NCBI GenBank assembly: GCA_964016885.1
Contig: OZ024740.1
Coordinates: 227,974,001 to 228,038,000, forward strand
Direction: 5' to 3'
Length of the DNA stretch: 64,000 bases
From: Eledone cirrhosa
Lineage: Eukaryota
Shown here: positions 1-64,000 of the stretch, piece by piece
Position numbering within the stretch: the stretch's first letter is position 1
Layout of the letters: each line of letters begins with the position of its first letter
Notes under the pieces: model-generated
Databases searched by the model: none
The model's input: the letters and a program-made list of their open reading frames with translations, nothing else
Told to the model about the DNA's origin: nothing
Made by a program: the position numbers and the translations under genes

Positions 1-40
<40 letters not shown>

Positions 41-585
41 GCATGCTGTCAATAAACTCCCTCCCAAAGTATAACAATATCTGTTTCAACACACATTTTC
101 AGATAAAAAAATCTTGCAAAACAAGTATAAAATCGAAGTATATAAATATATGCAATCACACGGTTTCAGGTTTGGTTCCACCGCGTGTTACCTAGGCTTA
201 TACAATAGCTTTGGATTGATCAATACATTGAGAGTGGAATTTGTGAGATGGAAACTGTAGAAGCCAGTCAAATATTATAATACATTGATCAATCCAAAAC
301 TATAGTATAAGACAGTTACCCAAGGTGCCGCGCGGTGGGACTGAACCCGAAACCATGTGATGGCGAAGCGAACTCTTTAACCACATAGCCAGGATTTCGC
401 CTATGTTGTTAAAAAAATATTTTCTTTTGAAATATCTTTCTTATTTTTATTTTTATATACGAGGCTCAACTGAAAAGTTCATAGTCTGACCAAGATACTC
501 TCATGGAACGACCAAATGAGGTTTATTTTTCAACATAGTCCCTGGAAGGAAATATTGCAGTTATTAAGAAGAAAAGTTGAAATTA

Positions 586-1143
586 ATTGCTTCTACTTTT
601 GGCACAAGGCCAGCAATTATCCCAGTGCATTACTGGTACTTTATTTTATCGACTCGGGCGGGATTTGAACTCAGACCATAAAGAGCTGTGATTCAATGCT
701 GCAAAGCATGGCGTCCGTCTCTCTACCGATATTGCCAATCCATCGCTCTACAAGTTAAATAATTGTTTCTACTTTTTGGCACAAGGCCAGCAATGACCCA
801 GTACATTACTGGTACTTTATTTTATTGACCCCATAAGGATGAAAGGCAAAGTTAACCTCGGCGGGATTTGAACTCAGAATGGCAAGGGCCGTAACTCTAT
901 GCGTCAAAGCATGGCGTCCGACCCTCTACCGATACTGCCAATCCACCAGTTAAATAATACTTGTTTCTACTTTAGGCACAAGGCCAGCAATTACCCAGTG
1001 CATTACTGGTACTTTATTTTATCGACCCCGTAAGGATGAAAGGCAAAGTCAACCTCGGCGGGATTTGAACTCAGATCGTAAAGGGACGTAACTATGCTGG
1101 AAAGCATGGCGTCCGACACTCTACCGATACTGCCAATCCACCA
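586..1143 (-). mobile_element. Three tandem copies of tRNA-derived SINE family 1
   Basis: On - strand: A box ggattggcagtatcggtag, B box gagttcaaatccc, body gcctttcatccttacggggtcgataaaataaagtacc, AT tail. Confidence 0.88.
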
Positions 1144-2489
1144 GTTAAATAATACTGAAGAGTTATCTCCCTTGCACCATCCAGCGGGAAGTGTAAAAGA
1201 TTGTCTGACGGAAGGAATTTCGTGGTGTTTTGAGTTCCAGAGAACTGCAGGTTTGATAAAGAGGAACGTGGAAAATACTTAGTGTTGAATTTAAAGGATA
1301 AGACAACGTGTTTAGTGTGGGGTGTAGAGGGTGATATAACATAGGAAAGACGAATGAAATAGTAACATATGCATCGGCTGCGTTGTCTGTGAGTTCAGGA
1401 AAATAAAGTAAATTTTTTCTTTAATCTCAGAAAAAGGTAGTTTATTTAAAACTTACATCGATGAAACGTTTCGGCATAAAAACTATTGAAAACACATGAG
1501 CTCCTGTTTAAATTTTATTTTTCAAGCCAAAATGTGACATTTTTTCCCCCTGTGAATTTATTTCCATTCATTGAATCTTTGCCAGTCAGTTAGATGGCTT
1601 TCTATAAAACATAATTTAGAACTGCAGATCCCAGCCTGTGGTTCACAGATCCCTGGCGAATGTAGAAGTGGTGATCCATGAGCCAAGTTTAATATTTCAA
1701 GAAGCTGCAGTGTAAATGTATAATTACTCACAATATGATTGATATAATTTAAACTTTCAAATTTTAATGCCAGGAAATTCTGAAAAGGAGTTTGTTGTTA
1801 GTTAATAAAATTAGTTTGTTGAGTAGATAGATCTTTCAAACGTCTGGGGACTAAGGGGGAAAAGGACATCTTGCTGTAGAAACCAGGCCAGAAACACCAC
1901 CCCAACCTAGGTGTAGATTATGTCACCTCCCATTCACCCTTTTTCTTCTGTTGCCTAATAGTCCTTGCACTTTTCCTCCTTTTCTTTTCATTTATAGCAT
2001 TTATAGTCCTCTCCTTTACTTTCCTATACATCCAGATCTGCCTTTCTTAACCCTTCCCCCATTTTTTAAATTACTTAATTGTGTTTTTATCCTTTTTTAA
2101 TATTTCCATCATTGAATAACTTTTGTTCAATAAATACAAGGTTATTGCCTTAAAAATTTGGAATGTACAAGCATGATATGATAGTCTGACCCATCTATGA
2201 GGGCAATAATTTTAAATGACCCTAACCATGATGGTCCCAACCCATTACAACATGAAATGTAGTAGTAGTGAAACTGTCAGAAACCTGCTGATTTAAGATG
2301 CTCCAGATTTGTAAGAACTACTTGAGTGTGAATGAGGTTGCATTTGAGCTTTGTAAAAAGTCAGCAACTGGTCAGAGTATTTTCTGACTCTGAAGAAGTT
2401 TGGTCTTTGAATGCAATGTTATATAATTTGTACCAGTAGATAAGTCACACACATATTTTATATACAGCATTCTTGGCTCAGTACTTAAC

Positions 2490-5400
2490 TCACGCTAGTG
2501 AAACATGGAAAAGAGATACCAGCTGGTCTGAAAACACTGTACCCACAACAACTGACACTAAAAAAACTGAAAAAACTCTGGGAAACTAAATCAGAACAAC
2601 CTGCCATCCCAGCACATAATCATAGACTGGAATCAAGGTACAAATTGTTGTCCTTGAATGCACATAGTCTATCCAATTAGATACATCTTTTTGACGTCAA
2701 ACGTATCGACCCTGATTTCATTACAGTCACGGAAACATGGGCACATTCCCTACTCTGTGATGGGGTTTTCAGCATAACTGGCTACAACTTGTTTCGTAAA
2801 GACCACATTAATCATCGTGGTGGTAGTGTAATGGTCTACGTTCAGTCAAATTTTTCAGCAATTCCTTGTGTTGATTTGAACCAATCGCAGCAAGAAGTAT
2901 TTTTCTGTGATATACGTATGACCATGTCAACACTGCTACTTGCAGTCATTTACCGTCCCCCAAATTACCATCAGGACACTCAACTTTGTGATATCCTGAG
3001 AGTTGCTGCCAGGAAAACAGTCACTTATGTCTTTATTACAGGGGACTTCAATCACCCTGAGATTGAGTGGGAAACCTTTCGTTGGCCGCAAAAATGCAAA
3101 TGACTTCCTTGAGCTAGTGCTGGACTCGAACAGGTCACAAGTAGTCACCTCACCAACAAGAGGTGACAACACTTTGGATCTACTCTTCATCGCTACTCCT
3201 GAAACAGTTATTAGTGTTACTACTGAGGAACCTTTAGGTGACTCTGATCATGCTATGATCATTGCCAATCTATCTCTCATGGGCAGTAACAAAAACCACA
3301 ACCATCTCCAAACTGCTCACTTTGACTAGAATAAAGTAGACTGGAACTGTTACTGCACCGAGCTGCAATGTCCAAACTGGCTTGAGTTCTACGACTACGA
3401 CTCTGGAGATGTCAACACTGTACTCCAGAACATCCTGAACTCAATATGGACAGCATGTGCAGCATCGGTGCCACGTAAGTAGAAAAAACATCCCAAAAGT
3501 GCAATTTGGGAGACTGCAGCAGTCTGTCTTGCCAGAAACGAATGTCGTAATGCTGAACGGGAATACAAACTGTGTAAATCAGATATCAATAGGAAAAAGC
3601 GAAATAAATCATCCAACCATCTCAAACAGGTGACAAAAAAGGCAGTGCTTCAATTTGAGCAGTGCATAGCAACCAGCCCTGACAGTAAGGTGTTCTGGAA
3701 ATATGTTCACTCAAAGCAGAGGCCTCACTCTCCAGTTGGTCCTCTTCACAATCCCCACACAAGCCAGGTTACTGACGACCCCAAGGAATGCGCAGAACTC
3801 ATTGCTGAATGCTATGCAGGCATTTTCACTATTGAAGACCAGAGTGTACCGTCTCCACCACCTCTGACATCGGATTCTATTTCAACTATGAAATTTACAC
3901 CTGCAATGATGCGATGTCACCTTAAAAATAAAAGCAACTGTGCCTCTCCTGGTCTTGATGGTGTTATGTACCTGCTTCTCAAACGTGGTGGGTACTTCCT
4001 TCTGCACCAGCTATCACGCTTCTTCCAATTCTGTCTGAACAATGGTGCTACTCCAGAGCAGTGAAAAACTGCCAGTGTCATTCCTCTGTTCAAAAAGGGT
4101 GACCGCACATCACCTGTGAACTATCGTCCAGTCAGTCTTACTAGCTGCATTGCCAAACTGATGGAATCCTGTGTCAGATAAATGCTTTTGAACTTCTGGA
4201 ACTCTCACAGTTTTATCCAGCCCTCACAATTTGGATTTATCCCTATCTCTAGCTGCTGTGATCAACTTATAGAGTTTTTTGAAGACATCACTCTGAGGTT
4301 GTGTCTGGTCAGAAGTTGTTTTTTCTTTGGTACTTAAAATAGGAGTGGTACACCACGATTCTTTATTATTTGTAGTGCTGATGGCAGAGGAAGGACTAGG
4401 TTCTCGAGATTCCTCAAAAGAAAAGAAAAAAGTAATTAGAGTGAGTGTATGTGGGGGATATATATATATATATAACAACATATATTGACTAGATAGAGAG
4501 AGTGAGAAAAAGAAAGAAACTGAGTGACTTGAAAGGTAAGACATCATCATCATTATCGTCATCACTGTTTAATGTCTATTTTTCCAAGCTTGCATGGGTT
4601 AGATGGGTCATCCACGTTATGAGACAAGTCTGGTCAGTTGGACACACCGTACCTTGCTCAAATGGAATTGTATTAGAGAAACACTTTGGAACATCTGGAA
4701 TTCTCAGTCTTATCCGGGCCCCCACAATTTGGATTTATCCCTAACTCCAGCTGCTGTGATCAACTTATCGAGTTTCTTGAAGATGTTACCCGAATCGCTA
4801 ATGATGTCTCATGGGTAGATGTTGCTTATCTTGACTTTGTTAAAGCTTTTAATTCTGTGCCACACAAAAGACTTATGGCAAAACTATCTGCAATGAGTGT
4901 GAAGGATGATCTTTTCAATTGGTTCAAGTCCTTTATTCTCAGTTGAAGAGAGGTAGTCATGGTTCTAGGACAGCATTCTTCACCGTATGAGATATCATCT
5001 GATGTACCACAGGGATCTGTTCTTGGTCCCCTTTTGTTTGTGGCATATATTAATGACATAGATGCCAACTTAAAGAATGCCACAGTTCTGAAATATGCAG
5101 ATGACATCAAGCTGTACCTTGAAATAAAAAGATCTTTCTTGCAATCTGACCTGGACACAAGGCAACAATGGATCACAGACTGGCAACTCAAGCTGGCTGT
5201 GGACAAATGCACCACTATGCATTTTGGGAGTAAAAACCCAGCGTCCTCATACTCCCTCCACAACACTAATATCAAGACGTCTTCTTGTGAACGTTACCTG
5301 GGCATTACGGTCAGCAGCGATTTGCGTTGGACGAAGCACGTCTCTAAAATTGTCAAGAAGGCCGAGGGTATCTTAGCATCACTCAGCAAGACCTTTGTCA

Positions 5401-6021
5401 GCCTCTCTCCAGCAATCTATTTAAAGCTTAATATCGCTATGGTACGACCACACTTAGAATTTGCATCACCAGTCTGGAACCCCTATCTTGCTCAGAACAT
5501 TGACCACCTGGAAACTGTTCAGAGACGTGCAACCAAGCGAATACTCTCCATCAGGCATCTACCATACTCTGAATGCCTTGCTTTCCTGGGCATGGATACA
5601 TTGAAGCTCTGACATCTGGCAACTGACTTGGTAAACACCCACAAAATCATTAACCATCTTGCCAACAACAACCCTGAGTACCTTTTTGATTTCCATGTGT
5701 CTAAAACACGGCATGCCCACAAAGTCAGAAAACAGCACAGCTCCCATGACTTTCAGAAACATTTTTTCACGCTCAGAGTTGCTGAAGCATGGAACAAACT
5801 ACCTGCATCAGTTGTTAGCTGTCGAGACACTGCATCCTTTAAAACCTCCATGCTTCCTGAGATTCACCAACACTACACCTAATATTCCCCCTCCATACAC
5901 ACGCACACATGTATTTCATGACTCGTACACTATTCACTTCCCTGACATTAGTATATTATTCTATGTACTATACATGCACCTTTGATGAGTTGTATTGCAC
6001 CTGAGCACTGTACACGATAAT

Positions 6022-6052
<31 letters not shown>
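2490..6052 (+). mobile_element. Decayed CR1/L2-group LINE ORF2 (APE endonuclease plus RT) with (ATT)n tail, interrupted at about 4291-4680 by foreign sequence
   Basis: APE motifs VTETW, YRPP, GDFN, SDH; RT motifs YLDFVKAF, VPQGSVLGP, YADD, VRPHLEFASPVWNP; many stops and frameshifts. Confidence 0.92.
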
Positions 6053-6056
<4 letters not shown>

Positions 6057-6464
6057 AGTTGCAGGCTGTGTATTTTCAATATTTCCTTTGTAGTAACAGT
6101 AGATAAGTCATCTGTTGGTTTCTGCATCATATTTTCATGGGAAAAGGTGCTACTTATACACGAGTATATATGGTACTTTACGACCTTTTATATAGCACTC
6201 CTTCCTTTCACTGTCAATTCACCAATCTTATAATATAAATTACCAATATAAGAAATAGAATTTCCAATGCTGCCTATTTATTTTCTGTTTCTCTTCATTT
6301 CAGCATGAAGACTTCTAGTTTCTGACACCACCATAATAAATAAATATATAAAAATAATAAATAATAACACATAACTAAATAAAAATAAAATAAATAATAA
6401 CATAATAACTATATATATGTGTATATATATATATATATGATAAATAATAACCCAGAACTAAATA

Positions 6465-7035
6465 AAAACATCCAGTCCACACTGTAAAGTGGTCATGTTG
6501 GTGACATGACATAAAGTGCCCTGTCCACAATGTAAAGTGGTTGTGTAGGTGTCATGACAAAAAGTGCTCAGTCCACACTGTAAGGTGAGCCTGTAGGTGT
6601 CATGAAAAAAAGTGCCCAGCCTACACTGTAAAGTGGTCATTTTGGTGTCATGACAAAAAATGCCCAGTCCACACTGTAAAGTGGTCATTTTAGTGTCATG
6701 ACAAAATATGCCCAGCCCACACTGTAAAATGGTCATGTAGGTATCATGATAAAAAGCGCCCAGTTCACACTGTAAAGTGGTCGTTTTGGTGTCATGACAA
6801 CAAGTACCCAGCACACACTGTAAAGTGGTCATGTAGGTATCACGACAAAAAGCACCCAGTACTCATTGTAAATGTGGTTGTCGTTAGGAAGAGTATCCAG
6901 GCGTAGAAACTAGGCCAAAATCAATTCTGTTTGAGCAAGACATTGTCATCTGATCTGGCTTGTATCACAATGGGACAAGTCATCTAACCCATGCTAGCAT
7001 TGAAAAATGGACGTTAAACGGTGATGATGATGATG
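6465..7035 (+). repeat. Non-autonomous RTE-tailed element with internal tandem array of about 39-bp units (aaaaagcacccagtccacactgtaaagtggtcatgttggtgtcatgac-like); similar arrays at 9175-9590, 9625-10145, 20980-21280 and 46945-47435
   Basis: About 10 visible units followed by gttaggaagggcatccagc...aacccatgctagcatggaaaatggacgttaaa(tga)n. Confidence 0.85.
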
Positions 7036-8184
7036 AAATAATAATATATAACTAAATAAACATATAAATAATATATAACTAAATAAATATATATAAAAAT
7101 AAATATATAACATATAACTAGAAAAATAAATATATAATATATAACTAAAAAAAAAAAGTATATATATAATAACATAACTAAATAAATATATAAAAATAAA
7201 TAAATAAAAGAGTCCTATTTAGTTTGATTTTATATATCCTTCCTACTTCAATGTATTTCTATTTATTTTCATACTTTCTCTTGCTAAGGTTATGGCAAGA
7301 AATCTCAGTGATGCATGTCTGGCATCCAACACAGAATGTTTTTGTTCAATGCTACTGGTTTATTTTGGATCATTTCATATGTAAATGACACTTACTTATT
7401 AGTTCTCTCTCTTCTTTCTTTTCATTTTCTCTTTTTCTTTTGTTTGCTGTTGATTCTTTTTTTACTTTACTTTTACAAGAACACCATATGTTCTTGATTT
7501 ACATTTTTAACAGTTAATTCCTGGCAGTGTTTCACTGGAGAATTATAAAAAACGAAAAAAATGTCCTGGTGTGATATTGATAGTCCTCCTTTAAAGTCAG
7601 TCAAACATTTCTATCTCATAGAAAGATCAGCAAACATATGTATATATATATATCATCATCATCACCGTTTTACGTCCATTCTTCCATGCTAGCATGGGTT
7701 AGACGGGTTGTCCTGTTGTGGGCAATGTTAGGTCAGCTGAATTGTCTTGCTCATACAGAACTGATTTTGGATGCCCTTCCTAACACCAACCTCATTTACA
7801 GTGAGTACTGGGTGCTTTTTTACCATGGCGCCTACACGGCCACGGTCCTGTGTCATCACCTTTGAGAGGTGCAATTGGGCAAGGTCAGCTTTTATCACCT
7901 CATCCCAGGTCTTCTTGAGTCTTCCCACTCCATGGCTTCCATCGACTTATATATATACCCCCAACCTATTAATCTACTCATAACACCCTTTTCCTAACTT
8001 TCACACACTACTTTCATAAGTAGGTATATGAAAGTTCTCTTCTTACCCGAACTTTCCTGATGAAAAACTTCCATCTGAAGCATTGAACCCTCCTCCACTT
8101 CCTCTAAGCACAAACCTAATATGACTTTGTAATTTTGCATCCCCTTGTGTTTGTTTTGTTTCTTTTATCAACTATATATATATA

Positions 8185-8232
<48 letters not shown>

Positions 8233-11065
8233 GTGGGAGGATTCTTCAGCTGTGTCAAATACATGGCAATCTCCCTAGTTTTGGTGCCATGATGAAATGC
8301 ATGTGGCAGAGTGTGGTAATGTATGTAAGTGAGATGTGGGGCCCACGACACACCTTAGAGGTCAGTAGCTCTACTTGAATACTGACCTGGTTAGTGATCT
8401 ATCCAAGCCTTGTTATCAGGGAAAACAGACATTAAATGATGATGATGATGATGATGATATTGCTTGTGGCACCAGTACAAGCATTTTACAGGGTCAAATG
8501 AGTGCTATTGGTTGTGGCACCAGTACAACCATTTTACAGGCTGGACTGGATGCTATTGGTTGTGGCACTGGTACAATTATCATCATTATCATCATTTTAT
8601 CATCCATTTTTCAATGTTGGCCTAGATCAGACAGATAGTTACAGACTAAGTCAATACTTAATCTAAGTTACTGTACTTCTAGATCAGTTGAGGGACCATG
8701 TCTTGTGGAGCTTTGTCTTTTGTCTCTTCTACACCTTTTATCCTTTTGATACCAAACTGCATGTGATTTTATGATACAAAACCTCTCATTTTAAAGTCAA
8801 GTGTTTATATTTATATAAAAACTTTCCATAATAATTTTATCTGAAAACCTTTGTTATGTTCCAGACAGGATTTTAATGTCAAAATTAATTATTTTACTAA
8901 TCCCTCCAAATTCTTAGATATTTTAAAAATTATTTCATTAGAAATAAACTATCTACCATAAACTATCTACCAACTCCACTAAATTCACTTGTGTTTTCAA
9001 CTGTTCTTTTTCCTGTTATCCCCGTAATGCCTTTTCCCTTATACACTGAGTGAATTATTTCCAAACTTATTTTGTCATGGAACCCTGATATGATTTTCTA
9101 AAAATCTCAGAACCGATATCTATAATTTATGGACAATCTTCACCACATTGTATTAGCAATATGGTGCCATAACAACAATCTATCCTGTAAAGTGGTCGTA
9201 CTGGTGACATGACAAGAGGCTCCCAATTCACCCTTTAGTGTGCTTTTTTCTGATAACATGAGAAAAAGGCACACTGTCGACCTTGTAAGGGGTTGTGTTG
9301 GTGACACAAGTAAAAAGTACTCAGGCCACCCTGTAAGGTATTCAAGCTGGTGACATGACAAAAAACGTCCAGTCCACCCTGTAAAGTGGTCGTGTTGGTG
9401 ACATGACAAAAAGTGCCCAGTCCACTCTGTAATGTGGTTGGTGTTGAGAGGGGCATCCAGCTGTAGAAACCAAGCCAAAATACAGTTCCATATCAGCAAG
9501 ATGTGGTCACTTGACCTGACTTGTCTTATAATGTGACAACTCATCAAACCCATGCAAGTGTGGAAAATGGATGTTAAATGATAATGATGTTGTTGTTCAT
9601 TATAGCTACCATCATGAAAGGAAAATTGTTAAAGGTGGTCGTACAGGGCTACAACAAAATGCACCCAGTTTACCCTGTAAAGTAGTTGCACTGGTACCAC
9701 AACAAAAAGCACCCAATACATCCTGTAATGTGGTCATACTGGTATCACAATAAAAAGCACCCAGTCTACATCTGTAAGATAGTTGTACTGGTGCTACAAC
9801 CAATAGCACCCAGTTTTCTCTGTAAGATCGTTGTACTGGTGCCACAACCAATAGCACCCAGTCCACCCTGTAAGATGATCATGCTGTTGCCATGACAAAA
9901 AGAAAAGAGCATGCAGTTCACCCTATAAAGTGGTTGTGCTTGTGACATGGCAAAAAGCACCACTCCACCTTGTAATGTGGTTGGTGTTAGGAAGGACATC
10001 AAGCCATAGAAAACAAAGCCAAAAATGGGTTGTATGAGCAAGATGTGGTTATCTGACCTGTCTAAACTCATAATGTGACAGCCTGTCTAACCCATACCGG
10101 CATGGAAAATAGATGTTAAATGAAGATGATAATGATGATGATGAAGTGATGTCAGTTTGTTAACTAAAAGGTAAAGACTCCTTCGATCACAAAGGACCAT
10201 GGGATTTGCACCTAGAAAGTTCCACTCCGAGGCCCAATTCTGGACAAGGCTGTTTGTGGAAGACCAGCAGTTGCCCATGCATACCAGGCTCCCCTCACCA
10301 TCAATGTTGTCCAAGGGAATGGCAATGGCCGATACAGTTTGGCACCAGTGATGTCGCAACTCCTTTCTACAGCTGATTGAACTGAAGCTATGTGAAATAG
10401 AGTGTCTTGCTCAAGAACACAGCTTCATGATTGTAACCTCAATGCTCTAACCTCAACTAAGCCATGCACCTTCACTAATTTGTTAACTAGAGTGTGTATT
10501 AATAGAGTAGGTTATATCACATCACAGGTGTAGCAAAGTTTTCATGCAACATGTGATGTTTTAGTATTTTCAACAATTTTATTTGGACCAATTACAGAAC
10601 AATATTGTGGCAGCCATTTAATATGCATGAATGTATGGTCCTATAACTCCTGGAGGAGTCATAGGAATGTTGTATTGATATATGGCGTTTCTAGGGCATA
10701 TTTCAAACCTGGAAAAGCCCATATCTTTTCCAGGTCTGAATACAGCAGATATCTTTCAGAGAAGCATAGAGAGTGAGAGAATGGAGGTAAGAAAGAGATT
10801 TAGAGGAAGAATTGACCCCAGTACTTGACTGGTACTTTTATATCGACCTTGTATGGATGAAAGGCATGATTTAATATATGAACATACATATATTGCTATT
10901 TTCTAAAACACATGAATCCTATCATCGACACTATAACATAAACATATGAGGGTTGGTTGATAAGTACATAGGCTGACCAAGATACTCTCATGGAATGACC
11001 AAATGAGGTTTATTTTTCAAAATACTCCCTAGAAGGAATCAATGCAGTAATTAATAAGAAGAGCT

Positions 11066-13164
11066 AGAGGCAACGGATGAGATCTGTGGCTGGAGGAGAG
11101 TGACTTGGTGGTGGAACAATAAGGTAGATGAGGCAGTTAAGGCCAAGAGACAGGCATGGAAAGAATGGAAGAATGGAGGAAGCAGGGTACATTACATAGA
11201 GACCAGGAGGGAAGCTAGGTGACAAGTATACTTAGCTAGGAGGGAAGCAGAGGATAGAAAATTCAAGCATGTTTTGCAACGTGAGGACCAGAAACAGGTG
11301 TTCAAGATTGCGAGGCAGCATGTCAGAGAGAATTGTGATGTCATTGGAGAGAAGTGTATCCGGAATGATAAAGGTGAGCTTGCTCTCACAAGTGCTGAGA
11401 AGAAAGATGCGTGGAAGAGCCATTATGATAGATTACTAAATGAGGAGAATGCATGGGAAGAAGAGACCCCAAGTAGACCCTATAGAGAGGCCAGCAGTAC
11501 AAGTCAGTAGCAGCGTAGTAAGTAAGGCTATCAAAGATATGAAGATAGGGAAGGCAATCGGTCCATCAGGTATAGCTGCCGAGATGCTGAAGGCATCTGG
11601 GTCGGTAGGTCACACCATAACCACACGTATTGTTAACCAGGTAATACTAGGTGTCATACCAAAGGATTGGTGCAGTAGCATCATTGTCAACTGCTACAAA
11701 GGTAAAGGTGATGCACTAGATAGAGGAAACTATAGAGGTATAAAGCTGATGGACCAGGTCATGAAAGTAACAGAAAGAGTTATAGCACAGTTGATTAGGG
11801 ACCAGGTGAAACTAGATGAGATGCAATTTGGGTTTGTACCAGGAAGAGGCACCACTGATGCCCTCTTTCTTGTGAGGCAGTTACAGGAAAAGTACCTAGC
11901 TAAAAGTAAGCCACTCTACCTAGCAATCCGTCGATCTCGAGAAAGCCTTTGACAGAGTTCCAAACTTGGAAGCAGGGACTAGAAAGAAAGGGTCTCAAAG
12001 TCAACCTGACAAAGACTAAGGTCCTTGTAAGTTGACGAGAAAACAGAACCCACATCCCCTCAGGGAAATGACCTTGCTCAGTATGTAGGAAAGGTGTAGG
12101 TAGGAACTCCATTCTCTGCCCCAAATGCAAACAATGGGTACACAAGAGATGTAGCGGGATCTCAGGAAGCTTAATTAAGAATGTAGGTTTCACATGTAGC
12201 AGCTGTGCTGGGACAGCAAGCAGCAAACAGCCACAGGAAACAAGTACCACCAATCTCTGGGAGGGCTCTGTAGAAACAGTAGACAGCTTCTGCTACCTAG
12301 GTGACCAAATTAGCAGTGGAGGTGGGTGTTCAGAAAGTACAATAACTAGGGTAAGAACGGAATGGAAGAAGTTCAGGGAGCCACTGCTAGCTGCAAAAGG
12401 CTTTTCCCTCAAAATGAAAGGCAGACTGCATGATGCGTGTATACGAACAGCAATGTTACATGGTAGTGAGACCTGGGCGCTGAAGGTGGAAGACTTACGT
12501 AGATTAGAAAGAAATGAAGCCTGCATGCTCTGATGGATGTGTAATAGTAATATACGCGAACGGCAAAGCATAAATGAATTGAGAGAGAGACTGAACATAA
12601 GAGGAATCAAATACTGTGTGCAGGAGAGGCGGTTGCGTTGGTAAAGACATGTGATGCGTATGAAGGATGACAGCTGCATAAAAAGGTGCAGAGCACTAGA
12701 AGTCAATGGAAACCGCGGAGTGGGGAGACCCAAGAAGACCTGGGATGAGGTGATAAAAGCTGACCTTACCCAATTACACCTCTCAAAGGCGATGACACAC
12801 GACCGTGACCTCTGGCATCACGCAGTAATACAGAGTACCCGACCTACCACGGGTACAAGTCAAAGCTGAAGCATATAGACAATATGCCCAGACACCCTCC
12901 CACTGCAAAGTGGTCGTGGAGGTGCCACAGCAAAAAAGCACCCAGCCCACACTGTAAAGTGGACGTGTAGGCGCCACGGAAAAAAGCACCCAGCACTCAC
13001 TGTAAATGAGGTTGGTGTTAGGAAGGGCATCCAGCTGTAGAAATTAAGCCAGAATCAGTTCCTGTATGAGCAAGACAAGGTCAGCTGACCAGACACTGCC
13101 CACAACAGGACAACCCGTCTAACCCATGCTAACGTGGAAGAACGGACGTAAAATGGTGATGATG
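11066..13164 (+). mobile_element. Decayed RTE-clade LINE fragment inserted into a mariner-type MITE
   Basis: KGKGDALDRGNYRGIKL, QFGFVPGRGTTDA, GRPKKTW; (GAT)n tail; MITE halves on both sides. Confidence 0.9.
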
Positions 13165-14141
13165 AGTTGAAATTAATGTATGCAAGATTTCACAGCTCTA
13201 ACATCACTCCTTCATAGTCAGCCTATGAACTTTTCAGTTGACCCTCATATGTATAATATTTTTCCAACAATATATTTAGTTTTTATTAAGTGTAAATTGA
13301 AACATACCTATACTCATAACCTTTGTAAAAACTCATGCCGTTTAACTTTTTTGAATTCTAGTACTACTTAAACTGGGAGAAATCTATCTGCTGGTGGCAT
13401 GTAGAATATAAAGGAAAACTGATATACCATTCATCATCATTTTTATGTTGTCTTTTCCATGCTGACATAAGTTGGGCAGGACTTTTTGAGGTAATGTTTT
13501 ACAGCCAGATGTCTTTCCTGACACAAACCCTTTTAGTAATTTCTTCAACACAGGAATTAGGTGTATCTATTCTGAACCAAATAGGCATAGCAAATATATA
13601 CTCTATTACATGTTACAGCCGACTTGTTGAGATCATGCTGGGCACAGCCATGTATGTGTATTGTTTTTCTGTTATTCATTTCATTTCATTTCATTTTTTA
13701 CGTCCACTTTTCCCTGCTTGCAAGGGTGGGACGGGAACTGATTCTGGCTTGATTTCTACAGCTGGATGCCCTTCCTAACACCAACCTCATTTACAGTGAG
13801 TGCTGGGTGCTTTTTTTGCCGTGGCACCTCCACGTCCACTTTGCAGTGGAATGATATGGACCCCAGTCCCTATCATCTCATTTCTACAGCTGAGTAAACT
13901 TTATTAAATTTAATTATTTTGATAGACAAAACAAATGGACAATAACAATAAAAGTGAGTCAGAAAAAAACAAACATGCAGGCTCCTTCAATTGTATACTA
14001 AAATTTTACTTTTCATCCTTTTAGAATTAATAAATAAAGTACCCATCCAGTACCAGGGTCATTAAAAATAATACCATTTTAGTACTGGGTCGATTCTTTT
14101 GTATGTCTCTGCCTGTCTGTCTCTCTCTGTCATTTCTAATA

Positions 14142-14512
14142 TACTCTCAAAGCCCAAATAACAGGGGTGGCGGGTTGAAAATCGGTAAGTTTTCTAGGTT
14201 GTCTCTCTTGATTTAAAAAGAAAAAACAGAATTAGTCATTTAGTTTACATATTGAGACACCCCGACCCATCCTATTTATTTTATAATGTATGGGATTTCT
14301 TTTAATGTTCTTTTTTTGTCATGTATAATGTTTTTTAATGTATAAAGAAAGTTAATTATCGCAGGATTGCTACTACTTAAAATAAAATTTTGCTGGAGAT
14401 AGATTAGCAAAATTTAGTATTCAGGGTGGTTGGAATAAGAGTGGGGTTGGAAAAAATCTGAAAAATTAATAAGCGGGGAAGGACGATGACGATTATTCGA
14501 GACCCGAGAGTA
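14142..14512. mobile_element. Putative TA-flanked MITE
   Basis: Degenerate TIRs tactctcaaagcccaaataa / ttattcgagacccgagagta. Confidence 0.5.
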
Positions 14513-14529
14513 CCTGTAATTCAAAACTC

Positions 14530-16330
14530 AAGTGAGTGTTTTGGCCCTTAACATCTTCCACTCTGCGGAGGCAGGGGGCTGCATCCGGGTTATGATGCTT
14601 GAGTACCCTTCTGCCGACATTTAGTCATTTGAATATGTTATGCTCAGTCCCTACATTTTTCCTTTGCTGCATCCACTGCCTCCTGGACTTTCCATTTTCT
14701 GCTTGTCTTCACCTTGGGTCGGATCGACCTCATGACCTAGTTTTCCGAGATCTCAAGCATACTATCTTCCGAGGCCTTTGACTGGTTCCTCAATCACTGT
14801 TGAGATATTTTTTTGATTAGTTGCTATGAATACAATTGATCCCACTACTATCTGCAGAGAGAGGTTCCTGAATTTCTTTGGTTTGAACCTCATTCTGGAA
14901 GGTACAATTATCTCGTCCAACTGTTCTGGTATTCTACACGTTTCAACCTCCTTTGTGGTAAGGACTGTAGTGTTGTCCATGAAAGCTTTTAGAGGAGGCA
15001 TTTGAAATTCCTCTCCGAGCACTCTTGGAACTGATCATCCTATTGCCACCTTCAGGACAACCTCCATTGCCAACAAAAACATTATAGGGGAGATTGCACA
15101 ACCCTTTGCTATGCCAACTTCCAAATTGATCTAGACTGTTGTGTACTCTTTGGTGTAGAATGACATGCAGAAACCATGAACATACTTCTTCAGCATTTCT
15201 CGGATGTTCTTTAGAACATGGTACATCTCGAGAGCTAAATGGATAATCTTATGTGGGACTAAACCGTAGGCATTTGCCAGATCAAGCCACACCACATCAA
15301 GATCTCTTTCCTGCTCTAGCTCTTAGCTCCAAGAGAAGAAGTTGGACGCATTCGATTCCAGGCATCTGCGAAAGATCCTGGGGATTAAATGGAGTGGCCA
15401 TGTAACAAACCAGGAAGTCAGGAACCGCACCAACCAGCAGCTAGTCTCTTCTGCCATCTGTAAGCGACGCCTGGGCTGGTTTGGGCACGCTTTGAGACTT
15501 CCCCCGGAGAGACTGGCGAACCAAGTACTTAAATGGAACCCACAGGGAAGCAGACGGGGAGGGCGACCCAAAATGAACTAGCGCCAGACAGTTGAGAGGG
15601 ACCTGCGAGCGACAAACAGACAATGGCGGGACGCTGTGCAACTGGCTGCTGACCGAACGCGGTGGAACACTATGATTGCCTCATGCGTCGCAAGACGCGG
15701 GAGCTTCTGAGTCTGAGTCTTAGGATTGCTTCCTAAATTATTGTGGTTTGTTCCTCACAACCAGATACACCAGCGATGCCTTCCTTCTGAACTGATATAT
15801 TCAGGTACTTATTCTCTGTGATGTATCTAGTTAACCTTGCAGCTATAAAAGAGAAGAAAATTTTACTTTCAACATTCAGAAGTGATATCGGTTTGAATTA
15901 GTTGATGTCACTTGAATTCTGCTCTTTCGGCTCTCATCCATTGGTCGCTGATCTTCCATGCTGACCATATCATTTTGTGGAGCCATGCAAGGACTCCGGG
16001 ACATTTCTTGTACAACATATAGGGTATTCTATTTGGTCCTGGTTTTCTTAACCACTTTCATTACTTCACCCAGTGTTGGTGGCATGTCATCGAACAATTC
16101 CTCTGGGAGAGTAGGCAACACCGGACCCTAGATTTCAAGTGGTGTCTCTCACTCTGTGGGTCTGATAATGTAGGCTAAGATGCTGTTCAAGAGTTTTTTT
16201 ATTTTTTGTGAGTGTCCCAAATTTTGGATGCTCAAATAGTTTCCTGGCAACTGGAGAAGCAATCTCGTGCTAGGGCACGATGTCTTTCTTTGAGGTCTCT
16301 CCAGAGCTCTTCTAGCCTTTGGTTCTCAAA
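14530..16330 (-). mobile_element. Decayed non-LTR retrotransposon RT of the restriction-like-endonuclease group (HERO/NeSL-like)
   Basis: Manual translation: DVVWLDLANAYGLVPHK (about 15250-15300), GIAKGCAISP, PPLKAFMDN, RMRFKPKK; clade from motif recall. Confidence 0.75.
15321..15723 (+). mobile_element. RTE/RTEX-like 3' fragment nested in the HERO-like element
   Basis: LRKILGIKW...RRLGWFGH...GRPK; (ctgagt)n tail; tcttag duplicated at both ends (candidate TSD). Confidence 0.85.
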
Positions 16331-16965
16331 TACCAAAGTAGCCTTCATCTCTTTCTTGAGACCCCCCCCCCCCCCACACACACACTTAATATTATCCATC
16401 TGGATTTCCGATTTTATTTCTAATTTTTATTTTTGGTTGTCTTACTCCATAGGCATCTTTGCATATTGTATAAACAATGTTTCCAAATGCGGCTAGCTTG
16501 TATTAAAGGGTGAGGTTGTCAAGCAGAAGCGAAAATGTAAAAAGTGGAATTGTTTTGTTGAAAAGCGAAACGCTTCAAAATGAACCTAGACTAGAAAAAA
16601 ATACTTCAACAACTATTTCTATTCCGAAAAGTACATTTTTCATTCGAGAACATTAATAAGTCTTCTTAAAACTTTAAACATATTTAATAAAAAACTTAAA
16701 CCCAGACAAACAAATCATTTAGTTAAAACGAAGCCTGACAGATTTTGTTTTTAATTTCCATTATTTGCTGCTGAACTATTAGATATAAATTAAATTACTT
16801 TTTTAGTTATCATAACTCAGTTTTACTTAAATAAAATATATACGAATTATTTTATTTTAAATAGTTGTATTTATCTGCATGTTAAAATAGGTTTTAGTTA
16901 AGTATTAAATTTTTTATATTTATATTCGCTCCTTGTATGTTTATGTTCTGTTTAGTTGTTCAGAC

Positions 16966-17155
16966 ATGTATTTCTGTCGATTTCATGTCGTCTGCCTTTT
17001 ACTTACTATTATACTATTTATTACTGCTGCAGTATCTGCCGCAGAAGATAAATTTTCTGAAGAACTATTTATAAAAACATTACCTAGTGGCCATGTATAT
17101 TTTAATTTCCAATTTATTACACGTTGGGATGTAGACATTCGGAATAAAAGCCAAT
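16966..17155 (+). CDS. PIGT: PIGT coding exon 1 (signal peptide; MYFCRF...[28 protein letters not shown]...)
   Basis: ATG at 16966, hydrophobic leader, F.EEL.I..LPSG.V..FQF.TRW motif, donor gtgagt at 17156, phase 1. Confidence 0.93.
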
Positions 17156-20100
17156 GTGAGTATAGATTATACACTTTGCTTTTGGCTTGCTTTTTTAAAA
17201 TATATATTTTTACTTTACGGGATTTCATTTCCAGTCACATTGATTTGATTGATATATTGGGCAATAAATATCTATATTTGTATGTTTATCAGTGCAGAGA
17301 GATGACAGAAGTGCTATGTATTTCGAAATCGCGCACACCGGTTTTAGAGGAGTTTAGCGCACCGCTTTCACTTCCTCAGGTATTTTCTATCAGTAATTGG
17401 TTGCCTTTCACTTCAGGCCCGTAGCCAAGGGGATGCCCGGCATCCCCTATCAAAAGAAAATTTAGTTTTGGCATCCCCATCAAACAAGAATAATATATAT
17501 ATTTTACTAAACAATATTTCTTTATTTTGTTTTGGCATCCCCATGTTTTAATATATTCGAATGGCATTACCTGGCAGAAAACCTGGCTACGGGTTTGGTT
17601 CACTTTTCCTTTTAGATTGATTATTTGGCAAATATATAGTTTCCAGTATCTAGGGCTTCTAGTTGTTGGTTATATTTGTCATATATAAGAGGATTAACGA
17701 TAGAAACTGGAGAATTGTGCTAATACATTTTATACTTCAGTAAGATAATTAAAACCTCAAAATGAAATATGGGGAGGGAGCAAGTGTATCCGTATTTCTA
17801 GATAGATTTTAAATAATTTATTCGATCACCAGCTATCAATTTTGGAATTTCATTAATTGAAATAAAAAGAAATAATTATAAAAAGATTCCTTGTATTCAG
17901 TTCACATGCTCAATTCTAACCGTTCATATCAACCTGTATTTATACAATGTATCTGGTGAATAAGCCGGTATATTTCGGTTTTCTTATTTCGCGCTCTATT
18001 ATTGTCAAATATTCCCCAATTTTGTATAAGTAACCAACCTATTTATTTATGCACCTAACAACCTTTTCATCCGACATTGCACTCATATTTGTTCTTGTTT
18101 GCTAGAAAAGGGCTGCTAATAAAGAATTATTATGGTGGATTGGCAGTATCGGTAGAGGGTCGGACGCCATGCTTTCCAGCATAGTTACGTCCCTTTACGA
18201 TCTGAGTTCAAATCCCGCCGAGGTTGACTTTGCCTTTCATCCTTATGGGGTCGATAAAATAAAGTACTAGTAATGCACTAGATATTTGCTGGCCTTGTGC
18301 CTAAAGTAGAAACAATTATTGATATTATTAATTGTTTCTACTTTAGGCACAAGGTCAGCAATTACCCAGTGCATTACTGGTACTTTATTTTATCGACCCC
18401 GTAAGGATGAAAGGCAAAGTCAACCTCGGCGGGATTTGAACTTAGATCGTAAAGGGACGTAACTATGCTGGAAAGCATGGCGTCCGACCCTCTACCGATA
18501 CTGCCAATCCACCCCTCCCCTTTATTGATATTATTAATATGGGGCGGTGGATTGGCAGTATCGGTAGAGGGTCGGACGCCATGCTTTCCAGCATAGTTAC
18601 GTCCCTTTATGATCTGAGTTCAAATCCCGCCGAGGTTGACTTTGCCTTTCATCCTTACAATTATTGATATTATTAATTTATGAAAATAAAAATGATCACG
18701 GTATGTTATACTCCGAGACAGCTCTCTACCCAAATACGAGGTGAGCTGAAATGTTCATAAGCTGACTATGAAGGAGTGATGCTAGAGCTGTGAAATCTTG
18801 CATGCATTAATTTCAACTCTTCTTATTAATAACTGCATTGTTTCTTTCCAGGGACTATGTTGAAAAATAAACCTCATTTGGTCATTCCTTGAGAGTATCT
18901 TTGTCAGCCTGTGAACTTTTCAGCCGACCCTGTAGTTACAACTATAAATATTGTTGTATTTGTATTGTCCGAAGATATTTCGGCAAGCTATATATCATGT
19001 TTTTAATTATATTTACTAACTTATAGAAATAACCAAAGACACACAAACACACACACATTTCTCTATATCGGCGTCAGTTAGGTTTTATTCATGTTTAGAA
19101 AATAATCACCGACCTGCCGAGTTACAATCGATGTGCCAGCTGCTTTGTCATTCATCTGCCTAAGTTCGATAGAATAAGTACTGTTTATTAATATTACCGC
19201 GGTTTTATATATCCCGGAAAGGTGTGAGTTGGATCGATTTTGGCCTTTCGTCCCTCCATACAAATCAGTCTTGTGCCTAATCGAATCAATATGTTAAATG
19301 ATCATTTCCTTTTTTATTTGATGATTTTCCCTTCCTTTTAGATAAATGATTATTTTTTTGCCCCTGTGTAGATTGACGAAAACAAAACTAAACAAAGTTC
19401 AAATGCATAGGGAACAGACAGTTTGAATTTTGGATCTTCATGTTTTTTAATATATTATATTTAGGGTTGAAATTTATTTACTTATCTAGTTATTTAGTTT
19501 GCTATAAATACCTACAATTTAAAGTTTATTTTTTATAAGCAGGGGCCATCAAAATGTTAACCGGAAATAATTGTATGATGAGGAATATATATATATATAG
19601 ATTATAATTATTTTGCAAATATGGGAGACGACTGTAATGTTTTGTTTTGATTAGCTACCTTGATACCTATCCCACAAGTCTTTCCTTTTTTGTTACCTGC
19701 CCAGAACTACAAAGGTCGGTTGAAAAGTTCATAGGGTGACCAAGATATTCTCATGGAATGACCAAATGAGGTTTATTTTTCAACACAGTGCCTAGAGAGA
19801 CGCAGTTAATAAGAAGATTTGAAATTAATGCATGCAAGATTTCACAGCTCTAGCATCACTTCTTCATAGTCAGCTCCTTTTTTTGTCAGCCCTTTGTTCC
19901 TGCTAACAATATCTTACATATGTTCATGCTGACATCACACCAATCTCACCAGACCGAAGGTCATGGGGCTTGTTCTCATTACGAGATTAATTAAAAAAAA
20001 AAATAATAGTCTTAATTCTGTGCTTGGACAAGACTTGTTACTAGGAAACCAAGAGTTATTGATAACAATGAGTTGATAACAAGGTTGTAGGGCAAGTCAT

Positions 20101-23100
20101 TTCCAACTACAAACTGGGTTATAATCATTTTGATATGATCCTCTATTTCTAATTATATTTCCTCTGTTTGGATAGTATTTCTTTCTCTATTGTAGTTTTA
20201 TTTTACACATGTTCAAAACATTGTTTTATTACAGGCATGTGCATGGGGCTGGTATGTTTTTAACTGTCTTTTCTGTTATGTTTTCCAAACATGAGCACTG
20301 AGTGAATTTTGTATTTGGTATAAACTTTTGGCTTCTTGAGTTGATGAAGGGGTGTTGTGGAATTGATGTGGTTTTGAAGAACAAAACCCCAAAAAACTAG
20401 TGATTATTAAAGGACCCAGAACTTCATAAAAGTCTTTAAAATTGCTACAGCATGGCCAAATAATGCTTAAGAGATTTGCTTTGCAATCTTGAGGCTCCAG
20501 GTTTGATCCCATTACATGACATCTTGGGCAAGTTTATTTACTATAACCTTGGGTTGACCCAAGCCTTGTGAGTGAAATTAGGTAAATAGAGATTGTTTGG
20601 AATCCCATTCAGTGAATTGTACCTGTAATTCGAAGGACATGTCTTGTCAAACAAGAACCACAGTAATAAATTGTATTGAAATTCCATAATTAGTTACAAA
20701 ATTTAACAGTAGTTATGTCACTATAATAAAGTAATTATCATAAAGCAAGATTTATGTTGACAAATTTTATTACTTGAAATTTTCTTTCAAACAGTTTTTA
20801 AAAGTCAAATATAATCTTATCTTAGGCCAAAGGTCCTAAGGCCTTCTACAGGAGCCAGACTGAAAGTTCATTCAGAGGATAACTTTTTGAATAGTTTTTC
20901 ATATAGTCTGTGGTTTATATTTATATAAACCATATATATGCAGATACACTTGCCTTCATGCTATTAATTCTTATTATCTTCACCCTGTAAAGTGGTCATG
21001 CGGGTGACATGACAAAAAGTTCCCAGTCAACCATGTAAAGTGGTTGTACTGGTGGCCCAATAAAAAGCGCCCAGTCCACCCTGTAAGGTGGTCATGCTGG
21101 TGCCACGACGAAAAAAACCCCACCTTGTTAGATGGTCATTTTGGTGCCAAGATAAAAAGCACCCAGTCCCCACTGTAATGTGGTTAGTGTTAGGAAGGGC
21201 ATCCATGTCTCATAATGTGACAACCCGTTTAACCCATGCAAGCATGGAAAATGAATGTTAAACACTGATGATGATGATATCTCACTTGTAACCTGTCATT
21301 TAAAATAAAGAACAGCTGGTTGCTTTTTTAGTCACTATAAATCATGTTTATATATTGTGTTATGTTGAAAGAAAATTGCCAACGTTTCTAGATATAATTT
21401 TCATTATCGTATGTCTGTTTTTCATACTGACAGAGGTTGGGCAGATCGTTATGGTCTGAGTCAGTTTTTACTTGGAGTTACTACCTTTCTAGATGGATTT
21501 GAAGGCCATATCTTGCATGTATGTTCCATTTTGGCATGGCTTCTGGAGCATGCTGCACTTCTTAACACCAATCACTTTACAGAGTCTATTGGAAGTATTT
21601 TATTGTGGCAGCAGCACTAGTGAAGTTGTCTTGTATCATGTAAGACCAAAGAGTATTTAGGCTGGGAGTAATAGAAGAGAGACAGTGCTGAAGGGTGTAA
21701 TGAGAGAGAGAGGCAGTGCTGGAAGGTGTAATGAGAGAGGCAGTGCTGGAGGGTGTAATGAGAGAGAGGCAGTGCTTGGAGGGTGTAATGAGAGAGAGAG
21801 GCAGTGCTGGAGGGTGTAATGAGAGAGAGAAACAGTGCTTGAGGGTATAATGAGAGAGAGGCAGTGCTGGAGGGTGTCATGAGAGAGAGGCAGTGCTGGA
21901 AGGTGTAATGAGAGAGGCAGTGCTGGAGGGTGTCATGAGAGAGAGAAACAGTGCTGGAGGGTGTAATGAGAGAGAGGCAGTGCTGGAGGGTGTAATGAAA
22001 GAGAGGCAGTGCTGGAGGGTGTAATGAGAGAGAGAAACAGTGCTGGAGGGTGTCATGAGAGAGAGACAGTGTTGGAGGGTGTAATGAAAGAGAGGCAGTG
22101 CTTGGAGGGTGTAATGAGAGAGATAAACAGTGCTGGAGGGTGTCATGAGAGAGAGACAGTGTTGGAGGGTGTAATGAAAGAGAGACAGTGTTGGAGGGTG
22201 TAATGAGAGAGACTGATAGAGAGTGTCATGAGAGAGAGAGGCAGTGCTGAAGGGTGTAATGAGAGAGACAGTGATGGAAGGTGTCATGAGAGAGAGAGAG
22301 ACAGTGCTGGAGGGTGTCATGAGAGAGAGAAACAGTGCTGGAGGGTGTAATGAGAGAGAGGCAGTGCTGGAGGGTGTAATGAGAGAGAGAAACAGTGCTT
22401 GAGGGTATAATGAGAGAGAGGCAGTGCTGGAGGGTGTAATGAGAGAGAGACAGTGTTGGAGGGTGTCATGAGAGAGAGACAGTGTTGGAGGGTGTAATGA
22501 AAGAGAGGCAGTGCTTGGAGGGTGTAATGAGAGAGAGAAACAGTGCTGGAGGGTGTCATGAGAGAGAGACAGTGTTGGAGGGTGTAATGAAAGAGAGACA
22601 GTGTTGGAGGGTGTAATGAGAGAGACTGATAGAGAGTGTCATGAGAGAGAGAGGCAGTGCTGAAGGGTGTAATGAGAGAGACAGTGATGGAAGGTGTCAT
22701 GAGAGAGAGAGAGACAGTGCTGGAGGGTGTCATGAGAGAGAGAGAGACAGTGCTGGAGGGTGTAATTAGAGAGAGAGACAGTGATGGAGGGTGTCATGAG
22801 AAAGAGAGACAGTGCTGGAGGGTGTCATGGAAAAGAGACTTTGTTGGAGGGTGTCATGAGAGAGAGACAGTGCTGGAGGGTGTCATGAGAGAGACAGTGA
22901 TGGAGGGTGTAATGGAAAAGAGACAATGATAGCAGGGATCATAAATATTTCTGGAGATAGGGTGTTGCAGGAGAAGTAATAGATGATATATAGTGTTAGA
23001 GGGAGTAATTAAAGAGAGACGGTAATAGTAGTTACATGTTTGCTAGTGAAAGAAAGAGAGAGAGAGTGAGAATAAGAGAAGGTTACAGTGGATAGGAGGC

Positions 23101-26100
23101 AGGTTGAGAGATGAGAGGGTATCAAAGAGGTTAGGAGTATAATAGGTGGAGACGTAAGAGACCTAAATTATCATCATCATCATTATTTTTATGTCCGTTT
23201 TACCACACTTGCTTGGGTTGAATGGGTCCTTTTCAGCACAGTGTCTCTCCACACATACGCATCGCTTGACCATACCAAAGCAACAACTTATCCCTCTTAA
23301 GCCTAATTTCTCTGGATAAAACATTACTTTGTTTTGTTTTATTTGTCATCATTTACCCTTTGTATTTTTCTACCACATTGTACCAACTTTGTCAAAATTA
23401 TCCGTCTTTTTAAAAAAAAAAATTCAATTTTCTTTTCTTTGTTTCAGTCAATCAGTACAGGTTGTTTCCCAAATCTTTAGGAGATATTGTATCTACACAT
23501 GATGTTCAAGAACTACATCTATCTCTAACTCAAGGAATATGGAGACATGATAAATGGGGTTATCCCATCCATGATGCACCACCAGGAGCAGAGCTTTGGG
23601 TGTGGTTCCTGCCTTCAGTTACAAGGTATTCAATATTTATAATTATTTCTTGGAAATGTGTTTAAGAAATGGGGGAACAGAAATTTATAGGCAAAATTTA
23701 TTTTGTATTCATAAAAGGCATAGGCATGGATATGTACTTAAAGATGTTTGCTTCATAACCACATGGTTTTGCGTTCTATCTCATTGCATGACACCTTGGG
23801 CAAAATTACCCTACTGAAGACTCATGCTGACCAATGTCCTCTGAATGAATTTGGTAAACAAAGATTCTAAGGAAGCCCAACAACCACACACACACACACA
23901 CACAGGCACCCCCCACACACATAAATAAATAATTGTTTTTCTACTTTTGGCACAAGGCTAGCAATTACCCAGTACATTACTGGTACTTTATTTTATCGAC
24001 CCCATAAGGATGAAAGCAAAGTTAACCGCGGCGGGATTTGAACTCAGTCCATAAAGGGACGTAACTGTGCTGCAAAGCATGGCGCCCGACCCTCTACCGA
24101 TACTGCCAATCCATAGCTAGTAAATAGTGCTTACGTCGTATTTGACTAAGTAAATTAGTTGGAATTTTTTTTTAAACTCTTAGAATGGGACACAAACCCA
24201 CATCTTTAGTTTGCCGGACCACTGTGCTAACCATTACACCAATACGCCACCCACACCTTTATTCCATTCAATTAAAGCTATAATTATAGTGTATGAATAT
24301 ATATATATATATAAATATGTTTTGAAACTAGAAATAGATGCTTTCGCTGTATTTTTATACTAAAGAAATTTTAACCTGATAGTGGGGTTTAGAACCCTCT
24401 AAGAAATGGAAAAAGATGAGTTATATAAAAGATACAAAATTGGCTTTCTTTATAAGCAGTGGAGATTTAAAAAATAGCTAGTAAGTAGTGCTTATGCCAT
24501 ATTTAACTAAGTAAATTAGTCTATAATTAAAATAAGTTGATATTAATAGCATTATTGTAGATAAATAAACCTACTGTGTTTGAATTAAATGTGGTTTCCA
24601 ATTTTCTCTTGTTATTTAGTGTAAATGTCAGTTGGGCAGAACTTGTGAATGCTCTCTCTGGTCTATTCTGTGCTTCTCTCAACTTCATGGATGCAAAATC
24701 AACTGTGAATCCCAACTGGTCTTTCCGACCACATGGTTTGCAAGGAGAAGGCTTTGCTAAGGATGTAAAACTACTGCGTTATTCAGCTTTGCCTAGGGAG
24801 GTGGTTTGTACTGAGAATCTCACTCCTTGGAAAAAGCTCCTTCCATGTGATTCAAAGGTTAGTATTCTTTATAAAACTACTATATATATATGTATATGTA
24901 AAATGTATGTATGTATCATAATTGACTGTTACTTAGGTTTCACTGAAGCCATCAGCTAACCAGGATACATGTAATATATATAAGACTCTGCTAAATGTAT
25001 GGTATTATCCCATTAGTAAATGTTTGTTGTTATTTTTATACCAATAAATCTACAAACCAACATTAACATCTCTCTCTCTGTATATATAAAATAAAAATTA
25101 ACAGACACAGAAATACAAAAACAATTAGTGTTGTTAGGTTCATTGGATGAAAGAGAGAAAAGAAATTATTGAATAACAGCAAATGTGCCTTGTTTTTCTA
25201 TTAACCTGGAGAAAATGGAAGAGTGGAGGGGACAGAAAGCAATACCAGATAGCATGAAGGGAGGCCAGGCGCCAAGTATATCTAGTGAGGGGAGAGGCAG
25301 AAAAGAAGTTTGCACATGTTCTGCATCGTGAGGATCAGAGGCGTGAAGTGTTCTGGATTGTAAGACAGTGGGCTAGAGAAAATCGTGATGTGGCTGGAGA
25401 AAAGTGTGTCTGAAATGATAGCGGAGCACTTGCCCTGTATGATGATGAATGAGGAAAATAAATGGAACAGTGAGGGCCTACTCCATGCAGACCCTAATGA
25501 GGGATGAGTTATAAAAGTTGACAGAAGTATAATAGATAAAGCAATTAAGGACATGAATGTAGGGAAAGCAGCAGGACCGTCTGGTATAGTTGCTGAAATG
25601 CTAAAAGCATCTGACATGGTAGGATATGAGCCAGTCAGGCACTTAGTTAATCAAACATAGCAGTGACATTGTAAATTGCTACAAGGGCAAAGGAGATGCA
25701 CTAGAGAGAAGTAACTACATAGGCATCAAGCTGATGGACCAGGTCATGAAAGTTGCTGAAATGGTTATAGGGGACAGAATCAAGTTAGATGAGACACAGT
25801 TTGGATTTGTGACAGGTAGGGGCACTACTGATGCCTTCTTTCTGGTGAGACAACTACAGGAGAGACATTTCTTTCTAGCTTCTGCGGGTCTTCTGCAGTT
25901 AAGGCCCATTTTTCATTGCCATGTAACATTGCAGATCATACACAGGCATCATACAGTCTACTCTTCACTCTGAGAAAAAAGCATTTTGTTGTTAACCTAC
26001 CTGCAAATCCCACTACATTTCTTGTGTATCCATACTTTACATTGTGTGCACCTTATGGAATTTCTACCCACCAGATTATAGAGCCTTTGACAGGGTCCCA

Positions 26101-27844
26101 TGCTCTATAAACTGGTGGGCACTTAAAAAGCTAAGTGTAAATAAATGGTTTGTGAGGCCATGTATAGAGAATCAGCCAGCAGAGTTAGAGTTGGAAATGA
26201 GTACAGGGATGAATTTGAAGTGCAGGTGCGAGTTCAGTAAGGATCAGTCCTCAGTCTACTTCTAGTTATCATTGTACTTCAAGCCATCACTGAGAAGTCT
26301 AATACTGCCGCTCCATGGGAGCTCCTTTATACTGACGACCTAGTCCTCATAGCTGAGTCTGTAGGAGAGTTAGAAGTAAAATTTTAAGCATAGAAGAAGA
26401 ACCTAGAGCTGAAAGGCCTAAAAGTAAATTTAGCGAAGATGGAATTCTTAATTAGTAGGAAAGTGGCCATGCTCGATTTGTCAGAAAGGTGTGGGTAGAA
26501 ATTCCATAAGGTGCGTACTATGTAAAATATGGACACACAAGAGATGTAGTGGGATTGCAGGTAGGCTAACAGAAAAGATAGACTTTATATATGGCAAATC
26601 CTCAGGTGAAGTAAGCACAAAGAAATAGATTCCCTCATCTGCCAGGCAAGCTCCCTAGACAGCTTTTGCCACTTAGGTGATCAAATTAGTAGTGGAGAAG
26701 AATGCACTGAATGTGTAATAGTTAAGATAAGAAGAGGTTTAGTAATTCATTACCCCTTCTAACAACAAAATGCTTTTTTCTCAGAGTGAAGAGTAGACTG
26801 TATGATGCCTGGGTATGATCTGCAATGTTACATGGCAATGAAAAATTAGCCTTACCCGCAGAAGCTAGTAAGAAATGAGTCAAGTATGCTCTGATGGATC
26901 TGCAATGTTAGTGTTCATGAGCAACATAACATAAACAACTGAGGGAAAAACTTGGCATAAGAGGAATTGCTTGTAGTGTGCATGAGAGAAGACTGTGTTG
27001 TTATGGAAGATGGCAGCTGCATAAAGAAATGCAGAGAAACCCCAGTGGCTGGGACCCAGGAAGACATGGGATGAAGTTGTAAGGACTGACCTTAGCAAGC
27101 TAAACCTTACAACAGAAATGACTAAAGCCTGCAAATGCTGGCGCTATGCAGTGCTGAAGAAGACCTGACCTGCAGCTTACAATGTGACCTGGCCTACCTT
27201 CCCCCCTTCACTAGCACTCCCTAACAGTTATTCTAAACTTCACTACTTCAATCCCTCACCACATTCCTGGTAGCTCCCTCCTCTCCATGAAGTGGTTGGT
27301 GATAGGAAGAGCTTCCAGTCATGGAGAGCTTGCCATGCAAACAAGCAAAAGGTCGGTAGGGCCCTTCAGCTGTGTCATGGACATGACAGCCTCCCTAGTA
27401 TTGGTGTTCTACTCGATAAATGCACCCAGTACATGCTGTAAAGTTGTTGGTGATAAGAAGGGCATCCAGCCATGGAAAACTTGCCAGACAAAGGGTTTGG
27501 AGGACTCTCAGCTGTGTCAAAGGCATGACAACCTCTCCCGAGCACTCCTTGGAACGTGAGGCCGTACATAAGTGCACAGTTCCCTGGCATACCTGGGAGA
27601 TCAGTGGCTCCACTTTAGTACAGACCTGTCCAACCCTTGCTAGCAGGGAAAGTGGATGTTAAAACAACAATGATGATGATGATGACGATATATATGTAAG
27701 CTGGTAGAGTACTCAGTCCAAAGTACGAGTTTGATATAGAGTTAATTCTACAACAATTACCAAACCATACTTGAGAACATGTTGAAAATCCTTTTTAGGT
27801 GAAACACATTTTCTCAAGTATGGGTTTGTAATTGTTGTGGAATT

Positions 27845-27912
<68 letters not shown>

Positions 27913-28555
27913 CATAAATCATGTCCCTAGAATTATTAGATAAAATATATACAATTTCCTCTCCCAATTAGCATAATTAACCATATAAAAAATCAATTAG
28001 ACCAGGCTATAAGAATAAAGGCTCCTATGAAGAAATATTTGATAAATAACCGAAAGCAGCCTCTTCGCGGTTGACCACAATAGAGTATTTACCCAACATT
28101 TCAACAGCATGTAGAAACTGACCAAATATATCGTCAACCATACACAATTAGGTATAAATTTAAAGTTAGAAGAAACGTGTACATACCGTAATTATATCCC
28201 TACCATGGTTTCGTTCGTATTTTGAGATATCCTATTAAGGATAAATCTCGAGTATCGAACTCATCAGGAGACAAATTCAATAGGACAGTTAATTTTCCAA
28301 AGCGATCTCGCCAGAAATAGATTAAAAAAATGGCTAAGAATCGGGACGTGGCAGTGGTCAAGTTAGAAAGAATGTGATTAGTTGCTTACGGCGAGTAGGC
28401 TGGTTGCTATATAACCAATAATGACTGCCAATACTGGAATTGAACCATCAAGACCGTTGAGGTATGTCATACATCAATTCATGTATTTTATCTTCGAAAT
28501 ATATATAATGAAACATATATTGATTATGTGAATGTCTTCATTTATTAATATTCTG

Positions 28556-28596
<41 letters not shown>

Positions 28597-31500
28597 TTAA
28601 AACAGAAAACAAAAACAATAACGAAGAGTGCAGTACAAAGTGTTAGTATTAGGTTTTCACGCTTGAGAGTGGGGGTGGGGGACGACGTTTCGGGCATAAG
28701 CCCTTCATCAGGAGAAAAGTGGGAAAGAAAAGAGTTCCAAGGGTGTGTGGGGGTGGGGGTGGAAATATATTAAAAGGGGGGGGGAAGAAGGTAAGGAAAA
28801 AAATGAAACAAGTGGTGAAGGGGTGTGGGGGTGGGTGGATGGAGAGGGGGGGACTGTGCGGGCACAAGGGAGGGGGGTAACCTCTCCGGATGAAATGGCT
28901 GACCAAAGACAGGGCTTGAGTCTCGAAGTCAGCATCTCGGCTGCAGAGGTGGCGGATTCAGAGGAGTAGGGAATGCAGTGTTTGGTGTGTGTAGGGTGGG
29001 AGGAGGTGATGTCGAGCTAGGAGTCGGTGGGTTTGAAGAAGGCGGAGGGAATGGTGGGAGGGGTCGATGGCACCGAAGTGGACATGGGTGGTGGAGATAG
29101 AGGTGGTGAAGTGGAGGGAGGGGTGGAAGGAGCAGAAGAAGGAGAGAAAAGGTCCGAGCTGTTCTCGGGTGAGGGTCGTGGCTCTGATGCAGTTGTCTAC
29201 CGTACAGTTCGGGCGTGGGGCCGGTGTTTGGGCAAAGATTTGAGCCTCAATATGGCCAACGAAAAGGTTGGCATAGTTGGGGCCCATTCTTGTGCCCATG
29301 GCTACCCCAGTGACCTGCTGGTAAAACTCATCCGAGAAAGAGAAGCAGTTAAGGGTGAGGACCAGCTCAGTGAGGCGTAGGAGGGTGGGGGTGGAGAGGC
29401 GATGGTCGAGGTAGTGCCGAAGGGCGCGTGGCAGATGACGGTATAAAGTGACTTAATGTCTAGGTATTGGAAGGGATATATTAGGTTAACACTTGATATA
29501 GTAGGAAGAGGGTCCTAACATTTTGGACGCTAGTCCTTAATCAGAAGAACGAATGAGAAATAAGATAGATTGAGGAGATGGGCAGGCTGGAATTGGAAAA
29601 AATGTCTTTAGATAAAAATAACAGGTCCACTCATGTTGACATCTCTTGCAAAACTGTTGGTGCTGGCGTTTTATGTATGATTTATTTTTTAGAAAAGTGG
29701 ATGATGGAGCGCGTCTACCTGAAATGGGAAAAAAAACGTTTTGTAAAAAGAGCTATACTTGTGCACAAGCGTTAGCATGTGTGTGTGTGTGTTATTATAC
29801 GTCCGTACAAGCTTATATATATATACACATATTTGGAAAAAGAGAAGAATAGTTGGTATGCTTTGATAATCCAATGTTTTACGACAAATCATTTTTGTTA
29901 TTAGTCCTTGTTAACTTCAATGGGGAACTTTCTCACATTCAGCAGCAATTGTCAAACTGGTCTGTCACTCTGATACCAACAAGTAGTGAAGTCCTTTTTT
30001 TATTTTCAAATATATCATACTGTACCATTTTCCATTATGTATATATATATATTTGATGATGATGATGATGATGAGTACATAAATATAGTGCCAGGAAATG
30101 CCAGTAGAAGGAAGTCGCAGTAGAGTTAGACAAAGGAAGATCTTAGCAGAGGTGGTGAGAAGTGATCTCATATCGCTGAAACTCACAGAGGAGATAACGA
30201 AGGACCGCAACAAGTGGAGAGATGTTGTGCTAAGAAGAACCCATGGAAACGTGGAAAAGCAGACGTATAAATGATGATGATATATATCTATATATAAATG
30301 TTTTCTGTCTCTAATACTTAGACACCTCAATAAAAGGATAAAATATTTTAATAAACTATTAACTCAGAGAAGTAATTAAACATTATAAACTTAAGCCAAA
30401 ATCTCTATTTGACAGGGATATAAGCTTGACTGACTACAATAAGTCAGTTTTACTTATATATTTTTACGATTATTTACTTATATATTTTTACGATTTTTAC
30501 GAAATCGAGATTTTGCCTTGAAGTTTATTATATATATATCAAAATGAAGTAACGGAGTCAGAAGCTCACATTAGTCCCTGTAATTCATGAGCTTAAAGGA
30601 AAAAGAATCCTGGGCTCTTCAAATATAATATACATACATACATATTTCTATTAATATGTTGACTGGAGGCACATGGCTTAGTGGTTAGAGCATTGGCCTT
30701 GCAATCGAAAGGTTGTGAGTTCAATTCTCAGACCAGGTGATGTGTTGTTTCCTTGAGCAAGACACTTTATTTCACATTGCTCCAGTTTACTCAGCTGTAG
30801 AAATGAGATGATAGGACTGGGGTCTATATCATTCCACTGCAAAGTGGTCGTGGAGGTGCCACAGCAAAAAAGCACCCAGCACTCCCTGTAAATGAGGTTG
30901 GCGTTAGGAAGGGCATCCAGCTGTAGAAATCAAGCCAGAATCAGTTCCCGTCCCACCCTTGCAAGCAGGGAAAAAGCAGACGTAAAATGATGATGATGAT
31001 GATGACGATTTGTCCATTACCAATAGTTTTGTTAGATGTAAATACACATTTACAAGTCTTTAGATGTATTCTGAATAAGTCATATTAATCAGATCACACC
31101 TGAATGATTAATAGACATAAAAGCAACAGAGAGGATGAATTTTGTATATTATGATATCTTTTCATTGATTTGCCCCTTTTTTTCTTGTATATTATAGGTT
31201 GGTCTTGCATCTCTGTTTAATGCAATGAAACTCTATGATACTGCTTACCATTCCCTAGGTATTCACTTAAGATCTGTTTGTCGTGTAAGTATTTATCTCT
31301 GATATTCTGAGATTTCTTTTGTTAAACATTATATATTTTCTAGTTAATTCTTACAGTTTTATCAAGATTATATCAATTCAGTTGTTAAACTTTAATAACA
31401 TTTATAGCTCTTTATTTTTAACATGGTTGGCATTAGGAAGGGCATCCAGCTGTAGAAACCAAGTCAAAATACAGATCTGTATGAGCATGACATGGTCTCT

Positions 31501-34500
31501 GAACCTGACTTATCTCATAACACAACAACCTGTCTAACCCATGCAAGTGTGGAAAAATATACGTTAAATGATGATGAATTAGAAGTATATTGTTCAGAAT
31601 TTTTGATCTAGTGTTGAATCATTTACAAATGAAATTAAAATCTTGGACAAAACTTCAATTTTTTCTCAGTTTATACTGAGTTTTTCTTGTTACCAATTGT
31701 TAATTTTATGTCAAATTAGTCTTTAGAGTGACAAATTAAATACCTCTCAGCATCTGTTCTAGCTCTCTGCACTGACAGTTAAAATCCTGCTAAGGTTAAC
31801 AGTTTTATCCTTTTTTGGTGGGATGGACAGATAAATAAAGTGCAAATCCAGAACTGTGAATTGGCAGAATTGTAAAAGTATCAAACTTGTGGTATCTGTT
31901 CTGAGTTCAAATCCTGCCTCCTGTCACTAGAAAAAGGGTGACATGATAAGATGGGGGCATATTAAAGCATCCAAGCCAACTCCTAATTAGATGCAGCATT
32001 AAAGGTGACTGGCTAAAGTTACAAGATGTGAGTAGCAACAACATCAACAACATAGAATAAATAACTCTAATATTTAAGGAATACAAAAGTCATATTTAAG
32101 TGTAAGAGGTTCAATTATATGTGAATAAGACTATTAGGCATTGTTTAATGAATTTGAAATTTTTAGAAAATTACTGCTTTGGTGTGCACTGGGCAATCAG
32201 AATACATAAAGATTATTGTCTTTCTACATCTCCACCAAATATGACAATTGGGCATTACCAATCCTTTTATATCCAAATTGACAACCTAAGTTCTAATCTC
32301 CCTCCTTTCACCAAAACTGACAACCTAAGACAGGGGTTCCAACCTTTTTCATCCTGTTTACATGGTTGCAACTTTTCAAAAGTAAATTTATCTCCACTCT
32401 GTTTTGTTCAGTAATTTGAGTTTATATCTCTACCATAATACAGCAACTGACAAAGGAGACATTTTAAAATATTGTTTTATGTTGAAATACTAATAATAGT
32501 ACAAAACATTTTATTACTTATATACAATTAGTGATGAATAGCTACAGGTCCTATGATTAAATACAGTTAGTCAATGTAAACACATCAATCAATGAGATTT
32601 ATTCTTGTCCCGTACACTGGGATTGAAAAAACTAGGTCCTTCTAATCAACTGTATGAAGATGTGTGGACTCTGTTTGCCACACCAAAAACAATCCATAAA
32701 ATCTTAAACAGTGTAGAAGGGATTTTTTAGGTCTAGTCTAGGTGTAGATAAACTTTCCAATTGCTGTGATCTCATGGTAGCTAAAGCCCTCTTCTATGGT
32801 GAGATGTAGCAACTCAGGTTTAGTGAAAGCTATTCAGTGTACGAGATTGTACACTGTAAGCTACAGTGAAGGCAACACTGAATAAAAAGGGGTTTCTTTT
32901 GTTCTGGTGACAATAAAATGCACTCAGTCCATGGTGAGATGCTGCAAGATACCGTATTTCCTGGTATCAAAGACGCTACTTTTTTCCTAAAATAAGTCTC
33001 AAAAATCTACCCTGTGTCCTGGAGGCTGAAGGTTGTTTATTATTTTTTTTCAAATTTTTGGTTGTCAAAATTAGGGTGCGTCCTCGAGGACAAAGTATCT
33101 TCGGTGCTGGGAAATGCGGTATATCCAATACATGTTGACATGGAAATGGGGAATTAAAATGATAAATGATGATGAATATTAGGTTGTTATGATAGTTAAA
33201 CCATTTTCATTATTATTATTTTTTTTTTTTCAATTTCAGGATGAATCTTGTCAAAATCCATCTGTTGAACTCACTCAATCTTTATCTGTTATATTTGACC
33301 CTACTATGAAAAACAATGGCTATAAAAGTAATTATGCTTGCTATTTTCGTTCTGTCTTTTGATAAAATATTTTAATAATATATAACAGTAGTATGAAATT
33401 TTGAGAAATATAATCTTTGCTTAAAGAATGATGATAGCATAAATCAATAAACACAGTCTGAAATTAGAAGAAATTTACTGTGTAAAATTTCACAACTCAA
33501 TGTTGAATAAAGGAGAATACTAAATGTTTTTATTTATGACTTGTAAATTACCATATATCACCTTGAACAGCCAGACTGTTGGATGTTACTTTGAATTTGT
33601 TGGCCACAACAGTTCATCTGTTCTTGATCTCACCCTGATCTACTCATCATCATCAACGTTTTTATGTCCATTTTTTCCACATTTGCATGGGTTGGACAGG
33701 TCCTTTAGCACAGCATCACTCCACTCGTCATGTTTCTTCATCATCTCTCTGAGTCTCAGAAATTTGAGGTCAGCTCTCATCACCTCTGCCCAGGTCTTTC
33801 TCGGTTTACCTCTACTGTGACTTCTGTCCACTGGCATTTCTTCACCCATGCACATCACATATCTGTACCAACACAGTTTTCTCTCCTGCACACTACCTCA
33901 AATTCCCTTTAAACCCAGCTTCTCCCTCACTTCATCCAAGCTCTGCCTTTCTCTCACATTTATGTTGCACATCCAACAAATCATGGCTGCTTCATTTCTC
34001 TCCAGTTCATTGCTGCTGCTGCTTCTTCATCATCTTTATACTACTACTACTACCATTATTATTATTTATTGGGCGGTGGATTGGCAGTATCGGCCCTTGC
34101 CATTCTGAGTTCAAATCCCGCCGAGGTTAACTTTACCTTTCATCCTTACGGGGTCGATAAAATAAAGTACCAGTAATGCACTGGGTAATTACTGGCCTTG
34201 TGCCAAAAGTAGAAACAATTATTATTTCCCCTTCTTCTTCTTCATCATCATCATCTTTGTAGTATCAGTAGTGATACCGCTAATACTATTACCGAAACCC
34301 CTTCTACTGACACAACATCAGCCCCATCAACACCACAAGTACCACAGCTCCACGATTCTTTCCTGAGACATTCTAACCACATGCCCGTAATAACTGAACT
34401 GTGATCTCTCAATTTGGAGATGTGGCTCTACCTGGAGCAACTCTCTGATTTCTGAGCTACACATTCTAGTGAGTAATGTTACTCCAAAGACCCTTCAGAG

Positions 34501-34919
34501 GAACCCTGTTTTGGCCACTTGTGTTCAGGATCGTATTGATTCACTTATTTTTTCCCTTTTCAAAATAAATTGTTGATGAATCTTAGTGCTTTGTAATATT
34601 AGTAAAGCTATTTTCTTTATTTTACAATCAGATTGGTCATTGAGGAAGCTTTTTGGACGGTCACTAAGAAACCAATGCCCTCTAGCTTCACATAGTAATA
34701 TTTATATTGATGCAGCTTGTTTACAGGTGAGTATTAAAACAAATTTTCAGATCTTATGTGTAGCATAGTCTTCTACTTTGCTTTTTTGGGAATGGAAAAA
34801 GTCTTGAGTGTGACACTCCAAAATATATGGATGGTGTTTTGAAACAGAATGGACTGCAGGGAACTTAAATATTAATTGTGTGAAGATATACATATACATA
34901 TATATAAATATTAATTGTA

Positions 34920-34959
<40 letters not shown>

Positions 34960-37900
34960 TATATGTGTGTAGATATCTGAGTTGTGTCAGGGGGTAACTA
35001 CAGTTAAAAAAGGTACTCAGTCTATTGGTAGAATATAGGATCTTTATTAGCATAGGTTAGTCGTTAGTGACATCTCAGTAAGCAAGAGAAAGAATGAGAC
35101 ATACAGGAAGGTGTGGAAAAGAAAGGTCTGGAAGCTAAAAGATCTTTCATTAAAATATGAATTTAGCAAAGCCCTTCAAGATGTGTACAACATAGATGAT
35201 AACTGGAATTTCTTGCGTGACAACTTACTGCAGGCTACTGAAGAAAATTGTGGTTGGGGCAGAGCTTCAACCAGACAGAGAGTGACCTGGTTGTGGAACA
35301 GCACGGTAGATAGGGCCATTAGAGACAAAAGACTGGCATAGAAAGCTTGGAAAATGGTGGGAGTAGAGACGGATACACAGCCACTAAGAGAGAAGCTAGA
35401 CGTCAGGTGTACTTAGCACGCAGGGAGGCTGAGAGTAGGAGGTTTGCCAATGTTCTGCGATGGGAAGATCAGAGACGTGCGGTGTTCCACATTGCAAGGC
35501 AGTGTGTCAGTGCGAATCAGGATGTTGTTGGAGATAAGTGTGTCCGGAATGATGCCGGTGTACTTAGTGTCACGAATGATCAAAAGAAGGAGGCCTGGAA
35601 ATGTCATTATGAGAGACTGATGAATGTAGAGAACGAATGGGACAGAGAGAAATTACCCCCAGTAGACCCGACGCAGGAACCAGCTATTGAGATTGACGAC
35701 TATAGAGTACAAGAGGCAATTAAGGAAATGAAGAATGGTAAGGCTGCTGGACCATCGGGGATAGTTACTGAGATGCTGAAGGCATCAGAAGTAGGCACTA
35801 AACTAGTTGCACACATCATTAATTAAGCTATATATGGTGGTGTCATACCCAAAGACTGGTGCAGCAGTATTCTCATAAATTGCTACAAAGGTAAAAGGGA
35901 TGCTCTAGAGAGGAGTAATTATAGGGGCATAAAGCTGATGAATCAGGTTATGAAAGTGGCAGAGAGAATATTAGCGCAACTGATTAGAGAAAGGGTCAAT
36001 TTAGATGAGATGCAGTTTGGTTTTGTGCCTCAGAAAAGTACAACAGATGCCCTCTTCTTAGTGAGGCAACTACAAGAAGAATAAGCCACTATACTTAGCT
36101 TTTGTTGACCTAGAGAAGGCCTTTGATAGGGTACCCCGATCTGTCATCTGGTGGTCCCTAAGGAAACTAGGTGTAGAGGAATGGTTTGTGAGGACTGCAA
36201 GCTATGTATAGGGGTGCTGTCAGTAAAGTGAGAATAGGAATAGAGTTTAGTGAGGAATTCCAGATACAAGTAGGTGTACATCAAGGTTTGGTCCTCAACC
36301 CACTCTTGTTCATTATAGTCCTCCAAGCCATAACAGAGGAGTTTAAGACTGGATGCCCATGGAAACTTCTCTATGCTGATGATCTGGTTCTTATAGCAGA
36401 ATCAGTAGCGGAGCTAGAGAATAAATTCCAGCTATGGAAACAGCAGTTGGAATCAAGAGGCCTGAGAGTGAACATAGCTAAAACAAAAGTGTTGATAAGT
36501 AGAAGAGAGGACAATACTCTAATTCCATCAGGGAAATGGCCATGTTCGATATGTAGGAAACTGGCATAAATTCCATAAAATGTACGAAATGTAGATCTTG
36601 GGTAAACACGAGATGTAATGGGATAGCAGGCAAACTAACAGGTAGGGAAAACTACGTATGCAGTAGATGTACAGGGAAAGTTGGCAGTATTAATCTCTGT
36701 GATAGACTCATTTTTCCAATGCAGGTGGGTTCTTTAGAAGTGGTTGGTAGCTCCCGGTACCTAGGTGATCAGGTTAGCATGGGAGGGGGGTGTTCCGAGG
36801 CCATAGTATCTAGAATAAGGACGGGTTGGAAGAAGTTTAGGGAGCTGCTTCCTCTGTTGACAAAGAAGGGTTTCTCCCTGTGTATGAAAGGACAGTTATA
36901 TGATCCCTGTGTGAGATGCGCGATGCTGCATGGTAGTGAGACATGGGCAGCAACTGCAGAAGATATGCGACGGCTGGAGAGAAATGAAGCAAGTATGCTC
37001 CATTGGATGTGCAATGTCAATGTGCGTGAATGACCAAGTATAGACGAGTTGAGAAAGAAACTGGGTATAAGAGGGATAAGTTGTGGTGTGCAGGAGAGAA
37101 GGCTGAGATGGTATGGACATGTGATGCACATGGAGGATGACCGCTGGGTGAAGAAGTGCCAGGAAGTCTCAGTGGAGGGAAGACGCAGTAGAGATAGACC
37201 ACGAAAAACATGGGTGGAGGTGGTGAGAGCAGACCTCAGATCGCTGAAATTCACAAAGGACCGTGACAAGTGGAGAGATAGCTGTGCTGAATAGGACCCG
37301 TCCAACCCTTGCAAGCAGGGAAAAGCGGACGTAAAATAATGATGATGATGATAATGATCATCACCGTTTTATGTCCGTTCTTCCACGCTAGCATGGGTTA
37401 GACGGGTTGTCTTGCTGATACAGGAACTGATTCTGGCTTGATTTCTACAGCTGAATGCCCTTCCTAATACCAACCTCATTTACAGTGAGTGCTGGGTACT
37501 TTTTTGATTCCTCTTATGCTCAGTCTCTCTCTCAATTCATTTATGCTTTGCCGTTCGCGTATATTACTATTACACATCCATCGGAGCATGCAAACTTTCT
37601 TTCTTTCTAATCTGAGCAAGTCTTCTACAGACAGCACCCAGGTCTCACTACCATGTAACATTGCTGTTTGTATACATGCATCATACAGTCTGCCTTTCAT
37701 TTTAAGGGAAAACCCTTTTGCAGCTAGCACTAGCTCCCTGAACTTCTTCCATCCCGTTCTTACCCTAGTTATTGTACTTTCCGAACACCAACCTCCGCTG
37801 CTAATTTGGTCACCAGGACTAGTTTCATTCATATGAAATCATCAGGAATGTCCCTGATGATTTCATACGAATGTCTAACCCATGCTAGAGTGGAAGATAG

Positions 37901-40900
37901 ACGTTAAACGATGATGATGATGAAACAGTTTTCCTGTAGCAGTCATTTTTATATATATATATATATATTTATTTATTTATTTAGTTATGTAATAAACAAC
38001 ATTATGTTGTTTATTACATAACTAATAAGCTCTGTAGCCTACATAGAGCACTCTTTTTTCCTGTACCTTTCCGACGGAAATACTTCATTCATATATATAT
38101 ATATTTATATAGGTGATTCAGTGAACACCAGTCTAACAAGCAGATTGATGCTGGAGTCAAGTCCATAGCTTCCATGAGCGAATCATCTACAAAATGCACA
38201 TAACAGATCATCATCATCATCATCATCATCAACATTTAACGTCCGTGTTCCACGCTTGCATGGGTTTGGACGGGGGTAGTCCTACTTGAGGCAAGAGTGA
38301 TTGTCTTGCTCGCATAGGACTGTCTGGCAGGTTTTCTACAGTTGGATGCCCTTCCTAACACCAACCACATTTACAGTGTGGGTCTGGGAGGTTTTTACCG
38401 TGTTGCCTACACGGCCACATTACAGCGTGGACTGTGTGTTTTTTTGTCGTGACACCTACACGATCTCATTTGTTTCGGCCTGGATGGCGCGGCACCAACA
38501 TAACTTTACATAGAACGGGGTGGTGTGGATGGGGTGGGGGTGGTGGTGGTGGGACGGGGTGTATTTTGTTAGAGATGCCTACTGGCTGGAGTAGGTTTTA
38601 CTATATATTTAGGTAAGGCGGGTCTTCTCTGTTACTGAGTACCGCCAAAGGTCTCGGTCCAGTGACATTGTCTTGGAGAGGTGTAAGTGTGTGAGGTCGG
38701 AGTTTATCAGCTCGTCCCAGGTTTTTCTAGGTCTGCCTATTCCGTGATCAATACTCAATAAAAACATAAACATGTAAACGCAACCATGTTTTTTTTTTCT
38801 TATATATTATATTATATTCTCCAAAATGGCTAACTGAAAACACAAACTTTTTCTCCAAAACGTTTTTTTTTCTGTTCCTTCCTGTTTTCATTCTCGATCT
38901 TCCTATTTCATCTTTTATTTCTCATTTTTCTTGTGATGAAGGACTAGGACAGAGAATTGGTAGAATTATTTGAATGTCAGATGAGATGCCTTGCAGTGTT
39001 TCTACTGTGTCTTATTTGTGTGGTAGACTTAATCTCTCATTTAATAGTCCATTAAATGTCCATATATTCCATTTTAGGCATGGTTTATATTGCTGGATGT
39101 CCTTCCTAATGCCAACCACTTTATAGGGTATACTGGGGGCATTTTATTGTGCCATCAGTACCACCACTATACTGAGTGTACTGGGTGTATTTTATTGTGG
39201 CATCAATACCACCACTATACGGAGTGTACTGGGAGCATTTTATTGTGGCACCAACCTTACCACTTTACAGACATATTTATGCTTTGTAAAATATTTTCTG
39301 ATTTTCAGAAATCCATTTTGGGGGTGCTGACTTCACATTTTTGATTGGATTTTATGAAGTGATTGACCACAATAAAAATTAATGGCATAGTACCTATATT
39401 GTTGTTATTTTTTACTTTTGTAGGATACTGAATATCAATGCCAATTGACTCCAGAGCCAGATGAAATGGTGAATTTCTCCTTGAAAGAAGAACCATTTAC
39501 TTATGGAGTTTATAATATTGGTAAGCACACCAGAAATGGAAATGTCCTTAATATTGGCCTCAACTACAACCAGCAGCCAAAATATACTTCTATTGTACCA
39601 CCACCACTGTATGCTCATCAATATATAACAGGTGAGTGAGTGTGTTTTTTTTAAAAATATTTTTTAACTATTTTTCTTTTCAGAATGTCACTCATAGACA
39701 CACTCCAACTTCTGTCCCACAGATATGTTGTATCTTTTCTACCATTACTGTAAAGTGGTTGTGTAGGAGTCATGACAAAAAGCACCCAGTCCACACTGTA
39801 AAGTGGTCGTGTAGGTGCCACAACAAAATGCACACAGTACACACTGTAAATGAGGTTGGTGTTAGGAAGGGTATCCAGCTGTAGAAACCAAGCCAAAATC
39901 AGTTGTGTATGAGCAAGATATGGCCACCTGACCTAGCATTGGCCATAACAGGACAACTCGTCTAACCCATGCTAGTGTGGTAAATGGACGTAAAATGGTG
40001 ATGATGATGACTGCAAAGGTCTCTGCTTTCTACAGTTAACTTAGGCACTCCAGACTTACTTGTTTCTCCTCCTCATTCCATCTCCCATGCTGTGCCTAAC
40101 CATGACACCAGTCATTATTGTCCAGAACATCCTGCTCATGCCTTCCCTATAGGAGTTGATTTATGCAATTTACACCATCAATTGTACCAATCTCACTGGT
40201 GTTAGAGAACTTGTGAAGCCCATGGGCCCTGTCTCTTCCTCAAGGACCTTTGAAATTAAAAAAAAAAGGGACTAATGATTATCTGGCCTCTGTCTAATTG
40301 AGGACCACAAAGCAGGCTCTAACATGTACTTTGACAATTTGGGCTGACTGCCTTTCCCCATAATCTAATTGTAGACGAGGTAGACTTAGGAAGACAGGAA
40401 GAAATTGTGAAGGCCACCACACTTGTCACATACACACATTATACTTGTTGACCTTGCCTTATGAGTGAATTTGTATTTGATAGGTGGAGTCTGTAAGAAG
40501 CCCGTCACATGTGTGTCTGTGTGTTTGTTTGTCTTTGTCTTTTCTCTTTGCATCTGACATCACTAATGCAGGCAGTAATATTTGTTTTCATTTGATATAA
40601 ACAATGATTCCACTGCTCACATGTGAAGTCCCTCTCTTAAAAACTAAATTAAGGATGGCATCAGGAAGAACGTTAGGCTGAAGAATTCTGCCTTAAATTC
40701 TCGTCCAATTCATGCCAGCTTGTAAGCATGAATTTAAAACTGATGATGAGAATAACGTGTTTCTTGTGATTTTTTAATTGAAATTTTTATTTAAAATTAT
40801 ATTTTTCTCAGTGTCTAATATTGATTTCTAATTTAAGGATTAGATCAGCATATTTTAGGGAAAGGTAAAGTTGATTAAATCAACCACCAGTACTTAACAG

Positions 40901-43900
40901 GTATTATATTTTATCGACCCAGAAGGATGAAGAGTGAAGGTGCGTAGCCTAGTGGTAAGCATATTGGACTTACGATCATAATGTCATGGGTTCTATCCTT
41001 GGACTGGGTTGTGTGTTGTGTTCTTGAGCAAAACACTTCATTTCACATTGCTCCAGTACACTCATCTAAAAATGAGTACCAGCAGCAATAGCTGGAGGTT
41101 TAACCCTCTGATGGACAGGCGTTCTGTCCAGAGAGAAGTCTTGTACTCTCAGTTGCTTATTGCTATGAAAACTGGGATAAACACTGGTCTGATGAGCCTT
41201 TGTGTTCAAAACAGACTTTTAGAAGGATGAAGGGCAAAGTTATTTTCGGTGGGATTTGAACTCAGAATGCAAAACGCTAGACCAAATTCAGCAATGACAT
41301 TTTATCTGATGCTTTACCAATTCATAACTCACTTCAATGGCTAATATTTAAAGCTATTTTACATTGAATTTGTTTTTCTATACAAGCAAATGGTTTTGAA
41401 TTCTTCTTTAACTTGAATGAATCATCATAACAAACCAGTTGTTTAATGCTGATTATATTCTTTTAATTGCAGGCTATGGTTTAGAAAATGGTGGCATAAT
41501 TTGTCATTTATACAATAAGCTATCTGAGAAATTAAAAGTTATCTACCTACAGTCAATACCATGGTTTATGAGGGTATATTTTAATTCTGTTAAAATAATT
41601 AGTGATGAAATTACTATTCAGCCAGGTGAGTTCTGATTTTTTAAAATTTAATTTAACTGAAACATATAACATAAGTTATGTTTATTTTATTGGAGATTTT
41701 TTTCCCATTCATTTTGAAATTAAAATATTAAAAGTCAGTTTTCATGATGATGATGAACATCACCTTTTAATGTCCAGTGTGGAAAATGGACGTTAAATGA
41801 TGATGATGATGATGAATTATTTCTTTATTATCAGATTATTTATTGAAAGCGCGTGGCTTAGTGGTTAGAGATTTGGATTCACAATCATGAGGTTGTGAGT
41901 TCAATTCCTGGACCGGGCGATACATTATGTCTATGAGCAAGACACTTTATTTCACATTGCCCTTTTTGCCAAGAGTTGTGTCTGGTAGATGGTATCAGCA
42001 ATGGAAAGACCAACTGAAACATTGTTTCCTTGGTCCAATTGGACGAGTTCCACCCCATTTGGTAAGCAAATGAGGTCTAGGATCTTGTTGATTGACTTTC
42101 TCTCTCTATTTATTTGAAAACATTGCATTCCTCATAGAAAGAAAGGTTTTCTTTAAATAGATGCAGTGCATATCATTCTTAAGAAAGCCATCCATCCCTT
42201 CTGATCCGACCAACTACCATCCTATTGCACTAATTTCCAATATTTCAAAGGTGAAAAAAAAATTTTTTTTTTAATACTAAAGCTTAATAGTTCAACATTT
42301 AAACATTTACAATTTGTGGCCTGATTTTACTTTAAAAATTTTTTAAACTGTTTCTTCTCTCCGTCTTTCAAACAGAGGACAACATGTCTGAGCATCAGTA
42401 TTTGTTCTGACTCTCTGGGTTTTCAGTTCAAATCCCTTTGTGACCTACTGGTCCTTGGGTGCTTCTAACAGAATTCACTCTGTGGCAAGCATTTGGCCAG
42501 GTCTCCGGTTGGCATACATTCTTTCCCTTTTCTTGGAGATGTTGAAACGGTCATGGGCATTGCCCTTAATTCATTGGTTGAACAGAAAAAAAATCTATAA
42601 AAAATACAAAAAAAAGAACCATTTAATTCACATATAAGTTTTAAAATTAACTCTTGTTTAGCTAAATTCTATAAAAATATTCATAAAACTATTGCTTGAA
42701 TTATTTTATTAACCATCATCGTTTAATGTCTATCTTCCATGCTAGCATGGGTTAGACGGGAGTTGTCCCACTTGAGGCAAGATTGGTCGGGTGACCGTGT
42801 CTCGCTCGTATAGGACTATCTGGCAGGTTTTCTACGGCTGGATGCCCTTCCTTACACCAACCACATTTAGAGTGTGGACTGGGAGCTTTTTACCGTGTTA
42901 CCTACACGGCCACATTACAGTGTGGACTGTGTGTTTTTTTTTGTTGTGACACCTACACGACTTCTTTAGTTTGGACTGGATGTTCTGTTGTACCAACATA
43001 AATTTATAGAGAAAGGGTGGGGGTGGGAGGATGGAGTAGAGGTGGTGCGTTGGGGTGTATATTTGGTTAAGAGGTGCCTACTGACTGTAGGTTAACTTTG
43101 TACGTAGGGAAGGCGGCGGGTCTTCTGTATTACTGCGTAGCGCCAAAGATCTCGGTCCAGTGACATTGTCTTAGAGAGGCGCAAGTGTGCAAGGTCAGAA
43201 TTTACAAAATTATGAATAACACATTTTTCAAGATGTTCAACAAGTATTAAATATGGATTTTCTAAGGCCTTAAATTAGAGAGAGGAAGATGTGTGGCCTG
43301 GTGGTTTGATTCTTGAGCAAGATGCTTCATTTCATGTTGTTTTTCATGATAGGATTGGGACACCTGTTATTAAAACACTCAAGGTATGAGAGGCAACCCA
43401 CATAGGTGTTAACTGTAAATTTAATTTCTATCCTTTTAGATACTAACTAAACTGCCCCTGGTTCTATGATACCAAGCTGTTTATTTTATCTAAAAACCTT
43501 TGTTAAGTTATGTTCCAAACACCCACTTAATCATGAGAAATTTACTGATATAACCTAATCCCTCAAAATTCTTGATTAGTTGTAAATCAAAAGTAGTGTC
43601 TTTCATTAAAGATATAGTAACGAAAGAGTAGAGAGGAATCTTTAGACTTGTTGAGGGCATGACAATCACTCAAGTGCTGATGCCACAGTAAAATGCACCT
43701 AGTACACTCTGTTAAGTGGTTGGAATAGCATCCAGCTGTAAAACCCACACCAAGAATTGGAATGTATAAGTATGATGTGGTTGTGTGACTAGTAGAATAG
43801 TAACTCTAAATAAGAACTGACTTGGATTATAACCCACCCAATCCATGCCAGCATAGAAAGTAGATGTAAAATGATGTTACTCATAAAACATTTGTGAAGG

Positions 43901-46248
43901 TTAAATATATGAAATATCCTATTTAATGTGGTAAACAGTTGTGTATAATGTTGAAGATAAATATTGTTGGTGATCCACACAATAAAGAAAACTTGCCAAA
44001 CAAAGTTGGAAGGACCCTTCAGTTGTGCCATAAACCCCTTCCTCTATTGTTGGTGCCATGATAGAATGCACTTGGAAGAGAGAGGGATTATATGTCATAT
44101 CCCTGACCCATCTTAAGATCAAAGGCTTCCTTGCTAGCAAGGAAAATGGATGTTAAATGATGATCATATCCTCTTGACTGATGTTATTTTGTTATTACTA
44201 ATTAAGATGTACCATATATATCACCATCATCATCGTTTGACATCTATGTTGCATCTCAATTTTACATACAACATTTACAGAGTATCATGTATTTTGAATT
44301 GAGGTTTTGTTTCAGGCCGTATTTTTGTGGAAATATGTCACAACAAAAAGCACCCAGTACACACTGTATCAAATGTGGCTGACATTAGGAAAGGGCATCC
44401 AACCGTAGAAACCTTGCCAGAACCAAATCTGTATGAGCAAGACATGGTCACCTGATTTGACTTGTCTCACAACAGGACAACTCGTCTAACTCATGCATAG
44501 AAAAATGGACATTAAATGGAGATGATGATGATGCAACCTATATATGATTATAAACTAATTGATTAACCCACCTGTGACTATATTTCTAATGAAAGACACT
44601 GCCCATGATTTTCAAAATAATCAAGAATTTGGAGGAATTTAATAGAATAAATAACCTTTTCGTTTTTAAGCTGGTGTTTGAAATATGCCATAAAATTTTC
44701 TTACATAAAATTATGATAGATTGAAGTTTAAATCTGAACACTTTATAACTGCTTTGTATTATAAAACCAGGAGTAGCTTTAAGTAGTTTCGTATCAGAAG
44801 GGTTTATCATAATTTCTGTATTATTTGACATATATAATGTCTATCTAACCCATGCAAGCATGGAAAAATAGACATTAAGCAATGATGATGACTGATAGAA
44901 GCTAAACATAAAACAAAAACTATCTTTTTCATTATTAATAAGTTATCTGGCGTTTTTATTTATTCCCAGTTGCGATAAACTATATTCAAGGCAAAGACAG
45001 AGTACAGCCTTACACTTTAGAAATAGTTGTTGAACTCCCACCAAATTCTGTGAGTTCACTTTCCTTTGAATTCGATCGTGCCTTCCTGAAATGGACAGAA
45101 TATCCGCCCGATGCAAACCATGGCTTTTATATCAATTCTGCAGTAATTTCTGCAGTCCTTCCAGTTGCTAGGAACTACACATCTCCTCGACAACAATCTT
45201 CTGTTTTGATTGACAGGTAAGATTTATTTAAACTTTTTGTTACCATATTTTTAAATGAAGATATAGCTGATTATTTTCAAATAAGTTTTGAAAATAAGAA
45301 TTTGGAGGGTTTTAGTAATATAACTAAAACATTTTCTGTTTATTAAGCCAGCTGTTCAATCATTATAGACTCCATTGAAAATCTATAATAATTGAAAGTT
45401 ATTGTCTTTTCTATTCTTGCAATGGGAGATGTTTAATTTTGTGAATCATTTTTCATTTAAAAAAACAATAATCACTTAATACTGTAAAAGAATGGGACCT
45501 TTAATTAATATTTACTTTAGCCAGTCAAATTAAGACAAGTAATATTTCCCAGGAGTCTTCTGCATGAATAATTTACTTAATGTTAAAATAATAATTAAAT
45601 TTACAGCTGTAATGAATAGAAAAATCCCTTAATTCTTGCCAATAAAGGCAAGGGAGACAAATCCAAATTATAAATTGAATGGTGGCATGCATTAGGAAGT
45701 TTGATCTAAGGTAAATACAGTGATAACTTTGAACATATTTCAGTATTATTAGATATCCAACAAAACATAATCTTACATCCTAATTGACTTGAGATAATAA
45801 AAATATTGGGTGGAAAATTTTTCCCAGGTATGCTATCTGTATGAAGAATAGAATATATAGTTAAGTGGAGAGAAGATAACATTGTAGTGCCATCCTCCTA
45901 TCCAATAAAAAAAATTATAAAATAAAATAAAACAAGTTACTAATATTTCATGTAGGATAAAATTAATAATTTACAGCAGTTAAATTTATAATAATTTTAT
46001 TTAGTTTCAGATCATCTACCAATTCTGATCAAATTCTTGTGAGGATCCATACTGAGAACCTGCTGCTTTCACTACCTACCCCAGATTTTAGTATGCCTTA
46101 TAATGTGATTTGTCTGGCCTGCACAGTCATTGCTATTGCATTTGGATCTATACACAATTTGACAACTCGGAGATTGGTAGCTAAAGATCCTGATCTTAAA
46201 ACTGGTTTAAAACACACACTAAAAAAATATATACAAAAATTCTTTTGA
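16966..46248 (+). CDS. PIGT: GPI transamidase component PIG-T (Gpi16), complete spliced CDS, 10 coding exons, about 575 aa
   Basis: Exons join in frame through GT..AG introns with matching phases; total 1728 nt including stop. Diagnostic motifs [75 protein letters not shown]; N-terminal signal peptide and C-terminal TM helix. Confidence 0.97.
17414..17597. mobile_element. hAT-like MITE
   Basis: TIRs caggcccgtagcca / tggctacgggtttg; 8-bp flanks tttcactt and gttcactt (7/8 match). Confidence 0.75.
18133..18660. mobile_element. Cluster of SINE family 1 copies (+, -, partial +) in PIGT intron 1
   Basis: Near-identical copies of about 185 bp separated by repeated ttattgatattattaat. Confidence 0.9.
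18735..18934. mobile_element. Mariner/Tc1-type MITE of about 200 bp; copies at 458-585 (partial), 10945-13249 (split by RTE) and 19708-19875
   Basis: Imperfect TIRs tacgaggtgagctgaaatgttcataagctgac / gtcagcctgtgaacttttcagccgaccctgta with TA ends. Confidence 0.8.
21680..22925 (+). repeat. Minisatellite, unit of about 27 bp (gagagagaggcagtgctggagggtgtaat)
   Basis: Directly visible tandem array in PIGT intron 1. Confidence 0.95.
23448..23625 (+). CDS. PIGT: PIGT coding exon 2 ([12 protein letters not shown]...[13 protein letters not shown])
   Basis: Acceptor tttcag, donor gtattc, phases 1/2. Confidence 0.95.
24620..24857 (+). CDS. PIGT: PIGT coding exon 3 ([23 protein letters not shown]...[17 protein letters not shown])
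   Basis: Acceptor atttag, donor gttagt, phases 2/0; retains the LLPC cysteine equivalent to human C182 that bonds to PIGK. Confidence 0.96.
25210..27170 (+). mobile_element. Highly decayed RTE-clade LINE in PIGT intron 3, with a short inverted internal segment at about 25865-26030
   Basis: [15 protein letters not shown] and ELLYTDDL remnants; homologous to the other RTE copies. Confidence 0.85.
28192..28276 (-). ncRNA. Type I hammerhead ribozyme motif with extended stem II
   Basis: UGUCUC-CUGAUGA-GUUCG...CGAAC-GAAA-CCAUGGUA-GGGAUA: intact core, stems I and II pair, palindromic stem III ACCAUGGU. Confidence 0.7.
28640..29460 (-). mobile_element. Penelope-like element fragment (RT remnant plus 3' pseudo-LTR)
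   Basis: [18 protein letters not shown] motif typical of PLE RT; downstream CTGATGAAGGGC-TTAT-GCCCGAAACGTC hammerhead-like core. Confidence 0.85.
30664..31008 (+). mobile_element. tRNA-derived SINE family 2 with RTE-derived 3' tail; near-identical copy at 55739-56085
   Basis: A box tggcttagtggttag, B box gagttcaattc, ccttgagcaagacact core, tail matching the RTE 3' end. Confidence 0.88.
31198..31284 (+). CDS. PIGT: PIGT coding exon 4 ([29 protein letters not shown])
   Basis: Not in ORF track; polypyrimidine tract plus tag acceptor, gtaagt donor, 87 nt, YHS..H.R.VCR motif. Confidence 0.93.
32950..33121. mobile_element. Tc1/pogo-type MITE
   Basis: TIRs taccgtatttcc / ggaaatgcggta, TA ends. 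Confidence 0.7.
33240..33327 (+). CDS. PIGT: PIGT coding exon 5 ([29 protein letters not shown])
   Basis: tttcag acceptor, gtaatt donor, phases 0/1, EL.Q.LSV.FD motif. Confidence 0.92.
33645..34010 (-). mobile_element. RTE 3' fragment; similar fragments at 30085-30280 (+), 37495-37815 (-), 50465-50712 (-) and 56710-57200 (+)
   Basis: [16 protein letters not shown]-type C-terminus and shared 3' tail. Confidence 0.8.
34632..34726 (+). CDS. PIGT: PIGT coding exon 6 ([32 protein letters not shown])
   Basis: cag acceptor, gtgagt donor, phases 1/0, WSL..F.R.L...CPLAS motif. Confidence 0.94.
35050..37355 (+). mobile_element. 5'-truncated RTE-clade LINE in PIGT intron 6
   Basis: [37 protein letters not shown]; 3' end ccaacccttgcaagcagggaaaagcggacgtaaaa(tga)n. 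Confidence 0.93.
39424..39631 (+). CDS. PIGT: PIGT coding exon 7 ([12 protein letters not shown]...[11 protein letters not shown])
   Basis: ttgtag acceptor, gtgagt donor, phases 0/1. Confidence 0.92.
41473..41625 (+). CDS. PIGT: PIGT coding exon 8 (GYGLENGGI...[23 protein letters not shown])
   Basis: ttgcag acceptor, gtgagt donor, phases 1/1, GYG and PW..R.Y motifs. Confidence 0.94.
44970..45216 (+). CDS. PIGT: PIGT coding exon 9 ([18 protein letters not shown]...[23 protein letters not shown]...)
   Basis: Not in ORF track; tcccag acceptor, gtaaga donor, phases 1/2. Confidence 0.95.
46005..46248 (+). CDS. PIGT: PIGT terminal coding exon (…[44 protein letters not shown]…KKYIQKFF*)
   Basis: Acceptor AG ending at 46004 (alternative at 46010), TM helix, TGA ending at 46248. 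Confidence 0.94.
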
Positions 46249-46347
46249 ATAAAAAAAGTTAGCATCTTTTTTTGAAAGTCCTAAAGTTGTAAAATTTCTT
46301 AATTATAAATACTGTTTTTTTTTTGTATGTATGTATAGATGAATAAA
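46248..46347 (+). terminator. Candidate PIGT polyadenylation signals (AATAAA at 46248 and 46342)
   Basis: Hexamers immediately after the stop; AT-rich context makes them non-specific. Confidence 0.35.
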
Positions 46348-46373
46348 AAAAAAAAAAAAAAATTAATTACCTT

Positions 46374-46493
46374 TTAAAATTTTCTATGAAAACAAAAATT
46401 TATAAAAATAATAAAAAAAAATTTAATTTCTCTCTTTATTTTATGTGTGGATTTGGTTGATAAATCAGTCTTCTTGTCATTGATATCAAAATT
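46374..46493 (-). CDS. Uncharacterised gene, probable terminal coding exon (NFDINDKKTDLSTKSTHKIKREIKFFFIIFINFCFHRKF*)
   Basis: cttccacag acceptor in phase 0 matching exon C; TAA at 46376-46374. Confidence 0.55.
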   Translation of the reverse strand, partial: NFDINDKKTDLSTKSTHKIKREIKFFFIIFINFCFHRKF

Positions 46494-46627
46494 CTGTGGA
46501 AGATAAAATAACAACAGTTTAAATATAAAAAAGTGTGGGAAACATTTAGTCCCTTTATTTACTGTATTTCTAATAAAATACACTGCCTAAGATTTTGAGG
46601 GAATTTAGTAATATAATTTTCTCATTA

Positions 46628-46780
46628 TTAGCCCTTTAGCATTTAAACCAGCCATATCTGGCTAGAATTCTCTCAATAAATAATATCAAAATCTTGTAGA
46701 GTTGATATTATGAGAGATAAAAGCCTATACTGTGAAAATACAATACTAAATATAGAATAATGTAAATGCTAAAGGGTTAA
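46628..46780. mobile_element. piggyBac-like MITE
   Basis: TIRs ccctttagcattta / taaatgctaaaggg, TTAA on the right and TTAG on the left. Confidence 0.7.
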
Positions 46781-47744
46781 GGTGGTGTTTGGAACATAAT
46801 TTAACAAAAGTTCTTACATAAGTTTCTTATATTTGATAAATATAATCACTAGGAATATAAACAAGTCTGCATTCCACAGCATTTTTTAAATTTACTCTTT
46901 AACATTCATGAAATAAATATATTTTAATGTAATATTTATCTAAAAATGGTCATGCTGGTGACATGACATAAAGCACCCAGTTCACCCTGTAAGGTGGTTG
47001 TGCTGGTGACATGACATAAAGCACCCAGTTCACCCTGTAAGGTGGTTGTGCTGGTGACATGACAAAAAGCATCCAGCCCACCAAGTAGATGGACATGCTG
47101 GTGACATGACAAAAAAGTACCCAGTTCACTCTGTAAGGTGGTCATGCTGGTGACATGACAAAAAGTACCCAGTTCACTCTGTAAGGTGGTCATGCTGGTA
47201 CCACGGTAAAAAAAGTACCCAGTCAAGTCTGTAAGGTGGTTGTGTAGGTGATATGACAAAAAGCATGCAGTCCACCCTGTTAGATAGTCATTTAGGTGCC
47301 ATGATAAACAGCACCCAGTCCGTGTAATGTGGTTGGTATTAGGAAAGGCATTCAGCTGTAGAAACCAGATTAGTTCCATATGAGCAAGACACAGTCATCT
47401 GACCTTGTCTCATAATGTGACAACCTGTCTAACTTAAGTACGATCAATATATATATATATAAAACAATCTTACCTCATTCCTGAATACTTTAATAATACT
47501 GATGTCTTTATTTGGATGTTAAATCACTGCAAGTATTGTTTGTGTCAATGTTGAAAGGATTACCACAGTAAAATATCTGTAGAAATTGTAATTAATATAA
47601 ATAAATTACAAATATACTTAATACTCTTATGAAATATGTAAAGTATCATGTGATTAGAAAATAGCAGTGGAATTTGAAAATTGAATTGAATTAATAACTT
47701 TGCTGTATTTTTCTTTTACTATAGAAAATAGTCTACTACTACTA

Positions 47745-48200
47745 AATTAATCTACTTCTTTGTGGTGACATGATAAAACCTTTCCATCTCACACAATCCA
47801 ACATTAACTGCCTCAGTTCTTCACTGGATAATTCTGTATATTCCTCTTTAATGTCTTGAGAGGTCTTCTGCATTTGTGTTTCACATTGATGGGCTCCCAT
47901 AGTAAAAGTTTTGTAGCAGGTTTGTTGCCTCTCATGACATGACCTGCAAGTTGAAGACACCTGACATGGATGGTATGGCAAATAGGCTGGAGGTTGCTAT
48001 AGAGAATTTTGATGTTTTTTATCCTTCTTAGCATTTGTGTGTAGAAACTAACTAAAGCTTTGGTTATAGATGGTATCACTGACCATGATTCACCAGAAAA
48101 CAGTAACATTGATTCCACTGTAGCTTTGAATAATCTAACTTTCGTTTTTGTGGTTATGTTAGATTTCCACACCTGATTTAATAAAAACAGAACACATAAG
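47745..48200 (-). mobile_element. Decayed non-LTR RT C-terminal fragment (RTE/RTEX-like, different family)
   Basis: VWKSNITTKTKVRLFKATVESMLLFSGESW...LQLAGHVMR. Confidence 0.75.
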
Positions 48201-48816
48201 CCCCTAGAATAGAAAAAAATGGGCATTAGTGTGGATGTATTGATATGCTTTATCAGTTTGTAACAAATCAGATTGAACCAACGAAACTGTTTCCATTGGT
48301 TTTTCTATTGCTGATACTATCTACTAGTAACAACTCCTAACAGAAACATTACTGTCTCACCAATGATAGGAGGTGGGATTTGAACTCTGAACACACATTG
48401 CTGGAATAGATACTGCAAAGTATCCCGTTTGACTCTAACAATTCCATCAATCCACAGCCCTCTTGAGCCCAGAGGCTCATCAGGTTGGTGCTTATCCCAG
48501 TTTCCATGGTGTGAAGCAACTGAGAGTACAAGACTTCGCCTGGACAGAACGCCAGTCCATCGTAGGGTTAAACCACCAGCTATTACTGCTGGTACTCATT
48601 TTCAGCTGAGTGTATTGGAGCAATATGAAATGAAGTGTTTTGCTCAAGAACACTACACAACCGAGTCCAAGACTTGAACCCACGGTATTATGATCCTAAG
48701 TCCAACAAACTTACTACTAGGTCCTGCACCTCCACCCCTTGACCTTAGCCTAAATAACAAAAAGTAAAACAAAGATATTTGTTTTTGTTGAAAAACCATT
48801 TAAATAAGATATTTAC

Positions 48817-48923
48817 CTGTGCAGATTCTGATCCTGGTGGACATACAACATTAAAATTATCGTTGGAATCAGAACTATCAGATAAGGACTGAAAAATATC
48901 TGATTCAACGGAGACAGTTGGAT
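48817..48923 (-). CDS. Uncharacterised gene, exon C (DPTVSVESDIFQSLSDSSDSNDNFNVVCPPGSESAQ)
   Basis: tttacag acceptor, CAG|gtaaat donor, phases 1/0, open, same Ser/Asp-rich composition as exon B. Confidence 0.75.
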
Positions 48924-50861
48924 CTGTAAATTAGTAAAGTAAGGAGTCTGAGAAAATCACATAGAGAATTACTGATTAACATGTCCACACTGTAAAGTGG
49001 TCGAGTAGGTGTCACAACAAAAGCACCCAGCAGACACGGTAAATGTGGTTGGCGTTAGGAAGGGCATCCAGCCGTAAAAACCAAGCCCAAATCAATTCTG
49101 TGTGAGTAAAACAGTCTTCCGACTTGGATCTCTCACAACGGGACAGCCCGTCCTACCCATGCTGGCGTGGAAAATGGACATTAAACGATGGTGATCATAA
49201 AGTTATAGTGCAGGTGTCATGATAAAATACACTCTGTACAGTTGTAGTGCAAGGTGTCATAAAACACACTCAATACACTTTGTACAGTTGTAGTGTTGAT
49301 GAAAATCACTACAGTCTGTAAAGAAGTAGTGCTGATGTAAAAAAACATCCAGTACACTCTGTAAAGTTGTAGTGCTGATGCCATGATAAAATGTACTCAG
49401 TACACTCTGTAAAGCTACAGTGCTGGTGCCATGATAAAAACATGTTACTCTCTGTAAAGTTGTAGTGCTGATGTCATGATAAAAACATGTTATACTCTGT
49501 AAAGTTGTAGGGCTGGTGTTGGCACTGCATTAAGTCCTTTTAAGGCTCTTAGTACTTAAAGGTTTATGGTGCCTCCCATATATAAAGTCTGCAAAAAAGA
49601 AAATTTTTTGATATGACAAATATATTTAATTTGAATAAAATGCTGTTCCTCTCCTTCTTTTAATGCCCTAAACATTAGTTCTTATTTTGCTTAAAGGTCT
49701 GACTGGTATCATGATAAAAAAAAACACCCAATAGACTGTATAGTGTAGCATTGGGAAATATATCCAACCATAGAAATCATGTTAAAATATGGAATGTATA
49801 AGCAAGACATGGTCTCTCTGATCCAGCTTGTCTCAGAACTTGACAACCCTTCCAACTCATGCCAGCATAGAAAGCAGACATTAAATGATGATATATACAT
49901 ATATATATATATACAAACATACACACACATATCATCATCACCATTTAACGTCCATTTTTTTCCATGCTAGCATGGGCTAGACGAGTTGTCCCATTGTGAG
50001 ACAAGCCAGATCAGGTAACCATGTCTTGCTCAAACAGAACTGTTTCTGGTTAAGTTTCTACAACTGGATGCCCTTCCTAATGCCAACTACATTTACAGTG
50101 TGGACTGAGTGCTTTTTATCGTGAAACCTACATAACTACTTAACAGTGTGAAATACACATATATGTTGTTGGATTTCCATTGGTTCCAACACTGAGTGTT
50201 CCAGTTTTTCAAACAATGAAACAACCTGCTCCTTAAATTAATGTGCAAGTGGCTGAGCATTCTATAGACATGTCTATCCCTAATCTAATTCTCAGGAGGC
50301 TGAATCTCACAAAGGAAAGAGACAAGTGGAGGGAAACTAGGCTAGACAGAACTCGTCATGCCTCATCATCACCACCACTATTCCTTCTCATCACCATTAC
50401 CCCTTCCTCTTTCTCACCCCCACCACCCTCCTCCTCACTGCCATCATCATCATCTTCACCACCACCATCATCACCATTTTAAGCTTATTCTTCCATGCTA
50501 GCATGGGTTGGACAGGCCCTTTCAGCACAGCATCTCTCCACTCATCACAATCTTTCATCATCTTTACTGTGAGCTTCAGAAATTTGAGATCAGCTCTCAC
50601 AACCTTTGCCCATGTTTTCCTTAGTCTACCTCTACTGCAGCATCCTTCCACTGGGATTTCTTGGCATTTCTTCATGCATCGATTATCCTCCACATGCATC
50701 ACATGCCCATAGAAAAACACACAAAGAAATGATGATGATGATCACCACCACCACCACCACCACCACCACATTAATCATTTTTAAATTGGGCAATTTTATT
50801 TTAAAGACCCATGGCAGTATCTCAGACAATGTGAAAAGGAGGTAAAGAGTAGAATACTTAC

Positions 50862-51207
50862 CACTGTAATGACAAGAATCATTATTGCTATTGAAACAAT
50901 TCCGAAATTTTTTTCTAGCTGAAATGTTTTCTATTTGATCTTCATGAGATGAATCTGATTCAAAGGAATTGTTTTCAATGGAGTTTGATTTAACAATTTT
51001 GGGTAATTTACACACACACAGGGATTTGGGGTAATTCTCTTCGAAATTATTTTCCAAAGGCAGCTCTGAATGTCTTTGAATATCTGGTTCCAAATTTAAT
51101 ACATTGATTTCTGGAACTATTGTTGATGTTATCTCTTCATTGCAAGATTGGTATTCTTCATTATTTGGAGTGCTGATGGCAGGGGAAGGACTAGATTCTC
51201 GAGATTC
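50862..51207 (-). CDS. Uncharacterised gene, exon B (ESRESSPSPAISTPNNEEYQSC...NDSCHYSG)
   Basis: 346 nt open within ORF 50683-51276; gtaagt donor; exits in phase 1, matching the next exon. Confidence 0.75.
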
Positions 51208-52030
51208 CTCAAATGAAAACAATACAAAAATTAGAGTGAGTGCATGTGGAATAGATATATAAATATAGATCAACATTTATGATTTCTTACATAGGCCAAA
51301 GGCCAGAAATTGTGCGTGTGTATGCATGTGGTGGTGGTAATAGCAGCAGCATTGGTAGTAGTTGTAGTATTAGTATTAGTAGTAGAAATGGTAGTCGAAA
51401 ACCTGTTGATTGTGTTGCACAAGAATGGACGTTAAACAATGATGACGATGATTCACTTGATACTCTACTGATTCTACCACTCCAACATTATTAAAAACTT
51501 CAATAATAATAATAATGATTTCTTACATAGGCCAAAGCCCAGAAATTGCGCATGTGTGTGTTGGGTGGCAGAGCTCAGTTGGTTATGACAACACCAATAC
51601 AAGACTGGTACTTTATTTTATCAATTCTGGAAGAATGATAAGCAAAGTAAACCAAGGCAGTTTTTCAACTTGGACTGTAAAGGACAATAACGAAATATTG
51701 CAAGCTATTTCGTTTGATGCTCTAACAATTCTTTCAAACCAATCTAACAAATTATAATAATAATGATTTCTGATTTAGGTATAAGGTCAACAATTTTGGG
51801 GAAGAGAATATTGATTAAATCAACCCCAGTATGTTACTGGTAATTTATTTTATCAACTCTGTAAGGATGAAAGGCAAAGCTAATCTTGGCAAGATTTGAA
51901 CTCAGAACCTAAAGAGTCGTAACTAAACACTGTAAGGTTTTCAGTAGTAGTAGTGGTGGTGGTGGTAATAGCAGCAGCATTAGTTGTAGTTGTAGTATTA
52001 GTATTAGTAGTAGTAATGGTAGTCCAAAAC

Positions 52031-52189
52031 CTGTTGATTGTGTTGCACAAGATATTGATAAAAAGTCTGAGGTTGTGTCTGGTCAGAAGAAGTTGTTTTT
52101 TCTTTGGTACTTAAAATAGGAGTGGTACACCACGATTCTTCATTATTTGTAGTGCTGATGGCAGAGGAAGGACTAGGTTCTCGAGATTC
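52031..52189 (-). CDS. Uncharacterised gene, chimeric duplicated exon copy 2 (ESREPSPSSAISTTNNEESWCTTPILSTKEKTTSSDQTQPQTFYQYLVQHNQQ)
   Basis: 159 nt, phase 0/0, open, same splice sites as copy 1. Confidence 0.6.
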
Positions 52190-52527
52190 CTCAAATGAAA
52201 AGAAAAAAGTAATTAGAGTGAGTGTATGTGGGGGATATATATATATATATAACAACATATATTAACTAGATAGAGAGAGTGAGAAAAAGAAAGAAACTGA
52301 GTGACTTGAAAGGTAAGACATCATCATCATTATCTTCATCACTGTTTAATGTCTATTTTTCCAAGTTGCATGGGTTAGATGGGTCATCCATGTTATGAGA
52401 CAAGTCTGGTCAGGTGGACACACCGTACCTTGCTCAAATGGAATTGTATTACCTTATATAATAAATAGTTAAGTAGATGACAGAGGATAATGTGTTATAA
52501 TATATATATATATGTATTATAATGTAT

Positions 52528-52558
<31 letters not shown>

Positions 52559-53970
52559 ATTCTTTTATTAATATATTTCTAATGAAAAACACTGGCTATA
52601 ATTTTTTAAGTGTTTTGAAAATTATCAAGAATATTACTAAATCAGGGAATTAGTAATATAACAATTTCTTATTATTAAATGGATTGGTTGTATTGGTTGA
52701 GTGTCAGACAGAGTACTTTGTGGCATTTGTTATGTTTTTAGTTCAAATCCTGCCGAGGTCAACTTTGCTTTCATCTCAGTCACTTACTGGAGTCGATGTA
52801 TTTGACTTCCCCCTTCCCACAAAATGGTGGCATTGTTAGATAATTATAAACAGGTTGTTAGATAATTATATACACTTTAAAATATAATTTTGGTGGATAG
52901 GTCTAGTATCTGACTGCTATTTTATTTCATCATTCATGGAAGGATGCAAAGCATATTTAAACCTGTTAGCAGTAAAACTTGGAGCATAAAGAAAGGCATC
53001 CAGATGTAGAAACGAAGCCCTGTATGAACAAGATATGGTCATTAGATCTGGCTTGTCTCACAACAGGACAACTTGTCTAACCCATGCTAGCATGGAAGAA
53101 TGGACTTTAAACAATGATGACGATGATTCATTTGATACTCTACTGATTCTACCCCTCCAACATTATAAAAACTTCAATAATAATAATAATTGTTTCTACT
53201 TTAGGCACAAGGCCAGCAATAACCAAGTACATTACTGGTATTTTATTTTGATTTCTTACATAGGCCAAAGGCCAGAAATTGTGCATGTGTGTGTTGGGTG
53301 GCAGAGCTCAGTTGGTTATGACAACACCAATACAAGACTGGTACTTTATTCTATCAATTCTGGAAGAATGATAAGCAAAGTAAACCAAGGCAGTTTTTCA
53401 ACTTGGACTGTAAAGGACAATAACGAAATATTGCAAGCTATTTCGTTTGATGCTCTAACAATTCTTTCAAACCAATCTAACAAATTATAATAATAATTGT
53501 TTCTACTTTTGGCACAAGGCCAGCAACTACCCAGTGTATTACTGGTACTTTATTTTATCGACCCCGTAAGGATGAAAGGCAAAGTTAACCTTGGCGGGAT
53601 TTGAACTCAGAATGGCAATGGCAGTAACTCTATGCGTCAAAGCATGGCGTCCAACCCTCTACCGATACTGCCAATCCCCCGCCTTATTATAATAATAATG
53701 ATTTCTGATTTAGGTACAAGGTCAACAATTTTGGGAGGAGAATATTGATTAAATCAACCCCAGTATGTTACTGGTAATTTATTTTATCAACTCTGTAAGG
53801 ATGAACGGCAAAGCTAATCTTGGCAAGATTTGAACTCAGAACGTAAAGAGTCGTAACTAAACACTGTAAGGTTTTCAGTAGTAGTAGTGGTGGTGGTGGT
53901 AATAGCAGCAGCATTAGTTGTAGTTGTAGTATTAGTATTAGTATTAGTAGTAGTAATGGTAGTCCAAAAC

Positions 53971-54129
53971 CTGTTGATTGTGTTGCACAAGATATTGATC
54001 AACACTCTGAGGCTGTGTCGGGTCAGAAGAAGTTGTTTTTTCTTTGGTACTTAAAATAGGAGTGGTACACCACGATTCTTCATTATTTGTAGTGCTGATG
54101 GCAGAGGAAGGACTAGGTTCTCGAGATTC
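53971..54129 (-). CDS. Uncharacterised gene, chimeric duplicated exon copy 1 (ESREPSPSSAISTTNNEESWCTTPILSTKEKTTSSDPTQPQSVDQYLVQHNQQ)
   Basis: 159 nt, phase 0/0, open; branch-like ctaat plus tttgag acceptor; CAG|gtttt donor. Confidence 0.6.
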
Positions 54130-54389
54130 CTCAAATGAAAAGAAAAAAGTAATTAGAGTGAGTGTATGTGGGGGATATATATATATATAACAACATATAT
54201 TGACTAGATAGAGAGAGTGAGAAAAAGAAAGAAACTGAGTGACTTGAAAGGTAAGACATCATCATCATTATCTTCATCACTGTTTAATGTCTATTTTTCC
54301 AAGCTTGCATGGGTTAGATCGGTCATCCACGTTATGAGACAAGCCTGGTCAGTTGGACACACCGTACCTTGCTCAAATGGAATTGTATT

Positions 54390-55675
54390 AGAGAAACACT
54401 TTGGAACATCTGGAATTCTCAGTCTTATCCGGGCCCCCACAATTTGGATTTATCCCTAACTCCAGCTGGTGTGATCAACTTATCGAGTTTCTTGAAGATG
54501 TTACCCGAATCGCTAATGATGGCTCATGGGTAGATGTTGCTTATCTTGACTTTGTTAAAGCTTTTAATTCTGTGCCACACAAAAGACTTATGGCAAAACT
54601 ATCTGCAATGAGTGTGAAGGATGATCTTTTCAATTGGTTCAAGTCCTTTATTCTCAGTTGAAGAGAGGTAGTCATGGTTCTAGGACAGCATTCTTCACCG
54701 TATGAGATGTCATCTGATGTACCACAGGGATCTGTTCTTGGTCCCCTTTTGTTTGTTACATAGATGTCAACTTAAAAAATGCCACAGTTCTGAAATATGC
54801 AGATGACATCAAGCTGTACGTTGAGATAAAAAGGACAGATCCTGAACACTGGATCTTTCCTGCAATCTGACCTGGAAACAATGCAACAATCGATCACGGA
54901 CTGGCAACTCAAGATGGCTGTGGACAAATGCACCACAATGCATTTTGGGAGGAAAAACCCAGCATCCACATACTCCCTACACAACACTAATATCAAAATG
55001 TCTTCTTGTCAGCAGCAATTTGCGTTGGATAAAGAACTTCTCTAAAATTGTCAAGAAGGTCAAGGGTGTCTTAGCATCACCCAGCAAGACCTTTGTCAGC
55101 CGCTCTCCGCTATCTATTTAAAGCTCTATATAGCCATAGTATGGCCACACTTAGAATTTGCATCACCAGTCTGGAACCTCTATCTTGCTCAGAACATTGA
55201 CCTCCTGGAAACTGTTCAGAGACGTGCAACCAAGCGATTACCCTCCATCAGGCATCTACCATACTCTGAACACCTTGCTTCCCTGGGCATAGATACATTG
55301 AAGCTCTGACATTTGGCAACTGACATGGTAAACACCCACAAAATTATTAATCATCTTGCCAACAACAACCCTGAGCTCCCATGACTTTCGGAAACATTTT
55401 TTCACGCTCAGAGTTGCTGAAGCATGGAACAATCTACCTGCATCAGTTGTTAGCTGCCAAGACACTGCATCCTTTAAAACCTCCATGCTTCCTGGAATTT
55501 GCCAACACTACACCTGATATCCCCCCTCCATACACATGCACACATGTATATCATGACTCATACACTGTTCACTTTCCTGACATTTGTACATTATTCTATG
55601 TACTATACAAGCACCTTTGATGAGTTATAGTGCTCCTGAGCACTGTACACAATAATTTCATTATTATTATTATTA
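54390..55675 (+). mobile_element. 5'-truncated CR1/L2-group LINE, same family as 2490-6052
   Basis: RT motifs, same 3' UTR and (ATT)n tail; empty site visible in the paralogous intron at about 52450. Confidence 0.92.
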
Positions 55676-56213
55676 TATTATATAATAAATTGTTAAGTAG
55701 ATGACAGGATAATGTGCTTTATCCTAATATATATATAATGGAGGCACATGGCTTAGTGGTTAGAGCATTGGCTTTGCAATCGAAAGGTTGTGAGTTCAAT
55801 TCTCAGACCAGGTGATGTGTTGTTTCCTTGAGCAAGACACTTTATTTCACATTGCTCTAGTTTACTTAGCTGTAGAAATGAGATGATAGGGACCCCAGTC
55901 CCTATCATTCCACTGCAAAGTGGTCGTGTAGGTGCCACGGCAAAAAAAAAAAGCACCCAGCACTCACTGTAAATGAGGTTGGTGTTAGGAAGGGCATCCA
56001 GCTGTAGAAATCAAGCCAGAATCAGTTCCCGTCCCACCCTTGCAAGCAGGGAAAAGCGGACGTAAAATGAAATGATGAATGATGATATATATGTGTAATC
56101 TTTTTATAGTAGTAGTGGTAGTGGTGGTGGTAATAACAACAGCAGTATTAGCATTATTATTCTTAGTAGTAGTAGTGGTAATAGCAGCATTAGTAGTAGT
56201 AGTAGTCCAAAAC

Positions 56214-56310
56214 CTGTTGATTGTGTAGCAAAAGATATTGATCAAAATTCAGTGGTTGTGTCTGGTCAGAAGAAGTTTCTTTGGTACTTAAAATAGGACT
56301 GGAACACCAT
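56214..56310 (-). CDS. Uncharacterised minus-strand gene, exon A (WCSSPILSTKETSSDQTQPLNFDQYLLLHNQQ)
   Basis: ttatag acceptor, CAG|gtttt donor, 97 nt open, exits in phase 0; upstream exons not identified. Confidence 0.65.
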
Positions 56311-58492
56311 CTATAATAGAATAATAGAATATTAGACCATAGAAAATGTAGAGGAATACGTGAAGATATAAAACAAACTGTCATAAACAGAAATCCCCTT
56401 CATGTTGTTGACTAGATATCAATGTGATTTTAAAATCTTTTGACAGGATCATTACATCTGGTTGTGTCAGAAGCATTTAAACTGATAGGGAATGGTGTAG
56501 TTTTTGAAGGTGAAAAACAGGATAATAACAGAAAATATAGGAGGCATTTTGATCTAAATGCAAAAAGGACAACACATGAGGTAGAAAACAGAGCAATAAT
56601 GGGGAATGTTAGGGTTTGAACAAACAACAACACATACATGAGTGTACAGAAGAAATGCTAAGAGAGGAAAATACAGTAGTAATTTGTTCAAGACAAAACA
56701 AAAAATGGAGTAGGCAGATACTATCTAATAGACCTCATTAACAGTAGAGGTGGGTATACTGAAAGTTTTGTAACCAGAGAGAGAACAGGATGGAAGAAGT
56801 ACAGGGAGATGTTGCCTCTGCTGACAAAAAAAGGCTTCTTTTTTTCAGAGTAAAGGAGAGATTATATGATGCTTGTATTCAAACTGCTATGCTACATAGG
56901 AGCAATATATGGGCTCTGAGTGCAGAAGATCTGTGATGGCTAAAAAGAAATGAAGCATGCATGCTTCACTTGAAAAATTGAGAATAAGAGGTACTGAATG
57001 TAGTATGCAAGAGAATAAATGTGATGCGTAAAGAGAATGAAAGTTGTATAAAATAGATACCAAGAGCTTGAAGTGGCTGGAACTTGTGTAAGAAGGAGAC
57101 TAAGGAAGACATGGAATGGAGTTGTGAAGAATGATCTCAAGAAACTGAACCTCATGAAGGAAAGTTGACTGGTGATACACCATAATAAAAAACACCCTGT
57201 CCACCTGTACAAGCACTGTGATTCTGAAAGAAAACATGGTGAGAGACTGGAGGCTACAGTGTTGGCAATTGATAGGGCTATAGAGTGATAGTGTGGGTGC
57301 TATAATAAAACATATCTGGTACACCCTGTGAGGTGGTTGGCATTAAGAGGGCATCTGGCTGTGGAAGTCATGCTAGATATGGAATATGAGTGAGATGGAG
57401 CATCTAACACTTGCCACCGTGGAATGTGGACATAAAATGATGATGATGATATGTATATATATATATATGTATGTGTAAATGTATATGAGAGTATGTATAT
57501 ATATGTATGTGTGTGTACATATGTATATGTAGTCATTCAAATCATATCACCAACTTTGTATCATTCCAACACTTTTTCTTATTTCTTACATTACTTTGAT
57601 AAAAGATTCTATATGAAATGTCAGGTGGATTCCTTTCTTTTTATATGGTGTAAATATTTCTACTCTACACACATTGTTCTTATTTTTGTGCAAACATTTT
57701 GTCAGCCACTTCTTTTTAGTTTTTTTCACTTTTTGCTTATCTGTTCTATTGTGTCATCCTCACCTATATTATGTCTTCATTAATCTCCTTCTTACACAGG
57801 TTCCATCCACTTCAAGCTCTTGGCATCTATTTTATACAACTTACATTCTCTTTATGCATCTCATTTGACTCTCTAGCATGCTACATTCAGAGTCGAGCCC
57901 GATCGATTAAGATCGAACCATGAGCTGATCAATCCCGAAACGCATGTCACACCTGAATAAATTTAATGAAAATTTGATACCTCATCCATACTTATTATTA
58001 TGACACTCTGTGGGCAGTGGATTGGCAGTATCAGTAGAGGGTCGGACGCCATGCGTTGCAGCATAGAGTTACAGTCTGAATTCAAATCACACTGAGGTTA
58101 ACTCTGCCTTCCATCCTTGTGGGGCGATAAAATAAAGTACCAGTCACGCACTGGGGTCGATTTAATCGATTTTCCCCTTCTCCAAATTGCTGGTCTTGTG
58201 CCTATATAAGAAACCATTATTATGACACTCTGTTTAATACAATCCCAAAGTACATACTGAAGACTACACATTCCGTGCTCGCTTTGGTGAACTAACAGTA
58301 ACTTGATCCTGAAACTATATATATATATATGTGTGTGTGTGTGTTTATGTATTTGTTCTGCATGATTCTTATTGTGAAATCATGCGTTGAAACTGATATG
58401 TTTATATTTGGGGATAGTCATGTTGCCAATAGAAAGAAACACACGCACCATATAACTTTATCTTTATTGTTCATTATTAATTTGTTCATCAA

Positions 58493-58682
58493 GGGCGGTG
58501 AATTGGCAGTATCGGTAGGTCGGACGCCATGCTTCGACGCATAGAGTTACGGCCCTTGCCATTCTGAGTTCAAATCCCGCTGAGGTTAACTTTGCCTTTC
58601 ATCCTTACGGGGTCGATAAAATAAAGTACCAGTAATGCACTGGGTAATTGCTGGCCTTGTGCCAAAAGTAGAAACAATTATT
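58493..58682 (+). mobile_element. SINE family 1 copy; others at 23930-24115 (-), 34071-34222 (+), 53495-53685 (-) and 58012-58220 (+)
   Basis: Same A/B boxes and body; flanked by duplicated attattaatttgttcatcaa (TSD). Confidence 0.88.
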
Positions 58683-59209
58683 AATTTGTTCATCAAAGTT
58701 CTTTCATCACACATTCTACAGCATCTAGCTGTAGAAAGCTTGTGAAACAAAGAGTTAGGAGGACTCCCAGTTCTGTCAAAGACATGACAATCTCTACTGT
58801 GCACTTGGTGGAATGTGAGACTGTACATAATCAAGACACAGATCCCTGGCCTGTCTGGGAGATCAGTGGCTCTGCTTCAGTACTGACTTGGTCTATGTAG
58901 ACCCATCCAACCCTTGCTAGCAGGGAAAGTGGATGTTAAAATGACAACAATGATGATGATGATATATATATAACTTAATTTTAGGTTTAATCAATACATA
59001 TAAAATATGTATAGATAAGGTTTCTCAGTAAAAGCTCAATAAACTTTTGTTTAGAACATCAATAATATAAAATGATTTTAAATAATATGGAGATATATCA
59101 ATTGAGAGTCTAACCAGGCTTTAACACTTAAATATATAAATATATAAATCAAATACAATTTAAGGTGTTAAATAAAAACATTATTCACACAACAGGAAGA
59201 AGAACGAGA

Positions 59210-61870
59210 CGTCACATCTCAGAGTTGCCACTCTAACAGGTAGATCTGATGAGATAGCGGAGATGCTGGAGAGAAGGCATGTGGATGTGTGCTGTGTGCA
59301 AGAGGTGAGATGGAGAGGTGCCTCTGCAAGACTAATCGCAGGCAAACATTGTAGTTATAAGCTTTTCTGGGTGGGTAATGATGATGGGTTAGGGGGAGTA
59401 GGCATTTTCCTGGCTGAGAGATGGATCAATAAGACAATAGAGGTAGTTAGAGTTAGTGATAGAATAATTAAGCTTAGATTAATTGTAGGCAAGAGACTAC
59501 TGACAATCATCTCTGCCTATGCTCCCCAGGCAGGCCTAGGTAAAGAAGAGAAAGACTGCTTTTACGAGCAACTTTTACAAACAGCTTCAATGGACATGTT
59601 GGACAGCTCTAGGATGGATGATATACTGGGGTACATGGTGGGCACGATTACAGCTCAAGAAATGAAGAAGGAGTGAGGCTTCTTGAATTTTGTGATGCAA
59701 ATGCACTAACCATTTGCAACAATAACTTCCAGAAGCCTACCAACCACCTAATAACCTACAAATCATCAGGCGAGCACATAAGCTAGATCGACTTCCTGCT
59801 AGTTTGACAGCAAGACAGACAGATGGTGTCAAATACTAAGGCATACCCTGGGGAAGAATGTACCCCACAGCATAGGTTAGTCGTCAGTGACATCTCAGTA
59901 TGAGAAAGAATGAGACATACAGAAAGGTGTGGAAAAGAAAGGTCTGGAAGCTAAAAGACCTTTCATTAAAATATAAATTTAGCAAAGCCCTTCAAGACGT
60001 GTATGACAAAAAAGAAGACGATTTAGAGTTATATGACATAGATGATAACTGGAATTTCTTGCGTGACAACTTACTGCAGGCTACTGTAGAAACTTGTGGT
60101 TGGGGCAGAGCTTCAACCAGACAGAGAATGACTCAGTGGTGGAACAGCACAGTAGATAGGGCCATTAGAGACAAAAGACTGGCATGGAAGGCTTGGAAAA
60201 ATGGTGGGAGTAGGGAAGGATACACAACTGCTAGGAGAGAAGCTAGACGTCAGGTGTACTAGGCATGCAGGGAGGCTGAGAGTAGGAGGTTTGCCAATGT
60301 TCTGCGACGGGAAGATCAGAGACCAGCGGTGTTCCGCATTGCAAGGCAGTGTGTCAGTGCAAATCAGGATGTTGTTGGAGATAAATGTGTCCGGAATGAT
60401 GCCGGTGTAATTAGTGTCACGAATGATAAAAAAAAGGAGGCCTGGAAATGTCACTATGAGAGACTGATGAATGTGGAGAATGAATGGGACAGAGAGAAAT
60501 TACCCCCAGTAGACCCAACAGAGGGACCAGCTATTGAGATTGACGAATATAGGGTACAAGAGGCAATTAAAGAAATGAAGAATGGTAAGGCTGCTGGACC
60601 GTCGGGGATAGTTGCTGAGATGTTGAAGGCATTAAACTGGTTGCACACATCATCAATCAAGTTATATATGGTGGTGTCATACCCAAAGACTGGTGCAGCA
60701 GTATTCTCATAAATTGCTACAAAGGTAAAGGAGATGCTCAAGAGAGGAGCAATTATAGGGGCATAAAGCTGATGTATCAGGTTATGAAAGTGGCAGAGAG
60801 AATATTAGCGCAACTGATTAGAGAAAGAGTCAAATTAGATGAGATGCAGTTTGGTTTTGTGCCTGGGAAGAGCACAACAGATGCCCTCTTCTTGGTGAGG
60901 CAACTACAAGAGAGGTTCTTAGAGAAGAATAAGCCACTATACTTAGTCTTTGTTGACCTAGAGAAGGCTTTTGATAGGGTACCCCGATCTGTCATCTGGT
61001 GGTCCCTAAGCAAACTAGGTGTAGAGGAATGGCTTGTGAGGGCAGTGCAAACTATGTACATGGGTGATGTCAGTAAAGTGAGAGTAGGTATGGAGTTTAG
61101 TGAGGAATTCCAGATATAAATAGGTGTACATCAGGGTTCGGTCCTCAGCTCGCTCTTGTTCATTATAGTCCTCCAAGCCACAACAGAGGAGTTTAAGACT
61201 GGATGCCCATGGGAATTTCTCTATACTGATGATCTGGCTCTTATAGCAGAATCAGTAGAGGAGCTAGAGAATAAATTCTGGCTATGGAAACAGCAGTTGG
61301 AATCAAGAGGCCTGAGAATGAACATAGCTAAGACAAAAGTGTTGATAATTAGAAGAGAGGACAATACTCTGATTCTATCAGGGAAATGGCCATGTTCGAT
61401 ATGTAGGAAAGGAACTGTCATAAATTCCATAAAATGTATGCAAAGAAGGGTTTCTCCCTGCATACGAAAGGCCGGTTATATGATGCCTGTGTGGGAAGCA
61501 AGTATGCTCCGTTGGATGTGCAATGTCAATGTGCGTGAACGACCAAGCATGGACGAGTTGAGAAAGAAACTGGGTTTAAGAGGGATAAGTTGTGGTGTGC
61601 AGGAGAGAAGGCTGAGATGGTATGGACATGTGATGTGCATGGAGGATGACTGCTGGGTAAAGAAGTGCTAAGAAATCCCAGTAGAAGGAAGACACAGAAG
61701 AGGTAGACCACACAAAACATGGGCGGAGGTGGTGAGAGCAGACCACAGATCGCTGAAACTCACAGTGGAGATGACGAAGGACCGTGACAAGCGGAGAGAT
61801 GCTGTGCTGAATAGGACCCGTCCAACCCTTGCAAGCAGGGAAAAGCGGACATAAAATGATGATGATGATT
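59210..61870 (+). mobile_element. Near full-length decayed RTE-clade LINE (APE plus RT), close relative of 35050-37355
   Basis: [36 protein letters not shown]; same 3' tail; internal deletion near 61440. Confidence 0.93.
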
Positions 61871-62229
61871 AATTTATATTTAAATAGCTGTACTTCCAAA
61901 TATGACCATTCAAGCATAGACAAATCTGTTTCTGAGAATCAGAAAAAAAATTGAAAATCCACCATTGATTACAGTAATTAGTATCGATTACGGTGAAAAT
62001 TCAATGAAGACTATCATTCCCTTCATCAGTATGTTTAAGTCTCTGCTAAAATACATATATATCTCGCGCTGTATTAAAAGCCTAGTTCCTACCTTTTGTG
62101 GCAGATATTTATTTAAATATCTCCCATGAGGTGTAAATTATAACGTAATATATAGAAATATATATAGAGATATAGAGAGAAGGGCAAACAGGACAAGGCT
62201 TAAGGATTGCTAGAAAGAGATCCAGGTAT

Positions 62230-62272
62230 GCAGTCCTGATGAAGGGTAATGACCCAGAAACATGTTGATTGT
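62230..62272 (+). ncRNA. Minimal type I hammerhead ribozyme motif
   Basis: GCAGUC-CUGAUGA-AGGGU-AAUG-ACCCA-GAAA-CAUGUU-GAUUGU; stem I pairs, palindromic AACAUGUU. Confidence 0.6.
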
Positions 62273-62918
62273 TCCACAGTGCCAGTGTTGAACGGATGAC
62301 GATCAGTCATTGGCACAACACAACTTTACTCGGGCCGTTTGTTTACAAACGAATCGAATATTATTATTAATGTTTGATATAATCCATATGTATATGTATA
62401 TATGTAAGGCTCCCAGTCTAAACTGTAAATGTAGTTAGTGTTAGGAAGGGCATCCAGCCATAGAAAACCTGCTAGAGACAGTTCTGTACGAGTGAAACAC
62501 CGTCTCCCAACCAATCTCACCTCAAGTGGGACAAAGTCGTCCAACCCATGCTAGCATGGAAAATGGATGTTAAACAATGATGATGATGATGATGATGATG
62601 ATGATGTGTGTGTACATATATGTGTGTACGTATGCATACTTACATGTATAATGTTTCACAGTAAAAGCTCAATAAACTTTTGTTTAGAGCATCAATAATA
62701 TAAAATAATTTTACACGATATATTGAGATATATCAATTGAGAAACTAACGAGACTAAACAAATAGGCCATTTAAGTATAAATTAATTGTTATGTGAGTAA
62801 TGCTTTTATTTAACATCTTAAATTGTATTTGTTTTATATGTATTAAAGCCTTGTTAGTTTCTCAATTGAAATAGCTCAATATATCGTTTAAAAATATTTT
62901 ATATTATATATCTATCTA

Positions 62919-62952
<34 letters not shown>

Positions 62953-63289
62953 ATAATAATACAAGGACAATTTGTTAAGCCTTCATTATGTTTATTGATT
63001 GGTGACACGCGTTTCGCTATTGATCAGCTCAAGGTTCGATCTGGCCCGACTCTAGAATCAAAAGCTCGTTGGACTTCTGCTGTTGTAATGACAGAATTCT
63101 GTCATTACAACAGCAGAGGTCCGACAATGTTACACTGTTTAGCTCTACAACTCACCACTGACGTCAACTTAAACATCGAGTGCTCATCTGGGTGAAGCTA
63201 CAGTAACTTCACGTTACACTCCTGGATATATATATATATCATCAACACAAGAGAGGTAACACCAGAAGAGCATCAGGAAAGGGGAAAAA

Positions 63290-64000
63290 CCCTCAACTCA
63301 CATATGATGATGTGGACTAGCATAATGCAGACTAATAAACGGACTGCCAACAACTTCCAGGCCTGGAACAACAATGTACCAACGCTGTACGGGCTTCGCA
63401 AAGACCACAAAGCAAATAGTGACCCAGTCACAGGACCACCAACACGGCCAGTCTGTGAAGCTAACATTGCTAGCAACTACAGACTCTCCTATTTCCTCTC
63501 CCTGATCATACGCCCTATCATCGAAATGTCCCCAGATATATGCGACAGCACGGAGGACCTCCTCAGCAGAATCAACGAATGCAACTTGTCTAGGTACCTA
63601 ACAGGCTGTACAATGGGTATCATGGATGTAGTGTCCCTATATCCATCCATTGACGTTGATTTTGCTGTGGAAAAATTCATAGAAATGATTGGCGAGAGTG
63701 AGGTGGAATTCCGTGGGATTGATACCAGTGAGCTGGGACTCCTACTTAAACTGACATACAAGAAGGATTATTTAGACACACATGACCTCAGCAGCCTCTG
63801 CCCCACAAGGCCAGAAAGAGGCAGATCACCTACCATTACCTTAATGGCCAAGAAGACCCACACAGAAAGATGGAGCGGTGGACTAGAGTTATACAGACGC
63901 CTGAAAACCACGATGAATTAAATTTTAAAGAAAATGATCGCACATGCTGTGGGAGCCAGTATAAAACTAACCTTTAAGGAACATGTGTTAAAATTTAATG
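63290..64000 (+). mobile_element. Penelope-like element RT, runs off the window end
   Basis: PTLYGLRKDHK...PTRPVC...DVVSLYPSI motifs. Confidence 0.8.

What the first reader, a model, noticed from the sequence alone, without database searches (positions are those of the whole stretch)
4288..5040. Exon of a gene 50 kb away captured inside a CR1 LINE
Seen: the CR1 breaks at gaagacatca|ctctgagg (about 4291) into a near-identical copy of about 54005-54755. That copy comprises most of the chimeric exon, its acceptor and intron flank, and the exact 5' junction of the other truncated CR1. Identity to the 54 kb locus falls after about 5040, and CR1 sequence 4185-4290 is repeated at about 4680-4790. 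Short microhomology (cact) marks the left junction. The copy shares some variants with the 52 kb unit and others with the 54 kb unit, so it is not a simple duplicate of either. Inference: a break in one LINE was repaired by one-sided invasion of a sister LINE, copying past its end into host exon sequence, i.e. LINE-homology-driven exon shuffling without retrotransposition.
Basis: partly seen in the sequence, partly recalled or inferred. Interest (0 to 1): 0.7.

Follow-up and report, generated by a model that had tools for sequence, protein, structure and literature searches.

The report
Repair copy inside an old LINE
A 750-base stretch from inside a telomere-protein (TIN2-like) gene was copied 50 kb away into an old LINE retrotransposon, likely when a DNA break was repaired off a sister LINE; it is a clean case of a known repair process, and no new working exon is shown.

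Summary
Window 4292-5040 is a 98.7% copy of 54006-54755 (10 substitutions, 2 small indels). Beyond 5040 the two LINEs differ by 8% (71 substitutions; step p = 6e-11). In the LINE part of the tract, 29 of 31 changes from the family majority are shared with the 54 kb element. Host LINE on both sides is a different old copy. The junction occurs once in the genome, and a read-derived contig bridges it. One end is homologous, one is not: this fits repeat-primed, one-ended copying (DDSA / repair-mediated duplication), a known process.

(1) The microhomology is at most 3 nt (cac) and may post-date the event.
(2) The 'mosaic' of 52 kb and 54 kb variants is explained by private mutations.
(3) The 'exon' is 121 of 159 nt of a chimeric exon-like duplicate inside a TIN2-like gene. 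Its splicing is unproven, the copy lacks its donor, and no host gene was found around it.

It is a DNA-level duplication, not demonstrated exon shuffling.

The parts
2494..4291 (+). Host CR1-like LINE, 5' part (5'-truncated at 2494; decayed ORF2 with APE endonuclease at about 2684-3100)
   Evidence: Family copies run on upstream of 2494; Pfam PF03372; 34 of 751 sites (4.5%) differ from family majority in 3541-4291, nearest copy 6.0%
4289..4291 (+). Left, non-homologous junction; at most 3-nt microhomology (cac) with 54003-54005
   Evidence: Family continues CAC-C; unit B and exon D lack these letters; junction 23-mer occurs once in G000; 88-nt contig 4253-4340 with 0 differences in run X3
4292..4675 (+). 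Copied non-LINE flank of the 54 kb LINE (partial exon-like unit, intron-type flank, SINE fragment)
   Evidence: the unique part matches only 52 kb, 54 kb, 51 kb and 56 kb of this window; the other 27 of 32 matches are short low-complexity hits (30 of 30 candidates scored)
4292..4412 (-). 121 of 159 nt of the chimeric exon-like unit: acceptor kept (AG at 4413-4414), original donor missing; the frame runs into antisense LINE and stops at about 4224
4540..4675 (-). SINE fragment, cut at the same base in the 4 kb, 52 kb and 54 kb units
4676..4790 (+). Second copy of LINE stretch 4177-4291, taken from the 54 kb element's truncated 5' end
   Evidence: 7 shared, 0 A-only, 1 C-only non-majority sites
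4791..5040 (+). Host LINE sequence replaced by the 54 kb element's version (conversion tract, about 250 bp)
   Evidence: 22 shared, 2 A-only, 0 C-only non-majority sites; tree groups the two at 100/100
5041..6050 (+). Host LINE 3' part with (ATT)n tail; own ancestry
   Evidence: 36 of 990 sites (3.6%) from majority, nearest copy 5.1%; against the 54 kb element 8 shared, 22 A-only, 45 C-only, 4 both; RVT_1 at 4950-5609
54003..54755 (+). Donor stretch in unit C
54391..55680 (+). Donor CR1-like LINE, 5'-truncated, older (6.3-8.2% from majority; nearest copy 7.4%)
53971..54129 (-). Unit C: intact 159-nt in-frame chimeric exon-like unit (exon-E-type acceptor and 5' end, exon-D-type 3' part and weak GTTTTG donor)
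   Evidence: splicing not shown; BLASTP to Octopus orthologue not significant (E = 3.5)
51421..52451 (+). Unit B: young paralogue of unit C without the LINE; holds a second 159-nt unit at 52031-52189 (-)
   Evidence: About 1.4% substitutions from C over about 1 kb
56214..56310 (-). Candidate TIN2-like exon D (phase-compatible with the exon at L022, about 80 kb in window numbering, and with exon E)
   Evidence: Splice signals and phase; protein match not significant; inferred
50862..51207 (-). TIN2-like exon E
   Evidence: Collinear tblastn match to P0034, E = 0.14; canonical GTAAGT donor
48817..48923 (-). TIN2-like exon
   Evidence: tblastn to P0034, E = 1.6e-5

Best explanation
The 750-bp tract at 4292-5040 is a DNA copy of the 54 kb LINE's 5' end plus 385 bp of its flank, likely made when a break in the host LINE was repaired by one-ended copying from that sister LINE. 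Shown: the tract has the 54 kb element's ancestry; host sequence on both sides is a different old copy; one end lies inside shared LINE homology and the other is a non-homologous join; 115 bp of LINE is present twice; about 250 bp of host LINE is replaced. Inferred steps: (1) a break or gap near the position equal to 4291; (2) the right-hand end was trimmed or mismatch-corrected to about 5040 and invaded the 92%-identical sister 50 kb away in the same orientation; (3) synthesis ran 365 bp through the sister's truncated 5' end and 385 bp into flank; (4) the new strand was released and joined to the left end with 0-3 nt of microhomology. The copied flank carries a splice acceptor and 121 nt of an exon-like unit of the TIN2-like gene, and is most likely a neutral passenger.
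For: Step in identity, 10 of about 750 against 71 of about 891, p = 6.5e-11, change point 5040. In 4676-5040, 29 of A's 31 non-majority letters are shared with C; beyond 5040, 8 of 34, within the range of other copies (0-9 of 31-36). Tract tree: A+C 100/100, stem 0.076, tips 0.006 and 0.003, with 28 family copies. Host halves 4.5% and 3.6% from majority, tract 8.5%, donor 6.3-8.2%. Left and right flanks of the host align as consecutive parts of one old repeat in 5 of 11 copies above the best of 100 shuffles. The insert and junction occur only here. The junction, including A's private 3-bp deletion, is in a read-derived contig (X3 record 18, 39 nt left and 49 nt right, depth 10). Mechanism class is described in print.
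Against: The break and strand invasion cannot be observed; replication template switching leaves the same product. The right boundary is soft: in 5041-5210 C shares 5 of A's 8 non-majority letters (other copies at most 4; two are rare alleles, 2/52 and 3/52). A constrained tree joining the two 3' parts is not rejected (p-AU 0.78; the free search missed a better tree). The cac letters are found only in C, in a cluster of 5 B/C differences in 21 bp, two of which post-date the copy, so the microhomology may be coincidental. A's private letters at 4364 and 4419 were not seen in the contigs of X1-X3, which showed only the B/C letter (contigs drop variants). X1-X3 are one sample and may be the assembled one. 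No target-site duplication of 5 nt or more was found around the host. No empty allele was available.
Confidence: 0.74

Rival explanations
1. Replication template switching (FoSTeS/MMBIR): a stalled or collapsed fork in the host LINE switched to the sister LINE by homology, copied 750 bp and returned by microhomology, perhaps in the episode that also made unit B.
For: Same product. A, B and C are about equally far apart (A-C 1.3%, A-B 6 substitutions in 385 bp, B-C about 1.4%). B looks like a copy of C that skipped the LINE, so several switches may share a date.
Against: One end has at least 250 bp of homology-directed replacement, typical of strand invasion and conversion (own knowledge). No filler or inverted piece at the junction. 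Similar ages do not show one event.
Confidence: 0.13
2. An old duplication of the whole 54 kb unit (flank plus LINE) to 4.3 kb, later overwritten in part by a recent conversion tract.
For: A3+C3 as one clade is not rejected (p-AU 0.78); 8 shared non-majority letters beyond 5040, 5 of them in the first 170 bp.
Against: C has 45 private substitutions and 13, 23 and 62 bp deletions that A lacks; 0% of 200 bootstrap trees join them; sharing is within the range of unrelated copies; 3' flanks differ right after the tail; the host 5' part 2494-4291 would be left as a tailless fragment in the same orientation; the flanks are collinear.
Confidence: 0.07
3. RNA route: one retrotransposition in which the reverse transcriptase switched from a LINE RNA to a transcript of the 54 kb locus and back (or a 5' transduction).
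For: The host is a non-LTR element, and the tract begins and ends inside LINE sequence.
Against: Host halves are much older than the tract (nearest relatives 5-6% away against 1.3%); single junction copy; unspliced flank with a SINE, antisense to the TIN2-like gene; donor only 50 kb away in a 3.0-Gb genome; no tail or duplication at the insert.
Confidence: 0.04
4. Assembly chimera.
For: A's private letters at 4364 and 4419 are absent from laid contigs; no listed piece spans the whole stretch.
Against: A read-derived contig bridges 4291 with 0 differences. A has its own changes (5 substitutions and a 3-bp deletion) absent from C, and those in the part shared with B are absent from B too, which a mis-join would not create. 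No N in 264 kb around.
Confidence: 0.02

Closest known systems
Duplication-dependent strand annealing (DDSA; Fiston-Lavier et al. 2007, original not held; seen through passages of PMC3276153 and PMC3420103)
   Same: A break inside a repeat is repaired from an ectopic copy of that repeat, duplicating the adjoining sequence; a repeat lies at one end of the duplicate; template jumps at microhomology are a stated signature (cf. unit B lacking the LINE).
   Different: Described in Drosophila for kb-scale duplications; here 385 bp of flank, a cephalopod LINE, and a measurable conversion tract inside the repeat.
Repair-mediated duplications (Pace et al. 2009, PMC2671141; parts 1-3 of 8 and passages read)
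   Same: Short duplicate from the same chromosome sitting inside an old TE, single donor, microhomology of 2-9 nt, no poly(A); donors there included 2 full exons and 4 partial exon/intron pieces.
   Different: 824 of their 1,136 cases had the donor within 5 kb and only 58 farther on the same chromosome; the parts read describe microhomology or filler breakpoints, and the term 'gene conversion' does not occur in the main text. Here one end lies in long LINE-LINE homology at 50 kb.
LINE-LINE gene conversion at an induced break (Tremblay, Jasin, Chartrand 2000; not held, seen as a passage and reference in PMC7407515); one-sided invasion / coupled HR-NHEJ (Richardson and Jasin 2000, title only; rest recalled)
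   Same: A broken LINE takes sequence from a diverged endogenous LINE; one end homologous, one end joined non-homologously.
   Different: Experimental, in mouse cells; this is a germline fossil in a mollusc.
Repetitive-element-mediated ectopic recombination making new genes (Yang et al. 2008, PMC2211543; abstract only)
   Same: Repeats at the ends of DNA-level duplicates of gene parts.
   Different: Most of those duplicates are functional; here no receiving gene or transcript is shown.

Membership tests
DDSA / repeat-primed repair duplication | Same repeat family at acceptor and at one end of the donor | tested here: met
DDSA / repeat-primed repair duplication | Donor left intact, acceptor gains the flank (non-reciprocal) | tested here: met
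   C keeps its flank; A has it between two host parts
DDSA / repeat-primed repair duplication | Identity step inside the repeat marking the copied tract | tested here: met
   a short patchy extension to about 5210 is not excluded
DDSA / repeat-primed repair duplication | Microhomology or filler at the non-homologous end | tested here: inconclusive
   At most 3 nt, in letters private to C
DDSA / repeat-primed repair duplication | Origin at a double-strand break, not a stalled fork | not testable with these tools
   Both give the same sequence
Repair-mediated duplication (Pace 2009) | Insert of 50 bp or more in a TE, single donor, no poly(A) or TSD | tested here: met
   (the B paralogue is a second near match to the non-LINE part)
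Repair-mediated duplication (Pace 2009) | Donor within 5 kb (their confident class) | tested here: not met
   49.7 kb; falls in their 'distant' class
LINE transduction / retrotransposition | Insert of the same age as its carrier, with own tail or several copies | tested here: not met
Exon shuffling | Donor piece is a spliced exon | tested here: inconclusive
   Splice signals and open frame; no significant protein match; no RNA joint obtained
Exon shuffling | Copy lies in, and is spliced into, another gene | tested here: inconclusive
   Original donor site missing; 0 of 89 minus-strand ORFs from -40 kb to 17 kb hit Pfam, a weak test; no RNA evidence
CR1-group LINE | ORF2 with APE endonuclease then RT; 5' truncation; short-repeat 3' tail | tested here: met
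   these features are shared with other LINE clades
CR1-group LINE | Placement in the CR1 clade by RT phylogeny with reference elements | not tested

The most novel reading that the evidence does not exclude
One multi-switch episode, steered by LINE homology, both put two in-frame 53-codon cassette units into the linker of the TIN2-like telomere gene (B and C) and exported a third copy 50 kb away. There the kept acceptor and a GTGA donor-like motif lying exactly at the new junction would define a new exon in an antisense transcript: exon shuffling by LINE homology without retrotransposition, caught within about 1% divergence.
Probability: 0.07. Interest if true: 0.55.

Novelty: new member of a known kind. 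Interest (0 to 1): 0.3.

Why it matters
It is an unusually legible fossil of repeat-primed DNA copying. The diverged sister LINE marks where homology-directed copying began, and the flank marks where it ended. With thousands of such LINE copies in this 3-Gb octopod-like genome (6,623 first-look candidates), the route could move splice sites and gene pieces often, and it also resets the apparent age of parts of a LINE. The process itself is already described in flies and vertebrates, and no functional outcome is shown here.

Tried and rejected
RNA: no listed holder is on record as RNA. Run X4 (kind not on record) held 0.21 of the words of 50800-52500, about the length share of exon E, and had no cover at 4257-4511; this is not evidence on splicing. 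No RNA joints over the donor region were obtained, so use of B, C or D as exons stays open. Mosaic of B and C: rejected as unnecessary (the 4487 site and the TA-repeat indel were not firmly polarised). Word-indexed protein search with P0001 found nothing (8 candidates); the HMMER search did. No TSD around the host. No minus-strand host gene by Pfam (0 of 89 ORFs; plus-strand ORFs and ORFs beyond -40 kb were not scanned). D and C translations do not match the Octopus orthologue significantly. PDB search with the RT part: 0 hits; protein atlas unavailable. Earlier-findings look-ups returned nothing. Literature searches: (octopus, LINE, gene conversion, exon shuffling) listed 4 papers, none on this subject by title or abstract start. 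Three primary papers were not held. No supplements were read.

Full report
Setting. The window is G000:C1:227974001-228038000 of a 3.0-Gb genome. The nearest relatives of its TIN2-like protein are from Octopus bimaculoides and Argonauta hians (64-67% over one exon), so an octopod-like cephalopod is inferred. A PIGT-like gene lies on + (last exon Pfam Gpi16; its start near 16950 is my reading of the translation). A TIN2-like gene lies on -: TINF2_N hit at E = 3e-7, with exons collinear with P0003 and P0034 from about 91 kb (in the neighbouring stretches) down to 47.6 kb. Names used: A = the 4 kb copy, B = the 52 kb unit, C = the 54 kb unit, D and E = candidate exons at 56.2 kb and 51 kb.

Observation. 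A (4292-5040) aligns to 54006-54755 with 10 substitutions and two small indels. From 5041 to the tail there are 71 substitutions in about 891 columns and five indels (p = 6.5e-11; change point 5040, interval 4983-5117). The copy holds 385 bp of non-LINE flank and the exact SINE/LINE boundary of C. LINE 4177-4291 is therefore present twice. The unique part matches only this window, apart from short low-complexity hits (30 of 30 candidates scored), and the junction 23-mer occurs once. In public contigs of one sample, an 88-nt contig spans 4253-4340 with no difference, including A's private 3-bp deletion. Against this: A's private letters at 4364 and 4419 were not seen in those contigs, no listed piece spans the right boundary, and the sample may be the assembled one.

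Ancestry of each part. I compared each part with 55 family loci (29, 24, 2 local; 53 after removing duplicates; chosen for likeness to A's or C's 3' part, so the panel is biased). Differences from the column majority: host 5' part 4.5%, host 3' part 3.6%, tract 8.5%, C 8.2% and 6.3%. In 4676-5040, 29 non-majority letters are shared by A and C, 2 are A-only and 1 is C-only. Beyond 5040, 8 are shared, 22 A-only, 45 C-only and 4 differ in both; other copies share 0-9 of these sites. A tree of the tract joins A and C at 100/100 on a long stem. For the 3' part, 0% of bootstrap trees join them, but a constrained test does not reject the clade (p-AU 0.78) and showed the free search was not optimal. 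In 5041-5210 C shares 5 of A's 8 non-majority letters, one more than any other copy, so a patchy extension or close subfamily kinship is possible. The host is 5'-truncated at 2494. Its two flanks align as consecutive parts of one old repeat in 5 of 11 copies above the best of 100 shuffles, which supports a single original insertion; no TSD was found.

Junction and mosaic claims. Family copies continue CATCAC-C, so the overlap with C is cac, 3 nt. These letters are absent from B and D and sit in a cluster of 5 B/C differences in 21 bp (P = 9e-6 per window at 1.4%, about 49 windows). Two changes in this cluster (54013, 54020) are missing from A, so the cluster formed at least partly after the copy, and the microhomology may be coincidental. 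In 4292-4675, A, B and C have 4, 4 and 5 private changes. At the 7 B/C-discordant sites polarised by D or by 17 SINE copies, A has the ancestral letter, and the order of A=B and A=C sites is random (6 runs in 9, p = 0.79). No mosaic is needed, although a late switch from C to B cannot be excluded.

The 'exon'. B (52031-52189) and C (53971-54129) each hold a 159-nt open unit made of the acceptor and 5' end of exon E and the 3' part and weak GTTTTG donor of candidate exon D. The upstream exon, D and E are already phase-compatible without them, and D fits the unmatched stretch of the Octopus protein by position and length only. B and C may be cassette exons or pseudo-exons; this was not settled. 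A carries the acceptor and 121 nt, lacks the original donor, and reads into a stop in antisense LINE. A GTGA motif follows the junction on the minus strand, which is weak and may be chance. None of 89 minus-strand ORFs between -40 kb and 17 kb hit Pfam, so no receiving gene is evident; this is a weak test.

Mechanism. One end inside long homology with about 250 bp of host replaced, and the other end non-homologous, is the product expected from one-ended, repeat-primed synthesis followed by end joining (inference; confidence 0.74). Fork template switching gives the same product (0.13). Old duplication plus later conversion (0.07), an RNA route (0.04) and mis-assembly (0.02) fit worse, for the reasons given under the rivals.

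Comparison with print. DDSA is defined as SDSA after a break in a repeat, using an ectopic copy of the repeat (passages of PMC3276153 and PMC3420103). Pace et al. found 1,136 single-donor inserts in human TEs, 824 within 5 kb and 58 farther on the same chromosome, with full and partial exons among the donors (PMC2671141, parts 1-3 of 8). A review passage reports non-allelic repair between diverged LINEs in mouse cells (PMC7407515). Yang et al. link repeats to ectopic-recombination duplicates in Drosophila (abstract). One search for a cephalopod case listed nothing on the subject; that does not show absence. Verdict: real, well resolved, a new member of a known kind; exon shuffling not shown; interest 0.3.

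Noticed in passing
window 51421-52451 (B) and 53096-54390 (C): B is only about 1.4% from C, yet lacks C's 1.3-kb LINE, which is 6-8% from its family majority. The SINE is cut at the same base in both, and B resumes in C's post-LINE flank. B is likely a young copy of C that skipped the LINE at a short 'tatta' overlap, not an empty pre-insertion site.
   Followed up: partly
window 52031-52189 and 53971-54129 (-): Two intact in-frame 53-codon exon-like units between candidate exons D and E of the TIN2-like gene; if spliced they would lengthen its low-complexity linker.
   Followed up: partly
window 54000-54020: Five B/C differences in 21 bp against 1.4% elsewhere, exactly at the place where the 4 kb copy begins; unexplained.
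   Followed up: partly
window 51328-51424: A further 97-bp remnant of the D-type 3' part with its donor-like site, 96% identical to 51956-52052, about 120 bp before exon E's acceptor.
   Followed up: no
window 35049-37349 and 59869-61869: Two copies of another LINE family about 90% identical, same orientation, 25 kb apart; not examined for conversion tracts.
   Followed up: no
window 30664-31003 and 55739-56087: A 340-bp composite SINE stretch 93% identical at two places; possibly another local duplication.
   Followed up: no
window 46250-47580: The PIGT-like (+) and TIN2-like (-) genes converge, with coding ends about 1.3 kb apart or less.
   Followed up: no
window 21600-23020: A long tandem array of a short imperfect unit.
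   Followed up: no

What the first reader, a model, noticed from the sequence alone, without database searches (positions are those of the whole stretch)
50862..56310. Chimeric exons created by intragenic tandem duplication in an unrecognised gene
Seen: exon A (56310-56214) encodes WCSSPILSTKE...HNQQ and exon B (51207-50862) starts ESRESSPSPAISTPNNEE. Between them lie two 159-nt exons (54129-53971, 52189-52031) made of the first 18 or so codons of B fused in frame to almost all of A, using B's acceptor and A's donor. Both are open and phase 0/0, while the surrounding duplicated introns have taken indels and TE insertions. A remnant of a further copy (3' end only) lies at about 51403-51422. Inference: a duplication with breakpoints inside two different exons made a new symmetric cassette exon that was then re-amplified, growing a 53-aa Ser/Thr-rich repeat.
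Basis: partly seen in the sequence, partly recalled or inferred. Interest (0 to 1): 0.75.

Follow-up and report, generated by a model that had tools for sequence, protein, structure and literature searches.

The report
Telomere protein TIN2 grows chimeric exons
A duplication inside what is likely this animal's only TIN2 telomere-protein gene fused the start of one exon to the exon before it, and the fused exon was then copied again, which would lengthen the protein's variable tail by two 53-residue repeats if, as is likely but untested, the copies are spliced in.

Summary
Read depth fits true copies (about 1.9-2.0x), not alleles. The gene is not unrecognisable. An upstream exon passes Pfam TINF2_N (31.2 bits, cut-off 29.4) and is the only match found in the genome. 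Nine predicted exons, eleven with the two fusion units, chain in one frame (497 aa, or 603 aa), so this is likely shelterin TIN2, and the repeat lies in its poorly conserved tail. Phase 0/0 follows from the geometry, X1 and X2 differ as much as their introns (5/159 against 15/867), and 10 of 11 changes from the parent exons alter the protein. Inclusion in mRNA is likely, because the units inherit the native splice sites and stayed in frame, but it is untested, and an in-frame route that skips them exists. Best reading: a tolerated, near-neutral birth-and-death exon array that lengthens a flexible tail. A clear example of a known process.

The parts
56311..64000 (-). In-window part of the predicted 23.7-kb intron upstream of A. 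Beyond the window end (numbering continued) lie the predicted exon 80206-79971, which ends in phase 2 as A needs, the TINF2_N exon 82494-82291 (G000:C1:228056291-228056494), and predicted exons 83826-83743, 88360-88149 and 91005-90866
   Evidence: Pfam PF14973 31.2 bits, cut-off 29.4; only match found in the genome, 3 candidates scored
56214..56310 (-). Exon A (parent of the 3' part of the fusion); phase 2 to 0; branch-point-like CTAAT at -25, TAG acceptor, weak CAG/GTTTTG donor
54391..55690 (+). 5'-truncated LINE (reverse-transcriptase remnant) inserted in the A-X1 intron, absent before X2
53971..54129 (-). Chimeric unit X1 (55 nt of B + 2 nt + 102 nt of A type), open frame, 53 aa
52031..52189 (-). 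Chimeric unit X2, 5 substitutions from X1, all within 21 nt
51403..51422 (-). Remnant X3: last 20 nt of an older third unit with its donor; the rest was likely removed by a deletion at a 4-nt TCTT microhomology
   Evidence: (7 differences in 103 nt from X1)
50862..51207 (-). Exon B (parent of the 5' part); GAG acceptor that is the first AG after a CTAAT at -27; phase 0 to 1
48817..48923 (-). Predicted exon C, phase 1 to 0
47474..47576 (-). Predicted exon D, holds the stop codon
4290..5050 (-). Ectopic copy X0: about 370 nt of the LINE, 262 nt of intron tail and about 125 nt of the chimeric exon, pasted into another LINE copy 47 kb downstream of B; truncated, outside the predicted gene

Best explanation
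A tandem duplication of one intron with its flanking exon ends, in what is likely the single TIN2 (TINF2, shelterin) gene, fused the first 55 nt of exon B in frame to exon A, and unequal crossing-over likely multiplied the unit into an array that is probably spliced in and tolerated as extra length in a variable tail. Shown: the fusion, two intact units, one decayed unit, one ectopic copy, the open frame through all predicted exons. Inferred steps: (1) A-intron-B became A-intron-X-intron-B by a non-homologous junction; (2) an older duplication gave X3; (3) a recent crossover (about 1.7% divergence) between the homologous intron tails, next to the LINE, gave X1 and X2; (4) a microhomology deletion destroyed X3; (5) a break in a LINE 47 kb away was repaired from the related LINE in the A-X1 intron and ran on into X. 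Because each unit inherits B's branch point and acceptor and A's donor, the spliceosome would treat it as an exon, adding 106 aa. Selection would only have had to keep the frame and the splice sites, not the residues.
For: Gene identity: TINF2_N above cut-off, one locus, phases 2-1-0-0-0-2-0-0-0-1-0 give one open frame of 603 aa with and 497 aa without X. True copies: four depth ratios of 1.88-1.98; for the three contigs whose span could be modelled, 1.77-2.06 is expected for real copies and 0.88-1.21 for alleles. Crossover in the tail: the 262 nt before X1 and X2 differ at 5 of 260 sites, the 76 nt before B at 16 of 76, and the LINE precedes X1 only. Ectopic repair: identity to the intronic LINE rises from 92% (70 differences in 900) to 0-1 difference per 100 nt in the last 300 nt and 7 in 384 over tail and exon, after which the host LINE resumes with a repeated stretch of about 120 nt. 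Inclusion: donor identical to A's for 12 intron bases, same branch-point motif, a stronger pyrimidine tract than B's (8.6 against 3.0 on a rough matrix). Staying intact since origin has a rough neutral probability of 0.01-0.09. Near-neutral residues: 10 of 11 changes between X2 and the parents are non-synonymous, 74% expected (P 0.18). [quoted passage not shown]
Against: No transcript evidence. Both splice sites of this intron are atypical (G at -3 of the acceptor; GTTTTG donor scores -1.6 on my rough matrix). The upstream phase-2 exon can join B in frame at +17 or +35, bypassing A, X1 and X2. Exon-versus-intron conservation since the origin is not significant (11-13/151 against 32/233, P 0.07-0.15), and those intron alignments are short and microsatellite-rich. 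The dead copy X0 also took an in-frame 3-nt deletion, so in-frame indels here can be slippage. TIN2 identity rests on one exon just above the cut-off; three other upstream exons gave no Pfam match. The three read sets are one sample and may be the assembly's source. The five X1/X2 differences cluster in 21 nt (P about 0.001 if uniform), which plain neutrality does not explain.
Confidence: 0.62

Rival explanations
1. The duplication is real but the units are pseudo-exons or minor isoforms. The main mRNA goes A>B, or goes from the upstream phase-2 exon straight into B at an internal AG (+35 or +17), or ends by retaining the weak intron after A (stop after VLDYYYY), giving a short TIN2.
For: Both bypass routes are in frame. 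The donor and acceptor are weak. No sign of purifying selection between X1 and X2. Human TIN2M arises by intron retention (10.1101/435958, passages), and mice lacking the C-terminal extension are viable (PMC11941968, passages), so tail isoforms are tolerated.
Against: X has the same donor as A and a better acceptor tract than B, and lies closer to A. The +17 and +35 AGs score poorly (-9.2 to 2.3 against 5.5 for X +0). The +0 AG is the first after the branch-point motif. The frame survived since the origin.
Confidence: 0.25
2. The repeat is adaptive. It multiplies and diversifies a short partner-binding or phosphorylation motif in the TIN2 tail and so tunes shelterin assembly or telomere length.
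For: The unit arose once and was duplicated at least twice. All five X1/X2 differences fall in codons 37-44, four of them non-synonymous (P about 0.001 for the clustering). Each unit adds two Ser/Thr-Pro sites. The human TIN2 C-terminus affects telomere length.
Against: No [FYH]xLxP motif anywhere in the predicted protein. The dN:dS split does not differ from neutral. One unit was lost. A local mutational hot spot explains the cluster as well. No relatives were available to test it.
Confidence: 0.08
3. Assembly artefact: X1 and X2 are two alleles, or one unit, joined in tandem.
For: 1.7% divergence is within the range of alleles in marine invertebrates (own knowledge). The reads laid may come from the assembled sample, and no piece spans the array.
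Against: Depth ratios near 2 fit true copies and not alleles. The units differ by a LINE and by 202-nt and 59-nt insertions. The fusion junction itself cannot arise from merging alleles.
Confidence: 0.04

Closest known systems
TIN2 / TINF2 (shelterin; Pfam PF14973 TINF2_N)
   Same: N-terminal TINF2_N domain followed by a long Ser/Thr/acidic tail; one locus found in the genome. The tail is described as poorly conserved outside mammals (PMC8653790 passages).
   Different: No FxLxP TRF1-binding motif (the paper finds it only in mammals). The tail carries an exon-encoded 53-aa repeat. I found no report of one in the searches; the accession table of PMC8653790 has an oyster TIN2 and no 'Octopus' entry (one supplementary file could not be searched).
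Tandem exon duplication
   Same: Adjacent homologous exons made by local duplication; about 10% of animal genes are reported to hold them (PMC9013439 passages).
   Different: The unit is not a copy of one exon but a fusion of two neighbours, and it is symmetric, so copies would add up rather than be mutually exclusive.
Chimeric exons from exon-exon DNA breakpoints
   Same: A DNA junction directly fuses two coding exons: a named class of oncogenic fusion, 11 of 2012 events (PMC10076316 passages); a chimeric FGFR2 IIIb/IIIc exon from a deletion (PMC3192734, search listing only).
   Different: Those are somatic or pathogenic events, between genes or by deletion. This one is a germline duplication within one gene, carried at about two copies per genome in the sample read, and re-amplified.
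[quoted passage not shown]
   Same: A duplication across an exon-intron boundary makes a new intron that inherits branch site, pyrimidine tract and acceptor (potato RdRp, PMC4974935, abstract).
   Different: Here the whole intron is copied with both splice sites, so no new site had to arise, and the new exon is a hybrid.
Templated insertion by one-sided gap repair between LINE copies (own knowledge)
   Same: Identity gradient into the donor, capture of flanking unique DNA, non-homologous rejoining with a short duplication.
   Different: Mechanism inferred from one event; not tested.

Membership tests
TIN2 / TINF2 | TINF2_N (TRFH-like) domain above Pfam's cut-off | tested here: met
   One exon gives 31.2 bits against 29.4, profile positions 84-144 of 149
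TIN2 / TINF2 | Whole domain covered (profile positions 1-83 in the upstream exons) | tested here: inconclusive
   Upstream exons of 46, 70 and 28 aa gave no match when scanned singly; they were not scanned joined
TIN2 / TINF2 | Domain at the N-terminus, followed by an unconserved tail, in one open frame | tested here: met
   Predicted exon chain; the first exon and start codon were not fixed
TIN2 / TINF2 | Single locus (orthologue rather than paralogue) | tested here: met
   1 match from 3 candidates scored; the tool's counts are lower bounds
TIN2 / TINF2 | FxLxP TRF1-binding motif (mammals only) | tested here: not met
   No [FYH]xLxP in 603 aa; not expected outside mammals, so not disqualifying
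TIN2 / TINF2 | Binds TRF and TPP1 at telomeres | not testable with these tools
   needs experiment
Tandem exon duplication | Adjacent homologous units with homologous flanking introns | tested here: met
Tandem exon duplication | Copies real in genomic DNA | tested here: met
   Depth ratios 1.88-1.98; one sample only
Tandem exon duplication | Copies spliced into mRNA | not testable with these tools
Chimeric exon (exon-exon breakpoint) | Both breakpoints inside coding exons | tested here: inconclusive
   B side at +55 is inside; A side lies at the exon's first base, within a few nt of the intron edge
Functionally constrained protein repeat | Fewer substitutions than introns, deficit of non-synonymous changes | tested here: not met
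   5/159 against 15/867, P 0.22; 10 non-synonymous to 1 synonymous against the parents; low power

The most novel reading that the evidence does not exclude
An invertebrate TIN2 is building a new tandem repeat out of a fused exon, and positive selection on codons 37-44 diversifies a short partner-binding motif in each copy. Shelterin valency or telomere-length control would then be tuned by exon copy number, in an array that is still gaining and losing copies.
Probability: 0.07. Interest if true: 0.7.

Novelty: new member of a known kind. Interest (0 to 1): 0.36.

Why it matters
Shelterin linkers are known to vary greatly in length between animals. This locus shows one route caught in the act: copying a whole intron with bits of both neighbouring exons makes a ready-spliced, symmetric exon in one step, with a 1-in-3 chance of being in frame, and that exon then seeds a repeat array. 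Birth, re-duplication, loss and ectopic escape are all readable in 52 kb. It also gives a gene model for a likely invertebrate TIN2. It does not overturn anything: the process is known, and nothing shows that the repeat has a function.

Tried and rejected
No RNA holder listed: 3 runs found, none on record as RNA. They behave as genomic DNA, so expression could not be tested; this is no evidence either way. Protein searches found no relative: exon B, longer proteins, 84 candidates, none at E 0.01; exon B against 1.84 billion representatives, 0 hits; the TINF2_N exon, 8 candidates, none; solved structures, 3 chance-level matches, best E 0.33. I ran no positive control for whether these libraries hold proteins of this animal group, so the blanks say nothing on novelty. 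The Atlas gave no answer. Earlier findings of the scan: none by place or by words. A weak Pfam TERF2_RBM match on exon C (E 0.17, 11.8 bits, cut-off 27) is rejected as chance. A plain ORF listing of the upstream 100 kb was too noisy. Gene conversion from A into X2 as the source of the clustered differences is rejected, because the X-type bases between them are kept. Symmetric phase as evidence of selection is rejected on geometry. A paper on internal gene duplication that I recall (Gao and Lynch 2009) is not held and is not used. A five-term search for hybrid exons from tandem duplication gave 0 papers, and one on splice sites in this group gave nothing usable. No structure was predicted.
Full report
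1. The observation. On the minus strand, exon A (56310-56214, 97 nt) and exon B (51207-50862, 346 nt) flank two 159-nt units, X1 (54129-53971) and X2 (52189-52031), each open for 53 codons. Each unit is the first 55 nt of B (3 differences), a 2-nt link, and A from its second base on (8 differences for X2, 10 for X1, in 96 nt, plus 6 extra nt). The intron starts and ends around the units are copies of those of the A-B intron. The remnant at 51422-51403 is the last 20 nt of an X-type unit with its donor. A search of the genome with X2 gives five places, all in this window (counts are lower bounds). One is new: a truncated copy, X0, at window 4412-4290.

2. Is it real DNA? Three read sets of one sample hold the region; they behave as genomic DNA. 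Seven single-copy contigs per run have median depths of 12.0, 9.8 and 9.6. Contigs over duplicated sequence have depths of 23.4, 19.1, 18.4 and 19, giving ratios of 1.95, 1.95, 1.88 and 1.98. For the three contigs whose span I could estimate, the assembly predicts 2.06, 2.00 and 1.77 if the copies are real, and 1.21, 1.12 and 0.88 if X1 and X2 were alleles. Only the longest contigs were shown, none spans the array, and the sample may be the one assembled. This argues against false duplication of alleles but is not independent confirmation.

3. The gene. The window lies on a 443-Mb contig of a 3.0-Gb genome. Its short interspersed repeats look octopod to me; that is recalled, not tested. I fetched 100 kb upstream and scanned it with rough splice-site matrices of my own and by eye. 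One exon, at 82494-82291 in continued numbering, matches Pfam TINF2_N at 31.2 bits (cut-off 29.4), and a search with the family finds only this place (3 candidates scored). Exons at 91005-90866, 88360-88149, 83826-83743, 82494-82291 and 80206-79971, then A, X1, X2, B, C (48923-48817) and D (47576-47474), join in one frame of 603 residues, or 497 without the X units. The exon before A ends in phase 2, which is what A needs. The three other upstream exons in the domain region gave no Pfam match singly, and no database relative was found. The gene is therefore likely, not certainly, TINF2/TIN2. It ends tail to tail with a PIG-T/Gpi16 gene on the plus strand. [quoted passage not shown] Passages of PMC9351484 describe shelterin linkers as predicted disordered and highly variable in length. 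The repeat lies in that tail.

4. History (inferred from divergences). The oldest event fused B at +55 to the start of A. The introns have since diverged by 7-21% in three short comparisons (32 differences in 233 nt in all). The A-side break lies within a few bases of the intron edge, so it is not shown to be inside the exon. The remnant and its intron start differ from X1 at 7 of 103 sites, so X3 is older than the X1/X2 split. X1 and X2 have introns that differ at 15 of 867 sites. The 262 nt before X2 match those before X1, while the sequence further upstream is more diverged and lacks the LINE found before X1. That is the pattern of unequal crossing-over between homologous intron tails. X3 was then cut by a deletion with TCTT on both sides. 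X0 is likely a templated repair. Its host LINE is 92% like the LINE in the A-X1 intron (70 differences in 900 nt), becomes 99% like it over the last 300 nt or so, carries on through the intron tail into the exon (7 differences in 384 nt), then returns to the host LINE with about 120 nt repeated.

5. Are the units exons? For: they have A's donor and B's branch-point motif and first-AG acceptor, with a stronger pyrimidine tract than B. A rough neutral model gives 0.01-0.09 for an in-frame junction that keeps frame and splice dinucleotides since the origin; the rates come from short, microsatellite-rich introns, and the finding was picked because it is intact. Against: both sites of this intron are atypical, and the upstream exon can enter B in frame at +17 or +35, although those AGs score poorly. 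Symmetric phase is automatic when both flanking introns are copies of one intron. The lack of indels is expected with probability 0.40-0.58, and the dead copy X0 took an in-frame deletion too. I put inclusion in a main transcript at about 0.65.

6. Is the sequence selected? There is no sign of it. X1 and X2 differ at 5 of 159 sites against 15 of 867 in introns (P 0.22). Against the parents, 10 of 11 changes in X2 are non-synonymous, where 74% is expected (P 0.18). Exon against intron divergence since the origin gives P 0.07-0.15. One thing is unexplained: all five X1/X2 differences fall in 21 nt (P about 0.001 if uniform), and one site there has three different bases in A, X1 and X2. A mutational hot spot and diversifying selection both fit. 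Power is low throughout.

7. Mechanism. The most likely reading (0.62) is a tolerated array: each unit is spliced in because it inherits working sites, adds 53 Ser/Thr-rich residues to a tail of little constraint, and is gained and lost by recombination in a repeat-rich intron. Tolerance is plausible, since mice lacking the TIN2 C-terminal extension are viable and keep telomeres protected (PMC11941968, passages). The human C-terminus does affect telomere length (10.1101/435958, passages), so a function is not excluded. Rivals: units skipped or minor (0.25), adaptive motif multiplication (0.08), mis-assembly (0.04).

8. Novelty. Tandem exon duplication is common (PMC9013439, passages). Chimeric exons from exon-exon breakpoints are a named class in tumours (PMC10076316, passages), and intron gain by duplication with inherited splice signals is described (PMC4974935, abstract). 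Searches for TIN2 with shelterin and mollusc, for citations of the shelterin evolution paper and for cephalopod with TINF2 listed nothing on this locus. The library lacks most subscription papers, and one supplementary file of PMC8653790 could not be searched. Verdict: a new member of a known kind, unusually legible, in a core telomere gene. Interest 0.36.

Noticed in passing
window 4161-6057: A LINE copy carries a templated insertion of TIN2 intron and chimeric-exon DNA from 47-50 kb away, with a step in identity from 92% to 99% and a duplication of about 120 nt at the far junction; likely one-sided gap repair between LINE copies.
   Followed up: yes
window 44942-46245 (+ strand): Last exons of a PIG-T/Gpi16 GPI-transamidase gene (Pfam PF04113, 75.6 and 94.2 bits). 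Its end lies a few hundred bases from the predicted last exon of the TIN2 gene, tail to tail, so the 3' UTRs may overlap.
   Followed up: partly
window 54020-54000 and 52080-52060: All five X1/X2 differences cluster in 21 nt (P about 0.001 if uniform); one site has three bases among A, X1 and X2. Unexplained.
   Followed up: partly
window 56213-56190, 53970-53945, 52030-52005: Read-through of the weak donor ends in a stop after a short Tyr-rich run; intron retention would give short TIN2 isoforms, an analogy to human retention isoforms only.
   Followed up: no
window 47576-47474 and 46493-46400: The stop falls in exon D, about 35 nt before a strong donor; a further exon-like segment E would be untranslated, or give another C-terminus if D is skipped.
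   Followed up: no
window 63196-64000 and L005:1-1250: Fragments that look like a Penelope-type retroelement (reverse transcriptase with a GIY-YIG-like end; label recalled, not tested) in the long intron upstream of A.
   Followed up: no
L005:6590-7330 (continued numbering 70590-71320): Broken Tc1/mariner-like transposase frames in the same intron (label recalled, not tested).
   Followed up: no
window 59869-61438 and 35049-36584: Two copies of a retroelement-like repeat, 90% identical over 1.6 kb.
   Followed up: no
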